This document shows, in pieces, positions 1 through 64,000 of a DNA stretch of 64,000 nucleotides (position 1 is the first letter of the stretch; the number at the start of each line of letters is the position of its first letter). The translations under genes and the position numbers were made by a program. The notes under the pieces were generated by a model, which searched no databases, was not told where the DNA came from, and was given only the letters and a program-made list of their open reading frames with translations. Origin of the DNA: Candidatus Latescibacterota bacterium (lineage in GTDB: Bacteria; Latescibacterota; UBA2968; GCA-2709665); the NCBI GenBank assembly GCA_963667175.2, contig CAXXXF010000002.1, positions 302,195-366,194 of the forward strand, read 5' to 3'.

Positions 1-483
1 GAGATCGTAAAGGAAGAAATCGGGCCCTGAATCATCCGGCAGGCATGCCCATTGGAAATCGTCCGTCTGAACGTGATCCAGGTTCGCCGCGTCGCGCAGC
101 AGGCGCAGTCGTTCCCCGGGACGCCGAAGTGCGTGTATCCTTTCCTGAGCGGACGTCATGGCGTCCGCTGTTAGAACGTCGATGCCGTACACGTGCCTGG
201 CGATCAACCGCACCGCTTCTCCGTATCCTGTAAACTGCGTCGCTTCCCAGGCTTCCCGGATGCCCTCGAACCGCCCGGCGATGTCCGCATCCGACCCATC
301 CATCAACCGCTTCATGGCCGCAGGAGAGGCGCCGGCCGTGTGAAGGTCGGCCGGGACGTAATTTCCGAACAGGTCCTGCAGGATATCGGGGCCTTCGTCG
401 ACCCAGTCCGGTTCCTTTCGCAGATGCTCGTGCGTATCGACCAGGGCGGTTTCCTGAATATGATGCGTCAGGTCGGTGTACAT
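1..483 (-). CDS. Amidohydrolase-family (metal-dependent, uronate-isomerase-like) protein, 5' part; runs off the window edge
   Basis: Not in the ORF track. Manual translation from ATG at 483 gives MYTDLTHHIQETALVDTHEHLRKEPDWVDEGPDILQDLFGNY..., open to position 1, with a D-T-H-E-H metal motif and a purine-rich RBS upstream. Confidence 0.75.
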   Translation of the reverse strand, partial: MYTDLTHHIQETALVDTHEHLRKEPDWVDEGPDILQDLFGNYVPADLHTAGASPAAMKRLMDGSDADIAGRFEGIREAWEATQFTGYGEAVRLIARHVYGIDVLTADAMTSAQERIHALRRPGERLRLLRDAANLDHVQTDDFQWACLPDDSGPDFFLYDL

Positions 484-529
484 TGGCTGTCCCTTTTTAC
501 GGCTCAGGCGCGGCGCGACGGATGCGTCG

Positions 530-1132
530 TTACGATCCTGTCCAGGGCGGAAACAGGTCGTGTTCGATGTTCAAAAGATTCAGGATCCGCCCGGCGACGA
601 AATCCGCCAGGTCGTCAAAGGTCTCGGGCTTCTGGTAGAATGCCGGCATGGCCGGCACGATTGCGGCGCCCGCCTCGGCGACGGCGGTCATGTTCCGGAG
701 GTGGATCAGGTTCATCGGCGTTTCGCGGGGAACCAGAATCAGCGGTCGGCGTTCCTTGAGCGTGACGTCCGCGGCCCTTTCGATCAGGTTTCCCGACGCG
801 CCATGTGCGATATTCGCCAGGTATTTCATTGAACACGGCACGACGACCATGCCCCGCACGCCCACGGACCCGCTCGCGACCGCCGCCGCCATGTTGCCGA
901 TCTGGTGGACGATCACGCTCCCGTTCGAAACCGCGGCGCCGTACCGATCAGCAAGAAAACCCTCAAATTCGGACTGCTTTCCCTTGAATCCCCCTTCCTC
1001 CCTCAGCAGCATCCACCCGAATCCGGATACAATCAGGTGTACCTCTTCCCCGTTCAGCAGCAGAGCGCGCAGGGTCCGAAGGGCATAGATGGCCCCGCTC
1101 GCGCCGGTTATCGCAACCGCAATCCGGTTCAC
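530..1132 (-). CDS. ubiX: Flavin prenyltransferase UbiX
   Basis: ITGASGAIY, ASGS, PCSMK, NLIERAADVTLKERRPLILVPRETP and PAMPAFY motifs; GTG start overlaps the upstream stop (GTGA). Confidence 0.93.
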   Translation of the reverse strand: MNRIAVAITGASGAIYALRTLRALLLNGEEVHLIVSGFGWMLLREEGGFKGKQSEFEGFLADRYGAAVSNGSVIVHQIGNMAAAVASGSVGVRGMVVVPCSMKYLANIAHGASGNLIERAADVTLKERRPLILVPRETPMNLIHLRNMTAVAEAGAAIVPAMPAFYQKPETFDDLADFVAGRILNLLNIEHDLFPPWTGS

Positions 1133-1989
1133 CGCCACAACACGTCTCCAAGCGTAAAGGCGAAATAGACGGCGCTGATCGCGGCATTCACGTTCACGAA
1201 TGCCACGCCGAGCCGGGAAAGGTCATCCGGCCTTACCAGCCGGTGCTCGTACACCATCAACACCGCCACCACGATCAGTCCTGCCATGTAGATGACTCCC
1301 AGCTCGAAAAACGTTCCCACCGCGGACATCAGAAGAAAGGAAATCGCGTGGAGAATCCGCGCGACGACCAGCCCCCGGGGTATTCCAAAGCGCTGCGGAA
1401 TCGAATAAACCCCGTGACTGCGGTCAAACTCCACGTCCTGGCATGCATAGATGATATCGAACCCCGATACCCACGTTAACACGGCGCCGGCCAGCAGCAG
1501 GATCCCGGCGTCAAGGCGCCCTGTAATCGCAATCCATGCGCCTACGGGCGCCAGAGACAGCGCCAGACCGAGAAATAACTGCGTGGCCCACGTGAATCGT
1601 TTGGTGTAGGAATAGAAGAAGACAATGCCCAACGCCACTGGAGAAAGCGCGAAACACAGCGGGTTCAGTCGCCAGGCGGCGACGATCAGCGCCAGGGAGG
1701 AGATCGCGATCAATACGCGCACGGCGCCCGGCGAGATCAGGCCGCGCGGCAACTCTCGCGCCGCGGTCCTGGGATTCGCCGCGTCCATGTCCCGGTCCAC
1801 CAGCCGGTTGAACCCCATCGCCGCGCTTCTGGCGCCCACCATCGCCACGGCGATCCAGAACACCTGCACCAGGCTGATATCCGCTTCCAGCGCGGCCAGC
1901 GCCGCGCCGCTGAAGGCAAACGGAAGGGCGAAGACGCTGTGTGAGAACTTGATCATTCGCCCGTAGGTAAGAATATGATCAACGATCAT
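1129..1989 (-). CDS. UbiA-family polyprenyltransferase (MqnP/4-hydroxybenzoate octaprenyltransferase-like)
   Basis: KFSHSVFALPFA, ARSAAMGFNRLVDRDMDAANPRT, YSYTKRFT and GFDIIYACQD motifs; multiple TM segments; start trimmed to MIVDHIL. Confidence 0.9.
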   Translation of the reverse strand: MIVDHILTYGRMIKFSHSVFALPFAFSGAALAALEADISLVQVFWIAVAMVGARSAAMGFNRLVDRDMDAANPRTAARELPRGLISPGAVRVLIAISSLALIVAAWRLNPLCFALSPVALGIVFFYSYTKRFTWATQLFLGLALSLAPVGAWIAITGRLDAGILLLAGAVLTWVSGFDIIYACQDVEFDRSHGVYSIPQRFGIPRGLVVARILHAISFLLMSAVGTFFELGVIYMAGLIVVAVLMVYEHRLVRPDDLSRLGVAFVNVNAAISAVYFAFTLGDVLWR

Positions 1990-2251
1990 GGGTGGGACTC
2001 GACGTATACCTGGCCGTCTGCAAAAGGGTTTCGTTATCGCGGTCCGGTGTGTGCAGGGAGTTGGCGGATGTCTGCGGCCACGAATCCCTGCCTTGCGCAG
2101 GTGCCAACGGCTTGTCGAAGGCCTGTCGAACGGTCGAGAGTTATCCAGGGTGCGCAAATTGCGGGCATTTCGACATTTCGACAAGCTCAATGCAGGCATG
2201 CTCAATGACCACGCATTGGAAAGACCGTCTCGACAGGGTTGCTACGACAAT

Positions 2252-3331
2252 TCACCCGCCGAGGGCCGCGCCGACTGCCTCATCGATGCGCGTCATGTCG
2301 GCGTCCGTCAGTTCAACCCGCGCCGCGTTCACGTTGTCCTCCAGGTGTCGCATTTCAGTTACGCCTGCAATGACAGACGGCACCTGCCCATTGGCCAGCA
2401 GCCAGGCAATCGCGAGTTGCGCGAGGGAGATTCCCTTCGATTCCGCCACCGCCAGCAGCCCTTCAACGGCCTCCAGATAGGGTTCGGTCAGAAACTCGGC
2501 CTCGTCGCCGTCGTCGATGATCCGTCCTGACGCCTCCTCCAGCCTTCCCTTGCGGTACCTGCCCGTGAGCAGGCCGCTTGCGAGCGGATAGTAGGGGATC
2601 ACACCCACGTCAGCCCTGGCCGCCGCCTTCAGGAAATCCGACCCCCTGCCTCCGTCCTCGGACGCCACCGCGTCCTGTTGCACCAGATTGTAACGGTTTT
2701 GCACGGCCACGATCCGGCGTGACACGTCCTTGCCTACCCTTTCCAACGCAGCGATTACATTCGCCATCTGCTTCGCGGAGTGATTGGATACCGCCAGGTA
2801 CCTTACCTTTCCCTGTGATACGAGATCGTCGAACGCGCCCCATGTTTCTTCGATCGGAACCCGGTAGTCCCCGTCGTCGCCGGCGCCGCTCTGGTGCAGA
2901 TAGAGCAGGTCGATGTAGTCCGTCTGCAATCGCTCCAGGCACTTGTCCACGCCAAAGTGGATATACGTCCTGGATGCGCCGAGTTGATTCGGCGTGAAGT
3001 CGGCCTCCATGGCGTGCTCCGCGCGCACCGGGTTGTGAATCTTGGTCGCCATCACGACCTGTTCCCTGACCGTACCTGGACGAGCGGCGAAATAACGCCC
3101 CAACAGACGCTCCGAATTGCCCGACGCAAGATTGTAGGAACACGCGGTGTCCCAGTGAAAGACACCCAGTTCCAGGGCCCGGTCCAGGACCTCGAACCCC
3201 TTGTGATCCCCGATGCGGGACCCGTCGTAAACCGGATCGCCCCACTTCCACGTTCCCAGCCCGATAACGGACACGAACAGGCCGGAGTTCCCGACACGCC
3301 GGCATGGCATGCCTCTGAATTCCTCTGCCAT
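2252..3331 (-). CDS. Aldo/keto reductase
   Basis: GLGTW, DTACSY, ATK, LERLQTDYIDLLYLH, GKVRYLAVSN, PLASGLLTG and AQLAIAW motifs. Confidence 0.92.
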   Translation of the reverse strand: MAEEFRGMPCRRVGNSGLFVSVIGLGTWKWGDPVYDGSRIGDHKGFEVLDRALELGVFHWDTACSYNLASGNSERLLGRYFAARPGTVREQVVMATKIHNPVRAEHAMEADFTPNQLGASRTYIHFGVDKCLERLQTDYIDLLYLHQSGAGDDGDYRVPIEETWGAFDDLVSQGKVRYLAVSNHSAKQMANVIAALERVGKDVSRRIVAVQNRYNLVQQDAVASEDGGRGSDFLKAAARADVGVIPYYPLASGLLTGRYRKGRLEEASGRIIDDGDEAEFLTEPYLEAVEGLLAVAESKGISLAQLAIAWLLANGQVPSVIAGVTEMRHLEDNVNAARVELTDADMTRIDEAVGAALGG

Positions 3332-3398
3332 TTCACAAGCCTCCAATGGTGAATGGTTTCGATCATCGCAAATCGTACAACGTCAGCGGGCGCAATCG

Positions 3399-6215
3399 CT
3401 ATCGTCTCTCCAGATCCGGATGTTGTCTATGCCAATCCGTCGCCTGCTCGTAGGCAAGGCCCACGTTCAGAAGCGTCGCTTCGTCGTAGAGGTTTCCGAT
3501 GAGCGTCAGTCCTCGCGGCATGCCGTCTGTGAACCCGCACTTCAACGTCAGCGCGGGATGCCCGGTGAGATTGGTAATTGTGAGACTCGCGCCGGCGTCT
3601 CCGGGCGCCAGCAGTACGTCCCAATCCTTCATCAATACCTCGAGATCGCGAATCATCAGGGACCGGACCTGCTGTGCGCGCAAATATTCCACGGCGGGCA
3701 CCATCCGAAAGCTGCGAAGTACCGTCGGCCAGGAGCTGTTGTCCGCGTCTGTCATGGCGTCCAGTTCGCCCGCCCGCGTCGCGCTGTCGAACGCGGCCGC
3801 CGCTTCCACGCAGAGCATCATCGAAACCGCGCCGTGTGGGCACTCCGGAAGCGTCACGGGTTGAACGCGCATTCCGAGTTCTTCAAGCTTCCGGAACGCG
3901 GCTTCGTAGACGGCACGCTCTTCGGCGCCCTCGACGTCGTCGAATTCCCGCTGGATGAAGCCGACTCTCAATGCCCTTACATCCGGGGCTGCGGGCCAGT
4001 TGAACGGCGCGTCCACCACGGATCGGTCTCTCCCGTCCGGTCCGTGGATGGCGCTGAACACGGCCGCGCAGTCTTCGACGCCACGGCACATCGGACCCAG
4101 TTTGTCCATGGTCCAGGCAAGCGCCATCGCTCCGTAACGGCTCACGCGACCGTATGTTGGCCGCAGCCCCGTTACACCGCAGGTATGGCTCGGCGAGACG
4201 ATCGATCCCTGCGTTTCCGAACCGATGCTGAATCCAACGAGGCCGGCGGCGGTCGCGGCGGCGGGACCGGCCGAAGACCCGCTCGAGTCCGTCTCCGGAT
4301 TCCATGGGTTCCGGGTCATCCCCCCGAACCAGTGCGGCCCCATGGCGAGCGCTCCGGTCGAGAGCTTGGCCGCGAGGACCGCGCCCGCGTCCCGAAGCCG
4401 TTCCACAACGGCCGCGTCGGTCTCACCCGTTTGCTCCTTGAATGGCGTGGCGCCCCACGTGGTCCGGATCCCCTTTGTGGATAGCAGGTCCTTGGCGCCC
4501 CACGGAATCCCATGAAGCGGACCGCGGTATTTCCCGGCCGTGATCTCCGCCTCGGCGGCCCTGGCCTGCGCCATCGCCAATTCTTCGGTACGTGAAACCA
4601 CGCAATGCAGCTTTTCGCCGAAAGCATCCAGCCGATCGAGGTAGAGCCTGGTGAGCTCCACGGGAGACACCGCCCTGGATTTCACCAGGCGCGCCAGCGC
4701 GCTTACCGGCAGAAAGGCCAGATCGTCCCCGGATACCGGTCGCTCGACCATGGAGGCGGTCAGCCTGAACGCACGCTGTTCTCCCGACGGCGGCGGTTTC
4801 ACGCCCGGAAGGAATACCGACGCCGGGCTTACGTCGTAACCCACGTGGACCTCGCGGAGTTCCCGGTACCGGAGTCGATATTGCTCGACGTCCCGTCGCA
4901 TGTACCCGCGCTGCGCTTCGGTAAAGCGGATCCCGCTCAGCTGCTCCGAACCCGCGATCCTGGCGTCTACGACAGCTGCCTCCGCCTCCGCGATGCCGTG
5001 CAGCGATACGTGCCGAATCTCCGTATCGACGTCCGGGCTGCACCCTTCGCCAATGTGTCCATGAGTGTAGACCAGATTGGGTACATCCACGCGATTGTGT
5101 CCGGTCTGCCGTTCGAGGGAGGGCAGCCAGTTCGAGGCGTCCGGTTCGTCCGACGATACCCTATAACCCGAGAATGTCTCTCCACCGTCGCGGGAGGTAA
5201 ACAACGCGATCTCGTTGCTGGAATCCGACCAACCGCCGCCTGCCCGGCAGACCGGGACCGCGGCGTAGATGACGCCGTCGTCCGCGATGCTGAGCGCACA
5301 CACGTCCGACGTTTCGCACGGGCCGTAGAGCCGCTCCGCCTCCGGCATCAGCGAGACGACCCGCCAGTCGTTCTTCCTTCTGGTGTAGAAAAACGTCTCC
5401 GCCGCGCCGCATTCGCGACGGTTCAGCGTAAAGCAGAGCGATCCCCGGCCGCCGGTTACGACGTTACCGATGCGCACGTCGAGACCTTCATCGAATTCGA
5501 TGACGCAGGGTGAAGCCGGGGTTGTGGGCAGAGACAGGGCGGTTCCGTCCACCGTTGCCCAGGTCCCGCCTCCGTCGCGGGATCGCATCAGGCCGAACCC
5601 CCGGCCGCGTGTATCGCTGGTATCCGCTTCGGTTGCCCGCACGATATGATAGGCCAGATAGAGCGTTCCGCTCTTGTCGATGTGTAGCGCGTTCTCGAAT
5701 TGCGTATACGCGGGCGGCCCTTCCGGGTCGACGAGCTTCACCGGGTCCGTCCACTCGTCCCCCGTTGGCTTTTTCTGATACACCAGGGACCATGGCCGTT
5801 CCGCCGCGTAAGACCCGCGGTAACAGGCGTGCAACGTATCGTCGGCGTCGCACACCAGGCTCGGATAGGTCGCCGTCGTTCCACCGAACGAAGGCTGTTC
5901 CACCCACGAGGTTGAGGTATTGGGGCGCCGGCTCACCACGTGCCGGATCGGGTTGTGATGGGGTCCGAACGCCAGATGCAGGTATCCCTTTGAATCCAGC
6001 GCAAAGGCCGCGCCGGCGTGGTTGTCGTCCCCGGTTCCGACGTAGACCGGCTTTCCCCAGCGCCTGGTCCCGTGATGATAGGTACGGACGTATATCCTGC
6101 AGATCTGGTCCAGCCAGGCCACGTGGGTCTTGCCCCCGTGCGTCAGGATCTTGTTGCTCATCGTGTACGCGGTTCCCCGCGTGGAACCCGTTGTGGAAAG
6201 CACCTTGTGTTTCAT
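3399..6215 (-). CDS. Fusion of an N-terminal BNR/Asp-box beta-propeller with a C-terminal amidase-signature (GatA-like) domain
   Basis: N-half has DNH...ALDSKGYLHL...HH, TYP and the Asp boxes SRDGGGTW and SRDGGETF. C-half has GPLHGIPWGAKD, GSSAGPAA and GSETQGSIVSPS (amidase Ser-cisSer-Lys signature). Confidence 0.85.
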   Translation of the reverse strand: MKHKVLSTTGSTRGTAYTMSNKILTHGGKTHVAWLDQICRIYVRTYHHGTRRWGKPVYVGTGDDNHAGAAFALDSKGYLHLAFGPHHNPIRHVVSRRPNTSTSWVEQPSFGGTTATYPSLVCDADDTLHACYRGSYAAERPWSLVYQKKPTGDEWTDPVKLVDPEGPPAYTQFENALHIDKSGTLYLAYHIVRATEADTSDTRGRGFGLMRSRDGGGTWATVDGTALSLPTTPASPCVIEFDEGLDVRIGNVVTGGRGSLCFTLNRRECGAAETFFYTRRKNDWRVVSLMPEAERLYGPCETSDVCALSIADDGVIYAAVPVCRAGGGWSDSSNEIALFTSRDGGETFSGYRVSSDEPDASNWLPSLERQTGHNRVDVPNLVYTHGHIGEGCSPDVDTEIRHVSLHGIAEAEAAVVDARIAGSEQLSGIRFTEAQRGYMRRDVEQYRLRYRELREVHVGYDVSPASVFLPGVKPPPSGEQRAFRLTASMVERPVSGDDLAFLPVSALARLVKSRAVSPVELTRLYLDRLDAFGEKLHCVVSRTEELAMAQARAAEAEITAGKYRGPLHGIPWGAKDLLSTKGIRTTWGATPFKEQTGETDAAVVERLRDAGAVLAAKLSTGALAMGPHWFGGMTRNPWNPETDSSGSSAGPAAATAAGLVGFSIGSETQGSIVSPSHTCGVTGLRPTYGRVSRYGAMALAWTMDKLGPMCRGVEDCAAVFSAIHGPDGRDRSVVDAPFNWPAAPDVRALRVGFIQREFDDVEGAEERAVYEAAFRKLEELGMRVQPVTLPECPHGAVSMMLCVEAAAAFDSATRAGELDAMTDADNSSWPTVLRSFRMVPAVEYLRAQQVRSLMIRDLEVLMKDWDVLLAPGDAGASLTITNLTGHPALTLKCGFTDGMPRGLTLIGNLYDEATLLNVGLAYEQATDWHRQHPDLERR

Positions 6216-6275
6216 AGTCTCCGCTCTTGCCGTTCCCTCGTTCTCTCGTCTTCTCGTTCCCTCGTGCCTTTGTCG

Positions 6276-6977
6276 TTACTCGTCCACGTCTATTCTCGCC
6301 ACCCATCCCGAGGTCGCGTCGCAATAGAGAAACCCGTCTTTGCAGCGGGAAAGCCCGTGCGGCTCGGGTTGAGACGCCGGGACCCTGATCTCTCCCAGAA
6401 CAGTCCCGGATTGCGCGTCCAGTTTCACGATCGACCGCTCCGACGTATGAACCACCCAAACCCCATCTGTAACGCGTACGACGCCGTGCGCCCGTTCGTA
6501 AGGAAGGGAAAACACGCGCTGGATGGACCAATCCGAGATCCGCACCTGAGTCAGGGTCTGGCTCTTCAAGGTGGTCAGCCACAATGTACCCGGTTCAAAC
6601 GCATCGTATTCCAGCCCGTGCGTTCCGCCGCCACCCGGCAACGGCCACCGCCCCTGTGTCTCTCCGGTCTTCGGATCCACCCGCAGAATCTCGCCCGAAT
6701 CCGCGTCGGTGTTTCGCGGCGCCCGCCACTTCTCCGCGGAACCATTGGCCGCCAGCCAGAGCGATCCGTCCCCCCAGGCCAGCCCGCTGGTGTTGGATGA
6801 CTCGGTCGACACTTCAGACCGCAGCCGCAGCATCCCGTACTCGTCCGCTTCCGAAACGCCCAGCAGCGCGACGCGATCCGTTACCTGGTCCACCACCCGG
6901 ATGCCGTCGGCGGTTGCCTGCACGCCGTTCGGCATTCCGTACGGCGCCCGGAACCAGCGTTCGATTTTCATTTCCAT
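6276..6977 (-). CDS. Beta-propeller protein (glutaminyl cyclase/SMP-30/Vgb-like repeats)
   Basis: Repeated PNG/TSGLAWGDGSLW, THGLEY and PHGLS blade motifs; start trimmed to MEMKIERW. Confidence 0.6.
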   Translation of the reverse strand: MEMKIERWFRAPYGMPNGVQATADGIRVVDQVTDRVALLGVSEADEYGMLRLRSEVSTESSNTSGLAWGDGSLWLAANGSAEKWRAPRNTDADSGEILRVDPKTGETQGRWPLPGGGGTHGLEYDAFEPGTLWLTTLKSQTLTQVRISDWSIQRVFSLPYERAHGVVRVTDGVWVVHTSERSIVKLDAQSGTVLGEIRVPASQPEPHGLSRCKDGFLYCDATSGWVARIDVDE

Positions 6978-7056
6978 ACCGAAATCCTGCCGAAAGTGTG
7001 CTTCTTGCCCGCGTGATCTCCTCGGGGCCGAAATTGCGGCTGACGTCGAGGTTCCC

Positions 7057-8154
7057 TCAAGCGACCCGACAGTCGGCGACCTCGAACAGCCGGTGCTCCA
7101 CCCACGGGTGCTCGCAGCAGGGGCCCCGGGCAAACCACGCCAGTCCGTTTGACGGCTCCAGCACGATGCCGCAGATCGTCTGCCCGCATCCGTCCACGCT
7201 GTGCCGGCAGATCGAAACGGGGCTGTTTACGTGGTCTTCCAGCGCCGACATGATCGTGTGGGCGCCCGGGTCGGCAGATCTCCGCAAAAGCCTCGTGGCA
7301 CGGCCCCATCTTGCAAGGCTCTGGCCCTGTTGATCGTAAGCCCGACGCTCGAGCGGTTTCAGACGGTCTGCGAGGTAGTGGTTCGAGTGCGCCATGGGAC
7401 CGTCGAACGGGCTGGTTGCCTCGTAATCCGAGGCGGTGGTTTCCAGGTTGTAAATCTCGCCGTGCCGGTCGCACAGAACATAGTTCATTCCCGACGCGCG
7501 ACGCGACGAGACGACCGCGTCGATAGCGTCTCCAATGACTGAAGTGGCAAGGATCCGCCGGATCACGAAAGGGTAAGGTACGCCTGGCCCGGCGTCGCCC
7601 GGGACGAGGTTGTTGATGACAACGCCGATGCCTTCGCTGTTCAACCCCGCACACCCAAGCATCCCGGCCGTTGTATACATCAGCGCGTCCGGGCCGTCGC
7701 CCGTGATCTTCAAGAGTGCGGCCGACCCATAGAAGATCTCGGCCAGGTCGTAATTCTGGCCGATTGCGGCTATGCCTCCGCCTTCCATCTCCGGGATCAT
7801 AAACGTCGTGCAACCCGCCTCGATGAACGTCGGAGAGAGATGGTCGATAATGTCCAGAAAGCCGTTCAGCGCCAGGATCTCCTCGTACGGCACGCCGGCG
7901 CCCCTGGCGATTCCTCTCGCCTCTTCCACGAGGTCCGGGGCGTATGCTTCCGCGGGCTCTGCGTAGGTCGCGGAGATTTCAAGCACCCGTGTCCTGCTCA
8001 ACACGGGCACGCCATGGTCCCGGCTGGTGCGCTCCAGATAGTCAAAATAGGCCGGAAGCAGCGTGCGAATCGCTTCCCGGTAGAACTCTCCGTGCGATTG
8101 CCCGCGATTCACGGGCGATCCGGAAACTTCAAGAAGAGGAAATCCGTCGTTCAT
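7057..8154 (-). CDS. Peptidase C45 family (acyl-CoA:6-APA acyltransferase-like Ntn hydrolase)
   Basis: GSPVNRGQSHG, EEARGIARGAGV, G|CTT autocleavage site, GQNYD, GLNSEG and HSNHY motifs. Confidence 0.85.
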   Translation of the reverse strand: MNDGFPLLEVSGSPVNRGQSHGEFYREAIRTLLPAYFDYLERTSRDHGVPVLSRTRVLEISATYAEPAEAYAPDLVEEARGIARGAGVPYEEILALNGFLDIIDHLSPTFIEAGCTTFMIPEMEGGGIAAIGQNYDLAEIFYGSAALLKITGDGPDALMYTTAGMLGCAGLNSEGIGVVINNLVPGDAGPGVPYPFVIRRILATSVIGDAIDAVVSSRRASGMNYVLCDRHGEIYNLETTASDYEATSPFDGPMAHSNHYLADRLKPLERRAYDQQGQSLARWGRATRLLRRSADPGAHTIMSALEDHVNSPVSICRHSVDGCGQTICGIVLEPSNGLAWFARGPCCEHPWVEHRLFEVADCRVA

Positions 8155-8203
8155 TTTCGTTCTCCTCGATCAGCGGGACGGAGGCGTCCCGATCCGGAAT
8201 TGT

Positions 8204-9619
8204 TCACGAGTCGCCATCCACAGTTTCTTCGTTTTCCACGGCATCCCGCGCCTGTAGTTTCCTCGCCGTCTTCGGCGACCCGATGTAAAGGGCTTCGTAG
8301 GCCGCTCTCGAACTGGGAAAGGGTCCTTCGTGCCGGGTGCCGTGCCACTGCAGATTCGTGAACATCGGATTGGTCAGCCCCGTTTCCGCCTCCCGCTTCG
8401 AAATCCACGCGTCCATGCGGGCTCGGAGCATCCGCGCGATCTCCGGTTCCCGGTCCGCAAGGTTCGTGTTCTCGGCCGGGTCTTCCACGAGGTTGTACAA
8501 CTCGACCTCGGGTTTTCCGTGGAAATCGGGCTCGAGCGCCACAATCAGCTTCCACTCGGACGTGCGCCACCCGTGCTTGCGCATCCAGGTGGCCTCGGTG
8601 ATATAGAATTCAGACCGGTTCGATGCGCGCGTTCCCTGTATCAGCGGCAACAGGCTGTCTCCGTCGAATTCGATCCTGGTCGGGATTTCCAGGAGTTCCA
8701 GCAGGGTCGGCACGAGATCGGCGTGACTCGAATATCCCGTCACCCGCCGTCCGTCGGGCAACACGCCCGGGAGGCGCAGAATCAGCGGCACGTGCAGGGT
8801 GCAGTCGTACATCCCGTGATGATCGAAGTAACAATCGTGATCGACCAGCGTCTCGCCATGGTCTCCGTTGAATACCACGAGCGTATCTTCCGTCAGCCCC
8901 AGTTCCTCCAGGCGCGTGAGGATCCGCTGGATGCAGGCATCCATATACGCGATTTCGCCGTCGTATTGTGCGATCACGTAGTCTGCGTCCGTGATGCCGG
9001 GCGGCATCCAGCTGAGATGAAAGTCGCGAAACGGTTTGAAATTTCGCACCGGCTCCATCGACGTCTTCGTGGGATCGCACGGATCGCCGCTGTAGAACAT
9101 CGTATCGTACGGCGGGGGCGGCAGGTAGGGCGCGTGTGGATCCATATGGCGCAGAAACAGGAAGAAGGGTCGGTCTGCCGAGGCGAGCCGTTCCAGTTCC
9201 GGAATCGTCACGTCGTTCAGCCATTCGGCCTTGCGCAGGGGCCGCTGCTCCCACGAGCCCCACGCCTCGTAGTTCAGGTATTGGTCGAACCCGCGGGAAC
9301 CGGGGTTGCCCGTGAAACCGACACATGTCGTATCGTAACCGGCGTTACGCAGAATCTCGGGCAGGCTTGTCACCTCGGGCCGCAGCCCGCCCTGGTGGCG
9401 CAATGCCACGACCTGTGTGGTAAAGCAATCCATACCGGTCAGCATGGACGCGTAGGCCGAGGTCGTGGGGATGTGCGGGCTGTAATTCTTCTCGAACAAC
9501 ACCCCCTGTGCGGCCAGCCGATCCACGTATGGGGTTGTCAGCCGTTCGTACCCGTAACAGCTCATGTGGTCGGCCCACAGGCTGTCCACCCCGAAAAACA
9601 GCAGATTCCGTTTGCCCAT
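8204..9619 (-). CDS. Sulfatase/alkaline-phosphatase-superfamily hydrolase with a non-canonical active-site motif
   Basis: VDSLWADH, ASMLTG, HMDPHAPY, GDHGE, HVPLI and ELYNLVEDPAE motifs; the nucleophile region reads PTTSAY rather than CxPxR. Confidence 0.88.
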   Translation of the reverse strand: MGKRNLLFFGVDSLWADHMSCYGYERLTTPYVDRLAAQGVLFEKNYSPHIPTTSAYASMLTGMDCFTTQVVALRHQGGLRPEVTSLPEILRNAGYDTTCVGFTGNPGSRGFDQYLNYEAWGSWEQRPLRKAEWLNDVTIPELERLASADRPFFLFLRHMDPHAPYLPPPPYDTMFYSGDPCDPTKTSMEPVRNFKPFRDFHLSWMPPGITDADYVIAQYDGEIAYMDACIQRILTRLEELGLTEDTLVVFNGDHGETLVDHDCYFDHHGMYDCTLHVPLILRLPGVLPDGRRVTGYSSHADLVPTLLELLEIPTRIEFDGDSLLPLIQGTRASNRSEFYITEATWMRKHGWRTSEWKLIVALEPDFHGKPEVELYNLVEDPAENTNLADREPEIARMLRARMDAWISKREAETGLTNPMFTNLQWHGTRHEGPFPSSRAAYEALYIGSPKTARKLQARDAVENEETVDGDS

Positions 9620-9649
9620 TTTCTCTGAACCCCTTCGCCCGTTTCGGAA

Positions 9650-10744
9650 TCAGTCCTGCATCAGCGGCAGCCTCACCGGCCGTCCGGTTTCGTAACACTG
9701 CAGGGCGGCAAACGCGATTTCGTGCGTGACAATCGCGTCGTCCAGGTTGCAGTGCGATTCCGTATTCGTCTGAATGCATTCGACGAAGTGGTCCATCTGC
9801 CCCTGGAACGGATGATGGGTCACGTCCGCGCTATCCGGCAGGATGGCCGGGATCTCCACCCAGTTGTTCTGTCCCGGATACTTGTGCGACCAGACCTTGT
9901 TATCCTTAACGGTGCCTTTGTTTCCGAAGATCTCCACCGGGAACGTGTACGGCATGATGCACCCGTAGTTCACCGAGACCTTTCCGACCGCGCCGTTGGA
10001 GAACTTCACCAGGGCGACTTCCAGGTCGTCGTATTCCAGCGGCAGGCCGTCCACCCACTTGTTGGCCAGGTAGTCGAACTCTTTCTTGAGACCTTTGCGA
10101 TATCCGCCCGAGTAGGCGAATACCTCCATGGGTTGCGCGGCCTCGAACTCTCCCTGGGCCGCGAACCAGCGCAGCGAGTCGATGGCGTGGCATCCGCCGG
10201 TCAAAAACGCGCTCACGCCCGTGCTCGTTTTCCTGGCCTCGTCCCAGCCCGTCCACCAGCTTGCAATGTCGTGCTGGTAATCGGCCTCCACGTAGAAGAC
10301 GTCTCCCAGGGCGTCGTCGGCCACCATGGATTTGATGGTCTCGAACAGCGGATTCCAGCGGAGCACGAAACTCACCACCGTCCGTACGCCCGTCGTGCGC
10401 ACGGCGCCGCGCATGGCCCGGATTTCGTCCAGGCTGTTGGCGATGGGCTTCTCGATGACAACGTGTTTCCCTGCCTCCGCCGCTGCGATCGTGTTTTCCG
10501 CGTGAAAGCGCTGCGGGGTACAGACGCACACGACGTCCACGCCGTCGTGCGCCAGGGCCCGCTCGTAGTTGTCGTACAGCCCGATGCCTTCCAGGCCGGC
10601 CTCTTCCGCGCGAGTCCGCGCGCTTGCCAGTTTCCGGCTGGAAACCGCCACCACTTCGGTATGCGGATTGTTGGTAAAGGCCATGATGTGCTGCGTGGAC
10701 ACCCAACCCGCGCCGTGAACCAGAACCCCGAGTTTATCGGCCAT
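9650..10744 (-). CDS. Gfo/Idh/MocA family oxidoreductase
   Basis: GAGWV Rossmann motif, AGKHVVIEKP and GCHAID; start trimmed to MADKLGV. Confidence 0.9.
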   Translation of the reverse strand: MADKLGVLVHGAGWVSTQHIMAFTNNPHTEVVAVSSRKLASARTRAEEAGLEGIGLYDNYERALAHDGVDVVCVCTPQRFHAENTIAAAEAGKHVVIEKPIANSLDEIRAMRGAVRTTGVRTVVSFVLRWNPLFETIKSMVADDALGDVFYVEADYQHDIASWWTGWDEARKTSTGVSAFLTGGCHAIDSLRWFAAQGEFEAAQPMEVFAYSGGYRKGLKKEFDYLANKWVDGLPLEYDDLEVALVKFSNGAVGKVSVNYGCIMPYTFPVEIFGNKGTVKDNKVWSHKYPGQNNWVEIPAILPDSADVTHHPFQGQMDHFVECIQTNTESHCNLDDAIVTHEIAFAALQCYETGRPVRLPLMQD

Positions 10745-10925
10745 CTCGAACCTCCCTGGAATGTTTACCGAACAGCGGGTAACCGGGATCGATTCAGCGG
10801 TTACCCTCAATCCGGTATATCGACTACAACCGTGACTGATCGAATAGCGGCACGTGGGACGGGGCCGCCTCGCCGACGTCCGGCGAACCGCCCGTTACCC
10901 GCCTGTCGCCAATACATCTAAAGGT

Positions 10926-11453
10926 CTAGCGAGGCTGCAAGCACCGCCAGGCCTTCCAGGTCGCTGCCCCGCCGACCAGCAGCAGGGCGGCGTTTCCAAG
11001 CAGTTTCAGCCCGTCCGCGTCCAGGCCGCTTTCGAGCAGGAAAGAAGGCGCGACTGAGATGATGATGACGGCGGCGTAGAACGCGGCGAACGACATTGAC
11101 ACGACGCAACCGACGCGGACAACCTTGCCGGACAGCCTTCCCAGGGCAAAGGAACAAGCGGCCCACAGCGCGCCGACCGGCAGCGCCAGCAGCAGCAAAG
11201 CGGCCAGCGGGACGCTGACCGCCAGTGCGACACAGACCATGATGGCGCTGCCCGTATCGCCGCCTGCGAGATCGCCCGCCCGTGCTGCCAGCATCAGCGC
11301 GTAAAAGTAGAGACCGTAGATTCCCGACGCCATGGCGTACCAGGGCAGAGCAGCGGCAATGAGCAACGCAACGCGAGCCAGCAAGCCGGGACGACGGCGA
11401 TGATTCGCGGCGCGACTCCGAGGAGCGGCGCCGCCATCGTTGCGAAAGTTCAT
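10926..11453 (-). CDS. Hypothetical membrane protein (about 4 TM segments)
   Basis: Long hydrophobic stretches; start at MNFRNDGG is tentative. Confidence 0.5.
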   Translation of the reverse strand: MNFRNDGGAAPRSRAANHRRRPGLLARVALLIAAALPWYAMASGIYGLYFYALMLAARAGDLAGGDTGSAIMVCVALAVSVPLAALLLLALPVGALWAACSFALGRLSGKVVRVGCVVSMSFAAFYAAVIIISVAPSFLLESGLDADGLKLLGNAALLLVGGAATWKAWRCLQPR

Positions 11454-11741
11454 GGCTGACCGTCCGGGATGAAGACGCCGTGACAGAACCGGCCCGATGG
11501 AACGTAAGATTCCGCATCGGCAAACGGACACGTAACCTAATGCCAGAGCCGAAGCGCCGCAAGCGGAATAGAGGTCTGCGAGGGAGAGGGGGCCGGGTGG
11601 AGAGGTTCCGCCAGGAGAGGTCGCCGCTTGCGCAGGGTTTTTTGCGGTCGGAACCGCATTTGACTTCGAGAAGCATACCCGATATCTTGAACGAAGCAAC
11701 CACGTACGGAGAGATCCGAGCCGTCCAATAGGGGATTCGTT

Positions 11742-12728
11742 TTGCTTCCGAGCATAACGCCGCTGAGACCGTACTTCAGAGAGATGATCTGGGGCGGCCG
11801 CAGGCTGGGGGATCAGTATAACAAAGCTCTGCCGACCGGCAGGAATATCGGCGAGTCCTGGGAGGTTTCCACGTGCCCCGGCATGGAAAGCGTTGTTGCG
11901 TCCGGTCCGTTTTCAGGACGGCCCCTGCGCGATCTGGTCGAATCGCACGGCCCCGAGTTGCTCGGCCGCGAGGTCTTCGAACGATACAACGGTGAATTCC
12001 CGCTGCTCGTCAAGTTACTCGACGCCCACCAGGACCTTTCCATTCAGGTGCACCCGGACGACGCGTACGCGCGGATGAAGCAACTTGGAAGATTCGGAAA
12101 GATGGAAGCCTGGTACGTGCTCCGGTCCGAAAACGGCCGCATCGCCTGCGGACTGAAGCCCGGGGTTGACATGGCCGCGTTCACAGATGCCGTAAACTAC
12201 AACAGGGTCTCCGATGCCGTCGAGTATTTCGACGCACGTCCCGGAGACGTCGTCTTCATCCCGCCTGGAACCGTCCATGCCCTGTGCTCCGGGGTCATGG
12301 TATACGAGGTCCAGCAGTCCAGCGACGTCACCTTCCGCATTTACGACTACAACCGCCCCGGGGCCGACGGGAAACCCAGGGAACTGCATATTGACGACGC
12401 CCTGAAGGTCATCGATTTCGAAGGGCCGCGACGAGAGCCCGTCGCCTCGTCCACGCTGCCCTCGACAAGCCCCGGCCGGGCCGTTCTCGTCGAGTCCGAA
12501 CACTTCCGGCTGGAACGGTGCAGTCCATTGCAGGCCCGGACCCAACATCCCCCGTACCCGTCGTTGGCCGCGCTTACCTTTCTTTCGGGCAGTGCCGAAA
12601 TTCAGGGAGGCAGTATCGCCTGCCGCGCCGGGAAGGGCGACACCCTTCTTATCCCTGCCGGCCGGGACTTCGCCGTAATCCAGGAGGGTGATATCCCTCC
12701 CGAATACCTCGTGTCGTCGGTGCCCTGA
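11742..12728 (+). CDS. manA: Class I mannose-6-phosphate isomerase (cupin)
   Basis: IWGGRRL, IGESWE, FPLLVKLLDAHQDLSIQVHPDD, GKMEAWY, PGTVHAL and EVQQSSDVTFRIYDY motifs. Confidence 0.92.
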   Translation: MLPSITPLRPYFREMIWGGRRLGDQYNKALPTGRNIGESWEVSTCPGMESVVASGPFSGRPLRDLVESHGPELLGREVFERYNGEFPLLVKLLDAHQDLSIQVHPDDAYARMKQLGRFGKMEAWYVLRSENGRIACGLKPGVDMAAFTDAVNYNRVSDAVEYFDARPGDVVFIPPGTVHALCSGVMVYEVQQSSDVTFRIYDYNRPGADGKPRELHIDDALKVIDFEGPRREPVASSTLPSTSPGRAVLVESEHFRLERCSPLQARTQHPPYPSLAALTFLSGSAEIQGGSIACRAGKGDTLLIPAGRDFAVIQEGDIPPEYLVSSVP

Positions 12729-12751
12729 TCCGTCGCCGCTGATGACAAGAC

Positions 12752-12790
12752 GAAGCCCCGGAGAAGCGATTCTCCGGGGCTTTCTGTTTT
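12752..12790. terminator. Intrinsic terminator between convergent genes
   Basis: AAGCCCCGGAGAA-gcga-TTCTCCGGGGCTT hairpin followed by TCTGTTTT. Confidence 0.75.
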
Positions 12791-12820
12791 GCATGGCCGC
12801 GAGACACGTCTGTTCTTTCT

Positions 12821-13279
12821 CTACTCCTCCCCGTCGTAATAGTCCGCGTCGGTCATGCGCCCGAGTTTGCCCGGCGGCCGGATGGCCCATTTGTCCGAAT
12901 CGGGATAATAGCAGGGGTCGCACACGGGATTGTCGGCAATCACGTAGTAGATCAGGTCCTCGTCTTCACTCGGATTGCGGACGTGGTGCGCGGTCCCCGG
13001 CGGTTGAACGAACACGTCATCGGCCTTGACCTCGAACGTGCGGTCGTTCCGCCTGACGACGCCGCGGCCGCTGACCACGATGTAGAATTCCCACTGAACC
13101 TGGTGCGCGTGGTAGGGAAAATTGGTCATCCCCGGCTTCAAGCGCACCCAGTCGATTTCGAACGGCCGGTCCCCGGTTTCGAGCGATCCGGACACGTCCT
13201 TTCGCGACACCTGGAACGTCCCTTTGGGGGAGTGGTGGGATCGTTCTTCGATTTCCGCCAGGTTGATCTTTTCTTTCAT
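12821..13279 (-). CDS. Cupin domain protein
   Basis: PYHAHQVQWEFYIVVSGRG and PGTAHHVRN motifs, plus YYPDSDKW and YYDGE at the C-terminus. Confidence 0.85.
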   Translation of the reverse strand: MKEKINLAEIEERSHHSPKGTFQVSRKDVSGSLETGDRPFEIDWVRLKPGMTNFPYHAHQVQWEFYIVVSGRGVVRRNDRTFEVKADDVFVQPPGTAHHVRNPSEDEDLIYYVIADNPVCDPCYYPDSDKWAIRPPGKLGRMTDADYYDGEE

Positions 13280-13309
13280 GATATCACTCCTCCCAATCGG
13301 GTGATGCCG

Positions 13310-13975
13310 TCAGCGTTGTTTCATCCAACCACATGCCACGCGAGCCAATTCATCGAGTACGGGTTCGTCGGACGTCCTTCGTTTCAGCACCTTGAACCCG
13401 TGATCCGCGGTGTCCACCACGTGAAGCCTGGCGCCTTCCAGTTTCCCCACCACCGGCTCCAGCAGAGCCAATTTCGCCATCTTGTCCCGCTGTCCGGACA
13501 GAAACAACATGGGCGCCGGCACGTCCTGCAGATGCTCGGCGCGGTCCGCGTTCGGCTTGCCGGCGTGCAATGGAAACGCGAAGAAGACAATGCCCTTCAG
13601 CCCGTCTATCGGCTCTTGCGCACAGGCCATGGAGACCATGCGCCCGCTCATGGAGTGCCCCCCGGCGAAGACCGGGAGTCCATCCGCGTGATTCATCGCC
13701 GTCGTGACCGCAGCGCGCACGGTGGCGAGGCGCACCTTCTCGCCGTCCATGCCCCCGCCTTTTTCGGAATAAGGATAGTTGAAACGGAACGTGGCGATGC
13801 CCGCGTCGTTCAACGCGTCGCTCAGGTCCTGCATGAACGAATGGCGCATATTCGTGCCCGCGCCGTGGCCCAGCACCAGCAGCGCCTCGGCGCCGTGCGG
13901 CAGGGCGAACAGCGCCGAGACCTCGCCCTTTTCCTCGGTCGCCAGAAATCTCAATTCTTCGGCTTCAACAGCCAT
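13310..13975 (-). CDS. Alpha/beta hydrolase (KANL3/Tex30-like family)
   Basis: HGAG, RFNYPY, GGHSMSGR nucleophile elbow, FPLH and ADHGF motifs. Confidence 0.85.
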   Translation of the reverse strand: MAVEAEELRFLATEEKGEVSALFALPHGAEALLVLGHGAGTNMRHSFMQDLSDALNDAGIATFRFNYPYSEKGGGMDGEKVRLATVRAAVTTAMNHADGLPVFAGGHSMSGRMVSMACAQEPIDGLKGIVFFAFPLHAGKPNADRAEHLQDVPAPMLFLSGQRDKMAKLALLEPVVGKLEGARLHVVDTADHGFKVLKRRTSDEPVLDELARVACGWMKQR

Positions 13976-13996
13976 TTTCTACCCTTCGTTAGCGGA

Positions 13997-14464
13997 TCAT
14001 GACCCCCACTTAATCCGCGAATCGTCCGGCGTGCCGCACGCGGGACCGCCGAGGTCGTCGGTCAACTTCAGCCTCGCGACGATGGGCTCGTCCGACTCAA
14101 GCGCCTGTTCAATCTCCGGCCATTCGAGGTGGGTAAGGCGGATCTTCAATCGACGGAACATCGCGAACTGCTCAGGTTCAGTCTTTACGCCCCATGAGAG
14201 ATAGAAAAACCTGTCCGCCGGCCTGCCCTGGGCGTACGGACCCAGAAAGTTGGGGGACCCGTCGGGTCTCGTTCCGATCCTGAATTCCGGACGGAACACC
14301 ACCCAATGCCGGCTGGCCGGGACCTGCGCGATAACCTCCGTCCCGCGCTGGATTCCGAGATAGACGGGCTCCTTGACTTTTGGCTTGTGTTTGTAAGGAT
14401 CTTCGAAACGGAGCCCCGGCAACTGCGAGCACATCACTTTCAATTTCAATTTCCTGTCGGACAT
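13997..14464 (-). CDS. DUF5990-like hypothetical protein
   Basis: NFLGPYAQGRPADRFFYLSWG, MFRRLKI and LTDDLGGPAC patterns, recalled as typical of this family. Confidence 0.6.
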   Translation of the reverse strand: MSDRKLKLKVMCSQLPGLRFEDPYKHKPKVKEPVYLGIQRGTEVIAQVPASRHWVVFRPEFRIGTRPDGSPNFLGPYAQGRPADRFFYLSWGVKTEPEQFAMFRRLKIRLTHLEWPEIEQALESDEPIVARLKLTDDLGGPACGTPDDSRIKWGS

Positions 14465-14675
14465 CGTCGTCCCTTCAATCCAATGATACTGATGCCGGCA
14501 TCGGTGTTTTACGATAAGCGACCCCTGGCGGATTTACAACCCAAATTTCAACTGTGGCGACTGTCGATTGTGTGCCACATGCGCGCAGCGGATTCACATG
14601 TCGGCAGGAGATGAAAATACCCCCGTACCATAGTCGGCGCAGTCGAAGGATGAGGAGTGAATTAATGACAAAAAT

Positions 14676-14776
14676 AAATTATTGATATTATTATAGATAA
14701 ATGCAAGATCCTTAATTTTCACTCGCCTTCAGGCGTAAATAGTGCGAACCCACATCCGGCTGGCACGGTTCTTGAT
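14676..14776 (+). promoter_or_regulatory. Putative sigma54 promoter with IHF site
   Basis: TGGCACGGTTCTTGAT at 14761-14776 (GG-N10-GA variant); TAAATTATTGATA matches the IHF consensus in the AT-rich upstream tract. Confidence 0.55.
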
Positions 14777-14816
14777 TTAATTACCTCTGCGTAAAAATTA
14801 CGTGCGGAGGGACCGT

Positions 14817-15542
14817 ATGCGTCGTGCTGTCGGTTTCGTGATCATATTCCTCCTTGCGCCGGGGACTTCAAGTGCACAGGAGTTGGGTGCGAGTTTCTCT
14901 GGCGGTTATTCCATTCCTGGCGTCAGTCGGCTCTACTGCGGCAACGTTAGACCCGGAGATCGGGATCTGCGGGAACTGCGGACCGCGTGGCTCTACTGCG
15001 GTAGAGACAGCGAGGGGGATCTGCTGACCGCTCAAACGAATTTCCCTCGCATAAATGCAGGGCTTGTTCTTGCCGGGGACCTGTTCTTGCACGTCAATCA
15101 GTTCGATATGGGAATCGGAACCGCCATGTTTTCCAAAGGCGGGATCCCCGGCTCGTTAATCTCTGCGAACGACCTCAAGGAGAGAGTCGAAACGAAGGAT
15201 TTCACCAGGTCTTTCAGGGCAGTGTTTGTATTCATCCGGGGACGTGCGATGACGGACTCCACGTTAACGCCCACTCTTGGGTTCGGTATTGGCATATACG
15301 GGCTTCGGGAAAGCGAACCCGACGAGCGCCTCAATTGGGAAAATGGTCCGTTTTTCCAGCTCGTCGCGGGCGGCGAAGCCCGGATAAGGAAGAGTTCTTC
15401 CAGAGTTTTCACGGAATTCAGATTAAATCTCGCCGTATTCGACGAAATGCCGGAACCCGGCCTGGATATTATCAGATGTTGTGGATGGAACCAGGCCTAC
15501 GTATCGTGGACTTTCGCCATCGGCCTGAGGTTCGCCCGATAG
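14817..15542 (+). CDS. Secreted/outer-membrane beta-barrel-like hypothetical protein
   Basis: GGAGG RBS, signal peptide (…TSSA|QE), amphipathic strands (PTLGFGIGIY) and C-terminal FAIGLRF. Confidence 0.6.
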   Translation: MRRAVGFVIIFLLAPGTSSAQELGASFSGGYSIPGVSRLYCGNVRPGDRDLRELRTAWLYCGRDSEGDLLTAQTNFPRINAGLVLAGDLFLHVNQFDMGIGTAMFSKGGIPGSLISANDLKERVETKDFTRSFRAVFVFIRGRAMTDSTLTPTLGFGIGIYGLRESEPDERLNWENGPFFQLVAGGEARIRKSSSRVFTEFRLNLAVFDEMPEPGLDIIRCCGWNQAYVSWTFAIGLRFAR

Positions 15543-15781
15543 CCGCCAATTGACGCCTATATAGGCTTTTCTTGCCAAATTTCGTCTTGAGAAACTTGCC
15601 GGTTCAATTAGAAAAATCGCTTGAAAAATGGCGCCTTTTTGGATATCATTAACTCAATGAAGGATTCGTAAGCCAGGCCGGTCACAGGATGAGAAGACAG
15701 GTTCGGACAGTGCAGGTCGGCAGAGAGACGGATGTCCGATAGCATTTCGGGTAAGCTGGCAATTCTAGAAGCAACGATTTC

Positions 15782-16220
15782 TTGTTTGGGCACGTAGCAG
15801 AAAAAGTACGGCAGTATCTAAAGACGGAAAGCGCATCGGTGGAGTGGGTATCAATTTGGAGCGTCAAGGAAGACGAGCGGCTCTGGTTCAAAATTGTCTC
15901 TCTGGTGCTCTTCGCGGTTGGTCTGATCTTTCGAATATGGATATTCCAAGACTGGCAATGGAGCTTTGGATTTCTAAAGGACCTTATTGCCGTCGGTGTC
16001 CTGGCTGTTACGTCTGCATATTTCCTTAGTGGAGGCAATAGACGCAATGGGCGCAATAACTGAATGGGTAAAGGCGAGAAATCTGAAGAAGGGCCTGGAA
16101 AGGGGCCGTCAGGAAATGCGGCAGCAGGTCGAAGAATGGATCGCCGAGGAGAAGGCGAAAGGGACACAATTCCAAACGCCGCCGCCCTTCGACCAGAACG
16201 GTGAGCCGCCACGGCAGTGA
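15782..16220 (+). pseudogene. Membrane protein with a GLERGRQE/PPP C-terminal tail, split over two frames (frameshift, or two coupled ORFs)
   Basis: The 2-TM ORF 15782-16063 continues by a 1-nt shift near 16028 into VEAIDAMGAITEW...GLERGRQE...FQTPPP; a GGAGG precedes ATG 16047. Confidence 0.4.
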
Positions 16221-16260
16221 GGTCCCCGTATATTTGACGTTCGCCAAGTGTGCATGGAAC

Positions 16261-16296
16261 AATAATGCCCATACGTAATCTGGTATGGGCATTATT
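16261..16296. terminator. Hairpin, probable bidirectional terminator
   Basis: AATAATGCCCATAC-N8-GTATGGGCATTATT perfect 14-bp stem between convergent genes. Confidence 0.6.
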
Positions 16297-16397
16297 CTTT
16301 AGTTCTTGAATTGCGTCGATTCAACCGTTCAGCAAATCGCACAATTCCTTAGCGCACCGATCTTTATTTTTCGCGTCGGCTCCTTTCTCCGCCGTCC

Positions 16398-18128
16398 CTA
16401 ACCACCACGTCTGGCGCCTGGCGGCTTCCCTCTCTTCTGCATCCTCGCCCAGGTATCGCGCAGCGTAATCGTCCGGTTGAAGACGGGCTTTTCGGGCGTC
16501 GAATCGGGGTCCACGCAGAAGTATCCCAACCGTTCGAACTGATATCGGCGACCGGGTTCAGCCCCCTTGACCGTGGACTCCACAAAACAGTTCCGCCGCA
16601 CCTCCAGGGAGTTCGGGTTCACCGTTTCGCCGACGTCCCCGCCTTCGGCCGCGTCCATCGGATTCTCGGCGTTGAACAGGCGATCGTACAGGCGCACCTC
16701 CGCCTCAACCGCGTGCGTGGCGGACACCCAGTGGATGGTGCCCCGGACCTTTCGGCCGTCCGGCGTCGACCCGCCCCGGCTCTCCGGGTCGAACGTACAT
16801 CGCAGTTCCACAATCTCTCCGTTTTCGTCCTTTATCACGTCCGTGCAGGTGATATAACACGCCGCCCGCAGCCGCACCTCCCGCCCGGGCGCCAGCCTGC
16901 GGAACCTGCGTGGCGGATCCTCCATGAAGTCGTCCCGCTCGATGAAGACCACCCTGGCAAACGGCACGCTGCGCGTACCGGCGGAAGGATCCTCGGGATT
17001 CACCTGAGCGGGGAACGCTTCCTCCTTGCCCTCCGGGTAGTTCTCGATCACCACCTTCAGCGGATCGATCACCCCCATCACGCGGTGCGCGTGTCGATTC
17101 AGGTACGACCGGATATGAAACTCCAGGAGGTCGATCTCCGCGGTTGTATCCCGTTTGGACATTCCCACGCGGCGGATGAAATTCCGAATTGCTTCTGGGG
17201 GCACGCCCCTGCGGCGCAATCCCGCCAGCGTGATCAGCCTGGGATCGTCCCATCCGGCAAGCAGCCCGTTTTCGATCAACGGACGCAGGTGTCGTTTTCC
17301 CACCACCGTATGCGTGACGAACAGCTTTGGGAACTCAATCTGCCGCGAAGGGAAAATCCCGAGTTCGCGGATATACCAGTCATAGAGCGGGCGGTGGTCT
17401 TCGAATTCCTGCGAACACAGGGAATGCGAAACCCCCTCGATCGAGTCCGACTGCCCGTGGGTAAAATCGTACATCGGATAGATGCGCCACGCATCGTTCC
17501 GGCGGTAGTGAGACGCCCGGAGGATGCGAAACATCACAGGATCGCGCATGTTCAGGTTGGGCGATGCCATATCGATCTTCGCCCTGAGCGTTCGTGCGCC
17601 ATCGGGAAATTCACCGGCCCGCATCCGCGCAAACAGGTCCAGGTTCTCTTCGATGGACCGGTCTCGATAGGGGCTTTCTCTTCCCGGTGAGGTCAACGTG
17701 CCCCGGTACGTCCTGGTCTCTTCCGTGCTCAAATCACACACGTAGGCTTTGCCCTTTTCGATCAATTTGACGGCGAGTTCGTAGAGTTGCTCAAAATAGT
17801 CAGAGGCGAAATAGAGCCGGTCCTCCCAGTCAAACCCCAGCCACCGGATATCCCGCTGGATACCGTCGACGTAGCTGGCCTCTTCCCTGGTGGGGTCGGT
17901 GTCGTCAAAGCGGAGATTGCAGACGCCGCCGAACTCCTCGGCAACCCAGAAATTCAGGCAGATCGCCTTGGCGTGGCCGATGTGAAGATGCCCGTTCGGC
18001 TCGGGAGGAAAGCGCGTCATCACGCTCTCGTACCGGCCGGCGGCGAGATCCTCCCGAATCGCGTCGCGGATAAAATCGGAGGGGACTTCGGCTTCAACGT
18101 CGGGCCGGCTCGCGTTGCCTTCGTTCAT
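16398..18128 (-). CDS. glnS: Glutamine--tRNA ligase
   Basis: [48 protein letters not shown] and [10 protein letters not shown] motifs; start trimmed to MNEGNAS. Confidence 0.96.
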
Positions 18129-18354
18129 GGATGACACCTCATCCCGGTGATTCGGACTGCAACCGGATAAGTCGGAAATACCCGGTGGGATCGTCCGAAG
18201 GACGCAATTTGGATCCCTGTGCAGGTACAATATATGGGCCGCAGCGTTACGGGGCAAACTTTCAATGGAAAAGCGGCAAAAATCAGCTATCAGAAAGAGC
18301 AGCTTTCAGCCCTCAGCCTTCAGTCAGTTTTTCCTTCTTCCTTCTTCCTCTTTC

Positions 18355-19317
18355 TTACTCCCCGATCCATTCCGGCGCCGTGAACAGGCTGCTGACCGAT
18401 TCGCCGTTGTGAATTCTGCGAATGGCTTCCGCGAGCAGGGGCGCCACGGACAACGTCGTCAGGCTCGCGTCAGATTGAATCCCTTCGGGCCGCGGGACCG
18501 TATCCGTTGTCACCACCTCGCGAACCTCCTCAAGTGCGCAGAAGCGCTCCAGCGCGTTGCCCGTAAACAGGCCGTGCGTGCACGCGATCGTGACGTCGCC
18601 AACCCCCCGGTCCCGCAGGCGGTGGATCAACTCTACGATGGTCCCGCCGGTGGCGATCTCATCGTCCAGAACGATGACCCTCTTGTCGTCCACGTCGCCC
18701 ACGATCGCGTCGATCACCACCTTCACGTCGGAGATGCGGCGCTTGCTGCCGGCGGCCACGGGCAGCCCCAGTATCCTGGAAAAGTGGGCGGCCTCTTTCG
18801 CCCGGCCGAGGTCGGGGGATACCACCACCGTATTTTCCAGATTCCGTCCCTGAAAGTGCCCGGCCAATATATGCAGCGCGTTGAGGTGGTCCACAGGTAC
18901 GCTGAAGAAGCCATGCACCTGGGCCGCGTGGAGCGTCAACGTGAGCACGCGGCTGGCGCCGGCCGTATGGAGCAGGTCCGCGACAAGCCGCGCCGCGATG
19001 GAGATCCTGGGCGCGTCTTTCTTGTCCGAACGCGCATATCCGAAATAGGGGATAACCGCCGTCGTCCGCGCCGCCGATGCGCCCCGGGCCGCGTCGAGCA
19101 TCTGCAACAGCTCCATGAGATGATCGTGGACCGGCATCACCATGGGCTGTATGAGAAACACGTCGGCTTCCCGGCAGTTGGCCTCGAGTTGCACCTGGAT
19201 GCATCCGTTGCTGAAACGATTGACCGTGCTGGAGCTGGGTTCGACCCCCAGGTGGCTGCAGATGTTTTCCGTCAGGGCCGGATGCGCGTTGCCGCCGAAC
19301 ATCACGATGTCACGCAT
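18355..19317 (-). CDS. prs: Ribose-phosphate pyrophosphokinase
   Basis: IPYFGYARSDKK, LHAAQVHGFF, VVSPDLG, DDEIATGGT and CTHGLF motifs. Confidence 0.95.
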   Translation of the reverse strand: MRDIVMFGGNAHPALTENICSHLGVEPSSSTVNRFSNGCIQVQLEANCREADVFLIQPMVMPVHDHLMELLQMLDAARGASAARTTAVIPYFGYARSDKKDAPRISIAARLVADLLHTAGASRVLTLTLHAAQVHGFFSVPVDHLNALHILAGHFQGRNLENTVVVSPDLGRAKEAAHFSRILGLPVAAGSKRRISDVKVVIDAIVGDVDDKRVIVLDDEIATGGTIVELIHRLRDRGVGDVTIACTHGLFTGNALERFCALEEVREVVTTDTVPRPEGIQSDASLTTLSVAPLLAEAIRRIHNGESVSSLFTAPEWIGE

Positions 19318-20284
19318 GGGTCGGACTCCTTATCCCGGTTGGTGGTTCGGCGAGTGACGCGGCCCGAATCGCATCCAGTTCGCCGGCGGTCAAGACACCC
19401 GCCCGGTACAGGTTCCGGTATTCCCGTGATACACTCTGGCCGAAAATCATCGGATCGTCGGTATTGACGGTCACTTCCACGCCGTTGTCGACCAGCACCC
19501 GGATCGGATGCGCGGCCAGCGACGCCACCGCGCCCAGCATAACGTTGCTGGACGGGCAGACGTTCAGCCGGATCCGGTTCCGCGACAGCCAGCGCATCAC
19601 CTCCACCGATGCCGCCGCCGCGATCCCGTGTTGAACCTCGTTCAAACCGAGCGTTTCCGCGGTTTTCCTCACCCGTTCCGACCCTCCGAATTCGCCCGCG
19701 TGCGCCTTCAGCTTCATCCCGGCCGACTGTGCGAGCCTGTACAGAGGAATCACCGTGTCCAACGTACAGGCGCGCTCGTTCCCGTAAAGGTCGATGGACT
19801 GGAAAAGCCCCGATTCAATCCCTTCCCGGGCACGGTCCTCCAGCCGCTTGTCCCCGATATTCTCGCGTGCGATCCCGAGTTCCGGCCGCAGATCGACGGT
19901 TTTCCCGTGCCGCTTCTTCAGGTCTCCGATGGCTGACGCGAATCCCGTGAAGCCGTCTACGAAGTGGCCCGCCGTACGGATATCGAAGCTCATCTCCAGG
20001 CGTCGGATGCCGTCTTCTCTCGCGTCGTCCAGCGCAGCCTCCGAGGTGTATTCAAAAGCTGCTCGGGAACTGATATGGGGGGCCAGAACGCGACTGGCGT
20101 AGTCCTCCATCGCCTTCAGCCCGGCCAGGGGAAAAACCGGCCGTTCCAGCGTTCGGGCGAGCCAGCGCTCCACGTTTTCGAGGTACGTCCCGAAGAACGC
20201 GTGGCGGTGGAATTCGGCCTTTGGCGCGCGCCGGATCGACGCCGTGTCACCCGACTCGAGGGCCTGTGCGAAAGGTAGGGTCAT
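19310..20284 (-). CDS. Adenosine/adenine deaminase family protein
   Basis: PKAEFHRH, AHAGE, QHG, CPSSN, HPI and VNTDDP motifs. Confidence 0.85.
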   Translation of the reverse strand: MTLPFAQALESGDTASIRRAPKAEFHRHAFFGTYLENVERWLARTLERPVFPLAGLKAMEDYASRVLAPHISSRAAFEYTSEAALDDAREDGIRRLEMSFDIRTAGHFVDGFTGFASAIGDLKKRHGKTVDLRPELGIARENIGDKRLEDRAREGIESGLFQSIDLYGNERACTLDTVIPLYRLAQSAGMKLKAHAGEFGGSERVRKTAETLGLNEVQHGIAAAASVEVMRWLSRNRIRLNVCPSSNVMLGAVASLAAHPIRVLVDNGVEVTVNTDDPMIFGQSVSREYRNLYRAGVLTAGELDAIRAASLAEPPTGIRSPTHA

Positions 20285-20368
20285 TCCGCGACCATCAAAT
20301 ATGCGAGTCTACGCCAACGCGTTGAGGGAACGATACCCGACGCGCCTGCCGGCGCAAAACATAAAATT

Positions 20369-20442
20369 TGGCTGCCCCCCAGGGATTCGAACCCCGATAC
20401 TACGGTCCAGAGCCGCATGTCTTGCCATTAGACGAGGGGGCA
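20369..20442 (-). tRNA. tRNA-Gln(CTG)
   Basis: Reverse complement TGCCCCCTCGTCTAATGGCAAGACATGCGGCT-CTG-GACCGTAGTATCGGGGTTCGAATCCCTGGGGGGCAGCCA forms a cloverleaf with encoded CCA. Confidence 0.95.
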
Positions 20443-20469
20443 GCCATATCCGTTGAACGTATGGTCAGT

Positions 20470-21909
20470 CTATTGCGGAACGGCCTCCTTTTGTCCCAGT
20501 CTTGCCAGGGCTTTCTTCATCCGTCGGATGCAGGTTTCCTGCCCCAGAACAGCCATCATTTCGAACAGTCCCGGCCCGATGTTCGTGCCGCTGAGCGCGA
20601 GACGGGTGGGGTGGATCAGCTTTCCGGTGGAGATGCCCAGTTGCCCGGACAGCGTGCGCGTGGCGCCTTCGATTTCCCGCTCGCCGAAGTCGTCCAGCGC
20701 TTCCAGCCGCTGGATCAGCATTTCCAGCCGGAAGGGACTGTCGACCTTCCAGTGTTTTTTTTGCGCTTTCGTCTCGTACGTTTCCGGATCGCTGAAAAAG
20801 TACTCGTAGTTCAGGAAATCCCGTACGGTCCGGATGCGTGGCTGCATCAGTTTCACGGACGTAAGCAGGCTCTCCCGCCGGGTCTCCGCGTCTTCCGCGG
20901 TTATCCATTCCGCATCGATCCACAGGCTTGTCGCCGCCCGCAGGAGTTCGGGAACCGGTTTCATCCGCAGGTGTTCGCCGTTCAGCCAGGCGAGCTTCCG
21001 CTCGTCGAACACGGCGTTCTTGCTGAGCAGGCCTCCAACGGAAAACGCCTCAACCAGTTCCTCCCGGGTGAATACCTCCCGGTCGTCACCCGGCGACCAA
21101 CCCTGAAGCGCCAGAAAGTTGAACAACGCTTCGGGCAGGATGCCCTGCTGCCGGTATTCCGTGACGGTCGTCGCGCCGAGGCGCTTGCTCAGTTTCCTCC
21201 CGTCCGGCCCCATGAGCAACGTCGTGTGCGCGTACGCGGGCGCGGCCCATCCCAGCGCCTGAAAGAGCATCGCCTGCTTCGGCGTATTGGACAGGTGTTC
21301 GGCGCCCCGAATCACGAGCGTCACGCCCAGATCATGATCGTCGACAACCACAGCGAGATGGTAGACGGGGGACCCGTCCGCCCTCAGGACGATGAAGTCT
21401 TCAACCTCGCGGTTGTCCCATCGCTGCACGCCCCTGATGGGGTCCCGCCAGACCGTCTCGCCTTCAGGGACCTTGAAGCGCACCGTCTTCGGCCGTCCCT
21501 CGGCCTCGAAGGCAGCACACGCTTCCGGTGTCAGGTCCCGATTGTATCGGACTCGCCTGCCCTCCGACTGCGCCCGCTGCTGCAGGGCGCGGACCTCTTC
21601 CGGGGTCTCGTAGGCGTAATACGCGTGACCGGCTGCCAGGAGCCGATCCACCGCTTTCCCGTGCGCCACGGCGTTGCGCGACTGAAAAATCGGCTGGCCG
21701 TGGAAAGGGATCCCCAGCCAGTCCAATCCTTCCAGGATCGTCTTGAGTGCGGCGTCGGTTGACCGGTCGCGATCCGTGTCTTCAATACGCAGATGCAGCC
21801 GGCCGCCGTACTGCCGGGCGTAGAGATAGTTGAACAGCGCCGTCCGGGCGTTGCCCACGTGAAATCCGCCCGTGGGCGACGGCGCAAATCGCAATACCGA
21901 TTCAGACAT
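20470..21909 (-). CDS. gltX: Glutamate--tRNA ligase
   Basis: RFAPSPTGGFHVGNARTAL, LRIEDTD, VVDDHDLGVTLVIRGAEHLSNT and KLSKR motifs. Confidence 0.96.
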   Translation of the reverse strand: MSESVLRFAPSPTGGFHVGNARTALFNYLYARQYGGRLHLRIEDTDRDRSTDAALKTILEGLDWLGIPFHGQPIFQSRNAVAHGKAVDRLLAAGHAYYAYETPEEVRALQQRAQSEGRRVRYNRDLTPEACAAFEAEGRPKTVRFKVPEGETVWRDPIRGVQRWDNREVEDFIVLRADGSPVYHLAVVVDDHDLGVTLVIRGAEHLSNTPKQAMLFQALGWAAPAYAHTTLLMGPDGRKLSKRLGATTVTEYRQQGILPEALFNFLALQGWSPGDDREVFTREELVEAFSVGGLLSKNAVFDERKLAWLNGEHLRMKPVPELLRAATSLWIDAEWITAEDAETRRESLLTSVKLMQPRIRTVRDFLNYEYFFSDPETYETKAQKKHWKVDSPFRLEMLIQRLEALDDFGEREIEGATRTLSGQLGISTGKLIHPTRLALSGTNIGPGLFEMMAVLGQETCIRRMKKALARLGQKEAVPQ

Positions 21910-21988
21910 TGAGAATCTTAACGTATCGTATTGGCTGTCGGCCGACTGCTGACAGCTGGCGGGCAGGACCGGCGTGCGCTTGTTTTTT

Positions 21989-22081
<93 letters not shown>

Positions 22082-22241
22082 GGATCACAGATTCAAAGGA
22101 ACCTAAACCTACCAAAACGTCCCGCCGAAATCAAGGAAAACCTGCGATTTTCAGGCCGGAATCACCAGGCCGCCGTCATCTCCGCGCTCCGTATTCGGAC
22201 ACGTTTCGCTGACGGACGACACACGGGCCAGGCGGGGTTTC

Positions 22242-22330
22242 TGGCGGTGGGGGTGGGATTCGAACCCACGGATCCGCTAAGGATCAACGGTTTTCAAGAC
22301 CGCCACGTTCGACCACTCCGTCACCCCACC
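22242..22330 (-). tRNA. tRNA-Ser(TGA)
   Basis: GGTGGGGTG...GCGGTCT-TGA-AAACCGT, long variable arm, GGTTCGAATCC and CCA end. Confidence 0.95.
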
Positions 22331-22629
22331 GTCACAATGGATGAAGGCCGAAAATCTGCGGGGATCCTCCGACAAAATTACAGAAATCGGGCGCTTTCTG
22401 TCAAGCGCTTTGTCTCTCGAAACGGGTCGCGCGCCTTCGTCCGGACGTCGCCGTTTTCGGCGCTTCGGATCGTTCGTCCTCGCCGGCTTCAGCGATGCAA
22501 GTTTGGGGTTGCGCCGCTCTTTTGATTCCTGTATTATTAGGCGAGTTTGAGGCGTTCGGAATTGGCACGGAATCAGCGTCCGTTTTCGTCGATTTCCCCT
22601 GCCATAATGAGCACCCTCGAGGAGGCCCG

Positions 22630-24237
22630 GTGCCCCAGGTCCATGCCAGGCTCGTAACCGGCGCACAGATGGCTCGCATCGACCGCGGCGCCATCGAGCG
22701 CGGAGTTACCGGCATCGAGTTGATGGCGTCTGCGGGTCGCGGCTGCGCCCGGGTGCTGAACGACCTCGTCGGCGGTTTTCCGGGAAAGAAGATCGTTGTC
22801 CTCTGCGGGAAAGGCAACAACGGCGGGGACGGCTTCGTTATCGCGGATCTCGCCGCCTCCGCCGGCGCGTCGGTTTCCGCCTTTCTGCTGGCGGCTGAAG
22901 ACCAGGTTGCGGGCGATGCCCGCCACCACCTGGTCAGGGCGCGGAAAAACGGCCTCGAAATCGACGAAATCCTGGAATCCAACGACCTCGCGCGTGTCCG
23001 GTCTGCGCTATCCGGCGCTTCCGCGGCCGTGGACGCCCTGCTCGGAACGGGAATTCGCGGCGGCCCCCGCGGGGTCGTTGCGGGCGCGATCGAAACGCTG
23101 CGGGATGCAGCCCGTCCGGTTCTGGCCGTCGACGTCCCGTCCGGCCTGGACGCCGACACCGGCCGTGCCGACGGGCCCTGCGCGGCGGCAACCCGCACGG
23201 TGACTTTCGGGTTGCCCAGAATCGGCCAGTTCCGCTATCCGGGCCGGTCCCTCTGCGGAACCCTGTACTGCGCGGACGTCGGCCTGCCGCAGGCGGCCGT
23301 CAACGCCGACGGCGGCAACGTCCGGCTTATCGCCGCGTACGGGGGCGCGCCAATGCTGCCCCGGAGACGGCCCGACGCCCACAAAGGCGACTGCGGCCGA
23401 GTCGTCATTCTGGCCGGCTCTCTGGGTCTCACAGGCGCCGCGGCGCTTTCGGCGCAGGGGGCGCTCAGGAGCGGCGCCGGTCTGGTTCGGGTGGGCATTC
23501 CCGAGAGCCTGAACGATATTCTCGAGATCAAGCTCACGGAAGCGATGACCCATCCGCTTCCCGAGGTCCGAAAACGCCGCTGCCTCGCCCTTCGCGCCCG
23601 CGGGGACATCCGGAGACTGGTTGCCGAGGCCGACTGCGTCGCGCTCGGACCGGGTCTGGGCGCCCATCGCGAAACCGTGCAATTGGTGCGTCGGATCATC
23701 GAGGATATCCATGCGCCGCTCGTTCTGGACGCCGACGGTATCAACGCGCTCGCCGGGGCGCCGGAGATTCTCGAAAATCGGGCTGCGTCAACCGTCGTCA
23801 CGCCACACCCGGGAGAATTCTCCCGACTCACCGGTCTTGGCAACGAAGCCATTCGTTCCGATCCCATCGGTTCGGCGCAGACGCTGGCTCGATCGGCCAG
23901 CGTCACGGTAATCCTTAAAGGCGCCCCAACCGTCGTGGCTGCGCCGAACGGCCGCGCGTACGTCAATCCCAGCGGCAACGCCGGCATGGCCTCCGGCGGC
24001 TCCGGAGACGTGCTCACCGGAGTACTCGCGGCTCTGATCGCGCAGGGCGCGGATCCCGAAACCGCGGGCTGCCTGGGCGTCTACCTCCACGGTTTGGCCG
24101 GAGACCTGTGCGCGGAACGCGCTGTCGAGGCCGGGCTGATCGCGGGCGACGTCGCTTCGGCGCTCCCTGGCGCGCGCCGCGTGATCGAAACAGGCGAAGA
24201 CCGGAACCGGTACATACGATTTCACACGCCAAACTGA
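22630..24237 (+). CDS. nnr: Bifunctional NAD(P)H-hydrate epimerase/dehydratase
   Basis: GKGNNGGDG, DALLGTG, AVDVPSG, HKGDCG, VLDADG, TPHPGE and GSGDVLTG motifs; GGAGG RBS before GTG 22630. Confidence 0.93.
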   Translation: MPQVHARLVTGAQMARIDRGAIERGVTGIELMASAGRGCARVLNDLVGGFPGKKIVVLCGKGNNGGDGFVIADLAASAGASVSAFLLAAEDQVAGDARHHLVRARKNGLEIDEILESNDLARVRSALSGASAAVDALLGTGIRGGPRGVVAGAIETLRDAARPVLAVDVPSGLDADTGRADGPCAAATRTVTFGLPRIGQFRYPGRSLCGTLYCADVGLPQAAVNADGGNVRLIAAYGGAPMLPRRRPDAHKGDCGRVVILAGSLGLTGAAALSAQGALRSGAGLVRVGIPESLNDILEIKLTEAMTHPLPEVRKRRCLALRARGDIRRLVAEADCVALGPGLGAHRETVQLVRRIIEDIHAPLVLDADGINALAGAPEILENRAASTVVTPHPGEFSRLTGLGNEAIRSDPIGSAQTLARSASVTVILKGAPTVVAAPNGRAYVNPSGNAGMASGGSGDVLTGVLAALIAQGADPETAGCLGVYLHGLAGDLCAERAVEAGLIAGDVASALPGARRVIETGEDRNRYIRFHTPN

Positions 24238-24248
24238 GAATCAGACGA

Positions 24249-24776
24249 ATGCCGGACATTCGCGACAGCATCGACGAAATGATCGAAGAATCCTATCTCG
24301 CCGGACTCACGGAAGGCGAAATCAGGGCGGACATGGAGCGCTTCGTGAGCATCTGCGGCAGGGTGATCCGAGAGAACGTCCACGACAGGAAACAGACCCG
24401 CAGACTCACGGAACAACTGGCCAGAGCGAGGGCGCTCAGCCTGGTCGAAGACGCTTCGGGATCAAGGGAAGACACGGACCTTCTCATCCGCGACGCGGAA
24501 ACCCGCACGTCGCACCGGGGGCGTTACGCCGAACGGGCGGCCCGCAACAAGCGACTGATCCTGCGGGTCATCAGGGAGTGCGATCCGAAACTGGAGCAGC
24601 TCATCGAACAGGAGCGATTTTCAGGGTCGCTTCCGAAACCCTCCGCCCCGTCGCTGCCCATCGGCGAAAACCCACCACGGAACAGGGCAAAGGATCTCTT
24701 CCTGAAAACCTGCTTTGCCGTTACGCTCCTCCTGATCCTTCTGTTGGTCTACCTGGTTCTGTTGCAAAATGTCTAG
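24249..24776 (+). CDS. Hypothetical protein with a C-terminal membrane anchor
   Basis: ORF directly after nnr; C-terminal FAVTLLLILLLVYLVLL. Confidence 0.6.
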   Translation: MPDIRDSIDEMIEESYLAGLTEGEIRADMERFVSICGRVIRENVHDRKQTRRLTEQLARARALSLVEDASGSREDTDLLIRDAETRTSHRGRYAERAARNKRLILRVIRECDPKLEQLIEQERFSGSLPKPSAPSLPIGENPPRNRAKDLFLKTCFAVTLLLILLLVYLVLLQNV

Positions 24777-25053
24777 ACCTTGCGTCCTGTCCCGGAGAAC
24801 CCTCACCAGTCGGCCGCCGGCTCATCCCGTCTTGCTACGTTGCTCTCGCTCGCCGACCTTGCCCAGGTCGCCTGCGCTCCGGCGCCGGGTCCTGAGCCTG
24901 TCGAAGGATGCGAACCGGGCGACTCGACGGCCGGATTCAGGCAGCTTGTCTCCGGGACAGTACGCAGGACCACAATTCGGCTGCGAGCTGCCTGCGATCG
25001 TCCTCCCTTTTCGAGGACAGCCGCAGGTGTTTTTTTAGAGACAGGATACGGGT

Positions 25054-26502
25054 ATGCCCAGGCGTAACGACGTTCGGAAAATCATGCTCATCGGTTCCGG
25101 ACCGATCGTCATCGGCCAGGCGTGTGAGTTCGACTATTCCGGCGCCCAGGCGTGCAAAGCCCTCAAGGAAGAGGGCTATACGGTTGTTCTGTTGAACAGC
25201 AATCCGGCCACGATCATGACCGATCCGGAAATGGCGGACCGGACCTACGTGGAACCGGTCGCGCCGGAAGTGTGCGCCGCCATCATCGAACGCGAGCGCC
25301 CTGATGCGCTCCTTCCAACGCTTGGCGGGCAAACCGGCCTGAACGTGGCCATGGATCTTTACAACGGCGGAGTTCTGAAAGAATTCGACGTGGAGATGAT
25401 CGGCGCGAATGCCGAAGCCATCGAAAAGGCTGAAAACCGGGAGCGATTCCAGGTCGCGATGGCAAGGATCGGCGTCGAGTTTCCCAAGGGGAGGTTTGCG
25501 CACAGCGCGGAAGAGGCCCGGGACGTGATTGCCGAAATAGGCTATCCCGCCATCATCCGTCCTTCCTACACGCTCGGGGGCACCGGCGGCGGCACGGCCT
25601 ACAATGCGGAAGAGTACGAACACCTCGCGGTTCGCGGACTGGAACTCTCGCCCACCACCGAGATCCTGGTGGAAGAATCCATCATCGGGTGGAAAGAGTT
25701 CGAACTGGAAGTCATGCGCGATTTGAAAGACAACGTGGTGATTATCTGTTCGATCGAGAATTTCGACCCGATGGGAGTTCATACCGGCGATTCCATAACG
25801 GTGGCGCCCGCGCAGACCCTGACCGACAAGGAATACCAGGCGATGCGCGACGCGTCTATCGCCGTGATTCGGGAAATCGGAGTGGAAACGGGTGGGTCCA
25901 ACATTCAGTTCGCGCTGAATCCGCGGGACGGACGTATCGTCATCATCGAAATGAACCCCAGGGTCTCCCGGAGTTCCGCATTGGCTTCGAAAGCCACCGG
26001 ATTCCCCATCGCGAAGATCGCGGCCAAACTCGCCGTGGGATACACACTGGACGAAATCCGCAACGACATCACCCGGGAAACTCCCGCCTCGTTCGAGCCG
26101 ACCATCGACTACTGCGTGGTCAAGATCCCGCGGTGGACCTTCGAAAAATTCCCGCAGACCGAAGACCTCCTGGGCACTCAGATGAAGTCCGTGGGTGAAA
26201 CGATGGCCATCGGACGGACGTTCAAAGAGGCCTTTCAAAAGGGACTGCGTTCCCTGGAGATCGGCCGTGGGGGCTTCGGGGCCGACGGCAAGGATCTGGC
26301 CATGCCGCCCCTGGACCGCGCCGTGGTCGAGCACCGGCTGCGGGTGCCCAATTCCCAGAGAATCTTCTATCTCAAGGCCGCGCTGGAAGCGGGCTGGCGC
26401 CTGGCCGAGCTCTACGAACTGACTGGAATCGACCCGTGGTTCCTCGAGAACCTGCGTCAGATCACCGAATACGAAAAGGAGCTCGCGGGCCTCGTCGCGT
26501 GA
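25054..26502 (+). CDS. carB: Carbamoyl-phosphate synthase large chain, N-terminal (carboxyphosphate) half
   Basis: [44 protein letters not shown] and MKSVGE motifs; stop at 26502. Confidence 0.93.
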
Positions 26503-26534
26503 TTTCACGCGTCTGAACGAGTCCGGCGGCCGCC

Positions 26535-28363
<1,829 letters not shown>

Positions 28364-28367
<4 letters not shown>

Positions 28368-30136
28368 AATCGAACCGGAGATTCCTCATCCCCTGCGTCG
28401 TTCTGCTCGCCGTGAGCCTGATTTCCGGGTGTGTCTACTACAACACGTTCTATAACGCCCAGAAAAAGTACCGGGAGGCCGAACGCAGGAGAGAGGAAGC
28501 CGAGAACGTGGCCGCCAGCGGTCACAAGAGCCGGCAGATGATGTTACAGTACCGTGAAAACTACATGTGGGCTATACAAAAGGCGTCCATCGTCCTCGAC
28601 CGGCATCCCGAAAGCAAGTGGGTTGACGACAGCCTGTTGCTCATCGGCAAGGCCTTCTACTGGCGGGGAAACTACCGGGATGCGCTCACCAAGTTCCAGG
28701 AGTTGCAGGACAATTTTCCTCAGAGCCTGCTGCTCACCGAAGGCTTCTACTGGAAGGGGCTTTCGCTCTGGGCCGCCGGAAGGCCGGAAGAAGCGCGGCC
28801 CCTGCTGGCGAACGTGGGTGAAAGCGGGGATCCGCAATTTTCGGGAAAAGCCCGGCTCGCGCTTGCAGAACTGGAAGCCGAAGCCGGCGATCACGCCGCC
28901 GCCATCGACGCATATCAGCAACTGCTCGAGGGCAGGCCTCGAGGACTCGCCGCGAAAATATGGGAGGGTATCGGGAACGCCAGGTTTCAGCTGGAACAGG
29001 ATGAAGAGGCCCTGCTGGCGTACCGCCGCGTTCTGAAATCGAAGCCGAAGAACAAAGTCAATTACGAGACCCGCCTTCAGATCGGCCGGATTCTGGAGCG
29101 CCAGGGAAGACTGGACGAAGTCCTGGCGGAGTACGACCGCATTCTGAAGATCAAGAGCCTGAGATCCTATGAGCCGAACGTGCATCTCAGACGGGCGCAC
29201 GCGTATCATCTGATGGGCCGACAGGAAACCGCGGATGAGATCTACAATGAAGTCATCAAGGACAACCCGAAGACCGAGTACAGCGCCGAAGCATATTATC
29301 GGCTGGCGATGGTGGCGCAGCGGACGCACCGGGATATGGAGAAGGCGCAGGAACTTTTCGCCAGCGCCCGAAAAGAAAATCCCGGATCCGATGCCGGCAG
29401 GGCGGCCAGAGATCGAGAAAAGGACCTTGGCAAGCTGGCCCGTTACCAGAAGGCGGCCGCCAAAGGGAAGAAGAAGGGCTTGAAAGCGCTCTTCAATGTG
29501 GCCGAAATGTATCTGTTCAACTTTTCGGAACCGGATTCCGCGCTCGCGACCTATCGCAGAGCCTACGGAATCGCCGATAGTCTGGACGCCGAACTGGCGC
29601 CAAAGGCGCTCTATGCCATCGGCCTGATCTACGCGGACAGCCTGAAAAACCAGGATGCGGCCGAAAAGACGTTCCGGCAACTGATCGACGCGTATCCCGT
29701 CAATCCCTACGGGGTGAAAGCCCGCCGGCGGCTGGCGAAGTCCCTGGAAGACGACGCCAGGGCGGAAGCCCGGTTTCTCGAGGCCGAAACGCTGATCAGC
29801 GAGGGTGCGCCACCGTCCGGTTTCCTGGAAGTCCTCAGACAACTCTCGTCGGAGCACCCGAACAGTCCCGTTGCGGCCAAAGCCCTCTATACCATCGCGT
29901 GGACGTACGCGAACCGTCTGGAAAACCCGGACACCGCCCGGGTCTATTACCAGCGGCTGGTGGACAGTTATCCTCAGACCGATTTCGCCGAAATTGCGTC
30001 GAAGAGCCTCAAGGGCGACTTTCTGGGAGCCATCGCGCGGTCCGATCCGGACGTCGAAGTCGCCGGAGGAACGACGCCTTCAGTCCGGGGAGATGAAAAA
30101 CGCAAAGGAGATGCCCGGGGCCCTCAAAAGAGATAA
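28364..30136 (+). CDS. TPR-repeat lipoprotein (BamD/SprE-like)
   Basis: Lipobox LISGC, YYNTFYNA and many TPR units ending in (F/Y/H)PxS; ATGA overlap with carB. Confidence 0.8.
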
Positions 30137-30200
30137 TCGACGGAGCGTCCGGCTCGGATCTTCGATAGGGTCCGGGTTGTCCCCGAGAAGCCTTCGTCCC

Positions 30201-30995
30201 ATGATTGTACGATTTTTCCAGGAAAACGCCGAAGTCCTCGGCAACGAGCGGATTGCTCGAAACGTCCACCTGATGCGCCTGCGCGCCCCGGAAATCGCCC
30301 GGTCCTGCCGTCCCGCCCAGTTTGTTCAGGTCCTTACCGACGCCGGCCGGACGCCCTATCTCCGGCGCCCGTTCAGCGCGTTGCGCGTGGACGCCGAAGC
30401 GGGATGGCTGGAGATCGTCTACGACGCCATCGGGGAAGGCACGCGCAGAATGGCCGCGGCCCCGGCCGGCCGGCGTCTCGACCTGCTCGGCCCGCTGGGC
30501 CAGGCCTTTGTCCCGCCCGATACCGGCCGGCTTCTGCTGGTTGCGGGAGGCGTGGGCCTGGTCCCACTTGCCTTTTCGGCCTGGTTCTACAAGGAACGTA
30601 GAGCCGAAATGGTCTTCCTGATGGGGGCAGCGAGCAAAGCGCGCATGCCCGAGATGGGCCGTGTGATTCCCGGCGATCTGTGTCGACGCCTTGCAACGGA
30701 CGACGGGAGCCTTGGGCACAGAGGCCCCGTAACGGACCTGATTCCGGCACACGTTCGCCCCGGCGAAACCCAGGTCCTTGCCTGCGGCCCGCACGCCATG
30801 ATGGCGCGGGTCGCCGAGATCGCGGCCGAGCACCGTCTGCCCTGCTTCGCGTCACTCGAAAACCATATGGCCTGCGGATTCGGCGCCTGCGTCGGCTGTG
30901 TGGTGGAATACCGGGAAGCGGATCGGGAAGATCATCGATATCGACGGGTCTGCACTGAAGGGCCGGTGGTGGACGCCCATGCCATCGTCTGGTAG
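30201..30995 (+). CDS. pyrK: Dihydroorotate dehydrogenase electron transfer subunit
   Basis: LRRPFS, GPLG, AGGVG, CGPHAMM, MACGFGACVGC and RVCTEGPV motifs. Confidence 0.92.
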   Translation: MIVRFFQENAEVLGNERIARNVHLMRLRAPEIARSCRPAQFVQVLTDAGRTPYLRRPFSALRVDAEAGWLEIVYDAIGEGTRRMAAAPAGRRLDLLGPLGQAFVPPDTGRLLLVAGGVGLVPLAFSAWFYKERRAEMVFLMGAASKARMPEMGRVIPGDLCRRLATDDGSLGHRGPVTDLIPAHVRPGETQVLACGPHAMMARVAEIAAEHRLPCFASLENHMACGFGACVGCVVEYREADREDHRYRRVCTEGPVVDAHAIVW

Positions 30996-31073
30996 ACGTC
31001 CAACGGCCTGACCGACCGGGAAGTTCCGCGTCGGCGGGCGATTCGCGGCTCGGATACACCTCCCGGAACGCCC

Positions 31074-31997
31074 ATGGACCTTTCCACGCACATCGGAGGC
31101 GGCCTGACCATCAGGAACCCCGTGATGATGGCCTCGGGGACCATCGGGCACGGCGCCGAATACGCTGACGTGTTCGACTTCGCGCAGGTTGGCGGCGTGG
31201 TCACCAAGACCATCACCTATCGTCCCCGCGCGGGCAATACCCCCCCCCGCACCGCGGAGACCCCGTCGGGTATGCTCAACTCCATCGGCCTTACGAATCC
31301 CGGAATTGACGCGTTTATTGCGGAAAAGGTCCCCGCCCTTCAGGCGCTTTCCACGGCGCGGATTGTCAGCATCGCCGGCGCCTCGAACGACGAATTCGCC
31401 GAAATGGCGCGCCGGTTCAACGACGTACCGGACGTCGACGCACTGGAACTGAACGTCTCGTCGCCGAATATGAAGGACGGCGGTCAGCTCTTCGGATGCC
31501 GGGAGAAGGCCGCGTACGGTGTCACGGCGGCAGTGAAGGAGGTATCCACGCTTCCAGTCATCGTCAAGCTCACGCCCAACGTAACCGACGTCGCCGCGGT
31601 GGCCGCGGCCGTGGAAGAAGGAGGCGCAGACGGTATCGCGCTGATCAACACCCTGCTGGGGCTGGCCGTGGATATCGACACCCGGCGCCCTGTCCTGGGA
31701 AATATCACCGGCGGCCTTTCCGGACCCGCCATCAAGCCGGTTGCGCTCGCCATGGTGTGGCGGGTCGCTAATGCGGTCTCGATCCCGGTTGTCGGCATGG
31801 GCGGCATTGCTACGGCTGGAGACGCGGTCGAGTTCCTTATCGTCGGCGCATCCGCCGTACAGGTAGGAACGACCACCTTCATCAACCCCTGGGTCGCCCT
31901 GGAGATTGTCGATGGCATCGCCGAATACTGCCGCAGCCACCGGATCGGGCGCATATCAGACCTCGTCGGTTCGTTTGAAACCGGGCCGCGGAACTGA
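31074..31997 (+). CDS. pyrD: Dihydroorotate dehydrogenase class 1B catalytic subunit
   Basis: NPVMMASGT, GMLNSIGLTNPG, ELNVSSPN, VKLTPNVTD and GGLSGPAIKP motifs. Confidence 0.94.
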   Translation: MDLSTHIGGGLTIRNPVMMASGTIGHGAEYADVFDFAQVGGVVTKTITYRPRAGNTPPRTAETPSGMLNSIGLTNPGIDAFIAEKVPALQALSTARIVSIAGASNDEFAEMARRFNDVPDVDALELNVSSPNMKDGGQLFGCREKAAYGVTAAVKEVSTLPVIVKLTPNVTDVAAVAAAVEEGGADGIALINTLLGLAVDIDTRRPVLGNITGGLSGPAIKPVALAMVWRVANAVSIPVVGMGGIATAGDAVEFLIVGASAVQVGTTTFINPWVALEIVDGIAEYCRSHRIGRISDLVGSFETGPRN

Positions 31998-32439
31998 CCG
32001 CGCTGCGATTTATTTTCTCCTGATCATTGCAATCGCCCTTACTTCAGGCTGCTTTTCCCGCCCCAGGTATCGCTCCTCGCCCCCCGGGAACGACTCCGAA
32101 AAGACAGCGGCCGATGCTCCCGTGATTTCCACCAGAGATGCCTTTCAGGTCGGACTTGCCTCGTACTATGCGCACAAGTTCCACGGCCGTCCCACCGCCA
32201 GCGGCGAGATTTACAACATGTACGGACTTTCCGCGGCGCATCGGGAACTTCCGCTCGGTACCGTCATCCACGTAACCCATCTGGGAAACGGACGGAGCAT
32301 CAAGTTGAAGGTCAACGACAGGGGACCCTTTGTCGAAGGCCGGATTCTGGACCTTTCCCTGGGCGCGGCCCGTCGGCTGGACATGGTGGAAGAGGGGGTC
32401 GCACGGGTCAAGATCCGCATCGTCAAGGCCGTCGACTGA
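31975..32439 (+). CDS. rlpA: Septal ring lytic transglycosylase RlpA family lipoprotein
   Basis: Lipobox LTSGC, GLASYY, TASGE, AAHRELPLG and VNDRGPF..GRILDLS motifs; start tentative (TTG). Confidence 0.85.
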   Translation: MKPGRGTDRAAIYFLLIIAIALTSGCFSRPRYRSSPPGNDSEKTAADAPVISTRDAFQVGLASYYAHKFHGRPTASGEIYNMYGLSAAHRELPLGTVIHVTHLGNGRSIKLKVNDRGPFVEGRILDLSLGAARRLDMVEEGVARVKIRIVKAVD

Positions 32440-32481
32440 AGAACCCGCAACACCACGAGACCGGCGCGGGGGTATCCGCGT

Positions 32482-33732
32482 TCAGCGATCCCGTGCGGAC
32501 TCCCGTTGCGACAGGGTGCGGAAAGCGAACTGTGCGATGAAGTCGATCCCCAGCATCCGTCCCATCACCCGCCAGTCATTCAGGTCGACGGCGCTCAGAC
32601 CCGGGCCGCCGCCGTCCAGCACCAGCGTGCCGACGTAGAGGCGCGAGCCATCGGGAGAGACGCCGACCGTGGACGCGGCGTCGCCCACCCGAAGACGCCG
32701 GGATATCAGATTGCGCTGTACGTCGACGGCGAGCAGGATTCCGCCCGTCTGCGTCCCCGTGGAAGCCACGTAGAGCGTCTGGCCGTCCGGCGAAAACGCC
32801 AGTCCCCTCGCGGAATCACCGCTCAGCTGGATGCCCCCCGCAACCCGGTCCGAACTCAGATCCAGTACCGAAATCACACCCCGGTCGACGTTCGTCACGT
32901 ACGCCCGCGCGCCGTCCGCCGTGACGTCGATCTCGCCGGGAACGCCGCCGATAATGATGCCGGCCACGACCTCCCCCTGGTCCACGTCGATGACGGAAAC
33001 GTCGCGGCTGTCGGCGTTCGCCACGTAGAGCCTCTTCCCGTCCGGGGTTATCGCCACGTCGATCGGCCTCTCGCCGACCGCGATTGTATCCGCGGGAACC
33101 CGGGCGACCAGGTCCAGCACCACCAACCGGTCGTGTCGTTCTTCGGTCACGTACGCGAACCGCTCGTCGGGGCTCAGCACGACGCGTCCCTGCGACTCCG
33201 TCGGAATCGAGAACAGCGCTTCGTGACTTGCGTCGATCGCGAAAAGCCCGAAACCTTCCGAGACGTAAATTGCCCGCTCGTCCGCGGAGACCGCGATACC
33301 GGTGGGTCCCCGAAACCTCAGATAGTCCGTTAGCAGATGGGATTCCGAATCGAAAATCGCCGCCCCGCCCAACACCGGGTCGAGCGCGTAAACCGCATGG
33401 CGGGTGGCCGTCGCGCCGTTGGAACTGCCGCTAAACGCGGCGCTGAACGCGATGAAATCGGGAAAGTTGACGGCGCCGTCGCCGTTCAGGTCCAGCCGGG
33501 CGTCGTACGCCGTTTCGCCTTCCCGGGCGTTGAAGCTGCGCGCGAACAGCACGAAATCCGAAAACCCAACGTCGCCGTCACCGTCGAAATCCGCCGCGAG
33601 CGGGTCCGTCGAACGTTGCGTCGCAGGATTTTCGGGTTGCCAGATCACCGTCGGACGCTGCCCATGCGCCGGATTCAAGAAAGCCGAAAGAAAAAAGAGG
33701 AAAAGCGGTAAGCGATTGAGGTTTGCAGACAT
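32482..33732 (-). CDS. Secreted protein with a dockerin-like double EF-hand domain and YVTN beta-propeller
   Basis: Signal peptide; DFDGDGDVGFSDFVLFA and DLNGDGAVNFPDFIAF; repeats such as SPDERFAYVT, TPDGKRLYVAN and RAYVTN. Confidence 0.85.
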   Translation of the reverse strand: MSANLNRLPLFLFFLSAFLNPAHGQRPTVIWQPENPATQRSTDPLAADFDGDGDVGFSDFVLFARSFNAREGETAYDARLDLNGDGAVNFPDFIAFSAAFSGSSNGATATRHAVYALDPVLGGAAIFDSESHLLTDYLRFRGPTGIAVSADERAIYVSEGFGLFAIDASHEALFSIPTESQGRVVLSPDERFAYVTEERHDRLVVLDLVARVPADTIAVGERPIDVAITPDGKRLYVANADSRDVSVIDVDQGEVVAGIIIGGVPGEIDVTADGARAYVTNVDRGVISVLDLSSDRVAGGIQLSGDSARGLAFSPDGQTLYVASTGTQTGGILLAVDVQRNLISRRLRVGDAASTVGVSPDGSRLYVGTLVLDGGGPGLSAVDLNDWRVMGRMLGIDFIAQFAFRTLSQRESARDR

Positions 33733-33793
33733 GAATTACCCTCTAATGTGGCGCAACGGTCTTCCCGGAAATCCACCGGACTCGGCGGGGCCA

Positions 33794-35005
33794 TCAGGAG
33801 GCCAGGGCTGCCCGCGCCACACGGAGCATGTTGCCGCCCAGGATTTTGCGGATATCCCTATCCGAATAACCGCGCTGTACCATTCCCACCGTAAAGAGCG
33901 GCCAGTTGGTCCACGCCAGGCTTTTGACCATGTGATCCTGCCGCCAGTGTGCGTCAAACGCATCCGGCGGCCAGAAGTACGCCCAGCGCGGCCGCGCGCG
34001 CGGCCGCGGCGCCTTTCTCCGTTCCTTGCCGGACGCCCGTGACGCGTACGCCGTATCCGTCCCGATCGTCACATGGTCGGCGCCAACCGTTCTGACCATA
34101 TGATCGACGTGATCCAGCAGCGCCAGTATGTCTCCACTTCGACCCAGAAACGCCGGAATGCAGCAGATGCCCACGTAACCGCCCGTATCCACAATCGCCC
34201 GGATCACGTCGTCCGGTTTGCACCGGATGTGTTCGTTCACCGCGCAGCAGCCGGAATGGCTGGCCACCATGGGTACCGCGGACGCCCTGGCCGCTTCGAG
34301 GCTGGTCTGCCAGCCGGCGTGCGCGACGTCCACGATCACGCCCACCCGGTTCATTTCGGCCACGACCGATCTTCCGAAATCGCTCAAGCCCGCATTGGCG
34401 GGCTCGGCGCAGCCGTCCCCAAGCATGTTGCGCCGGTTATAGGTGAGGTGCATCATGCGAATCCCCAGCTGAAAGAAGGTCCGTATATATCTCAGTTCCT
34501 CCTCGACGGACACCCAGTCCTGCGACAGGGGTACGCCGTTGCCGCTCATGTAGAAACACTGTCTGCCCTGTGCCGCGGCCGTCTCGATATCCGCGGGCGC
34601 GGTTGCCCGAAGCAGAAAATCCCCCATGACGTCGGCCACGTACGTAAACCGGGCGAGACGTTTGATCAACCGCAACGGCGCCTGCCCCTCCTCACCCGCG
34701 TTCTGCACGATACACGTCACGCCTCCCGACCGCCAGGCTTCCTGAAACTCCGCCCGCTCGACCGGATCGGTCGCGCATCGGGTCATCGACATTTCCTCGT
34801 TCATATCGTTCAACTCGGCCACGGACGCGCCGGCTTCCACGGCGGCCGCCATCGCGTCGCCATCGATGGCCGCCCGCGGCGCGAATCCGTACGTGTCACA
34901 CACGATGGAGTCCGCGTGCAGGGCCAACCCGTGTTCCAGCTCTTTCTTTCTCGGCTTCAATATCTGAAGCGCGGCCTGCCGCGCTTCTTCGATCTTCTCA
35001 TTCAT
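33794..35005 (-). CDS. Membrane dipeptidase (M19) family amidohydrolase
   Basis: LGIRMMHLTYNRRN, GLSDFGR, EMNRVGVIVDVAH, ASHS, IGTD and KILGGN motifs. Confidence 0.85.
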   Translation of the reverse strand: MNEKIEEARQAALQILKPRKKELEHGLALHADSIVCDTYGFAPRAAIDGDAMAAAVEAGASVAELNDMNEEMSMTRCATDPVERAEFQEAWRSGGVTCIVQNAGEEGQAPLRLIKRLARFTYVADVMGDFLLRATAPADIETAAAQGRQCFYMSGNGVPLSQDWVSVEEELRYIRTFFQLGIRMMHLTYNRRNMLGDGCAEPANAGLSDFGRSVVAEMNRVGVIVDVAHAGWQTSLEAARASAVPMVASHSGCCAVNEHIRCKPDDVIRAIVDTGGYVGICCIPAFLGRSGDILALLDHVDHMVRTVGADHVTIGTDTAYASRASGKERRKAPRPRARPRWAYFWPPDAFDAHWRQDHMVKSLAWTNWPLFTVGMVQRGYSDRDIRKILGGNMLRVARAALAS

Positions 35006-35243
35006 TTTTCGTCCCCTGTCCGTTCGCGCGCTTCCTGCCGAGATACTCCAGAATATACCATAACGTCCTCGCGCGATCAACGTTGAGATTTCCCTGTCCC
35101 TGCGGGACCGGTTCCGCACGCGGGGCGGTCCTGCCGGTCCCCGCGGGGTCCGCCATTTTGAATTTCCAAAAAACCCTTGCGTATTTCGAATTTTCTCATA
35201 CCTTTATTTGTCTTGATCCGATGGCCTTCTGATTGGAGCAGGC

Positions 35244-35371
35244 TTAACAGCCCGTTGAAAAAGTCCATCCGGTCTGCCTGCCTGTGCGTTCGCACGCAGA
35301 CAGGCGCGCCTTGTCTTCGGCCACAATGACTCGGCCTCGCCTGCAGAGCGACTTTTCCAGCGGACCGTTGA
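35244..35371. mobile_element. 128-bp MITE-like element, copy 1 (degenerate right TIR)
   Basis: Near-identical to 37307-37434; left end TTAACAGCCCGTTGAAAAAGTC. Confidence 0.75.
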
Positions 35372-35459
35372 GATCCCCGTGCCGTGCGCGCCGGGCGGGA
35401 GCGCGGGGGATGCTTCATAAGACCAAACATCGCCGGAAAGGGAGCATAAGAGAAACCGC

Positions 35460-36686
35460 ATGAGCGAACCACGAAATGTGCAGGAAATGGACGAGAAATA
35501 CGTGTCGGACCAATCGAGCGAAGAATTCGCAGCCATGCTCGAAGGAGAGCCGGATCAGGCGCCCGCGCCGATTCTTTCGGTGGGACAGCGCCTCTCAGGC
35601 CGCATCCGGACCATCGATGAATCTTCCGTGTTTGTTGACTATGGGGGCCGGAGTGAGGCCGTTGTCGACGTCCAGGAACTGAGAGACGAACACGGCGAGG
35701 TTTCATGCCAGGTTGGCGACAATATCGAAGCCTTCGTCGCCTCGGTGGAGAATGAAGTCCGGTTGACGCTGTCACGGCGTACGGGCAACGTTCAGATACT
35801 GCGGCAGGCCTACGAAAACGGAATCCCCGTCGACGGACGGGTTACAGGATTCAACTCGGGCGGTCTGGTTGTCAACCTCGGAGGCCGCCGGGCTTTTTGT
35901 CCCGTTTCACAGATCGATACGGGTTACAGCAAGGACCTGGCCTCTTACGCGGGCCAGACCCATACCTTCAAAATTGTCGAATTCCGGGGTCGGGGCCGAA
36001 ATATCGTACTGTCGCGCCGCGCCCATCTCGAAGCCGAGGCCGCCCGCCGAGCGGACGAACTGCGCGAAAAGCTCAGCGAGGGCGCCGAAGTCATCGGAAA
36101 GGTCACCCGGTTGGAAAGGTTCGGCGCTTTTGTCGACCTCGGCGGCGTGGAAGGATTGGTCCACATTTCGGAGATTGCGCACAACCGCGTGGGGCATCCG
36201 AAAGACGTGCTGCGGTCCGGAGATGAGGTGAACGTGAAGATCCTCGAACTCAAGGGCCTTGGAGGAGACAAGGAACGGATCTCGCTCTCCATGAAGGCGC
36301 TCCTGCCCGACCCCTGGGACGGCGCGACCGAAAAAGCCCGGGAAGGGGAGGTCATATCCGGAAAGGTCGTCTCCATTCAGCAGTTCGGCGCCTTCGTCGA
36401 AGTCGCGCCGGGTGTGGAGGGTCTGGTGCACGTGTCCCAGCTCGCGCGAAGCCGCGTTGCGCGGCCTGCCGACGTGGTTTCGGTAGGTCAGGAAGTGCGC
36501 GCCAGAATCCGGAAGATCGACCGGGAGAGGAAACGCATCTCCCTTTCCATACGCGACGTTCAGGAAGAAGAAAAGAAGGCGGTTGAAGTCAAGGAAGTCG
36601 AAGCGTTCAAAGTCAAGGAAAACACGTCCGAAAGCAAGTCTGACAGCGTCATGGCAGACGCCCTCCGCCGCGCCGGATTATTGTAG
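35460..36686 (+). CDS. Ribosomal protein S1-like protein (4 S1 domains)
   Basis: FGAFVDLGGVEGLVHISEI, FGAFVEVAPGVEGLVHVSQL and RISLS motifs; shorter than a 6-domain RpsA, so possibly a paralogue. Confidence 0.85.
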   Translation: MSEPRNVQEMDEKYVSDQSSEEFAAMLEGEPDQAPAPILSVGQRLSGRIRTIDESSVFVDYGGRSEAVVDVQELRDEHGEVSCQVGDNIEAFVASVENEVRLTLSRRTGNVQILRQAYENGIPVDGRVTGFNSGGLVVNLGGRRAFCPVSQIDTGYSKDLASYAGQTHTFKIVEFRGRGRNIVLSRRAHLEAEAARRADELREKLSEGAEVIGKVTRLERFGAFVDLGGVEGLVHISEIAHNRVGHPKDVLRSGDEVNVKILELKGLGGDKERISLSMKALLPDPWDGATEKAREGEVISGKVVSIQQFGAFVEVAPGVEGLVHVSQLARSRVARPADVVSVGQEVRARIRKIDRERKRISLSIRDVQEEEKKAVEVKEVEAFKVKENTSESKSDSVMADALRRAGLL

Positions 36687-36761
36687 GTCAGGGTCGCAGG
36701 ATCCCGCATCGGATCCGGTTTGACGAGACCGGAGCGGCGGAGGACAGCCCGGGACCCCGAC

Positions 36762-37106
36762 ATGCACAATACCAATCCCGATATTCTCCTCAAGGAAGTG
36801 CAATTCCAACCCTTTCGCGGCGGGGGACCGGGAGGCCAGCACCGCAATAAGGTTGAAAGCGCGGTCAGGCTTGTGCACGTTCCCACCGGTATCACGGTCG
36901 TTGCGTCCGAACATCGCTTCCAGGGACGCAACAGAGACCTTGCCCTCCAGCGCCTCCGGCGAAAACTCATCGGATTGAACCACACGGCCAGATCCCGAAT
37001 ACCAACCAGACCCTCCCGCGCGTCCAGAGAAAAGCGCCTGGAACAGAAACGCCGGCGGTCGCGCAAGAAATCACTTCGCCGCATCGTGGACGTATCGTAT
37101 ACGTAG
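36762..37106 (+). CDS. arfB: RF-1-domain peptidyl-tRNA hydrolase / ribosome rescue factor (ArfB-like)
   Basis: GGPGGQHRNKVESAVRL and a basic tail RIPTRPSRASREKRLEQKRRRSRKK. Confidence 0.8.
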   Translation: MHNTNPDILLKEVQFQPFRGGGPGGQHRNKVESAVRLVHVPTGITVVASEHRFQGRNRDLALQRLRRKLIGLNHTARSRIPTRPSRASREKRLEQKRRRSRKKSLRRIVDVSYT

Positions 37107-37306
37107 CCCTTTGCAACCGGGATCGATTCAACAACCGAGCCCCGCGCGAACGCGCGCCGGCGAGGTCCGTGGTTCCGGTCCCCGACTGTCACCGGAACTC
37201 CGGCATTTTTAATTTTTCGGCTGAATCAAATCCGGCGCTGGCGCGTCTTACGGTTGTGCCCCGCAATCGTCTCAGACCGCCGGAAGACCGCGCCTTCGCC
37301 CGATGC

Positions 37307-37434
37307 TTAACAGCCCGTTGAAAAAGTCCATCCGGGCTGCCTGCCTGTGCGTTCGCACGCAGACAGGCGCGCCTTGTCTTCCGCTACAATGCCTCGGCCT
37401 CGCCGGCAGAGCGACTTTTTCAACGGACTGTTAA
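37307..37434. mobile_element. 128-bp MITE-like element, copy 2
   Basis: 22-bp inverted ends TTAACAGCCCGTTGAAAAAGTC and GACTTTTTCAACGGACTGTTAA (1 mismatch), with TTAA at both ends. Confidence 0.8.
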
Positions 37435-37450
37435 TGGAGCGCCGTTGCCA

Positions 37451-40400
37451 ATGAACAGTCGATCCTCCCTTCTGTCATCCATTTCCGTCAATCGACCGGT
37501 TACGATTACGGTATGTCTGATCGCCCTGCTCGTGATGGGCGCCGTCGCCTATTCGCGGATCGCGGTGAAGATGATGCCGGCCGGGTTTGATCCGCCCTTC
37601 CTGTGGTTGAGCGTGCGGTATCCCGGCTCGAACGCCACGCCTCAAGAGGTCGAACAGCAGATTACACGCCCCCTCGAGGAGCGTCTGCGGACCATCAAGG
37701 GTATCGAACGGGTCCGGACGTACACGGACAGCCGGGGCGTGGGCGCGCCCCTCCGGTTTCAGCAGGATGCCGACATGACCCTGGCGTACAACCAGCTGAG
37801 GGATCAGCTGGACCGGCTCAAACCGGAACTCCCGGAGGAGGTCCGGGACCGTATTTTCGTGTGGAAGCACAACGACGAAGACCGGAGCATCATGTGGATT
37901 GGCGCGGCCCTGGACTCTACGATCTCCGACGTGTACGGATTCCTGCAAACCCACGTGCAACGGCCGCTGGAACGCATCGAAGGAGTGGCCAGGGTGGAAC
38001 TCTGGGGCGTCGACCCCAAAGAAGTGATGATCGAAATCAACCGCGAGCAACTGTTGGCCCGCGGCGTGAATATCTACGAGATGGTCCAGAGCCTCCGCAA
38101 CGACAATTTCGCGCTTGAGAGCGGTTACGTGAACGAGGGAACGAAGAAATTCTACGTCCGGTCTCTTGCGCGGTACCGCAGCCTGGAGGAGATCAGCAAT
38201 ATTCCCATCGATTCGGGAGAGGGCGACGTCAGGCTGGGGGAGGTGGCTGGCGTTGTTTACGACGTACCTGCCCGAAGCTGGTATCAGAGAATCGACGGCC
38301 AACCGGCTTCTTCCGTGGGCATCAAGGCCGAATCGGGGGCCGACATCGCCACGGTGTGCGACCGTGTTTCGGCGGCGCTCGCGGAGATCGGGGACGGGTC
38401 CGCCGCGGCGGGAAAGGTCCAATTCAACGTGTTTTTCAACCAGGGCGAATTCATCCAGGCGTCCGTCGCCAATTTGAGGAATACGGGTCTCTGGGGCGGG
38501 TTGTTCGCCGCGCTGGTTCTTCTGTTTTTCCTGCGCGTCCTTCGTATGACGGCCATCATCACGCTGTCGATACCGCTGTGCGCGATGATTACCGTAACGG
38601 TGCTTTATTTCTCGGGGTGGTCTCTGAATCTCATGACGATGATGGGGTTGATGGTGGGTGTCGGGATGGTTGTGGACAATGCCGTCGTCATCCTGGAGAA
38701 CATCTACCGGCGGCGTGAGAAGGGAGAGTCCCCCAGGCCTGCGGCCGTTGGGGGCGCGGGCGAAGTCGCCATGGCGATTAGCATGGCAACGCTGACCACG
38801 GTCGTGGTCTTTCTGCCGTTGATGTTGATGACCGGCAACGTGGGGATGACGTTCTACCTCTCACGAATGGGCGTGCCCGTCATCGTGATGCTGGTCGGGT
38901 CGCTGTTCGTCGCGCTCCTGATCATCCCGCTGGCTTCTGTGCGATTTGGGGGCGGCCGCGTCAAGCCGGATGCGAAGTCCATCGGGTGGGCCCGGGCGCG
39001 CTATGGCCGGGTGTTGAATTGGGCGTTGAGCCACCGCCGGGACGCCATTTTGATCCTTTTGGCGGTATTTGCCACCATCTTGATTCCGTCGGAAAAGATA
39101 AAACGCTCGGACGCCTCCCGGGGGAACATCAACGACGTCGATATTTATATTCGAACGCCCCGCGACTTTACGACGTACGAGACTTTCGAACTGATGAACG
39201 AGGTGGAGGAGTTTCTGAATTCAAAGCGGGAGATCTACGGCATCCGGACCATCCGGTCCTGGTTCCGCAAGACACGCGGAAATTTCGAGATTTTTCTGGA
39301 TTCGAATCCCAACGAGGCGTGGTGGTACGTCGCGTACAGGAACCTGCGGGCGGGACTGGGGGTTCCGGTCGACAAGGCGATCGCGCGTACGGACGTCATC
39401 AAGGATCTGAAGAAGAATATGCCCAGGTACGTGGGCGTTCGGATCGGCGTTGAGAGCCGTGGACGGGGAAGCGGAGATCCTTCGGTTTCCGTCTATCTCT
39501 ACGGCGACGACACCGAGGTGCTGGCGCGTCTCGTAACCGAAGTTGAACGCCGTCTTCAGTCAATACCCTCGGTGGCGAGCGTGAGTTCTGACCTGGAACG
39601 GTCCACCGACGAGGCGCAGGTCCATATCGATCGAGAGCGGGCAAAGCGCTACGGGATTTCTCCGCAGGTCGTGGCGAGGACGCTGGCCTTTACCCTGCAG
39701 GGCGTGAGCCTGCCCCGGTTTCAGTCCGGAGAGCGCGAGGTGGATACGCGCCTGTACCTGGAAGAGGCGGACCGGCAAACGCTGCACCATCTCAAAAGTT
39801 TCATGTTCCGGTCGGCATCAGGAGGAGAAGTTCCCCTGACCGAGCTGGCTGCAATAAAAGTGATGCCGGGTCGCGGGAGAATCCGCCGGGAAGACGGCAA
39901 GACGAGATTACGGGTCAGCGCGTTTGTCACGAAGGACGATCTGAAGAGCCTCTACGCCGAAATCGACCGGGCGATGTCCGGCTTCGAGATGCCCAGGGGA
40001 TATTCGTGGAACAAGGGAGAACGCTTCGCCAGGTTTCGCGAGTCCGACAACGAGACGATATTTGCGCTGGTGATGGCCGTCACCTGTGTCTTTCTGCTGA
40101 TGGGGGTGCTGTTCGAGTCCGTAATGCTTCCGTTCTCGGTGTTGTTTTCCATTCCGTTTTCGTTCGTGGGGGTGTACTGGACGCTCTATCTGACCGGCAC
40201 GCCGATGGACATGATGGCCAACATCGGCATGATCGTTCTCGTCGGCGTCGTTGTCAACAACGCCATTGTCCTGGTGGACATGATCAACCGCATGCGCCTG
40301 GAGGGCATGAACCGTACCGATGCGATTCTGGAGGCCGGACACAACCGGTTTCGCCCCATCCTGATGACCACGTTTACCACGGTGTGCGGCCTGTTGCCAA

Positions 40401-40609
40401 TGGCGTTGGGCAACAGCAACCTCATCGGGATTCCCTACGCGCCGCTTGGCCGGACCCTGATGGGAGGGTTGCTGGCTTCCACGTTTCTGACCCTGCTGCT
40501 TGTGCCCATCTGCTACACGTTGCTGGACGACCTGCGCACGGTTTTGCAAAGGGTCGTCAGCGCCGCGTTCTTCCGCCAGGCCGCCTACGATCAGTCGGCC
40601 GACGACTGA
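37451..40609 (+). CDS. RND efflux transporter permease (AcrB/AcrD/AcrF family)
   Basis: About 1050 aa; VGMVVDNAVVILENIYR, TLTTVVVFLP, GVVVNNAIVLVD and RFRPILMTT motifs. Confidence 0.93.
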   Translation: MNSRSSLLSSISVNRPVTITVCLIALLVMGAVAYSRIAVKMMPAGFDPPFLWLSVRYPGSNATPQEVEQQITRPLEERLRTIKGIERVRTYTDSRGVGAPLRFQQDADMTLAYNQLRDQLDRLKPELPEEVRDRIFVWKHNDEDRSIMWIGAALDSTISDVYGFLQTHVQRPLERIEGVARVELWGVDPKEVMIEINREQLLARGVNIYEMVQSLRNDNFALESGYVNEGTKKFYVRSLARYRSLEEISNIPIDSGEGDVRLGEVAGVVYDVPARSWYQRIDGQPASSVGIKAESGADIATVCDRVSAALAEIGDGSAAAGKVQFNVFFNQGEFIQASVANLRNTGLWGGLFAALVLLFFLRVLRMTAIITLSIPLCAMITVTVLYFSGWSLNLMTMMGLMVGVGMVVDNAVVILENIYRRREKGESPRPAAVGGAGEVAMAISMATLTTVVVFLPLMLMTGNVGMTFYLSRMGVPVIVMLVGSLFVALLIIPLASVRFGGGRVKPDAKSIGWARARYGRVLNWALSHRRDAILILLAVFATILIPSEKIKRSDASRGNINDVDIYIRTPRDFTTYETFELMNEVEEFLNSKREIYGIRTIRSWFRKTRGNFEIFLDSNPNEAWWYVAYRNLRAGLGVPVDKAIARTDVIKDLKKNMPRYVGVRIGVESRGRGSGDPSVSVYLYGDDTEVLARLVTEVERRLQSIPSVASVSSDLERSTDEAQVHIDRERAKRYGISPQVVARTLAFTLQGVSLPRFQSGEREVDTRLYLEEADRQTLHHLKSFMFRSASGGEVPLTELAAIKVMPGRGRIRREDGKTRLRVSAFVTKDDLKSLYAEIDRAMSGFEMPRGYSWNKGERFARFRESDNETIFALVMAVTCVFLLMGVLFESVMLPFSVLFSIPFSFVGVYWTLYLTGTPMDMMANIGMIVLVGVVVNNAIVLVDMINRMRLEGMNRTDAILEAGHNRFRPILMTTFTTVCGLLPMALGNSNLIGIPYAPLGRTLMGGLLASTFLTLLLVPICYTLLDDLRTVLQRVVSAAFFRQAAYDQSADD

Positions 40610-40685
40610 GCCGCTCCACACGGTTCCGGCATCGGGCGTCGTACGTCGCGGCCGTCCGATTTTCTGTGTTCGGTGAGGCACATCC

Positions 40686-41453
40686 GTGAATTTCAGGCCG
40701 TGTATCGATCTGCGCGGGGGCCGCGTGGTGCAAATCGTGGGCGGGTCCGCGCGAGGCGGCAAGACGCCCGCGACGAACTTCGAGACGGATCGGGCGGCGG
40801 CCGACTACGCGGAGCTGTACAGGGCGGACAACCTGCCGGGAGGTCACGTCATCATGCTGGGCCCCGGCAACGAGTCGGCCGCCCTGTCGGCCCTGTCCGC
40901 CTGGCCCGGCGGGCTTCGGATAGGCGGCGGCATCCGGCCGGAGAACGCGCAGCGATATCTGGATGCCGGCGCCAGCCACGTGATCGTCACTTCATACGTG
41001 TTTCGAGACGGGCGCGTGGATACCGACCGACTGGACATGATGGTGGGCGCCGTCGGCCGTGACAGACTGGTGCTGGATCTGAGCTGCCGAAGACGGGGCG
41101 ACGCGTATCTGGTGGTGACCGACCTGTGGCAGAAGTTCACCAGCGTTCAGGTGCACGGTCCAACGTTGGCGTGGCTTTCGGAATTCTGCGACGGCTTCCT
41201 TGTGCACGGGGTGGACGTGGAGGGAAAGCGGGCTGGGATTGAAGATTCGCTTGTGGAGATGCTCGGGGCCGAATCGCCCATCGACGTGACGTACGCGGGC
41301 GGCGCCCGGCGCCTGGAAGACCTGGACCGCGTCGAGAGACTGGGGAAGGGGCGGGTGGGTCTGACCATCGGCAGCGCGCTGGATATATTCGGCGGCGACG
41401 TGGCCTACGCGGAGGTCGTGGCCTGGCAGCGGCGACGCGGGCGTCCCGCGTGA
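40686..41453 (+). CDS. hisA: ProFAR isomerase, His6/eukaryotic-type HisA
   Basis: FRPCIDL..G.VVQIVG, GGHVIMLG, GASHVIVTSYVF, LVLDLSCRR and LTIGSALDIFGG motifs. Confidence 0.88.
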   Translation: MNFRPCIDLRGGRVVQIVGGSARGGKTPATNFETDRAAADYAELYRADNLPGGHVIMLGPGNESAALSALSAWPGGLRIGGGIRPENAQRYLDAGASHVIVTSYVFRDGRVDTDRLDMMVGAVGRDRLVLDLSCRRRGDAYLVVTDLWQKFTSVQVHGPTLAWLSEFCDGFLVHGVDVEGKRAGIEDSLVEMLGAESPIDVTYAGGARRLEDLDRVERLGKGRVGLTIGSALDIFGGDVAYAEVVAWQRRRGRPA

Positions 41454-41526
41454 GCCGATCCGCCCCGCGTCCGGACTTTTTGGCCTTTTCTTGACGGAGC
41501 CCGCCGCCGATTCCGCTGGAGACCCC

Positions 41527-42558
41527 GTGACGACGTTTCGGGAGATGGGAGAATTCGGATTTATCGAGCGGATTGCCGCGGCCGGATCGTCGCGGGCCGA
41601 AGGCGTACGGCGTGGTATCGGCGACGATTGCGCCGTGTTGTCGTGCGGACGCGACAGGATGCGCCTCATCACGACCGACCTGATGGTGGAAGGCGTGCAT
41701 TTCGAGGTCGGAGCGTCCGATGCGGCTTGGCTGGGTCACAAGCTGCTTGCCGTCAATCTGTCCGACGTCGCGGCGATGGGCGGGGAGCCTGGGGAGGCGC
41801 TGGTTTCCCTGGCGGTTCCCCCTGATTTCGACGTTGCCTACATGGAACGCGTATACGGCGGACTCCGCGCATTGGCGTCGCGTTTTGGCGTGAACGTCGT
41901 GGGGGGAGACACCACGCGGAGTACCGGGCCGCTGGTGATGAATCTGACGCTGACCGGCGAGATGGATCAGGACCGGGTGTGCTACCGCTCCGGTGCCCGC
42001 CCCGGCGATCTGATTTACGTCTCCGGCACCCTTGGGGACTCCGCGGCGGGGTTGAAGCTGGCGATGGGCGGCGAGATCGGGCTTTCCACGGACGACCGGG
42101 AGTTTCTGCTGGGCAGGCACCACCGGCCGGAGCCCAGGGTGGCGTTGGGTCAGGCGCTGGCGGCATCGGGCGCCGTGACTGCGATGTTGGATCTTTCAGA
42201 CGGGGTGGCTTCGGATTTGCGGCATATCTGCAGACAGAGCGGAGTTTCCGCGGTGATCCGCGAAGCGGAGATTCCCGTTTCGCCGGCGTTCCGCCGATTC
42301 TGCGAACTCTCGACTTCGGGAGCACGGAGTCTGTCGATTACGGGTGGGGAGGACTATGAACTGCTGTTTACGGCTGCGCCCGGAGGCAGACGTGAGATCG
42401 ATGCGCTCGCCGCCGGGTCACGGATCCACCGCATCGGGCGGATCCAGGCAGGGGACGGACGCATCCACGTCGAAGACGCACGGGGCGCCAAAACGGAACT
42501 GAAGACGCGCGGTTTCGACCATTTTTCAGGTCCCGCGTCCGTGGAATCATCTCTGTAG
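41527..42558 (+). CDS. thiL: Thiamine-monophosphate kinase
   Basis: GEFGFI, GIGDDCA, NLSDVAAMG, GGDT, DLSDG, GGEDYEL and GFDHF motifs. Confidence 0.93.
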   Translation: MTTFREMGEFGFIERIAAAGSSRAEGVRRGIGDDCAVLSCGRDRMRLITTDLMVEGVHFEVGASDAAWLGHKLLAVNLSDVAAMGGEPGEALVSLAVPPDFDVAYMERVYGGLRALASRFGVNVVGGDTTRSTGPLVMNLTLTGEMDQDRVCYRSGARPGDLIYVSGTLGDSAAGLKLAMGGEIGLSTDDREFLLGRHHRPEPRVALGQALAASGAVTAMLDLSDGVASDLRHICRQSGVSAVIREAEIPVSPAFRRFCELSTSGARSLSITGGEDYELLFTAAPGGRREIDALAAGSRIHRIGRIQAGDGRIHVEDARGAKTELKTRGFDHFSGPASVESSL

Positions 42559-42609
42559 AGCACACTCGGAAGCGTTTCGCGCAACTGAGTCGACCCGGAC
42601 AGGTCAACC

Positions 42610-45054
42610 ATGACCCGAATTCTCGAATCGAATCCTGCCGTCCGCCTGACCGTGCCCGTCAGCGGCATGAGTTGCGCCGCCTGCGCCGCCCGGGTTCAGA
42701 AAGAGCTGCAGGAAATCAGCGGCGTAAACGAGGCGGTCGTTAATTTCGCGACGGCCGAGGCGACGTTGCTGCTCAGTCCCGATCAGGCCGACGAAGCGCA
42801 GCTTGTCCGGAGAATCGAGCGTCTCGGCTACGGTCTGCGCGCCGCCGAATCGACGCTCGTCATTCGCGACATGAACTGCGCCGCCTGCGTTTCCCGCGTC
42901 GAGAGTGCATTAAACGGGATTCCCGGCGTCATTGACGCCACGGTCAACCTTGCAACCGGTCACGCAACCGTCCGCCATCTCCACGTCGATGCGTCCTTAC
43001 TCACCGGGGCGGCGGTCGATGCCGGATACGGCGCGACGGCCCTGGAGGAGAGTGCAACCGTAGAAGACGGAGACCGGGCGACGGAACTCGAGGATCGCCG
43101 TGCGGCGCGTGTGCGTTTCATCGTTGCGGCTGTGCTGTCAACCCTCATCATGGGTGTGGGGATGACGCACAAGATCCATGGTACGCCGTTCTCCTCGCGA
43201 GAGGTGCATCTGCTGCTGTTCGTCCTGGCAACCCCCGTGCAATTCTGGTGCGGCTGGCGGTTTCTCAAAGGGTTCTGGAGCGCCCTGCGCCACGGGACTG
43301 CAGACATGAACAGCCTCATTGCCGTCGGAACGCTTGCGGCGTACGGATACAGCGTCGCCGGCGTGCTGGCGCCCACGTCCGTCGCCGGAGAAGGCCAGCC
43401 CGTCAACGTCTACTTCGACACCTCAGCGATGATCGTTACGCTCATCCTTCTGGGACGGGTCCTGGAAATCCGTTCCCGCGAGCGCGCCACCGAAGCGATC
43501 CGCGGATTGATGGACCTCCGCCCGCAGACCGCCTGCGTGATTCGCGATGGCGAAGAGTCGCTCGTTCCCGTGGACGACGTCGCCGCCGGAGACCTGATTC
43601 GCATCAGGCCGGGCGACAGAATCCCGGTGGACGGGGTTGTTCGGGACGGCTCATCCAGCATCGACGAATCCGTGATTTCAGGGGAAAGCTTGCCCGTTGA
43701 GAAAGGCGCCGGCAGCCGTGTTCTGGGGGCAACCCTCAACGGGACGGGAAGCTTTACTTTCGAGGCGTCTCAGGTCGGCGCCGAGACGGTGCACGCGCGA
43801 ATCGTCCGGATGGTGCGCCAGGCTCAGGGCTCGCGCGCGCCCGTTCAGCGCGTCGCAGACCGCGTCGCCGGCGTTTTTGTGCCTGTGGTTTTCGGGATTG
43901 CGGTGATGACGTTCGCCCTGTGGTGGATCGCGGGTTCAGGATCCGGCGACCCCGTCGCGCTGCTCAACGCCGTTGCGGTTCTCATCATCGCCTGTCCTTG
44001 CGCGCTCGGCCTGGCCACACCCACCGCCATTCTGGTGGGCACCGGCCGTGCCGCGGAACTCGGTGTTCTCATCAAGGGCGGCGACGTCCTCGAATCCGCG
44101 CACCGGCTCGACACGATTGTCCTGGACAAGACAGGTACTCTGACGACCGGCCGGCCCGCCGTGACCGATCTCGTCACCGCTGGATCCTGCACGGAAACGG
44201 AACTCCTTCAGTTGGCCTCTGCAGCCGAGCGGGGTTCCGAACACCCCCTCGGTGTGGCGATCCGAAACGCGGCGCGGGAACGGGGACTGTCAGCGGAAGA
44301 TGCCCTGGAATTCGAAGCCCTGCCAGGGCTGGGCGTCCGCGCAAAAAAAGCCGGTCGCGCCATTCTTCTGGGCAACCGGCGGTTGATGCAGCGTCATGCT
44401 TCAGTGCCTGACGACCTGGACGCACGGGCCGCGCGTCTCGAAGCCGGCGGCAAGACGGTCCTGTTTGTTGTCGTCGACAATCAGGTGGAAGGGCTTATTG
44501 GTGTCGCGGACGTCCTGAAGCCCGACGCGGTCGGCGTCGTCTCCGATCTGAAGTCACGGGAACTGGACGTCATCCTCCTGTCGGGAGATCATCCCGGAAC
44601 CGCCCGCGCCATTGCGGCGCAGGCAGGTATCGCACAGGTCATCGCCGGGGTGATGCCCGACGAGAAAGCCGCCCATATCGCAACCCTGCAAGCCGGGCGC
44701 CAACGAGTGGCCATGGTCGGGGATGGCGTCAACGACGCGCCCGCCCTCGCGACCGCGGACGTCGGCATCGCCGTGGGCACCGGCACGGGCGTCGCCATGG
44801 AAACCGCGGACGTCACCCTGATGTCCGGCAGCCTGTCAGGAATAGAAACCGCCATCCGCCTGTCGGGCCGGACCATGCGCACGATCCGCCAGAACCTGTT
44901 CTGGGCGTTCGTCTACAACGTTCTGCTGATTCCGGTCGCCGCGCTCGGCCTGCTCAATCCGCTCGGGGGTCCCATGGTCGCGGCCGGCGCCATGGCCCTG
45001 AGTTCGGTCTCGGTCATCTCGAATTCACTCCGGATCAGGAGATTCATGCGATAG
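42610..45054 (+). CDS. copA: Cu(I)-type P1B ATPase
   Basis: Two MxCxxC HMA domains, [24 protein letters not shown] and MALSS motifs. Confidence 0.93.
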
Positions 45055-45149
45055 TTCGGAGGCTGCCGTTCTTCAGCCTCGGCAGTCGTCGTACAGGCAC
45101 GTACGCCAATAGCCAGCCACTGCGACGCGCATGCGCGACGTCCGGGGAA

Positions 45150-46274
45150 TCATCGACGTTTCCTGGCATACGCCAGGATGCCGTTTACCAACCGATCCGC
45201 GTCACGCTCCCGATGCTTATGGTACCGGATCTGATAAGCGTCGCTCTTATAGTGGACGTTGTAGACCTCGACCAGAATCTCCGCGTGGGCCAGATTGTTC
45301 CGCAACACCGCAAGGTTCCGCCCCTGAATCCGCGCCGGAAGGTCCCGCCGGTGCAGGGCCGAACGCATGACGCGGGCGAATGACCTGGACCGGCTGTCAA
45401 CCCTGCCACGCCGTTTATGATAGATCGCCAGGGGGCCCCTGGATCGTCCGGGAGTGTTGTCCGCGTGCACCGAGACAAACAGGCTCCTGCCCCCGCGCGC
45501 CCGCCTGACGAAGCGGTTCGCCACCCGGACGCGCTGTGAGATATTGGCGCTCCTGGGGCGTACCTTCTCCGAATTCCTCCGGTTGTACCGTTCATTGTTA
45601 TAGACTTCGTTCCTTTCGTGGACAAATGTAATTTTGGCTTCCTGGTTTTCCCGAATCAGATGATTGGGGCTGATCACCGTGAGTGTCACCTCCGCGCCCA
45701 GGAGCCGGAGTTTCTTGTACATCCGCAGCGCAATGTCGTACACGTATTCGTCTTCGACCACGTAAACCCGTCGTTCCTTGCCCGTCAAATTGGAAACGAT
45801 CGCGCCCGGATCGATGCCGCCGTGCCCCGGGTCGAGCACGATCCACCAGCCCTTCAGCGGTTTCTTCCTTCGCTTGGGCGCCTTGGCGAGAATCTCGTTG
45901 TCGAAGGCGCGCAGAAGGGTCTGGGCCCGGCGAAAATCGACACTGGGTGCGGAGCGCGCTCTCTCGTAGTAGCTGCGATGCCTTTGCCTCGATGCCCTTG
46001 GCTTTCGCCAGTAGTACGGGCCGTTCGGCGCGTCGTATTTGACGATCCGCGCGCCCAGGCGCAGCACCTGGCCCGGATAGACATTATTGGTGCGCAGCTT
46101 GTTGATTCTCTTGATCTCCCCGATGCTTGTCCCGTTCTTCTTTGCAATGGACCAGAGAGAGTCCCCTTTCCGGACCATGTAGACCAGCGATAGCCCGGCA
46201 AGTGGGCTTGCGAACAAGAAGACAACACAGAGTGCGGCACTGAGCAGGCGCAAATGGCGACAGTTTTTCATCAT
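45150..46274 (-). CDS. LysM-domain N-acetylmuramoyl-L-alanine amidase (Amidase_3)
   Basis: Signal peptide, LysM (YMVRKGDSLWSIAKK), LDPGHGGIDPGA, SVHAD and ILVE motifs; highly basic. Confidence 0.85.
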   Translation of the reverse strand: MMKNCRHLRLLSAALCVVFLFASPLAGLSLVYMVRKGDSLWSIAKKNGTSIGEIKRINKLRTNNVYPGQVLRLGARIVKYDAPNGPYYWRKPRASRQRHRSYYERARSAPSVDFRRAQTLLRAFDNEILAKAPKRRKKPLKGWWIVLDPGHGGIDPGAIVSNLTGKERRVYVVEDEYVYDIALRMYKKLRLLGAEVTLTVISPNHLIRENQEAKITFVHERNEVYNNERYNRRNSEKVRPRSANISQRVRVANRFVRRARGGRSLFVSVHADNTPGRSRGPLAIYHKRRGRVDSRSRSFARVMRSALHRRDLPARIQGRNLAVLRNNLAHAEILVEVYNVHYKSDAYQIRYHKHRERDADRLVNGILAYARKRR

Positions 46275-46417
46275 TATGGTCTAACTCGGAAACTCGAATG
46301 AAACGGCGACCGCACCGGTCGGTTTCTGCCGGCAGAATACCTCAGATATTACGCCATTTGTCCCCAAAAGACAAGTCGGCTCCGTTCATGATCAGGCATT
46401 TAACGGCCGTTCGATCC

Positions 46418-46554
46418 GGTCGTTTTCGCCTTGCGTACGGCGATTTTCACCAACATCTATAGGTGACGTGATTTTGAGGATTTGTCTAAATCCTGTAAAT
46501 ACCGATATTTAACAGCGGCGTCATCTTCTCCGTCAAACGGGTACGATACTTGCA
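46418..46554 (+). promoter_or_regulatory. Sigma54 promoter of pspA with tandem PspF-type upstream activating sites
   Basis: GGTACGATACTTGC (GG 46540-41, N10, GC 46552-53); GGTCGTTTTCGCC (46418) and GGCGATTTTCACCAA (46439) start 21 bp apart. Confidence 0.7.
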
Positions 46555-46646
46555 AGGAATGTCGGCAGGACCCTGAATAATTACAGGAAATCGGATTTTT
46601 CCACCCTTGTGGGGTCAAGAAGCCCACAATAGAAAGGAGAAAGACA

Positions 46647-47324
46647 GTGGCCAAAGGAATCTTCTCCCGCATGGCGGACATCGTCAAGGCCAACATCAAC
46701 GATCTTCTGAATCGCGCCGAAGATCCGGAAAAGATGATTCGGCAGATGATCCTCGAAATGGAAGAGGCCGTCAACAAGGCGACCGCGTCCGTCGGCACGG
46801 CCGTTGCCAACGAAAAACGCCTCGAGCGTCAATTGCTGGAGAAGACGGACCAGATCGAGTCCTGGCAGAAAAAGGCCGAATTGGCCGTCGAATCCGGCGA
46901 AGACGACCTGGCCCGGCGCGCCCTGGAACGAAAGGCGGCCTTTGAAAAAGCCGCCCGGGATCTGGAAGCCGCTTTCGACGAGAGCCACAAGACCTCCGAT
47001 CAGCTCAAGAAGCAATTGACGCAGCTCAAGTCCAAACTGGATGAGGCGCGCGCCCGCCAGGGCGCGCTCATCGCCCGGCGCCGCGCAGCCCAGGCGAGAA
47101 AGCAGATCGCCCAGGGTCTCTCCGGCATCGGCGATGACGCGTTTTCGAGCTTCGAGCGCTTCCGGAATCGGGTCGAGACCGAAGAAGCAGAGGCCCATGC
47201 GCACGCCGAAATCGCGGAGGGCGATCCTTCGCTCGAAGACTCGCTGGAAAAGCTGGAACGAAGGAACACCGTGGAAGAGGAACTCGAGGCCCTGAAAAAC
47301 AAGCTGCGGAAAACCGATGCGTGA
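46647..47324 (+). CDS. pspA: Phage shock protein A (PspA/IM30 family)
   Basis: GIFSRMADIVKANINDLLNRAEDPEKMIRQMILEME, WQKKAELAV...DDLARRAL, FERF and EEELEALK motifs; strong RBS. Confidence 0.95.
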   Translation: MAKGIFSRMADIVKANINDLLNRAEDPEKMIRQMILEMEEAVNKATASVGTAVANEKRLERQLLEKTDQIESWQKKAELAVESGEDDLARRALERKAAFEKAARDLEAAFDESHKTSDQLKKQLTQLKSKLDEARARQGALIARRRAAQARKQIAQGLSGIGDDAFSSFERFRNRVETEEAEAHAHAEIAEGDPSLEDSLEKLERRNTVEEELEALKNKLRKTDA

Positions 47325-47946
47325 ATGGCGAAGAATCCTGGACGAAATCGCTTATGAAATTGAAAAGGCGATTCGCGACGTCACAGCGGCCTGGCGCAAT
47401 ATGGGGGAAGACCGACCGATGCGGCAGAACGCACGGACGGATCGTCACCCGAGGTCGCGTCGGCCGGCTTTCCGATTCTCCGACCTGGCCACTGACGGGA
47501 GCTGCGCCATGCGAAATGCCCTCGGACACTTCCTGAATGCCGCCGCGGTGTTTTTTGTCTTCACCGCGATTTTTCCCTTCGTCATGGGCATTGTCGAACG
47601 GTCATACCACCCGGAGGCGCTGCTGTTTATCGTGTGTCTGGCCGGCGCTGTCGTCTTCAGGCTTGCCGGGCGAAAGGCGCACGAATCGGCCGACATGAAG
47701 CGATATGCGCAATACCAGCATCGCCTGCTCAGGCTCGCACGCGAAAAGAGGGGTAGCCTTACCGTTCTGGAAGCCGCGACCGATGGGAGAATGACCGTGG
47801 AGAAGGCTGGCGAGATCCTGCGCGCGTTGAACGAAAAGGGCAGCGCCGAAGTGCGCGTATCCGAATCCGGCCTCGTCGTGTACCACTTTCCTGAAATCGA
47901 ACGCGGTGCGGAGAAGCACGGGGCAAAACCGGTGGATGAACTTTGA
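47317..47946 (+). CDS. Hypothetical membrane protein (2 TM plus C-terminal winged-helix-like region)
   Basis: Overlaps the pspA stop; two hydrophobic segments; LLRLAREKRGSLTVLEAA...VSESGLVVYHFPE. Confidence 0.7.
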   Translation: MREWRRILDEIAYEIEKAIRDVTAAWRNMGEDRPMRQNARTDRHPRSRRPAFRFSDLATDGSCAMRNALGHFLNAAAVFFVFTAIFPFVMGIVERSYHPEALLFIVCLAGAVVFRLAGRKAHESADMKRYAQYQHRLLRLAREKRGSLTVLEAATDGRMTVEKAGEILRALNEKGSAEVRVSESGLVVYHFPEIERGAEKHGAKPVDEL

Positions 47947-47973
47947 TAGCTTTAATTTACACGGAGGGACGTC

Positions 47974-48189
47974 ATGTTTGAAGTCGGTATCGGCATTGCG
48001 CTGATCGTCCTCGCCACGGCGGTCCACAAATACGTGGAACGGCAAACGAAGGGTTCCGTCCCCGGAAAAGTCGAGGAGCGGCTGAACGCCCGGCTGGACG
48101 ATCTGGACCGGCGACTTACCGATATCCAGGAAATCATGATCGCGATCGACGAAAAGCTGGATCGAGGGAACACGAAGGAAACGTCGTAA
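47974..48189 (+). CDS. PspB-like small membrane protein
   Basis: GGAGG RBS; N-terminal TM followed by a coiled coil (RLDDLDRRLTDIQEIM), the PspB architecture; position downstream of pspA. Confidence 0.6.
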   Translation: MFEVGIGIALIVLATAVHKYVERQTKGSVPGKVEERLNARLDDLDRRLTDIQEIMIAIDEKLDRGNTKETS

Positions 48190-48306
48190 GGGACGGTGGA
48201 AGGCCGCTGGATACGTTAAATTAACTGCCACGTTGTCGCGACGCTGTGTTTACGTTTACGTCCGGTGGACTGAAGCATTTAACCAGGAACCATGAAAGGA
48301 TAACCC

Positions 48307-48483
48307 ATGTTCGCGAAGATTCTCGGCATCGTTCTCATCGCCATCGGCGCATATCTTGGAATTCCCGAAGTGATCGGGCTGTTCGGCGCGTCTCTGGAAA
48401 TCCTGTTCCTGCTCCTGAAATTGTCAGTCTCGGTCGTGTTGATTTACGTGGGTTACCGGCTGTTTGCAAGTGACGCCGTATAA
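48307..48483 (+). CDS. 58-aa two-TM membrane protein (below the ORF-track cutoff)
   Basis: GAAAGGA RBS; MFAKILGIVLIAIGAYLGIPEVIGLFGASLEILFLLLKLSVSVVLIYVGYRLFASDAV*. Confidence 0.7.
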   Translation: MFAKILGIVLIAIGAYLGIPEVIGLFGASLEILFLLLKLSVSVVLIYVGYRLFASDAV

Positions 48484-48514
48484 TTGACCAGCATTTCGAA
48501 AGGGAATCCCATCA

Positions 48515-49090
48515 ATGGAAAACGAACGGTATCTCGTCCGGAAGGCAGTCGCGGGAGACGCGGCTGCCTTCGGAGACCTTTACAAAGCCTGCCACGAACA
48601 GATCTACGCCACGATGGTTCGAAGAACGAGCGATCCCGATACCGCGGAGGATCTGATGCAGACCGCCTTTCTGCGGGCATTTATGGCCCTGGGATCGTAC
48701 CGCGGGGAGGCAGCCTTTGCCAAGTGGCTCACACGGATCGCACTCAACGTACACAAGTCCCATTTTCGCAAACAGCAGGTGCGGCGAAAGTGGATTCAAA
48801 CCACGGAGGATCCGGCTGCTCTTGTCGACGCCACGCGCCGGCCGGAACCGGGCGAGAATCCTGAACTCTCAGTCCAGCGAAACGAGCACCGCGACCTGGT
48901 CAGGAAGAGCATTCGGTCATTGCCGGCCAGATATCGCGAGGTACTCTGGATGCGTTACGTGGGAGACCGGTCCTACGAGGAGATTACCAGGGAGTTGCAG
49001 CTTCCGATGGGCACGGTCAAGACCTGGCTCAACCGTGGAAGATTTCAATTGAAGGGTGAATTCAGGAAGCGGGGGCTGGTTCCCTCCTGA
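48515..49090 (+). CDS. ECF RNA polymerase sigma factor (SigW/RpoE-like)
   Basis: GDAAAFGDLY, AEDLMQTAFLRA, FAKWLTRIALN, LPARYRE, SYEEI and PMGTVKTWLNRGR motifs. Confidence 0.92.
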   Translation: MENERYLVRKAVAGDAAAFGDLYKACHEQIYATMVRRTSDPDTAEDLMQTAFLRAFMALGSYRGEAAFAKWLTRIALNVHKSHFRKQQVRRKWIQTTEDPAALVDATRRPEPGENPELSVQRNEHRDLVRKSIRSLPARYREVLWMRYVGDRSYEEITRELQLPMGTVKTWLNRGRFQLKGEFRKRGLVPS

Positions 49091-49329
49091 GCAAGCGGAT
49101 TCCCAGTCCCCAAAGCGCAAGTTCGAGGACAGGATTCGCCGCGATCGGATTCCGCTCGGAGTCGCCCCGGGATTCGACCGCAATGACCGCCGGCATAGAA
49201 CGCCGGAGAAAACCGTCTCGAATATGGTTTGACGCGAAATACATCCTATGTCACGTTTCGCAGCACGGCGGCGTCTCGTGCAATCAAGCGGCGTGCAACA
49301 CGACGACGATCCCGGGAAAGGAGCCGGAC

Positions 49330-49935
49330 ATGGACGGATGGTGGACGGATTTGAGCGTCCTCAACCAGGTGTTCTACCTGTTGGCGGTTTTCTTCAGCGC
49401 GTTTTTCGTCTGGCAACTCCTGGCGGCCCTGTTTGGCATGGGCGGGTCCGACGTCGGCATTGGCGGCGACGCGGACCTTGGCGACGCGGGTCCCGAATTG
49501 AACGACGGACCCGGCGATGGCACGGTGGCTGCATTCAAACTGTTGTCTATCAGGTCTCTGATCGCCTTTGGCATGCTGTTCGGATGGGCGGGCGCCCTGT
49601 ATCTGCATAGAGGTCTGGACGTTCGGACCGCGATGTTTTACGCGTTTATCTGGGGTAGTGCAGGCATGGGGGTCGTGGCCTATTTCTTCCACGGTATCCG
49701 AAAGCTCACCGAGACTGGAAACGCCAGCCTGGATACGTGCGTGGGAACCTCGGGCGAGGTATATCTGAACATCCCCGAGGGCGGGACCGGTCAGGTTCGG
49801 GTGATAGAGAGCGGCGCGGTTGCCTACGTATCGGCTCGCGGCACGAACGGCATGTCCATCTCCGCGAAGACGCCGGTTCGGATTCTTCGCGTGGTGGATG
49901 CGACAACGCTCGAGGTCGAGCCGGAGTCGTGCTGA
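49330..49935 (+). CDS. NfeD-like membrane protein (flotillin partner)
   Basis: TM segments with a D/G-rich loop and C-terminal OB-fold (GEVYLNIP...GQVRV); directly upstream of a flotillin. Confidence 0.75.
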   Translation: MDGWWTDLSVLNQVFYLLAVFFSAFFVWQLLAALFGMGGSDVGIGGDADLGDAGPELNDGPGDGTVAAFKLLSIRSLIAFGMLFGWAGALYLHRGLDVRTAMFYAFIWGSAGMGVVAYFFHGIRKLTETGNASLDTCVGTSGEVYLNIPEGGTGQVRVIESGAVAYVSARGTNGMSISAKTPVRILRVVDATTLEVEPESC

Positions 49936-50092
49936 TTGCAATACGTTCGACTGGCCGGCGCCTGCGGTAGGTTTTTCATGCTGTCTCCTCCTGTCGATGG
50001 ATGAGACAGAAAGGGGGTTGCAGCCCGCACGGCGCCCCTTCAGGGACAGAACCGCAACAGAGGTGATCAATTCCATTCGAGGAGGGATCGTC

Positions 50093-51598
50093 ATGTCAAC
50101 CGAGACGATACTGACAATTATATCGCTGCTGGTGGTGTTTCTGCTCTTCGTGACGTTTATTTCCAGGTACAAGCGGTGCCCGTCCAACAAGATTCTGGTC
50201 GTCTACGGAAAAACCGGAAAAGGAGCTGCAAAGTGCGTTCATGGGGGCGCGGCCTTCGTGCTCCCGCTCCTGCAGGATTATGAGTATCTGGATCTCGAGC
50301 CGTTCGTTGTGCCCATCGATCTGGATAACGCCCTGTCGCAGGAGAACATCCGGGTGTCGGTACCTACAACCGTCACGGCGGCGGTGTCAAATCAGATGGG
50401 CGTGATGCAGAATGCGTCGATTCGCCTCCTGGGGCTCTCTCGAGACCAGATCGAGAGTCAGGCGCAGGACATCATCCTCGGCCAGATGCGGGCGGTGATC
50501 GCCACGATGGAAATCGAGGAAATCAACCAGGACCGGCAGGCGTTTATGTCCAAAGTCAATGAGGCGGTCTCAACCGAAATGGAGAAGATCGGCCTGGCAG
50601 TGATTAACGTGAACATCAAGGACATAGAAGACGAAAGCGGTTATATCAAGGCTCTCGGGCAAAAGGCCGCAGCGGAAGCCATCAACCAGGCGGCAATCGA
50701 CGTGGCCGAGCAGGAGAAGATGGGCAAGGTGGGCGTAGCCGAACGGGAGCGGGACCAGCGCACCGACGTGGCCGCCGCGAACGCGGCCGCCGAAATTGGC
50801 GAGGCCGAAGCTGCCAGGGATCGCCGCCAGAGGGTTGCCGCCCTGGAATCCGAAGCCCAGATCGGCGAGGCCGAAGCCACCAGAAACAAACGCCGGATGG
50901 TCTCTTCTCTGGATGCGGAGGCGGTCCAGGCGGAGGCCGACGCCGAATCGAAAAAGGCCGGCTATATGGCACAACAGACCGTGGCCGAGGAGGTCGCGCG
51001 GCAGAAGGGTCAGGAGGCCGCGAAGGCGGCGGACGGCGCGATCCGGGTCGCTCAGGAAAAAGCCGAAAAGGAGGCCGAGGAGGCCCGGGCGTTGCGGGAA
51101 GAGGCGCGATTGAGAGCCGAAATTGTCGTACAGGCCGACGCGGAAAAGCAGAAGCTGGTCGTACAGGCGGAGGCCGAGAAAGAGCAGAGGACGCTCGTAG
51201 CACAGGGGGAGGCCGCCGCCATCCTCGCCCAGAGGCGAGCCGAAGCAGAGGGTACCCAGGCCATACTGGACGCCAAGGCCGAGGGTTACAGGGAGTTGGT
51301 CGCCGCGTGCGGAGGTAAAGACCAGGCTGCGGCAGCCTTCCTCATCGTCGAGCGGCTGACCGAGGTCGCAGGCATTCAGGCAGAAGCCATTCAGAATCTC
51401 CCCCTGGAGAAGATCATGGTCTGGGACGGCGGCGGCGGACAGGGGGGCATGTCCAATCTCGGCCAGCGCCTGATGGGCGCCATCCCGCCAATGCACGAGC
51501 TGGCCAAACTGGCGGGCCTGGAACTGCCCGAGTTTCTGGGCAAAGCCACAGGCGACGCAAATACAGACGTCGACGACGCGGGCGCATCGGAATCTTAG
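50093..51598 (+). CDS. Flotillin family SPFH protein
   Basis: RYKRCPSNKILVVYG, GGAAFVLP, ALSQENIRV, IEEINQDR and an AE-rich coiled coil; GGAGG RBS. Confidence 0.9.
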   Translation: MSTETILTIISLLVVFLLFVTFISRYKRCPSNKILVVYGKTGKGAAKCVHGGAAFVLPLLQDYEYLDLEPFVVPIDLDNALSQENIRVSVPTTVTAAVSNQMGVMQNASIRLLGLSRDQIESQAQDIILGQMRAVIATMEIEEINQDRQAFMSKVNEAVSTEMEKIGLAVINVNIKDIEDESGYIKALGQKAAAEAINQAAIDVAEQEKMGKVGVAERERDQRTDVAAANAAAEIGEAEAARDRRQRVAALESEAQIGEAEATRNKRRMVSSLDAEAVQAEADAESKKAGYMAQQTVAEEVARQKGQEAAKAADGAIRVAQEKAEKEAEEARALREEARLRAEIVVQADAEKQKLVVQAEAEKEQRTLVAQGEAAAILAQRRAEAEGTQAILDAKAEGYRELVAACGGKDQAAAAFLIVERLTEVAGIQAEAIQNLPLEKIMVWDGGGGQGGMSNLGQRLMGAIPPMHELAKLAGLELPEFLGKATGDANTDVDDAGASES

Positions 51599-51620
51599 CG
51601 CTTCATTCGGGAGCCGTGGC

Positions 51621-53249
51621 TTGAACAGACCCGAAAAATCGGAGAGCCGCCCCGCGGCCGCCAACCGTATCGGCATCGCACAAACCCTGCCGGAATCGGC
51701 GAACGAAGAAGCCAGGCGACGCGGTCGTGACGGCGATAGCGCGATGGAGGCGGGAGACCTGTCGAAAGCCGAGGCCGCCTACATGGCGGCCCTGGCGGCC
51801 GATGACGGGAATGTGCGGGCGCGCCACAACCTGGGCGTTGTCTACTTCAGGCAGGACAACTGGCAGGACGCAATGGACTGCTTCACGCGTTGCCAGGAAC
51901 TTGCGCCCGAGAACGGTGCGGACCTGCACTACAAGATCGGTCTCTGCCGTTTGAAGGCAGGCGTCGACGGAGCGTCGCAGGCCTTCGAAACTGCAATCGC
52001 AACGAATCCGGACCATCTGGAGGCGCAGTTGCAGTTGGCGCTTCTGCGGGCCGAAGGCGCGGGCTCGGGATCGAATGGCAGGCAGCGGGCGGTTGAAGCG
52101 CTTCGGTCTATACTTGAGGCCGTGGACCGTGACGTGCCCTTCGACAACGTGGACCGCGCCTGTTTCCTGTTGGCCAGCTTTCTCGACGACCTTCCGGAAA
52201 ACGTCGACGAAGCGATCACGGTATACCGTCGCGGGCTCGAAGCGAATCCGCTGTTCGCCCCGGGTCATAACAACCTCGGCGTTTTGCTCATGCAGACGGG
52301 TCAGACCCTCCAGGCCCTGGGCGCGTTCAAGATCGCCATTCAGCTCGAGCCGGACTATGCGCTGCCCTACAGGAATCTGGCGCATCTTCTCTTCGATCAC
52401 ATGAGCTCGGCCCAGATGGAACGGGAGTACACGTCCATCATCGAAGAATTCGGCACGCAGGCAGCCGCGGTGCTGGCGCGCCTGTCCCTTGAACTCATCG
52501 ACATGGGACGCGGACAGGTGGGAGAGAGCCTGTACACCCGGGGTCACCAGATCAAGAACCTGATGGGTCTGGTGGGGAGCCGAACCAGGCGGCTAATTCG
52601 AAGGATCCCGCAGGAGGACGCCCTTCTCGACGACCTGCGAGACATCGCCCGCGATCAGGAGCACATCTTCGACCAGTGGGTGGCCTATCTGCGCAGCATG
52701 AAGCAGGATCCGTTGAATCCCTCGCTGGTGGATATTCCGCAGTTCGTGAGCAAAATCAAAGAGGCCGTTGCCACCCGCACCGGAGGCGCGGCGCTCCGTT
52801 TCGCGTCCGAACCGCAGGTCCCGCAGGTCAAGGTCGATCCCGGCATGCTGCGGGAAGCCGTCACGAACCTGATTCTCAACGCGCTGGAAGCCGTTGAGGA
52901 AAACGGAGCGATCACCGTACAGGCCGGCCACGACAATAGACGAGGGTCGGTATTCATCGAGGTGGAAGACGACGGACCGGGCATTTCCGAAGAGATCAAG
53001 GCCAGGATCTTCGATCCCGGGTTTTCCACCAAGGAAAAAGGCAATGGCTTCGGGCTGAGCATCTGTTCGCGCATCGTCTCCGCTCACAGGGGAACCCTGC
53101 GGATGATCAGCCGTCCGGGCGCCGGCGCCGTGTTCCGCATCGATCTTCCGGTGGACTTCGAGCTCGTTTCCGAAACCGAAAGCATCGGTTGGAGCGGCGA
53201 TCCACTGTCCGCCTCGAAGCTGTCCCTGGCCGAGGAATTCATCGAGTAG
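51621..53249 (+). CDS. Soluble TPR-repeat sensor histidine kinase
   Basis: TPRs (ARHNLGVVY, HNNLGVLL, YRNLAHL); H-box HQIKN, NLILNALEA, DDGPGI, IFDPGFSTK and GNGFGL; no TM segment seen. Confidence 0.88.
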   Translation: MNRPEKSESRPAAANRIGIAQTLPESANEEARRRGRDGDSAMEAGDLSKAEAAYMAALAADDGNVRARHNLGVVYFRQDNWQDAMDCFTRCQELAPENGADLHYKIGLCRLKAGVDGASQAFETAIATNPDHLEAQLQLALLRAEGAGSGSNGRQRAVEALRSILEAVDRDVPFDNVDRACFLLASFLDDLPENVDEAITVYRRGLEANPLFAPGHNNLGVLLMQTGQTLQALGAFKIAIQLEPDYALPYRNLAHLLFDHMSSAQMEREYTSIIEEFGTQAAAVLARLSLELIDMGRGQVGESLYTRGHQIKNLMGLVGSRTRRLIRRIPQEDALLDDLRDIARDQEHIFDQWVAYLRSMKQDPLNPSLVDIPQFVSKIKEAVATRTGGAALRFASEPQVPQVKVDPGMLREAVTNLILNALEAVEENGAITVQAGHDNRRGSVFIEVEDDGPGISEEIKARIFDPGFSTKEKGNGFGLSICSRIVSAHRGTLRMISRPGAGAVFRIDLPVDFELVSETESIGWSGDPLSASKLSLAEEFIE

Positions 53250-53252
53250 TCT

Positions 53253-54659
53253 ATGAAAGCGCAAATCGTCGTTGCCGACGACCAGCCCGAAATCCTGGAG
53301 ATGCTGAGGCGAAGCCTTCAGGTGGATGGCCGGACCGTGAGGACTTTTCCAACGGGCAGAAAGGCGTTTGCATACCTGCGAGAGCACGTTTCGGACGTGG
53401 ATATGGCCGTTCTGGATATCGACTTCGGTCCCACCGAGCCGGACGGTCTGGAAATTCTGAGAAAGATTCGCGACCTCGTGCCGGATTTGCCGGTGATCAT
53501 TCTCACGGGGAAAGGCACCGTGGAGAACGCCGTGGCTGCCCTGCGCATGGGCGCTTCCGACTTTATCGAGAAGGATACCTATATTGAAGACCGGCTTGAA
53601 CTCAGCCTTGAAAAACTCGACCGCGTTCTCGCCGTCCTCAGGGAGAACGCCCGGCTTCAGGCGCGGGTGAAGGATCTGGACCGGGAGAACCGCTACTACC
53701 GGGACGAATTCGGAAAGAAGTACAGGACCGTCAATGCCAGCCCCCAGATGCTGCGGATCATGCGGCAGGCCGAGCGCATTGCTTCGATACCACGGCCGGT
53801 TCTGGTACTCGGCGAACCCGGCACCGGGAAGGAGCTTGTGGCCGCCGCGATTCACTACGGCGGCGTACGCGGCAATCGACCGTTCGTTAAGGTCAATTGC
53901 GCGGCCCTTTCCGCCAACCTGCTGGAAAGCGAACTCTTCGGCCACGAGAAAGGCGCGTTCACCGGAGCGACCGAAGCCCGACCAGGACGGTTTGAAGCGG
54001 CCAACGGCGGTACGCTGTTGCTGGACGAGATCGGCAACACCACACCCGAATTCCAGCAGAACGTCCTTCGCGCCATCGAGTACCAGGAGATTCAACGGGT
54101 GGGCGGGGCCGCGCCCACCAGCGTGGACGTCCGGATCATCGCCGCCACGAATGCCGATCTCGAACGTGAGATTGCCGAAGGCCGCTTTCGCCGGGATCTC
54201 TACGACCGCCTCCGCTTCGAAGTGATCCGCATTCCCCCGCTTCGCGAACGGCGTGAAGACGTCCAGCCGCTTGCCGCGTTCTTCGTCGAGCAAATCGTCC
54301 GGGAGGTGCCGGGACTCACCTTGCGTCCGTTTTCCGACGGCGCCCTCCGACACCTGCAGGGCTACCCGTGGCCCGGAAACGTGCGCGAGCTCAAGTTCGC
54401 CGTCGAACGCGCGGCGATCATGGCCACGGGCGCATCCATCGAATCCCAGGATTTGCCGCCGGAAATCACCAGCGGAGATCCGGCGCCGCCGGGAGACGGG
54501 TTCGACGCTCAGGTCAAAGCCTTTGAGCTCGGGCTGCTCAGAACCGCACTGGGCAACGCGAACTGGAACCAGCGCAAGGCAGCCGAATCGCTCAGTCTGA
54601 GCTACGACCAGTTCCGCCACTTCTACAGGAAGTATGAACTTGCCAATGAAAGAACCTGA
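53253..54659 (+). CDS. Sigma54-dependent activator: receiver domain plus PspF-like AAA+ and HTH
   Basis: REC (ADD, VLD, LTG, EK), GEPGTGKE and GAFTGA; PspF-like [19 protein letters not shown] and [18 protein letters not shown]. Confidence 0.9.
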
Positions 54660-54761
54660 CGTTCGTTATTGTCATAAGGAGCCCCTGGCGCGGCTTCGCT
54701 GTGCTCAGCCGCAACGAAAAAAGGTGGAGGTGAACGTCTGAGCCCGTTGGACGGCGCAATC

Positions 54762-54820
54762 ACTCCCCCCTTGAGGGGGAGTCGCCTGCCTGCGCCAAGC
54801 GGAGCGCGGCAGGCAGGCAG
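54762..54820. repeat. REP-like palindromic elements
   Basis: ACTCCCCCCTTGAGGGGGAGT and CCTGCCTGC...GCAGGCAGG inverted repeats; the latter resembles the core of the MITE. Confidence 0.55.
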
Positions 54821-54966
54821 AAGCCGAGCCGTCAGGCGACGGCTTATGCGGTGGGGGGATTCCAACGCGTGAACGTGAGCAAGAAGCACGAATAAATATG
54901 CACGCATTTTGCGAAGAAGCCTTACCGGAAGATGCTAAGGGAGGGCATGGATTTGACTATTTTCAC

Positions 54967-54994
54967 TTGACGCAGATCATGAATCCGGTATATT
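54967..54994 (+). promoter_or_regulatory. Putative sigma70 promoter
   Basis: TTGACG-N16-TATATT upstream of the 55146 gene. Confidence 0.4.
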
Positions 54995-55145
54995 TGGATC
55001 GAACCTCGCGCTTTGATGCTTATTGCATCTATTCCGGTCCCGGATCTTCTCCGGGAATCCTGCGGGTTCACAATCGGAACGGGACAACACCGCCCGGCTC
55101 GATTGCTCTTCAAGGAAACGGTTTGCCGCTTACGAGGAAACAACA

Positions 55146-56936
55146 ATGAGCGAAGCCGAAAACGGCCCTTGCGGCCTGATTTTCCCCTCAGACGATTCGG
55201 AAGTTTCCCACGTAGAACTGTGCCTTGCGGACGCTGGTTTTTCCAGTGAAGTTCGGGCATGGCTGGTTCAGATATTTGAACGCCAGGACTGTTTTGGCGA
55301 TTCCGGCGGCGCGTCCGTGTTCAGGGACGATTTCGCGCACCTTTTCGAGCACGTCCTTCCCGGTGTCGTGGAAGGGCTGAACGAACCGGATCCATCGGAG
55401 CACCTCGCACAGACCCGCCTCGCGCTCCTCTTCAGTTTTCTGCTTGGCTTCGGACCCGTCTACAGCGAAGGGGTTCGGCCTGGCCGTGGGCTGGTGAAAT
55501 CAGGTGAAGACTGGGTTGTTCCCGCGTGGGTTGGCGCGTTTCAAAGGCAGGCGAAATTTCGAGCACAACGCCTGGATTGGCGCAAGCTCGTGGAGATAAG
55601 AAACGCGCGCGCTTTCCTGTTCTTCGACCTCGTTCCATTTCTCTTTCCCGAAGGCCTGCCGCTGGATCAGATCGTCAATCCGGCCTTGTTGAATCCGATA
55701 CCGCGAGAGGAGTGGTCCAGTACGGATTTTGAAGACCCCGATCAGCTCGAATTCTGGCTCAAATGGCGTTTCGCCGCAGACTCGGAACGTCGTGAGATCA
55801 TAAACCTGAACACCCTGGAAGCGGCGTTTTCCGATTTTGCGGAGGATGTTCTGGGCGACCGGATTCTCGGACTCCTGAATGCGATCGAATGTGCGATGAG
55901 CATTGGATTTGCGTCGGCTTCGGAACGTCTGAATCCTTCGGGTGACGGGTGGCGGGTGGTTTCGCGTGAACTAATCCCGTACCTGGACCTTCTGAGTGAG
56001 AAACGGCCCGAGTCCGGGTCAGAGCGATCTTCGTTGCTCAAAGCCTGGTGGCGGTTGTCGGCGGCGATTTACTACAGGGGTATGGGTGGGCTGGAACCGG
56101 ATCTCTCCGACGAACTGAGAAACCGGCTTGTGGACAGCGCCGCCAGGCACGTCGGCATGCTGCGGAAGGTGTTGCGAGAGACGCCTGAGGAATTTACGGG
56201 AAGGGATTCGACGGGCGCGCCGGTTGCGGATTTCTACGAAAGAGCCTTTGAGGCGCTGATCGTTTTCGCCGCGCCCTGGAAATGCTTGAGGTCCCTCCTG
56301 CTGGCTTTCGCGGAGATGCGGGTTCCCGCCGTTGCATCGGACCTTCGGCCGTGGCCCGATGCTGACAGAGAACCTCCGCCGCATCCCTACAGTCGAATCC
56401 CGACGTGGATCGGAATCGCCATGTATCCGCAGCATCTTCGGGATGAACTCAGACGGGACCCGCACTTGAAGGGATTGCGTGAAGCATTTGCCAAATTCTG
56501 CCTCGAACGGCTCAAGACCCGGAGAACCGATGCTGAGCCGACCAGACAAACGGACCATCCCGCGGACGAACGATTCGTCGAACCCCGCCGAGCGTGGAGA
56601 CAGTGCTACGTGCAGGCGCTGGCGGCATTGCGAGTCAATCCCGGCGGGCGGGCGCACAGAACGCTGTTCTGGCTTTCCAGGAACGATCCTGATGAAACGA
56701 TCCGAACACTCGCGAGAAGGGCGCACGGCCGGATTCGTCATCTCAGTCCCGACAGGCCAAATCGGAATCGGGGCGCCTCGCCTCGTCGAGCCCTGTTCGA
56801 AGCCTTCTGGTGGCTCCGCCAGGCGCATCTCCTGACACTTGGAATAGAGATCGACCAGGCGGGCGCCATGCGAACGCGAAGAACGGAATTGCATCGGACA
56901 CGAGAGAAGCGTGATCGCCTCGATGGGCAGGCGTAG
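55146..56936 (+). CDS. Large hypothetical alpha-helical protein upstream of the viperin unit
   Basis: GAGGA RBS before ATG 55146; 596 codons; HEAT-like C-terminal segment (LSRNDPDETIRTLA); no catalytic motif recognised. Confidence 0.75.
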   Translation: MSEAENGPCGLIFPSDDSEVSHVELCLADAGFSSEVRAWLVQIFERQDCFGDSGGASVFRDDFAHLFEHVLPGVVEGLNEPDPSEHLAQTRLALLFSFLLGFGPVYSEGVRPGRGLVKSGEDWVVPAWVGAFQRQAKFRAQRLDWRKLVEIRNARAFLFFDLVPFLFPEGLPLDQIVNPALLNPIPREEWSSTDFEDPDQLEFWLKWRFAADSERREIINLNTLEAAFSDFAEDVLGDRILGLLNAIECAMSIGFASASERLNPSGDGWRVVSRELIPYLDLLSEKRPESGSERSSLLKAWWRLSAAIYYRGMGGLEPDLSDELRNRLVDSAARHVGMLRKVLRETPEEFTGRDSTGAPVADFYERAFEALIVFAAPWKCLRSLLLAFAEMRVPAVASDLRPWPDADREPPPHPYSRIPTWIGIAMYPQHLRDELRRDPHLKGLREAFAKFCLERLKTRRTDAEPTRQTDHPADERFVEPRRAWRQCYVQALAALRVNPGGRAHRTLFWLSRNDPDETIRTLARRAHGRIRHLSPDRPNRNRGASPRRALFEAFWWLRQAHLLTLGIEIDQAGAMRTRRTELHRTREKRDRLDGQA

Positions 56937-57066
56937 TTGACCAACGACAACACTTTAGATGGCAAATTACACCAAGTACAAGGAAGTGGCCGGTGTATTC
57001 ATTTCCATAAGATAATTATTATAAATGACTTAATTGAAATACAGAAGTATTGGCATAATTCTTGCA
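56930..57066 (+). promoter_or_regulatory. Sigma54 promoter with PspF-type upstream sites and an IHF-like site, in front of the small gene/viperin
   Basis: TTGGCATAATTCTTGCA (GG 57052-53, N10, GC 57064-65); GGCGTAGTTGACCAA (56930) and GGCAAATTACACCAA (56961); TATAAATGACTTA (57020) is one mismatch from the IHF consensus. Confidence 0.72.
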
Positions 57067-57172
57067 TTTAATGGATGGAGATTCCGTAGAGTAACCCGGT
57101 CTGCTCATCAATTGGGAACCAAAGTGTCCCCCAGGGCCGGCCCGATTCCACGAGAAAGGAGGTGAAAAGAAA

Positions 57173-57355
57173 ATGGCCAAATCAAGCGGGAATAGAGGCT
57201 CGCAAGCCGATCGTGACAATCGCGCCAATCAGCTGAATCCCAACAACGATGCATATCGGAAGGCGCGCGGCATTGCGAACTTGCCCAGCAAGACCGGAAA
57301 TCCTTCCGGCCGCGGCCGCGGCAATGCCGCGCCCAGGGGAGGTAAGGGCAAATGA
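57173..57355 (+). CDS. 60-aa basic Gly/Asn-rich protein with a DNRANQLNPNNDAY motif
   Basis: Very strong RBS (GAAAGGAGGTGA); MAKSSGNRGSQADRDNRANQLNPNNDAYRKARG...RGGKGK. Confidence 0.75.
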   Translation: MAKSSGNRGSQADRDNRANQLNPNNDAYRKARGIANLPSKTGNPSGRGRGNAAPRGGKGK

Positions 57356-57361
57356 TGTATC

Positions 57362-57430
57362 GGCGCAGGGGCTGGCCATTGCCCGGCACGGACGTTTGCA
57401 ATCGGTCAATCCCTGCCCGCCTTTTCGTTT
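57362..57430 (+). terminator. Long hairpin with U-tract between the small gene and viperin
   Basis: GCAGGG..TGGCCATTGC pairs with GCAAT(C)GGTCA..CCCTGC, followed by TTTTCGTTT. Confidence 0.5.
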
Positions 57431-57564
57431 CGCCAGATGCGTCGCACTTCGAGGCTCAATAGCCTCGCGCCTGATCCCCACCGGATTGTGCTACGACGCA
57501 TCCTTTCAGGACAACCGGAACGGCAACATCGTTCCTTTAATGTCAAATGAGAAAGGAGTTTAAA

Positions 57565-58461
57565 ATGGCCTTCGGCAATTTGCCATCTCCCTTGCAGCAG
57601 AAAATCCCATCAGTCAACTTCCATCTCTGGGAACCATGCAACATGCGTTGCAGGTTCTGTTTTGCTACGTTTCAAGACGTAAAGCGTGATATGAACCTGC
57701 CAAAAGGTCATCTGCCCAAGGATGATTGTATCGTAGTTGTAGAGAAACTTGCCGAAGCGGGCTTTGATAAGATTAATTTCGCCGGTGGAGAACCCACACT
57801 TTGCCCATGGTTGTCTGATTTAATCAGGCGGGCGAAATCTCACGGAATGGTCACTTCCGTCGTTACAAACGGATCGAGGATTACCGATCAGTGGCTGGGC
57901 AGTCTGTATAGGTGTCTTGATTGGATCGCCCTGAGCATTGACACCGTTGACTCGGGTAAATTGAAACGACTGGGGCGTGCAATCGGCGGCAAAGATGCCA
58001 TTTCCCCGGAAGAGTATCTTCGCATTGCCAGCGACGTAAAGCGACGCGGGATTCGGCTGAAAGTCAATACTGTCGTTACTTCCATTACGTGGCTGGACGA
58101 TTTTGCCGACTTTATACGGCTGTTAAAACCCGAACGCTGGAAGATATTTCAGGCACTTCCCGTCAAGGGCCAAAACGACCGGCATATTGCTGATTTCGCG
58201 CTTACAGCAAAGCAATTTGACGCGTACGTTCAACGCAATCGCATCGTCAGGGAGGAGAGCATCCGCGTCGTCCCCGAGAGCAATGAACTGATGACTGAGA
58301 GTTACACAATGGTTGATCCTGCGGGACGATTTTTCGACAACGCAAAGGGCGCCCATTCCTACAGTGACCCCATCCTGGAGGTTGGGATTGACGCGGCCTT
58401 GAAGTCCGTGTCGATCGACCCTGATCGGTTTCTTCGGAGGGGAGGAAAGTATGACTGGTAA
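57565..58461 (+). CDS. Prokaryotic viperin (antiviral radical SAM ddhNTP synthase, pVip)
   Basis: SVNFHLWEPCNMRCRFCFATF (N-Phi-H-X4-CX3CX2CF), KINFAGGEP, VTNGS, WIALSID, KVNTVV, PERWKIFQ..GQND and PESNELMTESYTMVDPAGRF; AAGGAG RBS before ATG 57565. Confidence 0.93.
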   Translation: MAFGNLPSPLQQKIPSVNFHLWEPCNMRCRFCFATFQDVKRDMNLPKGHLPKDDCIVVVEKLAEAGFDKINFAGGEPTLCPWLSDLIRRAKSHGMVTSVVTNGSRITDQWLGSLYRCLDWIALSIDTVDSGKLKRLGRAIGGKDAISPEEYLRIASDVKRRGIRLKVNTVVTSITWLDDFADFIRLLKPERWKIFQALPVKGQNDRHIADFALTAKQFDAYVQRNRIVREESIRVVPESNELMTESYTMVDPAGRFFDNAKGAHSYSDPILEVGIDAALKSVSIDPDRFLRRGGKYDW

Positions 58462-59044
58462 ATTCATCGTCATCTAAAGCCCTGATGCAGTCGGCAAATC
58501 TACCCTAGCGCGCGAATTGGCCAATCGGCTTGGCGCGGAGCTGCTCGAATGCCCTCCACGGTTGGAGGCCCCCGGGTTATTGGGGGCGGAGCTGCGGAGT
58601 CATTTCGACAAACGACCTGCCGAACAGCGGCGCGCTTACTACCGGGCGGCGAATCTCGTCGCTAGTGAAATTGCCGAAGGTACACTGCAGGAGAAGCATG
58701 TCGTGATGGACCGTTATTGGCCGAGTACGGTTGCTTTCGCCACAATGGACGTTGACTCAAACGGTTACCGGAAATGGCAGGGTCTTTATCCGCCGGAACT
58801 CCGCAAGCCGGATGCAGTTGTCCTGCTTACGGTAGATGAGGAGAATCGTTCGAAGAGGATGCGGAAGCGCGGTGAACCTGCCACGACCGAGGAGCAGTCC
58901 CTCGACGAACACCTTGCACACCGCAATAACATACTTTGCGCGTACCGCAAATTCAACCCGATCGAGATCGATACGAGCAATCGCAAGCCTGGTGACGTCC
59001 GTGAAGCTACCCTCGATGAACTTCGCAGTGCAAGGTTGTTTTAA
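58451..59044 (+). pseudogene. CMPK2-like/thymidylate-kinase-family nucleotide kinase with an in-frame TAA at codon 9
   Basis: From ATG 58451 it reads MTGKFIVI*SPDAVGKSTLARELANR, in frame with ORF 58517-59044 (RRAYYRAAN, VVMDRYWPST, ELRKPDAVVLLTV..ENRSKRMRKRG). Confidence 0.8.
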
Positions 59045-59060
59045 CTGAACTCCCATCTCC

Positions 59061-59091
59061 AACGCCCCCGGCGATGTTCGCCGGGGGCGTT
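59061..59091. terminator. Perfect GC-rich hairpin after the kinase
   Basis: AACGCCCCCGGCGA-tgt-TCGCCGGGGGCGTT. Confidence 0.6.
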
Positions 59092-59140
59092 GGTCGGGCG
59101 GGGTTCACCAGCATCTCCCAATCGCTACCGCATAATCTTC

Positions 59141-59220
59141 GTAGGGGCAACCCTTGTGGTTGCCCTGGTTAATGCGTACGCCCACGGACGCCGATGCGGG
59201 CGGGACGCCCGCGCTCCCAG
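59141..59220. repeat. REP-like elements (GTAG-type and GCGGGCGGGACGCCCGC-type)
   Basis: GTAGGGGCAACCCTTGTGGTTGCCCT and GCGGGCGGGACGCCCGCGCTCCCAG palindromes. Confidence 0.6.
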
Positions 59221-59488
59221 GGGAGCGACGCGGCGAATGGCCGGTGGCTGGAAGGAAAGCGTCAATAAACGACGGCGAGACGCCCTGACGACGTTTGTCG
59301 GGGCGTTCGTTTTTTTTGATTCGAAGAATCCACAAACAAGATGGTTTCGGCAGTACGGGTATTGCGTTATATTGTGGTCGTCTGAATTCAACGAAGAAAC
59401 CAGGCTGCGATTCGTTTTCCACCTGGATCTGATAAAGGCATCGAAGACCGCGTGCAGCGCGTGGTCGGGCGAGCGGTATGGACCAGAT

Positions 59489-59830
59489 ATGTTCAAGGAA
59501 CTGGACGTAATCGCGCTTACAGCCGAAGTTCCACTCGATCACATTTGGGATGTCCCGGACACCAGCCCGCTGATTGAGAAACGCAATCCGGGGGACGGGC
59601 TGAAAGTCGGCGACGTCGGCACGATTGTATGTATCCAGGGCAACGGGGAAGCCCTCGAAGTCGAATTTCTGGGTCCGGACGGCAACACGATGGCTATTGC
59701 CACGATTTCGCCATCACAGGCCCGACTGGCCACGGAAGAAGATCTCACGAAGCGATCTCTTCTGAAGGAAGTCGGCAGTCCGGCCTTATCACGGCCTCAT
59801 GAAAGAATGGGAAAGAAAGAGCCACTGTGA
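59489..59830 (+). CDS. DUF4926-like domain protein
   Basis: MFKELDVIALT...GLKVGDVGTIV...EALEVEFLGPDGNT pattern. Confidence 0.7.
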   Translation: MFKELDVIALTAEVPLDHIWDVPDTSPLIEKRNPGDGLKVGDVGTIVCIQGNGEALEVEFLGPDGNTMAIATISPSQARLATEEDLTKRSLLKEVGSPALSRPHERMGKKEPL

Positions 59831-59994
59831 GGATCGTGAATTCATCGCGCCCGCCAGGTTGCGGTTCGTCCTGGCGTTCGGTGTGTTGAGCGATAATGCG
59901 AGACTGCCAACCCGTCATGGGAATTCCCGTGGACAGTCTCTACCGGCGGGTTTCTGCGTTCTAGATACGTGAATCCGGTTGCAGGGGAGGTGCT

Positions 59995-60807
59995 ATGAAC
60001 GTTGCCGTATTCGGCGCGGCAGGCTGGCTCGGGCGGGCGGCGCTGGCCGCTCTGGACGAGAACCATCGAATCCGGGCGTTCGACTACGGTCCTCCGGCCT
60101 GGCAAGCCTGGAACGATACCGACGGTGAATGGACGGGCGGCGAGGTCGTTCATGGCGATATCGTGGAATTTGAACCCGTCCACCGCGCCGTTGAGGGAAT
60201 GGACGCGGTCCTGCACATGGCGGTGTACCATTCGGACGAACCCGGCGCCCACGGCGTCGACGACAGGAAGCCCTTCCTCATCAACGTGAAGGGCCTCTGG
60301 AACGTGCTGGAATCCGCCCGCCGGCACGGCATCGGGCGGATCGTGCACATCGGCTCCTGTCAGACCGCCCACCCGAAAGGGATCTTCTTCACGGCCGACG
60401 TCAGGCGGCCCGACGGCGGCCTCTACGGCGTCACGAAACGTCTTCAGGAAGAAATGTGCCGGCAGTTCCACGACGCGTTCGGTCTCCGCATTATCGTACT
60501 CCGGCCGGACTACATCGTCGACAGCAGACTCGGCATCGGCCGGTACAGGGAAAGACTGGGTACCGAAGAGCGCCCCTACCGACAGGGCTGGGTCTGCCGG
60601 CACGACCTTGCGGAGGCTTGCCGCCTGAGCCTGGAATCCGAAACCATCGATTTCGACGTTTTCCACGTCGTGGGGACACCCGGCGCCGAGAGGACCTGCA
60701 ACGTCGCACGGTCCCGAGATATCCTCGGCCTTGAATACCGGGGAAATCTGGAACAGTACCGAACCGGCGACGACGTGGAAAAGAGAGACAGCCACGATCT
60801 GAAATAA
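59995..60807 (+). CDS. NAD-dependent epimerase/dehydratase family protein
   Basis: GAAGWLG, DAVLHMA, INVKGLWNVLE and YGVTK (YxxxK) motifs. Confidence 0.88.
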   Translation: MNVAVFGAAGWLGRAALAALDENHRIRAFDYGPPAWQAWNDTDGEWTGGEVVHGDIVEFEPVHRAVEGMDAVLHMAVYHSDEPGAHGVDDRKPFLINVKGLWNVLESARRHGIGRIVHIGSCQTAHPKGIFFTADVRRPDGGLYGVTKRLQEEMCRQFHDAFGLRIIVLRPDYIVDSRLGIGRYRERLGTEERPYRQGWVCRHDLAEACRLSLESETIDFDVFHVVGTPGAERTCNVARSRDILGLEYRGNLEQYRTGDDVEKRDSHDLK

Positions 60808-60822
60808 CGAAAGGAGACGTCA

Positions 60823-61248
60823 ATGTCCGCCGAATCCAATGCGCAGATTGCCCGGGAGTCCCTCGAAGCCGCCTTTTCCTGTGACTGGAAGCGACTTCGC
60901 GAAACCTACGCCGACGACGCGACCATGGTCGGCGGCGCACTTAACATCCGGGGCGCCGATAACATGGTGGCGCTCTGGCAGGGCTGTCACGAGGAAGAGC
61001 GGGACATGCGTCTCGAGATTCTCAATATCGTCGCAGACCACGACATGGCCGCCGTGGAGTTTCACTTCAGGGGTATCGTAAACCAGCCCCTTCCCGGGCT
61101 GCCCGATGCAATGTACGGCAAACATCTGGATGCCACCGAAGTGCATATGTGCCGGATTCAGAACGGAAAAATTGCCGCCGTGACGATCTACGGCGGCGTC
61201 CTGGAATCCCCCGACGTCCCACTCAAGCGGGTCTGGGTGGCCGAATAA
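60823..61248 (+). CDS. SnoaL-like/NTF2-family protein
   Basis: AAGGAG RBS; YADDA, IRGADN, NIVADHDMAAVE and NGKI motifs. Confidence 0.75.
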   Translation: MSAESNAQIARESLEAAFSCDWKRLRETYADDATMVGGALNIRGADNMVALWQGCHEEERDMRLEILNIVADHDMAAVEFHFRGIVNQPLPGLPDAMYGKHLDATEVHMCRIQNGKIAAVTIYGGVLESPDVPLKRVWVAE

Positions 61249-61294
61249 CGGCCCGGATGGACTTTATCGACGGGCTGAGAGGGAAACCGGTTGA

Positions 61295-62404
61295 ATGCCC
61301 TACCCGCAGATCGACCACCGCGACGTCGTCCTCAGGCCGCTGGCGGAGAGAGCCAGCAGGTACTCGATCGACGAGATCATGGTCGACCCCGACGCGCCCG
61401 CGCCCGACCCCGGGGCGGTGGCGGACAGGCTCCGTCGCGTTGCCGAAGAAATCCACCACGCCAGGCGGCGGGGAGCTTCCGTGATGCTGGCATACGGCGC
61501 GCATCTGGTCAAGAACGGACTGGGGCCGGTGGTGACCCGCATGATGGAAACGGGCTGGATCACCCACTTGGCCACCAACGGCGCCGGCACGATTCACGAC
61601 TGGGAATACGCCTTCCAGGGGCGGTCGGAAGAGAACGTGCGGGCAAACGTCGCACAGGGATGTTTCGGCGCCTGGGAAGAAACCGGCCGCAATATTCATC
61701 TGGCTGTTCTCACCGGCGCGCTGAAGGGCATGGGGTACGGGGAATCCGTCGGGAAATTCATCGCCGAGAACGGTTGCGACGTTCCCGAGCGGAGCGACCT
61801 GGTCTCCGCGTTGCGACGCTGGTCCCGCGCACCCGCAGATTCGCCCTTGATGCCGGCGTACGCCGAACTGCTTCAGGTCGTCTCGCGATTTGACCTTCCG
61901 TCCGGGCGCTGCCAGGTCGAACATCCGTTCAGGGAGTCGTCCCTTACGGCGCACGCGTACCGGCTGGGTGTTCCGCTTACCGTTCACCCGGGCATCGGAT
62001 ACGATATCATCCACACCCACCACCTCGCCAACGGAGCTGCCGTCGGGCGAGGCGCGGATATCGACTTTCGGGTGTTCGCCCGGGGTGTCGTCGATCTGGA
62101 TGGTGGCGTGTTTCTCTCGGTTGGCTCGGCCGTGATGGCGCCGCAGGTCTTCGAAAAGGCCCTTTCGCTGGCCAACAACCTTCGAATTCAGAAACACAGG
62201 CGCGTCGTACGCCCGTTCATCGTTGTCAACGATCTGTCGCCTGTGACATGGGACTGGTCGAGAGGCGAACCCCCGAAGGAAAACCCGGCCTACTATCTCA
62301 GATTCTGCAAGTCCTTCAGCCGAATGGGCGGGGAGATGGTTTACGTCGACGGCGACAACCGGGTCTTCCTGCACAATCTCTACCGGATTCTTCGCGAGAC
62401 GTAG
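61295..62404 (+). CDS. Conserved hypothetical protein, deoxyhypusine-synthase-like fold
   Basis: GAHLVKNGLGP, THLATNGAGTIHDWE, HPGIGYDII and GSAVMAPQVFEKA resemble DHS-like NAD-binding proteins. Confidence 0.6.
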   Translation: MPYPQIDHRDVVLRPLAERASRYSIDEIMVDPDAPAPDPGAVADRLRRVAEEIHHARRRGASVMLAYGAHLVKNGLGPVVTRMMETGWITHLATNGAGTIHDWEYAFQGRSEENVRANVAQGCFGAWEETGRNIHLAVLTGALKGMGYGESVGKFIAENGCDVPERSDLVSALRRWSRAPADSPLMPAYAELLQVVSRFDLPSGRCQVEHPFRESSLTAHAYRLGVPLTVHPGIGYDIIHTHHLANGAAVGRGADIDFRVFARGVVDLDGGVFLSVGSAVMAPQVFEKALSLANNLRIQKHRRVVRPFIVVNDLSPVTWDWSRGEPPKENPAYYLRFCKSFSRMGGEMVYVDGDNRVFLHNLYRILRET

Positions 62405-62476
62405 CGGCCGGCCGAAGGCCGAGGGCCGAACCGGACCCGCCCCGCCGCGCCGCGAACGACTCAACGGAAAGACGCC

Positions 62477-63649
62477 ATGGCCGCCGTGTCCGAACGCGTT
62501 GTCCTCATCCACTACCACGAAATCGGTCTGAAGGGCCGGAACCGCGGCCGGTTCGAACAGCAACTGCTCACCAATATCGCCCGAGCGTTGAAAGGTCTGT
62601 CGCGCGGCGCCGTCCGCCGTCTTTCGGGCCGCATTGTCCTGGAACTCGCGCCGGACGCGGAGACCGGGGCCATCCGGGAGCGTCTTGCCGACGTGTTCGG
62701 GATCGCGAACTGTTCCGAAGCCGTTCGCGTTCCCAACGCCATCGAACACATACGGGTAGGGGCGTGGGACGTTGTCAGGCGCAAGGACTTCGGCTCGTTC
62801 AAGATCGCGGCCCGCCGCGGCGACAAGAGCTTTCCGCTCACGTCCGAGGAGATCAACCGCGACGTCGGCGCCCACGTCCAGACCCTCTCGCGGGCGCAGG
62901 TGAAGCTGGATGACCCTGACCTGACCTGCCACGTCGAAGTATCCTACCAGGGCGCCTTTATCTATACCGGGAAGACGCCCGGTCCCGGAGGTCTTCCCGT
63001 CGGCGCGAACGAGCGGGCCGTCAGTCTGCTTTCTTCCGGCATCGACTCGCCGGTCGCTTCATACAAGACGATGAAGCGCGGCGTGCGGCTGTCGTTCGTA
63101 CACTTTCACAGCCAGCCGTATACCAACCGAAGCTCGCAGCGCAATACCGAGGAGCTTGTGCGCGTGCTGACGCGGTACCAGTACCGATCCACGCTCTATC
63201 TGGTTCCATTCGTGGAGATCCAGCGGCGCGTGATGACCCACGCGCCGCCCGGGTACCGCGTGATCCTCTATCGCCGAGCCATGCTGCGCATCGCCGAAGC
63301 CATCGCCGAGCGGGAGGGCGCGCAGGCCCTCGTCACCGGCGAGAGCGTGGGTCAGGTCGCCTCGCAGACCCTGTCGAACATGCGCGCCATCGAGGAAGCG
63401 ACGGCGCTTCCCGTGCTGCGCCCGCTTTCCGGCGACAACAAAGAGGAAATCATCGATCTTGCCCTGCGCATCGGGACCTATGATATTTCAATTGAGCCCT
63501 ATGAAGACTGTTGCACGGTTTTCGTGCCCAAACACCCGGAGACACGCGCCGATCTGAACGTGGTCCATGAGATCGAACCGGAACTCGACCTGCCCCCGCT
63601 GATTGATCAGGCGCTGAAGTCGACGGACGTGATGACGGAAAAATTCTAA
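62477..63649 (+). CDS. thiI: tRNA 4-thiouridine synthase ThiI (no rhodanese domain)
   Basis: YHEIGLKGRNR, THUMP domain, SGIDSPVA, TGESVGQVASQT, RPL and EDCC motifs. Confidence 0.94.
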   Translation: MAAVSERVVLIHYHEIGLKGRNRGRFEQQLLTNIARALKGLSRGAVRRLSGRIVLELAPDAETGAIRERLADVFGIANCSEAVRVPNAIEHIRVGAWDVVRRKDFGSFKIAARRGDKSFPLTSEEINRDVGAHVQTLSRAQVKLDDPDLTCHVEVSYQGAFIYTGKTPGPGGLPVGANERAVSLLSSGIDSPVASYKTMKRGVRLSFVHFHSQPYTNRSSQRNTEELVRVLTRYQYRSTLYLVPFVEIQRRVMTHAPPGYRVILYRRAMLRIAEAIAEREGAQALVTGESVGQVASQTLSNMRAIEEATALPVLRPLSGDNKEEIIDLALRIGTYDISIEPYEDCCTVFVPKHPETRADLNVVHEIEPELDLPPLIDQALKSTDVMTEKF

Positions 63650-64000
63650 TCCTCCGGCGCGTCGCCCCGCATCCCGTCCGATGTCACCCCGAACCGTTCG
63701 AAAACGGCGTCCAGCAAGCGCCGGATCGCAGGTCCGAAATATCGCCCCTGCCGCCAGGCCACGCCAATCTCACGGCCGAATCGCACGCCCTTCACCGGCA
63801 CGGTCACCAGCGCCCCGGACGCCAGCGAATCCCGTACCGTGAGATGGGGCAGAAACGATATCCCAACGCCCGCCTCAACCAGTTTCCGCATGGCCTCGGG
63901 ACTCCGCATTTCCATCACCACCCCGGGTGACGCGCCCGCCTCCGCAAATCGCTCGTCCACGATCTTGCGGGAGACGGAATCGGCGTGAAACAGAATCAAC
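63646..64000 (-). CDS. LysR-family regulator, C-terminal substrate-binding part (runs off the window)
   Basis: EMRSPEAMRKLVEAGVGISFLP and REIGVAWR motifs. Confidence 0.8.
   Translation of the reverse strand, partial: LILFHADSVSRKIVDERFAEAGASPGVVMEMRSPEAMRKLVEAGVGISFLPHLTVRDSLASGALVTVPVKGVRFGREIGVAWRQGRYFGPAIRRLLDAVFERFGVTSDGMRGDAPED

Follow-up and report, generated by a model that had tools for sequence, protein, structure and literature searches.

We analysed a 64,000-nucleotide stretch of DNA (the window) from an uncultured sponge-associated bacterium (Candidatus Latescibacterota), in which a conserved membrane-stress cluster containing pspA is followed by the genes for a histidine kinase and a sigma54 activator, and then by a cassette of ~5.3 kb that encodes a prokaryotic viperin (pVip) (Table 1). 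Within the cassette, unk596 comes first, then a small Gly/Arg-rich protein and a leader RNA, followed by pVip, a kinase-like protein and a DUF4926 protein.

Table 1. Genes and regulatory features of the pspA cluster and the viperin cassette, in coordinates of the window.
Feature	Position	Strand	Evidence and remarks
Distal upstream activator site of pspA	46416..46431	.	CCGGTCGTTTTCGCCT; motif GGTCGTTTTCGCC 46418-46430; inverted relative to proximal site
Proximal upstream activator site of pspA	46438..46453	+	CGGCGATTTTCACCAA; motif GGCGATTTTCACCAA 46439-46453; core TGGY-N7-RCCA
Sigma54 -24/-12 element of pspA	46539..46554	+	GGGTACGATACTTGCA; motif GGTACGATACTTGC at 46540-46553
pspA (PspA/IM30 family)	46647..47324	+	PF04012, 165 bits
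ECF-type sigma factor, within conserved cluster	48515..49090	+	Sigma70_r2, r4_2 domains; 16/16 loci
NfeD-like membrane protein	49331-49935	+	Translation; conserved cluster
Flotillin/SPFH protein	about 50094-51598	+	Band_7 domain; translation; conserved cluster
Soluble TPR-domain histidine kinase	51621..53249	+	TPR repeats + HATPase_c; NtrB/AtoS/ZraS-like C-terminus
NtrC-type sigma54 activator	53253..54659	+	Response_reg 5-110, Sigma54_activat 161-322, AAA_lid_14, weak Fis-type HTH
Sigma70-type promoter-like site upstream of unk596	54967..54994	+	TTGACG-16-TATATT, 10/12 match
unk596, first cassette gene, conserved all-alpha protein (596 aa)	55146..56936	+	
Distal UAS-like site of cassette, doubtful	56929..56944	+	AGGCGTAGTTGACCAA; motif GGCGTAGTTGACCAA 56930-56944; overlaps unk596 stop codon
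Proximal upstream activator site of cassette promoter	56960..56975	+	TGGCAAATTACACCAA; motif GGCAAATTACACCAA 56962-56976
Sigma54 -24/-12 element of cassette	57051..57066	+	TGGCATAATTCTTGCA; motif TTGGCATAATTCTTGCA at 57050-57066
Small Gly/Arg/Asn-rich protein, 60 aa	57173..57355	+	Strong RBS
Structured leader RNA	57436..57557	+	RNAalifold; MFE -49.2 kcal/mol, z -3.76
Prokaryotic viperin (pVip)	57565..58461	+	NF038283 307.6 bits vs cut-off 180; PADLOC pVip E 5.7e-88
dTMP-kinase-like partner (PDC-M51B-like)	58517..59044	+	PF02223 profile positions 50-177 only; PADLOC PDC-M51B
DUF4926 protein, end of inserted island	59489..59830	+	PF16277

The viperin translation contains the radical-SAM CxxxCxxC motif (CNMRCRFC), and no Walker A motif could be recognised in the sequence of its dTMP-kinase-like partner. 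The product of unk596 matched nothing in Pfam, NCBIfam or PADLOC; a search at E≤1e-5 gave 400 homologues, all annotated as no more than 'hypothetical', and its AF2 model (pLDDT 68.6) gave only ARM/HEAT-like fold matches. Relatives of the small protein occupy the equivalent position in other cassettes, and relatives of the DUF4926 protein close the same slot in two related cassettes (G009 and G002) and in L100. Two same-genus genomes carry a beta-CASP nuclease in place of viperin behind the same promoter, and in five cassettes the leader RNA lies upstream of a PDC-M51A protein, not viperin. In silico, the cassette is a mobile unit with viperin as one of its interchangeable cargoes, and the promoter appears to belong to the cassette slot rather than to viperin.

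An earlier, sequence-only reading of this DNA had called the genes correctly, except that it missed the receiver domain of the activator, which it described as PspF-like. PspF-type regulation relies on an activator without a receiver domain that is restrained by PspA, whereas the protein here carries a receiver domain and has a cognate kinase. We rejected PspF identity on that domain and on the score against TIGR02974 (pspF), which at 343 bits falls short of the 443.55 cut-off. From its REC, AAA+ and HTH parts, the activator is best classed as NtrC-type, probably controlled by phosphorylation and paired with the soluble TPR histidine kinase, in which no hydrophobic segment was found (maximum KD19 0.99). 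The HTH_8 match is below the cut-off (E 0.0016), and the NCBIfam matches of kinase and activator fall in the NtrBC, ZraSR and AtoSC families, below equivalog cut-offs. Orthologues of the activator, 88-92% identical, are present in 14/14 same-genus genomes, and pspA promoters adjoin the activator gene in all 16 genomes compared. The three small genes after pspA gave no Pfam match to PspB or PspC, of which distant forms may escape such a search. The genome contains one rpoN (a single Sigma54_DBD match, 201.5 bits) and ten full-scoring sigma54 activators, that is, nine besides this one. The activator and its kinase do lie between the two promoters described below, as had been proposed.

Sigma54 promoters and upstream activator sites

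Sigma54 promoters are marked by a GG and a GC at a distance of exactly 10 nt, in a context that resembles TGGCACG-N4-TTGCW, and by activator sites some 80-150 bp further upstream. All six motifs earlier assigned at pspA and at the cassette lie where they had been placed, and the spacings given for them are right: the proximal sites stand 101 bp (pspA) and 91 bp (cassette) before the GG, and the sites within each pair are 21 and ~31 bp apart. The cassette box, TGGCATAATTCTTGCA, has the exact GG-N10-GC spacing and, like the pspA box, two mismatches to TGGCACGNNNNTTGCW. Taken alone, a box of this quality is at chance level: the window holds nine matches with at most two mismatches, against 9.27±2.9 in shuffled sequence, and the genome holds 300 (6+29+265). 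The cassette box sits in an intergenic region, on the same strand as the genes, and the small gene starts 107 bp downstream of it. At pspA, GG-N10-GC is retained in 16/16 orthologous loci from two families with one to three mismatches, the sister-family boxes being nearer to consensus. In the two related cassettes, which are close kin, the -24 half is kept in both and the -12 GC in one; G009 conserves the box, and G002 has GT instead of GC.

The 16 orthologous loci of the two families all retain the two upstream sites of pspA (PWM scores here of 14.4 for the distal and 19.9 for the proximal site). The PWMs were built from pspA footprints only, in a two-family and a sister-family version, and the cassette promoter was never in the training set. 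Among 5,520,603 genome positions, the proximal cassette site ranked 2 with the two-family PWM and 1 with the sister-family PWM, by which the proximal site of pspA itself ranked 5. It is conserved in both related cassettes, where its centre lies 80 and 83 bp before the GG, compared with 84 bp here and 82-95 bp at pspA. The distal cassette site ranked 28 and 744, respectively, and is not kept in G009 or G002; the site-pair statistic with the sister-family PWM was not significant (5 pair entries, 3.1 expected). Of the pair of sites claimed at viperin, the proximal one stands and the distal one is doubtful.

When 2012 sigma54-like boxes across the genome were compared by upstream-site score, the cassette (35.5) and pspA (34.3) were followed by a next-best box at 25.2, and these two are the sole combination of such upstream sites with a sigma54 box genome-wide. 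Box and upstream sites combined are thus more than chance. These ranks and scores uphold, in silico, the shared upstream motif proposed for the small-gene/viperin promoter and the conserved pspA promoter. We rejected a duplicated promoter (global alignment score -5.5; shuffles -8.1±5.0), since the two promoters have nothing else in common. The co-induction of flotillin, also proposed, is not sustained: sigma54 and UAS elements were found only at the pspA promoter, and the extent of the operon cannot be read from sequence.

The cassette promoter lies in an insert of ~170 bp between unk596 and the small gene. This insert was found only in three same-genus cassettes that adjoin this activator, and was absent from 14/14 cassettes elsewhere. 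The UAS and the sigma54 box are its best-kept blocks in all three, at an overall identity of 83% that limits the power of footprinting. Since the three cassettes are close kin, they represent one evolutionary event. Among 80 other pVip loci, one had a sigma54-like box (0.9 expected) and no gene for PspA or the activator lay within 6 kb of any of them, which argues against sigma54 wiring as a general trait of viperins.

Leader RNA

The spacer of ~210 nt between the small gene and viperin contains a conserved inverted repeat and a structured RNA, a translational layer that the sequence-only reading had missed, together with possible sigma70-type read-through from upstream. Three helices (P1, 57438-57444/57494-57500; P2, 57451-57456/57461-57466; P3, 57473-57477/57483-57487) precede an anti-SD strand, 57501-57507, predicted to pair with the SD of the cargo, 57551-57557. 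We found 34 instances of this RNA, upstream of four cargo types and 96.4% paired; in 30 of the 34 RNA-bearing units the cargo is preceded by unk596, and an ORF begins at the 3′ end of the RNA model in all 34. Compensatory changes were seen at 17 of 29 pairs, compared with 8.1±1.7 in shuffles (0/500) and 5-7 in slid controls, in an alignment fitted to the model, which favours such counts. Covariation supports all five helices and includes 6/6 anti-SD:SD pairs. Rfam covariance models returned nothing at E≤1 over 57356-57564. The leader thus appears to be a previously undescribed, covarying three-way-junction RNA with an anti-SD strand directed to the ribosome site of the cargo.

Discussion

We consider it probable that the TPR kinase and the activator drive both pspA and the neighbouring cassette through sigma54, and that the leader RNA gates the translation of viperin. 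A mobile defence cassette would have landed directly downstream of the conserved membrane-stress cluster, and in this genus the insert would contribute a promoter of the sigma54 class and one or more strong sites of the pspA type. The soluble kinase may sense cytoplasmic or membrane-proximal stress and phosphorylate the activator, which would bind TGGY-N7-RCCA sites and fire the pspA and cassette promoters. Sigma54 firing would then add an inducible boost to whatever transcription reads through from the sigma70-type unk596 promoter, and the anti-SD strand of the leader would block the viperin ribosome-binding site until a signal opens the fold. The antiviral cassette thus seemingly shares the activator site of a membrane-repair gene, pspA, and has an RNA gate on the antiviral gene. 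The proposed likeness to an 'induced antiviral state', drawn from animal viperin, may hold as an analogy.

It is rather unlikely, in our view, that sigma70 read-through from the unk596 promoter, or a weak sigma70 promoter within the A/T-rich insert, accounts for most of the expression, with the leader RNA in control and the sigma54 box and UAS non-functional or marginal. The chance frequency of the box, the damaged -12 in G002 and the 14 cassettes that do without the insert are consistent with this explanation, as is the conserved TTGACG-16-TATATT upstream of unk596, whose hexamers are likewise present in both related cassettes; no terminator was called between unk596 and the small gene, so read-through may suffice. 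However, chance hardly yields a site of rank 1-2 among 5.5 million, found by a PWM blind to this promoter, 84 bp before a correctly oriented intergenic GG-N10-GC, and the preferential retention of the UAS and sigma54 box within the insert also argues for a functional promoter.

Such a promoter might be served by one or more other activators, ten full-scoring ones being present in the genome, in which case pspA and the cassette would not be co-regulated. We give this very little credence, because the UAS motif was derived from pspA promoters that adjoin this activator in every genome compared, its combination with a sigma54 box is confined to pspA and the cassette, and the insert is missing from cassettes that do not neighbour this activator. 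Little credence also goes to a sigma54 promoter that drives the small gene only, with viperin transcribed or stabilised apart and the spacer acting as a processing site, small RNA or protein-binding platform instead of a translational switch. The length of the spacer, its inverted repeat and structured RNA, and a hairpin followed by TTTAATG at 57517-57535 would suit that arrangement, but the spacer gave no sigma70-like promoter call, and the constant end of the RNA at the cargo RBS, with the covarying anti-SD:SD pairs, speaks for a single transcript on which cargo translation is controlled.

Beside shared control by the phage-shock activator, a wider reading has a real, if minor, chance of being correct: unk596, the small Gly-Arg-rich protein and the leader RNA may form a new kind of portable sensing and gating unit for antiviral effectors, in which the RNA keeps the ribosome site of the cargo closed until an infection-linked cue opens it and arms the cargo, one genus having added the phage-shock two-component input. 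The RNA might respond to a small-molecule ligand, or else be opened by the small protein or by unk596, and one switch would arm viperin, the PDC-M51A radical-SAM enzyme, the beta-CASP RNase or other cargo. If true, the arrangement in that one genus would be two-key control, by envelope-stress transcription and RNA-gated translation.

In E. coli, PspF activates the sigma54 promoter of pspA, which has a UAS/IHF architecture, and the inducer is the filamentous-phage secretin pIV. At the locus described here, too, a sigma54 promoter and upstream activator sites precede a PspA/IM30 gene, and an A/T-rich stretch lies between them. The locus differs in its receiver-domain activator with a cognate soluble TPR histidine kinase, in that PspB/PspC were not detected, and in a predicted regulon that includes an antiviral cassette. 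Membrane stress is tied to phage in the Psp context in the available part of one report (PMC3128695). With NtrBC, ZraSR and AtoSC the locus shares a REC-AAA+-HTH regulator, a kinase gene just upstream and dyad-like sites ~80-100 bp before GG-N10-GC; unlike them, it has a TPR sensor without a membrane segment, is predicted to control pspA and a defence cassette, and is the equivalog of no named system.

As a class, pVips synthesise ddhNTPs and protect against phage. The viperin here conforms to them in its NF038283 score above the cut-off, its PADLOC pVip matches and its radical-SAM CxxxCxxC motif. A preprint, in its available text, links pVips with nucleotide kinases (bioRxiv 10.1101/2023.09.13.557418), and the strings promoter, riboswitch, inducib and transcription each have 0 occurrences in that text. 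What sets the present locus apart is the inducible-type promoter, the leader RNA and the absence of a visible Walker A from the kinase-like partner. That partner matches PDC-M51B of PDC-M51, a PADLOC candidate system only, composed of a B12-binding radical SAM protein and a kinase-like protein; the M51B-like protein of this cassette instead has a viperin as its partner.

Defence expression has been tied to cellular stress or global signalling elsewhere: the available parts of two reports link oxidative stress with staphylococcal type III-A CRISPR (PMC12205988) and, in pseudomonads, one regulatory system with defence expression (PMC11888443). The regulators and defence systems there are different ones, and none of the literature found on stress-linked defence induction involves, in its available parts, sigma54, Psp or viperin. 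Like translational riboswitches and other SD-sequestering leaders, the RNA described here has a multi-helix junction followed by an anti-SD strand that would pair with a downstream SD; it differs from them in matching no Rfam family and in that one leader precedes four unrelated cargo genes within one cassette family.

Two gene units of different origin

The span consists of two gene units that differ in origin, a membrane-stress cluster and an inserted cassette, listed in the table. They lie in a 5.52 Mb genome (59.5% GC) that has one rpoN and 10 full-scoring activators. At the C-terminus of the NtrC-type activator of the cluster the match to a Fis-type HTH is weak (E 0.0016, below the cut-off). 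Orthologues of this activator were found in 14/14 same-genus genomes (88-92% identity) and in all eight sister-family genomes searched (67-69%), and the complete cluster is kept in each of the 16 neighbourhoods fetched.

Viperin, an enzyme that produces chain terminators, is an accessory gene. None of the 14 same-genus genomes has a viperin match better than E 4e-7, and true orthologues (~70% identity) occur in 4 of 31 sister-family genomes. At seven of ten same-genus loci a counterpart of the gene at window position 59995 follows the activator gene within ~35 bp, and at one same-genus locus only a DUF4926 gene separates the two. Two same-genus genomes, G009 and G002, share with the window unk596 (the 596-aa protein encoded by the first cassette gene), the promoter region and small genes; in them a 530-aa beta-CASP-type protein replaces viperin and the kinase. 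The G+C content of the viperin gene (57547-58461) is 50.4% and that of the promoter insert ~41%, against 59.5% for the genome, which is consistent with cargo of foreign origin.

Features of the two gene units (window positions)
Feature	Unit	Position	Remarks
Membrane-stress cluster	1	46.4-54.7 kb	all genes on same strand; from domain matches and translations
pspA	1	46647-47324	PF04012
Three small/membrane genes	1		after pspA
ECF sigma factor	1
NfeD-like protein	1
Flotillin	1		Band_7
TPR histidine kinase	1	51621-53249	without hydrophobic segment
Sigma54 activator	1	53253-54659	receiver, AAA+ and lid domains
Inserted cassette	2	~54.66-59.98 kb
unk596	2	55146-56936	596 aa; no family
Gly/Arg/Asn-rich protein	2	57173-57355	60 aa
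Spacer	2		~210 nt, small gene to viperin
Viperin	2	57565-58461	NF038283, 307.6 bits (cut-off 180); CNMRCRFC
dTMP-kinase-like protein	2	58517-59044
DUF4926 protein	2

A minus-strand ORF at 56019-56894 was rejected as a gene; it is an Arg/Pro-rich antisense of unk596. A hydrophobic 58-aa ORF at 48307-48483, preceded by a good RBS, lies after the psp genes and before the ECF sigma gene and could encode a small Psp-type membrane protein. The viperin-linked 'kinase' covers positions 50-177 only of the thymidylate kinase profile, and GxxxxGK[ST] is absent from residues 1-31. Relatives align from residue 1, which makes this a conserved short form, and the protein may not be a canonical kinase. The ~245 bp at 54687-54933, from the activator stop towards the unk596 promoter, are G+C-rich and contain nested inverted repeats; they look like a small repeat element because they are missing in the otherwise collinear G009 locus.

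The cassette promoter and pspA have a predicted activator site in common

The sequence-only reading had placed a sigma54 box (the -24/-12 element, GG-N10-GC) and a pair of similar upstream sites at both pspA and the viperin unit, and had proposed that one pathway controls the two. All six motifs are at the positions claimed. Both boxes are present, but a box alone is not significant: the window count at up to two mismatches is 9, where shuffles give 9.27 ± 2.9, and the two claimed are 2-mismatch matches among 300 genome-wide.

At pspA the box occurs in 16/16 loci (one mismatch in seven, two in seven, three in two) and is nearer consensus in the sister family. The promoter alignment has two strongly conserved blocks upstream of it; the proximal one matches GGYRNNNTTYRCCAA and the distal one has this core in inverted orientation; combined, they give TGGY-N7-RCCA with an A/T-rich centre. 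Because the box and both blocks are conserved across loci, pspA appears to have a well-supported activator-dependent promoter. From pspA to flotillin there are gaps of 158-325 bp, with no convincing terminator, and flotillin may or may not be part of the pspA transcript. A sigma54-like box at 49518-49533 (TGGCACGGTGGCTGCA) has one mismatch, fewer than either claimed box; as a third promoter it was rejected, since it lies inside the reading frame of the NfeD-like gene, which precedes flotillin; it would be a chance match or at most an internal promoter. It has a 2-mismatch counterpart at the same place in G009 (oriented position 5262 of L094, the locus fetched from that genome), and may have been kept as coding conservation or as an internal promoter.

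For the cassette, a matrix (PWM) was built from pspA footprints only and then run over the 5,520,603 positions of the genome. With the two-family matrix the proximal cassette site (TGGCAAATTACACCAA, 56960) ranked 2 of 5,520,603 and the distal site (56929) ranked 28; theirs is the sole such pair genome-wide, where 0.004 would be expected. When the matrix was made from the sister family only, so that no sequence of the window's genus enters, the proximal site ranked 1 and pspA's own site 5; the distal site dropped to 744 and the pair statistic was no longer significant (5 entries against 3.1 expected). Each of the 2012 sigma54-like boxes (up to three mismatches) was also ranked by the two highest-scoring sites found 50-220 bp upstream of it; the scores were 35.5 for the cassette, 34.3 for pspA and, far behind, 25.2 for the next best. 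The centre of the predicted upstream activator site (UAS) is 84, 80 and 83 bp from the GG at the three cassettes. At pspA this distance is 93-95 bp in the window's genus (85 at one locus, L100); sister-family loci have 82-86 bp.

Of the pair claimed at viperin, the proximal site is strong and common to pspA, whereas the distal one, with its low rank under the sister-family matrix and its absence of conservation, is doubtful. We conclude that pspA and the cassette have one strong predicted activator site in common, plus a doubtful second. The idea of a single pathway is partly borne out by the proximal site, but not as something general to viperins. That the adjoining NtrC-type activator co-controls the pspA and cassette promoters is fairly probable. 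A membrane-integrity two-component sigma54 activator seems, in addition, to arm an enzyme that makes chain terminators, and the predicted circuit is reminiscent of the interferon induction of viperin in animals.

To our knowledge, how costly or self-harming antiviral enzymes are switched on in bacteria is understood in few systems only, and the locus provides a concrete, testable circuit for the induction of one. We found no published work on the induction of viperins, no paper joining viperin with sigma54 or phage shock, and none that connects sigma-54 or enhancer-binding proteins to anti-phage defence. A viperin-evolution preprint (bioRxiv 10.1101/2023.09.13.557418) treats kinases; in the passages available from it promoter, riboswitch, inducib and transcription are absent, and its supplementary tables may list neighbourhood genes. 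Passages of a 2025 survey of sigma54 regulons across phyla include phage shock protein A, and antiviral, CRISPR and restriction are absent from them. Stress-linked induction does exist for other defence systems (PMC12205988, on oxidative stress and staphylococcal type III-A CRISPR; compare PMC11888443, on one regulatory system in pseudomonads).

Origin of the promoter insert

The common motifs might be explained if the cassette promoter were a duplicated pspA promoter. The two are unrelated outside the motifs, and the cassette promoter is therefore not a copy. Alternatively, a sigma54 promoter might be a general feature of prokaryotic viperin (pVip) loci. A box was found at 1/26 loci within 1.5 kb and at 1/80 within 700 bp, against 0.9 expected, so that the box at pVip locus L003 is at chance level and the general feature was rejected. 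Elsewhere, unk596 lies immediately upstream of viperin in 9/80 pVip loci (Latescibacterota, Poribacteria); the activator or PspA within 6 kb was found at 0/80. In cassettes elsewhere the small-gene leader comes directly after the unk596 stop or after unrelated inserts, and the ~170-bp stretch with UAS and box is missing in 14/14. With the three genus copies aligned (83% identity), no invariant block is longer than the UAS core and ATTGGCATA.TTCTTG; conservation does not extend to the distal site, and the -12 GC is GT in G002. Since the insert is limited to the genus copies and foreign pVip loci are at chance, the predicted wiring is a local acquisition by a cassette slot and not a viperin trait, and represents one evolutionary event.

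On either side of the ~170-bp insert lies a diverged copy (56904-56936 and 57098-57131) of the final ~24 nt of unk596 (…GATCGCCTC.AT.GG…). In the intergenic regions of two pairs of loci, L008/L009 and L002/L003, unrelated inserts sit at exactly that point with the same duplication, and the end of unk596 may be a place where insertion or recombination recurs.

The sigma54 promoter is unlikely to be the sole source of transcription. A conserved sigma70-type promoter (TTGACG-16-TATATT) precedes unk596 itself, and no terminator was called between unk596 and the small gene, which makes read-through likely; the sigma54 promoter would therefore add induction. The small-gene 5' leader at 57108-57172 (…TTGGGAA…AGTGTCCCCC…GAAAGGAGGTGA) is almost invariant between phyla (compare L094, oriented 12850-12910), and in G009 it occurs again before a second small gene. 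The small proteins have two motif types, NQLNPNNDAYW and WPSKTGNPSGGGR.NAPP, both present in the window's protein.

A predicted structured leader RNA precedes exchangeable cargo

The spacer upstream of viperin is highly conserved. RNAalifold predicted a three-way junction and a helix that pairs CCUUUC, just 3' of the basal helix P1, with GAAAGG, the viperin Shine-Dalgarno (SD); the window RNA alone gives the same fold (-49.2 kcal/mol, z -3.76). A covariance model matched 12/101 relatives of the window's genome and 13/121 relatives of a Poribacteria genome. One metagenome contig has the true leader RNA and viral contigs gave none; the other two of three metagenome pattern matches (L110, L112), with neither P1 nor a model match, were set aside as chance. 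Over 34 instances 96.4% of cells are paired, and compensatory changes occur in 17/29 pairs, against 8.1 ± 1.7 in shuffles (reached by 0/500) and 5-7 in slid controls, with 6/6 pairs of the anti-SD:SD helix covarying, counts that come from an alignment fitted to the model and are biased in its favour.

The leader is thus very probably a real cis-acting structured element; that it is a ligand- or protein-responsive infection switch is a tentative suggestion. It has no match in Rfam, where the sole match in 46000-60000, Pab91 at 59049-59107, was dismissed as sub-threshold (28.7 against 71 bits), and no paper was found joining viperin with a riboswitch or leader RNA. Independently of the promoter, it is a new candidate RNA switch linked to defence. 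A conserved inverted repeat of the AGGTGCTGAC…GTCAACACCT type, with a variable-length loop, lies after the small gene and before the leader RNA (57370-57425) and recurs at this position in other cassettes; it could be an additional RNA hairpin or an operator.

The gene at the 3' end of the leader is viperin in 18/34 instances, a beta-CASP/RMMBL nuclease in 10 (two by Pfam, the others by similarity) and a B12-binding radical-SAM protein (PADLOC PDC-M51A match) in five. Three cassettes have two RNA-plus-cargo units each, in tandem. The leader is common to at least four effector types, in Latescibacterota, Poribacteria and a cyanobacterial symbiont, and the broader novelty would be a cassette with RNA gating and exchangeable cargo.

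The leader also draws attention to the sizeable uncharacterised family of unk596, which lies upstream of 27/34 units; of the other seven, three are the second unit of a tandem cassette, and in four unk596 is not detectable or the flank is too short. The family has at least 400 homologues at E<=1e-5, none annotated among the matches listed, and no match in four libraries. Its predicted structure is all-alpha (pLDDT 68.6) with generic ARM/HEAT-like neighbours only; Foldseek gave no PDB match at E<=0.001 (TM<=0.27), and the Atlas weak HEAT-like neighbours only (0.86-0.88). The family is likely a defence component.

Among the cargo genes, the PDC-M51A-type cargo of locus L120 (genome G035) is open for just 336 aa, against ~460-470 in relatives, and is possibly truncated. 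The remaining leader instance, at locus L131 (genome G154, 1644 onward), is followed by a 357-aa protein that has no annotation and no relation to any of the three main types of cargo.

Follow-up and report, generated by a model that had tools for sequence, protein, structure and literature searches.

The Psp membrane-stress system was discovered through its response to the phage protein pIV. According to the available part of a 2021 preprint (10.1101/2021.02.15.431232), descriptions of PspF are as yet confined to Enterobacteriaceae, and the PspF-like proteins of other organisms probably have no link with the phage-shock response. In PspF of Escherichia coli, PspA docks on the YLW patch, formed by Y51, L52 and W56 (PMC3791423, in the part available). 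PspA homologues can also stand under two-component control; in LiaFSR-LiaIH of Bacillus and in other pspA-linked systems, the kinase is membrane-bound and the regulator of the REC-HTH type, as described in the accessible portions of PMC11237479 and the same preprint.

The locus examined here lies in a stretch of 64,000 nucleotides from a Candidatus Latescibacterota bacterium (the window) and encodes a TPR histidine kinase followed by a sigma-54 activator, downstream of pspA (Table 1). Like the E. coli system, it has an activator with an AAA+/HTH part of the same clade and with the same motifs, a pspA gene preceded by a sigma-54 promoter, an upstream site and an AT-rich spacer, and small membrane proteins encoded after pspA. 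Unlike E. coli PspF, the activator bears an N-terminal REC domain and lacks the equivalents of L52 and W56, and it does not reach the PspF equivalog cut-offs; its gene comes after that of the cognate kinase and shares the strand of pspA, whereas E. coli pspF is divergent from pspA, and no Pfam PspB or PspC matches were found at the locus. A PspA homologue under two-component control with small membrane partners is shared with the LiaFSR type, but here a soluble kinase takes its input through TPRs, and a sigma-54 AAA+ activator serves as regulator. The combination of a REC, AAA+ and HTH regulator with an adjacent kinase recalls NtrB-NtrC, ZraS-ZraR and AtoS-AtoC, from which the locus differs in that the AAA+ domain groups apart and TPRs replace PAS or periplasmic sensor domains. 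CARF-fused PspF-like activators (RtcR_PspF in PADLOC) likewise join a PspF-like AAA+/HTH part to an N-terminal sensor; in the available text of PMC4012209 these go together with restriction-modification or Rtc genes, whereas here the N-terminal domain is REC and the neighbour is pspA.

Most likely, the pair switches on pspA. With a probability of about 0.72, the locus is the regulatory half of a Psp membrane-stress system in two-component form, with phosphorylation-driven sigma-54 activation of pspA.

Table 1. Features of the pspA–kinase–activator locus and its surroundings (window coordinates).
Feature	Position	Strand	Remarks
Palindrome TTTGTC-N7-GACAAG	46357..46375	+	well before the pspA promoter, on its upstream side; block kept in 12 close sequences
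Candidate UAS with dyad symmetry	46422..46453	+	TTTTCGCC-N8-GGCGATTTT, then CACCAA
Sigma-54 type promoter of pspA	46539..46554	+	GGGTACgatacTTGCA; GG and GC spacing correct
pspA (PspA/IM30, bacterial ESCRT-III)	46647..47324	+	Pfam PF04012 PspA_IM30, E 2e-48; presumed regulated effector
TM209, conserved membrane protein	47317..47946	+	start overlaps pspA stop
Small single-TM protein with C-terminal coiled-coil motif RLTDIQEIMIAIDEKLD	47974..48189	+	PspB-like layout
Small hydrophobic protein, 58 aa	48307..48483	+	two TM segments by eye
ECF sigma factor	48515..49090	+	Pfam Sigma70_r2 and r4; best NCBIfam model SigW, under cut-off
NfeD/YuaF-like membrane protein	49183..49935	+	TM segments; label from sequence appearance only; true start probably internal
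Flotillin (SPFH/Band 7)	50090..51598	+	Pfam Band_7, E 1e-27; ends 22 nt before kinase gene
Soluble TPR histidine kinase	51621..53249	+	542 aa, TTG start
REC + PspF-clade AAA+ + Fis-type HTH sigma-54 activator	53253..54659	+	468 aa ORF
Half-site resembling pspA UAS	56961..56975
Second sigma-54 type promoter	57051..57066	+	TGGCATaattcTTGCA; located in an AT-rich spacer; one mismatch to consensus
Small ORF	57173..57355		after second promoter
Viperin gene	57547..58461

The activator and its kinase

Pfam assigns Response_reg to residues 5–110 of the activator (E 4.8e-20), Sigma54_activat to 161–322 (PF00158, E 1.1e-62), which marks the protein as a bEBP, and AAA_lid_14 to 331–410; HTH_8 was not found in this search. 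It is the sole bEBP encoded in the window. The GAFTGA loop occupies residues 234–239, and GA[FY]TGA is present in all 78 family members (77 proteins of related loci plus the window's own). The REC residues D9, D10, D55, T85 and K107, which are those of response regulators, are invariant in the same 78 proteins, and Asp55 is the predicted phospho-acceptor.

Alignment with 11 E. coli bEBPs reveals several motifs that the activator has in common with PspF alone. These comprise IEYQE (IEYGE in PspF), ATNADL, a ten-residue stretch corresponding to DLLDRLAFDV of PspF (DL[FY][YH]RL[NS]V in the remaining E. coli bEBPs), and an 18-residue stretch corresponding to PspF NQKRAAELLGLTYHQFRA. HYGGVRG of the activator aligns with HYLSSRW of PspF, which places Gly at the position of Trp56; across the family this position holds R (37), K (26), S (7), A (5), Q (2) or G (1), and W in none of the 78. 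Of the rest of the YLW patch, Y51 is kept in 73/78 and L52 is replaced by G in 73/78, so that, of the three residues with which E. coli PspF docks PspA, the family lacks two. The preliminary description, made from the sequence alone, had proposed PspF-type signatures in the AAA+ and HTH regions, an intact N-terminal receiver and HYGGVRG at the Trp56 position, and each of these was borne out.

Phylogenetic analysis leads to the same assignment. In three trees, the last with 24 further representatives added, the AAA+ domain falls into one clade with E. coli and Aeromonas PspF (support 100/99, 100/100 and 100/100), and an AU test rejects its grouping with REC-type NtrC/AtoC/ZraR/GlrR/Manganitrophus bEBPs (delta lnL 49.3, p 0.00096), given a limited sampling of 14 named reference proteins, 13 of them proteobacterial. 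The domain thus sits, as the preliminary description had supposed, with PspF rather than with generic NtrC/AtoC proteins. When 72,556 plasmids were searched by tblastn, 52 of the best 60 records overlay a gene annotated pspF or Psp operon activator, with 45–48% identity and 93–97% query coverage, including the HTH, among these 60. Profile scores are less clear-cut. TIGR02974 (PspF) is the top NCBIfam model for the AAA+/HTH part with 345.5, under its cut-off of 443.55 and followed by NifA with 334.6, while PRK11608 scores 290.4 against a cut-off of 529; the canonical PspF equivalog cut-offs are thus not reached (control, Aeromonas PspF: 531.1). PADLOC RtcR_PspF2 matches residues 83–463 with 340.8 bits, and a PDB sequence search ranks NifA above PspF (265.5 bits over 304 residues vs 249.9 bits over 227). 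Over the whole protein, the AtoC, NifA and NtrC models come within about 10 bits. As judged from its sequence, the AAA+/HTH part is of the PspF clade.

The kinase comprises TPR helices (29–260), a predicted DHp hairpin (263–360) with His309, an ATPase domain (368–510) and a conserved C-terminal AEEFIE tail. Pfam recognises several TPR families at 38–233 and HATPase_c (PF02518) at 406–511 (E 1.3e-23), but not HisKA at E ≤ 0.01, and the TPRs are the sole input domain found. A hydrophobic segment is absent, the best 19-residue Kyte-Doolittle mean being 0.99 vs 2.4 for the neighbouring membrane protein; domain content and hydropathy therefore agree with the earlier view of a kinase with TPR-only input and no TM segment. 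In the AlphaFold model (pLDDT 79.5), His309 lies on the DHp helical hairpin, and Foldseek matches the DHp–ATPase half to the DHp-CA cores of ZraS, CckA and HK853 (E 3e-13 to 1e-10); the catalytic core is most similar to those of AtoS and ZraS. His309, within YTxGHxIKNLMG, is invariant in 21/21 aligned relatives, as are N416, N420, D450, G452, G454, G474, G476 and G478, which can be read as the N, G1 and G2 boxes.

pspA, its promoter and the conserved neighbourhood

The preliminary description was silent on the pspA gene in the window, which lies 4.3 kb upstream of the kinase gene. Its product scores 183.6 with TIGR02977, under the cut-off of 242.95, and the PspA N-terminal region is near-invariant across the family.

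Related loci number 80, most of them with Latescibacterota in the title; in 76, pspA is found upstream of the pair on the same strand, and the remaining four have at most 2.6 kb of upstream sequence each; co-linearity thus extends to 76/76 loci with sufficient sequence, over kinase identities from 90% down to 37–45%. The activator gene follows directly 3' of the kinase gene in 78/80 loci, the contig ending first in the other two, with a gap of 3 nt in the window and of −4 to 66 nt in 71/75 loci. The distance from the end of pspA to the kinase gene is below 1.5 kb in 35 of 74 loci, where the tightly packed intervening genes give the appearance of a single operon downstream of the sigma-54 promoter.

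TM209 is encoded between pspA and the kinase in 74/74 loci. No Pfam family scores above cut-off for this protein, which consists of an N-terminal helix, two TM helices (segments at 68–120), a cytoplasmic winged-helix domain (147–202 in the model, pLDDT 81.2) and a conserved C-terminal tail, EKxxAKPVDEL; PDB fold matches are weak (best E 0.011). Relatives of the small single-TM protein, for which Pfam gives no match at E ≤ 10, occur between pspA and the kinase in 71/74 loci, often as 2–4 tandem copies, and tblastn relatives of the 58-residue protein occur in many, not all, loci. The ECF sigma gene is present in 42/80 loci; part of the family has it inserted after the pspA group, ahead of the kinase. 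The flotillin gene is present in 32/80 (FloT model 140 bits, under cut-off; start codon uncertain, with the ORF beginning at 49820), and the gene before it, without Pfam or NCBIfam match, co-occurs with it in related loci; the NfeD label is modelled on NfeD-flotillin pairs.

Like that of canonical PspF, the activator's locus couples linkage to pspA with a sigma-54 promoter. The first base of this promoter lies 108 nt before the start codon in the window, where it has 9/11 consensus bases (GGGTAC), fewer than any other copy in its group. In 75/76 loci, a motif with at least 8/11 consensus bases is located 63–139 nt before pspA, the exception having only 46 nt of upstream sequence; matches of at least 10/11 precede pspA in 62 loci vs five matches elsewhere in 1,526,484 nt (both strands). 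Within the 10 kb scanned on either side of the pair in relatives, no further sigma-54 promoter is conserved. The association of REC-PspF and TPR kinase genes with pspA and a conserved sigma-54 promoter is in line with the pairing envisaged in the preliminary description.

About 100 nt before the −24 element, and separated from it by an AT-rich stretch, lies the candidate UAS, which is kept in the window and 11 close loci. Other subgroups have CGCCA-N6-TGGCG flanked by TGGCCA, or CACC-N8-GGTG flanked by TTGGT/ACCAA, at the equivalent position; dyad blocks thus occur about 100 nt upstream in every subgroup, with sequences that differ from subgroup to subgroup. The window's UAS is a putative protein-binding site. 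The palindrome further upstream is the sole match without mismatch in the window, and the same palindrome is found in 8/74 upstream regions; it may either be a distal activator site or belong to the divergent amidase gene.

Could the pair be of a generic NtrC type that happens to lie near pspA, acting on a distant sigma-54 regulon while another bEBP activates pspA? The missed PspF cut-offs and the similar whole-protein scores of the AtoC, NifA and NtrC models would suit such an arrangement, as would the five ORFs, among them one for an ECF sigma factor of its own, that separate the pair from pspA and TM209 in the window; distant targets would also fall beyond the 10 kb viewed on each side in relatives. 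The clade support and AU test, the unbroken co-linearity with pspA, the 35 operon-like loci and the lack of another conserved sigma-54 promoter within 10 kb all argue against this explanation, which we consider improbable.

Proposed mechanism and origin of the two-component form

In the preferred reading, in which the pair activates pspA, the ancestral unit would have consisted of the sigma-54 promoter, pspA, TM209, one or more small single-TM coiled-coil proteins, the TPR kinase and the REC-PspF-like activator; in the window's lineage, a cassette of ECF sigma factor, NfeD-like protein and flotillin would have been inserted before the kinase. The cytoplasmic kinase would autophosphorylate on His309 and pass the phosphate to Asp55 of the activator, whose AAA+ ring would then form at the upstream site and remodel sigma-54 RNA polymerase at the pspA promoter. 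Binding at this site, phosphotransfer and sigma-54 dependence are all predicted from sequence; rpoN itself is absent from the 64 kb window. In the compact loci, kinase and activator levels would rise as well, a form of positive autoregulation. Because the docking residues L52 and W56 are absent, the direct brake of PspA on PspF known from enterobacteria is probably not used at the W56 loop. The most speculative step is signal input: the TPR domain may read membrane stress through a protein partner encoded at the same locus, candidates being the C-terminal tail of TM209, the small coiled-coil membrane proteins and free PspA.

With the W56 patch missing from the activator, any feedback by PspA must enter elsewhere, and the kinase is a conceivable point of entry. 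Free PspA bound to the TPR domain might keep the kinase off, or in a phosphatase mode, until recruitment of PspA to damaged membrane by TM209 and the small membrane proteins frees it; such a circuit would repeat the PspA-PspF logic in phosphorelay form. E. coli and mycobacterial PspA each bind their own regulator, according to the available parts of PMC3791423 and PMC11237479; TPRs are protein-binding modules, the kinase has no other input domain, and the N-terminal region of PspA is near-invariant. The latter is, however, expected from membrane function alone, and the TM209 tail, the small coiled-coil proteins and the AEEFIE tail of the kinase are conserved candidates too. Negative feedback of this kind is therefore a possibility that we judge somewhat doubtful.

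The preliminary description had spoken of a PspF-like activator "converted" to a two-component system. This presumes a direction of change that a wider sample of the PspF-like clade does not favour, since REC forms make up most of it and Trp56 is confined to a REC-less branch. Among its 28 rows, 22 are forms of 447–492 aa: eight rows of the family, with Response_reg (PF00072) among their precomputed Pfam entries, and 14 others, ten of which have Response_reg at E ≤ 1e-5; the three-row REC-less PspF branch is the sole one with Trp56. That canonical PspF has lost REC is no less likely than a gain of REC in the two-component forms. Metagenomic REC-bearing PspF-like proteins, e.g. those of the P0265 cluster (with Kofleriaceae in member titles and the JGI label PspF on some), have the same architecture and the same length range of 447–492 aa and share DLxDRLxF and [ST]Y[DH]Q[FLM]R-type motifs, with W56 in none; a published description of them was not found in the literature, and they appear to form a large undescribed set.

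A bolder scenario, which seems rather unlikely, would have the clade ancestrally two-component and enterobacterial PspF derived, with REC in cis swapped for inhibition in trans at W56, while Latescibacterota would have kept the old circuit, in which the TPR domain of the soluble kinase reads how PspA is assembled, either directly or via the TM209 tail. TM209, membrane-anchored and translationally coupled to PspA, could then be a membrane adaptor for PspA. If true, this would amount to cytoplasmic, protein-sensing detection of membrane damage that dispenses with a transmembrane sensor kinase.

As to the preferred reading, a PspF-clade activator fixed beside a sigma-54-driven pspA runs counter to the view of the 2021 preprint, and its wiring would be via phosphorylation instead of PspA docking. 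One clade of AAA+ activators offers a natural comparison of control in cis (REC) and in trans (PspA), and raises the question of what a TM-less TPR kinase senses during membrane stress. Since the hosts are known from metagenome assemblies only, tests must be heterologous or in vitro.

The second promoter and the viperin gene

The preliminary description had also considered a phage protein as ligand. The TPR kinase would then be a phage-protein sensor, in the manner of the TPRs of Avs-type systems, and the pair an anti-phage regulator that induces PspA and/or the neighbouring viperin (pVip)/kinase genes upon infection. The near-consensus second promoter lies between the pair and the viperin gene, whose product scores 307.6 bits with NF038283 (cut-off 180) and matches the PADLOC pVip models, and the half-site resembling the pspA UAS lies 76 nt before this promoter. 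The kinase has a weak match to the Pfam sensor family TPR-S (20.8 bits, under the cut-off of 27.6), and the Psp system itself owes its discovery to the phage protein pIV, as noted above from the available part of the preprint (10.1101/2021.02.15.431232).

Other observations speak against this reading. PADLOC has no matching model for the kinase, for PspA or for the membrane proteins, and Pfam finds in the kinase neither the STAND NTPase nor the effector domain of an Avs/STAND-type sensor. The locus sits among housekeeping genes, and its flanks, a P-type ATPase in 37/80 loci and an amidase in 39/80, behave like core genome and not like a mobile island. Viperin is encoded in none of the 80 related loci. 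The second promoter is conserved in the closest relative only (L001, 15175), where genes for a beta-CASP nuclease and an SNF2 helicase follow it in place of viperin, and chance alone would yield about two half-sites of such quality per window. An anti-phage regulator with a phage-protein ligand is very improbable.

Sigma-54 sites with one mismatch number four in the window vs 1.27 expected; the small ORF after the second promoter is a possible second target of the activator.

Kinship of the activator with PspF

Comparison among genomes solidly supports, at the level of sequence, a variant of the Psp system in which a PspF-type activator carrying a receiver (REC) domain is paired with a TPR histidine kinase; the sensing step of this variant is testable. 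The two genes are adjacent on the plus strand and together fill 51621–54659, and what the preliminary description observed about them is correct. The PspF signatures that it reported are equally real. In an alignment with 11 sigma-54 enhancer-binding proteins (bEBPs) of E. coli K-12, several motifs are common to the window activator and PspF alone. IEYQE in the activator corresponds to IEYGE in PspF and is absent from the other proteins, ATNADL is common to both, a 10-residue motif matches PspF DLLDRLAFDV, an 18-residue motif pairs with PspF NQKRAAELLGLTYHQFRA, and the loop after the lid helix has one extra residue in these two proteins only.

Features of the Psp locus and the second sigma-54 promoter (window coordinates)
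Feature	Position	Strand	Properties
Candidate upstream site	46422–46453		conserved dyad block
pspA promoter, sigma-54 type	46539–46554		GGGTACgatacTTGCA; orthologous, weaker, 9/11 consensus bases
pspA	46647–47324		Pfam
TM209	47317–47946		two-TM membrane protein
Small single-TM coiled-coil protein	47974–48189		71 aa; relatives in 71/74 loci
TPR histidine kinase	51621–53249	+	542 aa; Pfam: TPR residues 38–233, HATPase_c 406–511
REC + sigma-54 activator	53253–54659	+	468 aa; Pfam: Response_reg, Sigma54_activat, AAA_lid_14
Second sigma-54 promoter	57051–57066		near-consensus, AT-rich spacer; conserved only in L001, the closest relative

Phylogeny points the same way. In maximum-likelihood trees on the AAA+ columns (residues 160–405 of the window activator), the family, i.e. 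the activators of the related loci, forms a clade with PspF. Support is 100/99 with the 11 E. coli bEBPs, and 100/100 once Sinorhizobium NifA, Aeromonas PspF and a Manganitrophus plasmid REC-bEBP are added; the identities of the NifA and Aeromonas references were confirmed against NCBIfam cut-offs. Within this small reference set, the AU test rejects a grouping of the family with NtrC, AtoC, ZraR, GlrR and the Manganitrophus protein (delta lnL 49.3, p 0.00096).

Other rankings agree with kinship to PspF, one PDB search being a qualification. Among NCBIfam models, all of which score below their own cut-offs, the AAA+/HTH part matches PspF (TIGR02974, 345.5) best, followed by NifA (334.6), NorR (295.0), RtcR (294.8), AtoC (287.2) and NtrC (280.5). 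From 2080 bEBP-matching plasmid records, 52 of the best 60 lie over genes whose annotation is pspF or Psp operon activator, with 45–48% identity to the activator, HTH included. By total bits, an Azotobacter NifA entry heads the PDB sequence search (265.5 over 304 residues), with PspF constructs at 249.9 over 227. Manganitrophus plasmid bEBPs ranked high by tblastn; the one scanned (hit H3, L090) is generic AtoC/NtrC-like and lies outside the PspF clade.

Two further features noted in the window, an intact REC domain and the absence of a Trp at the position of PspF Trp56, extend to the whole family. REC residues D9, D10, D55, T85 and K107 are invariant across 78 family activators, and GA[FY]TGA is intact in all of them. 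In E. coli PspF, the PspA docking patch is described as Y51, L52 and W56 (PMC3791423). The first position is Y in 73/78 family activators and the second is G in 73/78; the third is R, K, S, A, Q or G, and in none is it W.

The proposal that PspF was 'converted' to a response regulator fares less well. The AAA+/HTH part was searched against 1.84 billion representative proteins, and 24 matches were taken into the tree. The resulting PspF-like clade of 28 rows (support 100/100) has DLxDRLxF in all members and an HTH motif of the type [ST]Y[DH]Q[FLM]R in most, not all. It comprises E. coli PspF, Aeromonas PspF and one 335-aa relative, eight family rows, three further short proteins, and 14 other proteins of 447–492 aa, ten of which have Pfam Response_reg at E <= 1e-5; members of one cluster are titled Kofleriaceae, some being labelled PspF by JGI. 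Trp56 is confined to the REC-less branch that holds PspF (three rows). PspF-like proteins that carry a REC domain are therefore common, and the W56 patch would seem to characterize the REC-less branch. Since the base of the clade lacks resolution, conversion is without support, and the reverse change, loss of REC on the way to canonical PspF, is at least as likely.

Earlier accounts cover PspF variants that carry ACT or PAS domains, together with membrane-kinase/REC-HTH systems adjoining pspA (both in PMC11237479), and CARF-fused PspF-like activators (PMC4012209); one published view is that outside Enterobacteriaceae, PspF probably has no connection with Psp (preprint 10.1101/2021.02.15.431232). 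A search of the main text of the literature came upon no pairing of a REC-PspF and a TPR kinase; Table S3 of PMC11237479 (gene neighbourhoods) could hold such a context.

Linkage to pspA and layout of the locus

Linkage of the pair to pspA holds among relatives. An alignment of 21 kinase relatives was used to scan one genome per species, which yielded 80 loci; 60 of these have records titled Latescibacterota, and the rest are mostly MAGs labelled Gemmatimonadota. In 76/80, pspA is found 5' of the pair on the same strand; the other four contigs have at most 2.6 kb of upstream sequence. The activator gene comes next after the kinase in 78/80, and the remaining two contigs stop before it.

Three layouts occur. 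The first consists of pspA, TM209, small membrane proteins, kinase and activator. In 35/74 loci, under 1.5 kb separates the end of pspA from the kinase; in L044, the one such locus with ORFs listed, a TM209-like gene and two small ORFs fill this space, the last small ORF overlapping the kinase ORF as listed. The second layout differs by an ECF sigma gene that precedes the kinase (such a gene occurs in 42/80 loci). The third, found in the window, has an ECF sigma gene, an NfeD-like gene and flotillin (flotillin in 32/80). In the window, the ECF sigma gene is directly 5' of the NfeD-like and flotillin genes (48515–51598), and its best NCBIfam model is SigW, below cut-off. The Bacillus yuaF-floT operon, which this order recalls, is SigW-controlled. 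ECF sigma occurs without flotillin in 10/80 loci; in the full-length ones it is immediately 5' of the TPR kinase.

Every one of the 74 loci in which pspA and the kinase could both be located has a TM209-like gene. The TM209 ORF overlaps that of pspA, suggesting translational coupling, and the protein has two TMs and a cytoplasmic winged-helix domain. Its conserved tail reads EKxxA[KR]PVDEL in the window's group and EKxWSRGVESA in the compact group. Pfam gives a sub-threshold SHOCT-like match (18.1 bits, cut-off 27), the ESM Atlas only unnamed clusters, and Foldseek against the PDB no match at E <= 0.001. A weak fold match to a human ESCRT-II winged helix (3cuq_A; 60 columns, rmsd 1.5, 30% identity, E 0.019) is not significant and is a lead only, curious since PspA is a bacterial ESCRT-III. 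An identity of the small membrane proteins with PspB or PspC was rejected; the 71-aa protein has no Pfam match at E <= 10, and the others have chance-level matches only.

The promoter of pspA is also conserved. In 75/76 loci, a GG-N10-GC element matching the consensus at 8 or more of its 11 bases is found 63–139 nt before the pspA start; the exception has just 46 nt of upstream sequence. At a threshold of at least 10/11, it occurs before pspA in 62 loci and elsewhere five times in 1,526,484 nt, both strands counted. Roughly 100 nt 5' of the element, a conserved block of dyad symmetry is present in each subgroup, with AT-rich sequence after it. Together, these elements conform to the usual bEBP promoter layout, with the subgroup-specific dyads as candidate sites; the activator is the sole bEBP gene in the window. 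No single palindrome is common to all 74 pspA upstream regions. The best are subgroup-specific, namely CGCCA-N6-TGGCG (22 regions), CCAAT-N2-ATTGG (18) and TTGTC-N7-GACAA (8), counts that are inflated by relatedness.

Intrinsic terminators in the locus (16, with 12.3 expected) are uninformative, and Rfam over 45000–60000 gave a single chance-level match. Right after the activator gene, inspection by eye found a GC-rich hairpin cluster (54745–54860; e.g. CACTCCCCCCTTGAGGGGGAGT and GCCTGCCTGCGCC..GCGCGGCAGGCAGGC), which is absent from the terminator scan list and could represent either a terminator or something REP-like. Elsewhere, a sigma-54-like element at 14761–14776 (TGGCACggttcTTGAT) lies 26 nt 5' of an ORF without Pfam match (14802–15539), in the window's lowest-GC stretch (0.527); lacking the -12 GC, it may be due to chance.

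The kinase and the proposed circuit

The kinase was described as having TPRs as its input and no TM segment, and this stands: Pfam finds the TPRs, and 19-residue hydropathy reveals no hydrophobic segment (best mean 0.99, versus 2.43 for TM209 of the same locus). Pfam matches no HisKA domain in it. His309, within YTxGHxIKNLMG, is unchanged in 21/21 aligned relatives, among which the C-terminal AEEFIE is also conserved. An AlphaFold model from this 21-relative alignment (pLDDT 79.5) comprises TPR helices (29–260), a helical hairpin bearing His309 (263–360) and an alpha/beta domain (368–510). In Foldseek, the N-terminal half resembles TPR superhelices and the C-terminal half the DHp-CA cores of ZraS, CckA and HK853 (E 3e-13 to 1e-10). 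A second TPR-rich protein in the window (28364–30133, 590 aa, many TPR families) is unrelated to this locus.

A two-component Psp circuit is the best-supported reading, to which domain integrity, synteny and promoter conservation all point. The soluble kinase would autophosphorylate on His309 and pass the phosphate to Asp55 of the activator, whose AAA+ domain would assemble at the upstream site; sigma-54 polymerase would then open the pspA promoter. In the compact layout, a single transcript would cover pspA, kinase and activator, which would amount to positive autoregulation. Candidate inputs are PspA itself, the conserved tail of TM209, the small coiled-coil membrane proteins and the kinase's own AEEFIE C-terminus. 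The acidic C-terminal tails of TM209 and the kinase presumably resemble peptides bound by TPR clamp domains.

A phage protein was also suggested as the ligand, and this finds no support: the kinase and the membrane proteins match no PADLOC model, the neighbours of the Psp locus are housekeeping genes, and the viperin gene at 57547–58461 is absent from 80/80 related loci.

The region downstream

The viperin (pVip; NF038283 307.6, cut-off 180) has a viperin-kinase fusion as its best PADLOC model (E 3e-111), and a truncated thymidylate-kinase-like gene follows (58517–59044). As the pair (57547–59044) occurs in 0/80 related loci, it looks like a recent antiviral insertion.

The second sigma-54 promoter is a possible second target; a half-site resembling the pspA upstream site precedes it, of a quality for which chance predicts about two matches per window. 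This putative promoter is 5' of a 60-aa ORF (57051–57355 region) with the motif DNRANQLNPNNDAY, a Gly/Arg-rich tail and no Pfam match. In L001 (15175–15690), two separate small ORFs come after the equivalent promoter, each preceded by a GGGAACC..AGTGTCCCC element; they bear the halves of the 60-aa ORF, which therefore looks like a fusion of both. Between activator and second promoter, a 596-aa protein (55146–56936) is conserved only in L001 (85% identity) and matches no Pfam, NCBIfam or PADLOC model.

The sequence 3' of the Psp locus seems variable and defence-island-like. After the viperin pair, the window has a DUF4926 domain (59090–59830); in L001, this domain is the N-terminus of a large SNF2-type helicase (18273–21626), 3' of a beta-CASP/metallo-beta-lactamase nuclease.

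Follow-up and report, generated by a model that had tools for sequence, protein, structure and literature searches.

The viperin locus in the window (the whole 64,000-nucleotide stretch of DNA that was analyzed) represents a single copy of a modular cassette system, in which viperin is just one cargo gene among several that interchange. The module runs from a promoter and a conserved 5' untranslated region (UTR) through a predicted HEAT/ARM-like protein and one or two small basic proteins to a Y-shaped RNA and an exchangeable enzyme gene. In the window, the enzyme slot holds an intact prokaryotic viperin (pVip) followed by a kinase pseudogene. This arrangement of conserved proteins and an RNA before differing enzymes points to an undescribed modular system. 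We read it as a control part coupled to an effector, a reading whose mechanistic side we infer and to which we give a probability of roughly 0.45.

The cassette and its cargo

The four co-oriented plus-strand open reading frames listed in a preliminary description of this DNA are all present (Table 1), with the third opening at 57547 or 57565, and the viperin and kinase genes overlap by the reported 11 nt (kinase ATG at 58451, pVip stop codon at 58459-58461). The lower GC content ascribed to the locus was likewise borne out, at 0.411 for the spacer between the large gene and the mini-protein gene, 0.508 for pVip and 0.559 for the kinase against a window mean of 0.612; the large gene, at 0.594, lies only slightly below that mean. 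REP-like repeats were found on both sides, as described. The TTGACA-like box of the promoter candidate is kept across 27 aligned upstream regions; the promoter pattern scan overall performed no better than shuffles (2 found versus 2.1 expected). The conserved 5' UTR of the large gene gave 36 nhmmer hits upstream of the large gene across related loci, and RNAalifold predicted a fold of 9 pairs with compensatory changes in 8 of them. Downstream of the cassette, the hairpin region (59045-59112) is single copy in its own genome; an Rfam match of the hairpin to Pab91 (28.7 bits; gathering score 71) was rejected as chance. No obvious defense island was seen at the locus, whose neighbors are a sigma-54 response regulator, a DUF4926 gene and an epimerase, and the flanking housekeeping genes vary from lineage to lineage.

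Table 1. Features of the cassette and its immediate flanks, in window coordinates
Feature	Position	Strand	Remarks
REP-like dispersed repeat, upstream of module	54735..54860	.	56 own-genome matches
Sigma-70-like promoter candidate, TTGACG-16-TATATT	54967..54994	+	Pattern scan, 10/12 matches
Conserved 5' UTR of large gene, two small predicted hairpins	54976..55145	+	
Large protein, 596 aa, predicted HEAT/ARM-like alpha-solenoid	55146..56936	+	
Mini-protein, 60 aa, pI 11.8	57173..57355	+	In-frame fusion of two mini-protein types
Y-shaped leader RNA (predicted fold), ~88 nt	57434..57521	+	P1 and P1b enclose hairpins P2 and P3; then conserved UCCUUUCA
Small hairpin and UUUAAU between leader core and Shine-Dalgarno sequence	57517..57535	+	Terminator-like pattern
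pVip, 298 aa, intact	57565..58461	+	
Thymidylate-kinase-like gene, broken	58451..59044	+	In-frame TAA at 58475-58477 in P-loop
GC-rich hairpin after cassette	59049..59107	+	blastn against L028 and L014: homology back from 59066
Stretch with short REP-like palindromic repeats	59113..59275	.	36 short own-genome matches
Intrinsic-terminator-like hairpin and T run	59279..59317	+	13-pair stem, then CGTTTTTTTT

In 41 of 42 genome loci, the next gene after the large protein, on its strand, encodes a pVip (15 loci), a beta-CASP nuclease (16), a B12-binding radical-SAM enzyme that matches PADLOC PDC-M51A (9) or a GT2 glycosyltransferase (1); at the remaining locus, the contig ends 469 nt past the large gene. 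Metagenome contigs carrying distant homologs (26 to 55% identity) have the same four enzyme types at 36 of 52 loci, while 10 are too short to judge and 6, all with ample downstream sequence, have something else or nothing in place of these types. The cargo pattern also holds for distant large-protein homologs at 26 to 48% identity. In two genomes of the same genus (L028 and L014), both flanks are shared with the window but the cargo is a beta-CASP gene, and homology to the window stops at 57568, at the enzyme ATG, and returns within the hairpin after the cassette. Where genomes are otherwise syntenic, one enzyme gene has been exchanged for another, and large protein, RNA and enzyme gene move as a set.

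The preliminary description had taken the two upstream genes for accessory components of a viperin system. The genes are no chance neighbors of pVip: a functional link stood, in that all five pVips scoring above the family cut-off in 61 related genomes adjoin a large protein. The genes are not viperin accessories, however, because the large protein, mini-protein and leader precede non-viperin enzymes (beta-CASP, B12 radical-SAM and GT2) as often as pVips. Gene-neighborhood analysis, proposed as a check, placed homologs of the large protein near viperins (15 of 42 genome loci) but also near the three other enzyme types.

The large protein, the mini-protein and the leader RNA

The large protein belongs to a big unnamed family, predicted to be HEAT/ARM-like, with more than 400 close homologs and 452 clusters at 50% identity. 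It has no match in Pfam, PADLOC or NCBIfam, and at E ≤ 0.01 no Pfam model, those for HEAT and Arm repeats included, matched it or 15 distant members. The AF2 model has a pLDDT of 72.5 for the whole protein and 91.6 for the C-terminal domain alone. The best fold matches were HEAT/ARM proteins for both the whole protein (Z 11.5, rmsd 4.8, 252 residues aligned) and the C-terminal domain (Z 8.8, rmsd 1.8, 71 residues aligned), both Z scores being within the range common for helical repeats and the matches generic; the best Foldseek E-value was 6e-3. No catalytic fold was among the fold matches, which comprised solenoids only. The N-terminal half is acidic (pI 4.4 to 4.8). The Arg-rich C-terminal domain (residues 451 to 596, pI 11.6, 30 Arg in 146 residues) is the most conserved part.

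The mini-protein, described earlier as an NQLNPNN protein, is by its substitution pattern a real coding gene: synonymous and nonsynonymous changes in the G/R type number 1514:1273 in frame versus 216:2462 and 122:2411 off frame, and the family comprises 664 proteins at E ≤ 0.01. The window copy fuses an NQLNPNN-type N-terminus to a G/R-rich, PSKTGNPSG.GR.NAP-type C-terminus. L028, the closest relative, encodes the two types in separate open reading frames, as does the run X1 contig, which has 234 extra nt at the mini-protein position. Three mini-protein types interchange among loci, and distant loci carry none.

Covariation supports the predicted fold of the leader RNA, with 94.1% of alignment cells paired versus 27 to 43% when the alignment was slid, and with compensatory changes in 10 of 24 pairs; none of 500 shuffles attained the score. 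The covariance model built for it (R1) scores 90.5 bits at the window leader, which is single copy in its own genome, and matches 36 of 42 genome loci, on the plus strand every time. The leader lies 21 to 61 nt ahead of the enzyme start codon in 41 of the 42 R1 hits examined, and at the tandem loci L040, L041, L044 and L049 the second enzyme gene has its own leader copy. R1 and the large protein occur in the identical 11 of 61 related genomes. At distant loci, a Y-shaped fold is predicted directly after the large-gene stop codon; of the real sequences, 15 of 33 had a descriptor score of at least 35, compared with 17 of 330 shuffled sequences and 2 of 30 coding controls. Since R1 misses the distant loci and R2, a model built from eight distant sequences, misses the sponge-clade leader, neither RNA model spans the whole large-protein family. 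The small hairpin downstream of the leader core is found in many leaders and absent from some.

The leader might be a small-molecule riboswitch that senses a nucleotide or an infection-linked metabolite and switches the enzyme gene alone, leaving the large protein a separate role. In favor of this, the element folds compactly, much like a three-way junction, has conserved bases at the junction and stems that covary, lies in a 5' UTR and is copied ahead of every cargo gene, and the conserved UCCUUUC after P1 complements the Shine-Dalgarno sequence. Predicted pairing of the latter was not raised, however (mean of 0.59 versus 0.60 for 142 further genes from these loci; Mann-Whitney p of 0.54), and a search of 4227 Rfam families gave no leader match, either in the window (E ≤ 1), at 9 Poribacteria loci (gathering score) or at 6 distant loci (E ≤ 1). 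The RNA never occurs apart from the large protein in the 61 related genomes, which is unusual for a riboswitch, as such elements normally accompany the pathway genes of their ligand. No metabolite is obviously common to the four cargo enzymes, and we consider this explanation unlikely.

Instead, the large protein could work through contacts with the enzyme or the mini-protein, serving as a scaffold, an activator, an inhibitor or a sensor of phage proteins, and the RNA would be only an element for transcript processing or stability. HEAT/ARM solenoids typically bind proteins and peptides, the N-terminal half is acidic and the mini-protein basic, and tandem and fused double large proteins exist (L060 and the 1195-aa P0121). 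We nonetheless find such a role improbable: one partner would have to recognize four unrelated enzyme folds, mini-proteins are interchangeable or missing from locus to locus, and the RNA is linked to the large protein as tightly as the enzymes are.

The viperin and the kinase remnant

The assignment of the third open reading frame as a pVip was confirmed by the family model NF038283 (307.6 bits; cut-off 180) and by the PADLOC pVip models (3e-111, 6e-88 and 9e-80). Its start is most likely the ATG at 57565, after the Shine-Dalgarno sequence GAAAGGAG, rather than 57547. Residues C25, C29 and C32 (CxxxCxxC) and G74-G75-E76 (GGEP motif) are invariant in a 26-sequence alignment, and the C-terminal RGG.Y.W motif is kept in pVips. 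The protein aligns end to end with its best solved relative, 7n7h (2.9e-44), through ...RGGKYDW in the viperin C-terminal extension. The preliminary description had argued from NELMTESY, taken as the beta-8 loop, that substrates other than CTP were plausible. That segment (residues 240 to 247) is ruled out as the selectivity segment by the 7n7h alignment, in which the Cys and Lys of the CTP-type pocket correspond to Asn259 and His264 of the window pVip. The idea of non-CTP-selective use fits this pocket: Shomar et al. link Asn at the former position to promiscuous ddhNTP synthesis, which suggests that the pVip may use more than one NTP.

The fourth gene, described as a kinase, is thymidylate-kinase-like, but its frame from the ATG ends after eight codons (MTGKFIVI*SPDAVGKST), and no GxxxxGK[ST] P-loop is present in an uninterrupted frame. 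Because of this TAA, the window kinase is a pseudogene in this assembly, and the proposed RSAD2-CMPK2-like pairing fails in this genome, the nonsense codon lying in the P-loop itself. All eight intact relatives have the P-loop Glu at the position of the window stop (...VIEGLDATGKST), and the residue that follows is Ser in the window and Gly in the relatives; the run X2 and X6 contigs, from related strains, have G at 58475 and 58478, that is, GAA GGC. The run X1 contig lacks 58422-58603. The part after the stop matches PF02223 (62.3 bits, where the cut-off is 27; 6e-17) and, in PADLOC, which recognized the pVip and returned nothing for the large protein, PDC-M51B (1e-20) and VakA (1e-10); a phmmer search of the window kinase against PDB sequences gave nothing at E ≤ 0.001. 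Among Latescibacterota-labelled kinase copies, only one of seven, the window's included, is intact.

The preliminary description modelled the locus as a four-gene system dedicated to viperin, with a kinase that supplies the viperin and two upstream genes that are accessories to viperin alone. A pVip and an intact kinase do adjoin at 8 of 15 pVip loci, and kinases lie near 12% of bacterial viperins according to Shomar et al. Nevertheless, the kinase is broken in the window and at four other loci, and the upstream genes are common to three non-viperin enzyme types. The stop codon and the cargo census contradict the model for the window, and we regard it as very unlikely.

A possible control mechanism and comparison with known systems

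That there is no system at all, the large gene marking an insertion hotspot or the module serving RNA or nucleotide housekeeping rather than defense, is highly implausible: one site does hold different cargo in congeneric genomes, between lineage-variable housekeeping flanks and REP-like repeats, but only four cargo types recur, across 26 to 85% large-protein identity and differing chromosomal contexts, always near the large gene on its strand and behind the same RNA, and the patchily distributed module (11 of 61 genomes) moves as a unit.

In the control-plus-effector reading that we prefer, the control part would consist of the large protein, acting via the conserved, Arg-rich domain of predicted HEAT fold at its C-terminus, and the RNA before each enzyme gene, to which the large protein may bind. 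Together they could form a sensor or translational switch that silences a potentially self-harmful enzyme unless triggered, most plausibly by phage infection. The effector would be the enzyme. Here, pVip would make 3'-deoxy-3',4'-didehydro-NTP chain terminators; at sister loci, beta-CASP would cut RNA, and the B12 radical-SAM and GT2 enzymes would modify a nucleotide. The kinase would only boost substrate supply, being dispensable and apparently decaying in this lineage.

Several observations count against the control-plus-effector reading. The GT2 glycosyltransferase is no obvious antiviral effector, the locus shows no obvious defense island, PADLOC has no match for the large protein, and six metagenome loci carry none of the four enzyme types. 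Predicted Shine-Dalgarno pairing at the control level and the limited reach of both RNA models count against it as well.

More tentatively still, and with doubt outweighing confidence, a HEAT-like RNA-binding protein and a cis-encoded Y-shaped RNA might constitute a new portable translation switch for interchangeable antiviral enzymes (viperin, a beta-CASP RNase, a nucleotide-modifying B12 radical-SAM enzyme and a glycosyltransferase) in several bacterial phyla. If so, prokaryotic viperins would have their first known control mechanism, and there would be a new defense-system family with a ribonucleoprotein as its sensor.

Known pVip systems are described as single genes, at times with a kinase. 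The window gene meets the pVip family model (NF038283; "viperin" in PADLOC and DefenseFinder) and has the radical-SAM and C-terminal motifs but, unlike those systems, is swappable cargo behind a HEAT-like protein, a mini-protein and a leader RNA. As in viperin-kinase pairs (vertebrate RSAD2-CMPK2, PADLOC VakA and the pVip-kinase fusion, a true example of which occurs at the distant locus L092), a thymidylate-kinase-fold gene begins 11 nt before the pVip end; unlike in such pairs, it is broken in the P-loop, and its best PADLOC match is PDC-M51B rather than VakA. The PADLOC candidate system PDC-M51, for which a literature search by name found no paper, pairs a B12-binding radical-SAM enzyme (A) with a kinase (B). 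Sister loci have an A-like enzyme (7e-93) in the cargo slot, and the window has the B-like pseudogene only, without component A; as modelled, PDC-M51 has neither a HEAT-like partner nor an RNA.

The leader resembles riboswitches and protein-binding mRNA leaders in being a covarying three-stem 5' UTR element directly before the Shine-Dalgarno sequence, but it differs from them in matching no Rfam family and in its strict coupling to one protein family rather than a metabolic pathway. CBASS, Avs and Lamassu combine a conserved sensor with exchangeable effectors. The cassette shares with them one conserved component, several unrelated enzymatic effectors, patchy spread and cassette exchange; unlike in them, its constant component lacks an NTPase, a cyclase or any other known signaling domain, and a conserved cis RNA precedes every effector.

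The viperin and its decayed kinase neighbor

The four plus-strand ORFs of the locus, encoding a large HEAT/ARM-like protein, a mini-protein, a prokaryotic viperin (pVip), and a kinase, sit between a sigma-54 response regulator gene and a DUF4926 gene. GC content is 0.612 in the window, 0.594 in the large-protein gene, 0.411 in the spacer behind that gene, 0.508 in the pVip gene, and 0.559 in the kinase gene. The hairpin directly behind the kinase is single copy in the genome. Of a preliminary description of the locus as a four-gene viperin system with two accessory upstream genes, part was confirmed: the pVip is genuine, the kinase is defunct in this genome, and the supposed accessory genes are components of a wider modular architecture, so far undescribed, that includes a new structured RNA.

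Features of the viperin locus (positions in the window)
Feature	Position	Strand	Product or remark
Sigma-54 response regulator gene	53253-54659		
Dispersed repeat	54735-54860		56 matches within own genome
Conserved stretch ahead of large gene	54976-55145		~170 nt
Large-protein gene	55146-56936	+	596 aa
Mini-protein gene	57173-57355	+	60 aa
Leader RNA core	57434-57521		
pVip gene, most likely start (ATG)	57565	+	298 aa
Kinase frame, start (ATG)	58451	+	
In-frame TAA in kinase frame	58475-58477	+	
Pab91 (Rfam) match	59049-59107		far under gathering score
Short palindromic repeats	within 59113-59275		36 matches in own genome

The viperin assignment held: a score of 307.6 bits against NF038283 (cut-off, 180) and matches to the PADLOC pVip models reaching 3e-111 mark the protein as a bona fide prokaryotic viperin. 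Its most likely start codon lies 7 nt past GAAAGGAG, and 26 relatives show no variation in the CxxxCxxC, GGEP, or C-terminal RGG.Y.W motif. The segment NELMTESY, previously proposed to belong to the substrate-selecting loop, aligns to NEKMQNSY of the solved viperin-like enzyme 7n7h, outside the part of the loop that bears on selectivity. In the alignment to 7n7h, Asn259 of the window protein lies opposite a Cys and His264 opposite a Lys. The preprint of Shomar et al. (10.1101/2023.09.13.557418) names Cys314 and Lys319 of mouse viperin as CTP-selective residues and describes a conserved Asn pocket, present in most prokaryotic viperins, as promiscuous; the Cys and Lys of 7n7h would be the equivalents of these two mouse residues.

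As already described, the kinase frame opens 11 nt ahead of the pVip stop codon. Its translation runs MTGKFIVI, then TAA, then SPDAVGKST. Because the P-loop of all eight intact relatives reads MTGKFIVIEGLDATGKST, the TAA takes the place of the P-loop Glu (the adjacent Gly is Ser). Contigs from two sequencing runs of other studies (X2 and X6; ~93% identical) have G at positions 58475 and 58478, i.e., GAA GGC. A contig of a further run, X1, lacks positions 58422 to 58603 entirely, a second, independent kinase lesion in a near-identical strain; the 182 nt skipped are not a multiple of three and cover the last pVip codons as well as the kinase P-loop. The kinase is thus a pseudogene in this assembly, with independent lesions in close strains. 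The part past the stop is still thymidylate-kinase-like (PF02223, 6e-17; PDC-M51B, the kinase of the PADLOC candidate system PDC-M51, 1e-20; the PADLOC viperin-associated kinase VakA, 1e-10), and a phmmer search of PDB sequences with the kinase gave no match. That the kinase has decayed repeatedly within one lineage is evidence from nature for its dispensability.

Exchange of the enzyme gene behind the large protein

Two genomes of the same genus, with large proteins 85% (L028) and 73% (L014) identical to that of the window, share the flanks of the window and have a beta-CASP gene in place of its pVip and kinase. By blastn, homology between the window and L028 covers 54000 to 57271 and 57289 to 57568, stops at the enzyme start codon, and picks up again at 59066, 22 nt past the kinase stop. 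A DUF6883 gene downstream in both L028 and L014 is absent from the window. In these congeneric loci it separates the cassette from the DUF4926 gene (window 59274-59484 versus L028 11370-11995); the two DUF genes have the look of a small pair that, in the window, is down to DUF4926 alone. An integron-like cassette array was considered and rejected, since no integrase lies beside the module and the repeated element precedes each exchangeable enzyme (cargo) gene and does not follow it.

Pfam, PADLOC, and NCBIfam scans of the large protein all returned no hit, a Pfam domain was absent from all 15 distant family members examined, and tblastn against phage and plasmid collections found no match. The protein has more than 400 close homologues (56 to 85% identity), those with names being labelled Poribacteria or Gemmatimonadetes MAG proteins, and its family comprises 452 clusters at 50% identity (E ≤ 0.001), with the C-terminal half as the best conserved part. 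We scored the next same-strand gene at 42 genome-contig loci (one from a Myxococcota MAG, the others labelled Latescibacterota or Poribacteria) and at 52 metagenome loci found with an alignment of distant family members.

Next same-strand gene behind the large-protein gene (metagenome counts overstate independence because several contigs are near-duplicates)
Next gene	Genome contigs	Metagenome contigs	Identification in genome contigs
pVip	15	18	tblastn
Beta-CASP metallo-beta-lactamase nuclease	16	7	Beta-Casp and RMMBL domains
B12-binding radical-SAM enzyme	9	8	PADLOC PDC-M51A match, 7e-93
GT2 glycosyltransferase	1	3	Pfam
Something else or nothing		6	
Contig ends too early, or too little downstream sequence	1	10	

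The metagenome loci keep the enzyme pattern of the genome contigs down to 26% identity. The upstream genes had been regarded as viperin-specific accessories, a reading that does not stand, as the large protein also precedes beta-CASP, B12 radical-SAM, and GT2 genes. Among 61 related genomes, 11 encode the large protein and five a pVip above the family cut-off, in each of the five beside the large protein. A second cargo gene or fragment follows in tandem at 7 of the 42 genome-contig loci, and the order at L040, L041, and L049 is pVip, kinase, beta-CASP. At L044 (11098-13926), the second cargo, a beta-CASP gene, falls into two tblastn pieces ~1.2 kb apart, suggesting an insertion within the gene. 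The module moves as a unit, because its upstream neighbor is not the same in all lineages (a sigma-54 regulator, a GDP-mannose-dehydratase-like gene, or an NADH dehydrogenase subunit): the conserved helical-repeat protein and its structured RNA travel with any one of four enzyme genes, and the enzyme gene is exchangeable.

Several loci show further rearrangements. The Poribacteria locus L060 (5285-8737) carries two copies of the large gene in tandem, and a 1,195-aa library protein (P0121) is a double-length fused form, which together hint that the large protein may act as a dimer. At L031 (10800-12981) and L035 (6040-8140), a B12 radical-SAM cargo is followed by a second copy of the large-gene 5′ UTR, a fragment of the large-protein C terminus (residues ~523 to 588), and a 496-aa ORF with no Pfam hit. 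TPP riboswitches ~6 kb upstream of the module at L040 (958-1062), L041 (766-870), and L045 (1089-1193) are probably unrelated to it.

The leader RNA and the mini-proteins

Odd-frame "conserved peptides" in the spacer were traced to a conserved nucleotide element, a leader RNA whose core consists of a long stem (P1 and P1b) around hairpins P2 and P3 and is followed by the conserved UCCUUUCA. Across 28 sequences, 94.1% of cells were paired, versus 27 to 43% with the 3′ partners slid. Both-sided changes occurred in 10 of 24 pairs, and none of 500 shuffles reached the covariation score; related sequences can beat shuffles without structure, and the slid control is the stronger one. In addition to the window and L014, a covariance model of this sponge-clade RNA (R1) matched 36 of the 42 genome loci, on the plus strand every time. 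It found a single copy in the window's own genome and, among the 61 related genomes, matched precisely the 11 with the large protein. The enzyme start codon and Shine-Dalgarno sequence lie 21 to 61 nt after the match in 41 of 42 cases examined, and the second cargo genes of L040, L041, L044, and L049 each have their own copy. The leader tract UCCUUUC is exactly complementary to the Shine-Dalgarno core, yet in partition-function calculations sequestration of the Shine-Dalgarno sequence did not exceed the control level (pairing of 0.59 versus 0.60 in 142 control genes; p = 0.54).

Distant loci carry a shorter, Y-shaped element whose start lies no more than a few dozen bases from the large-gene stop codon and which is laid out as P1, UUG, P2, junction, P3, and closing P1 strand. 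A descriptor score of at least 35 was seen in 15 of 33 real distant regions; among the controls, 17 of 330 dinucleotide-shuffled sequences and 2 of 30 coding regions scored as high. The eight regions that align cleanly show 88.7% pairing, compensatory change in 11 of 17 pairs, and a score reached by none of 500 shuffles, for a structure derived from those same sequences, which favors it. A model built from eight distant sequences (R2) recovers its seeds and L101 (E = 0.004) and matches L110, L069, and L083 only weakly, though where expected. A MAFFT alignment of 20 distant RNAs was structurally inconsistent, and pairs were left uncounted on it. R2 has no match in the sponge-clade loci, and R1 found no distant locus; because each model misses the other's set, a single RNA family across the protein family is suggested by position and shape, not proven. 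No Rfam family was found at the RNA sites of the window, nine Poribacteria loci, or six distant loci, and a literature search for a Poribacteria RNA motif or riboswitch found nothing.

Nucleotide-level conservation extends to the stretch ahead of the large gene, which nhmmer recovers in 36 hits among Latescibacterota and Poribacteria loci and which folds into a pair of small hairpins showing compensatory changes. Of these, the first (GAUGCA..UGCAUC, then UCUUCC) is similar to P1 of the cargo leader and its pyrimidine tract.

In the sponge-symbiont clade, the stretch separating the large gene from the RNA encodes mini-proteins of three interchangeable kinds: an NQLNPNN type, a G/R-rich type whose sequence ends in ...WPSKTGNPSGGGR.NAPPKGKGK, and a third with a sub-threshold SMP hit, apart from which family scans of the mini-proteins gave no hit. 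A literature search for the NQLNPNN motif found nothing. The G/R and NQLNPNN types are separate ORFs in L028, and the window ORF is a fusion of an NQLNPNN-type N terminus to a G/R-type C terminus; a contig of run X1 has 234 additional bases at the fusion junction. Judged from 22 sequences, the G/R-type gene is plainly a coding gene (codon-position entropies of 0.57, 0.48, and 1.45; synonymous-to-nonsynonymous ratio of 1514:1273 in frame versus 216:2462 and 122:2411 in the other frames). Its profile retrieved 664 small proteins at E ≤ 0.01. Among them, the small unnamed proteins P0307, P0361, P0346, and P0381, labelled Lautropia, Acidovorax soli, and a Euryarchaeota MAG, carry the motif (W/A)PSKTGNPSGGGR.N.PPK once or twice. 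Because there is no space for a mini gene in distant loci, we regard the mini-protein as a lineage-specific addition outside the core. In some of these loci a small ORF, of the DUF4258 or another kind, is present instead; at L063, L084, and L117, a DUF4258 ORF of ~100 to 110 aa takes the position of the mini-protein, behind the large gene and ahead of the cargo.

A candidate control module

An AF2 model of the whole large protein, made with 30 close homologues, is an all-helical solenoid (pLDDT, 72.5). Its best Foldseek matches (E-value, 6e-3) are designed armadillo proteins and beta-catenin, and its best VIA-align matches are generic HEAT/ARM proteins (Z, 11.5; rmsd, 4.8; 252 residues aligned). 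The C-terminal domain alone (residues 390 to 596; 106 diverse sequences) reached a pLDDT of 91.6 and matched HEAT repeats only (best Z, 8.8), and a protein atlas yielded HEAT-like leads alone, with scores under 0.9. These fold searches gave generic helical-repeat matches and no catalytic fold. The N-terminal half is acidic (pI 4.4 to 4.8), and the last 146 residues have a pI of 11.6, 30 arginines, and most of the near-invariant positions.

We propose that the large protein and the RNA would be the control part of the module and the enzyme its effector, and the mode of control that we favor is binding of the leader RNA by the large protein. The strict co-occurrence of RNA and large protein, the separate RNA copy of each cargo gene, the highly basic character of the most conserved domain of the protein, and the low likelihood that one protein directly recognizes four unrelated enzymes argue for such binding. 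The main rivals are that the leader is a small-molecule riboswitch and that the large protein is a protein-level partner; a complex prediction for the large protein and pVip scored 0.00, which gives no verdict and counts neither for nor against.

A role in defence is suggested by the presence of the viperin, by the PADLOC candidate PDC-M51A, and by how patchily the module is distributed, although the large protein is in no defence library and the neighborhood is not a defence island. A literature search for PDC-M51 found nothing. The locus would thus be a viperin or defence system under a candidate control module that is new. A conserved partner protein and RNA shared by enzymes of four unrelated types would amount to a new modular system, and the shared module would link the untested candidate PDC-M51 and the uncharacterised beta-CASP nuclease to the logic of viperin. 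The new structured RNA motif and the widespread small-protein family are both ready for experiment.

We know of no account of how bacteria restrain viperins and similar nucleotide-poisoning enzymes, and a conserved partner protein and RNA would offer a handle on such regulation. To our knowledge, and as far as we searched, the pVips of published work are stand-alone genes or viperin-kinase pairs; literature searches for viperin in Poribacteria, or for a pVip with a riboswitch, found nothing relevant. In the available part of Shomar et al. (10.1101/2023.09.13.557418), kinases lie at most three genes away from 12% of bacterial viperins, and a helical-repeat partner or RNA goes unmentioned in that text, while the neighborhood tables of the study could list one. 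At the distant locus L092 (7010-8758), pVip and kinase form one fused ORF with the pVip N-terminal, the opposite order to that of the PADLOC fusion model, in which the window pVip matched profile positions 179 to 460.
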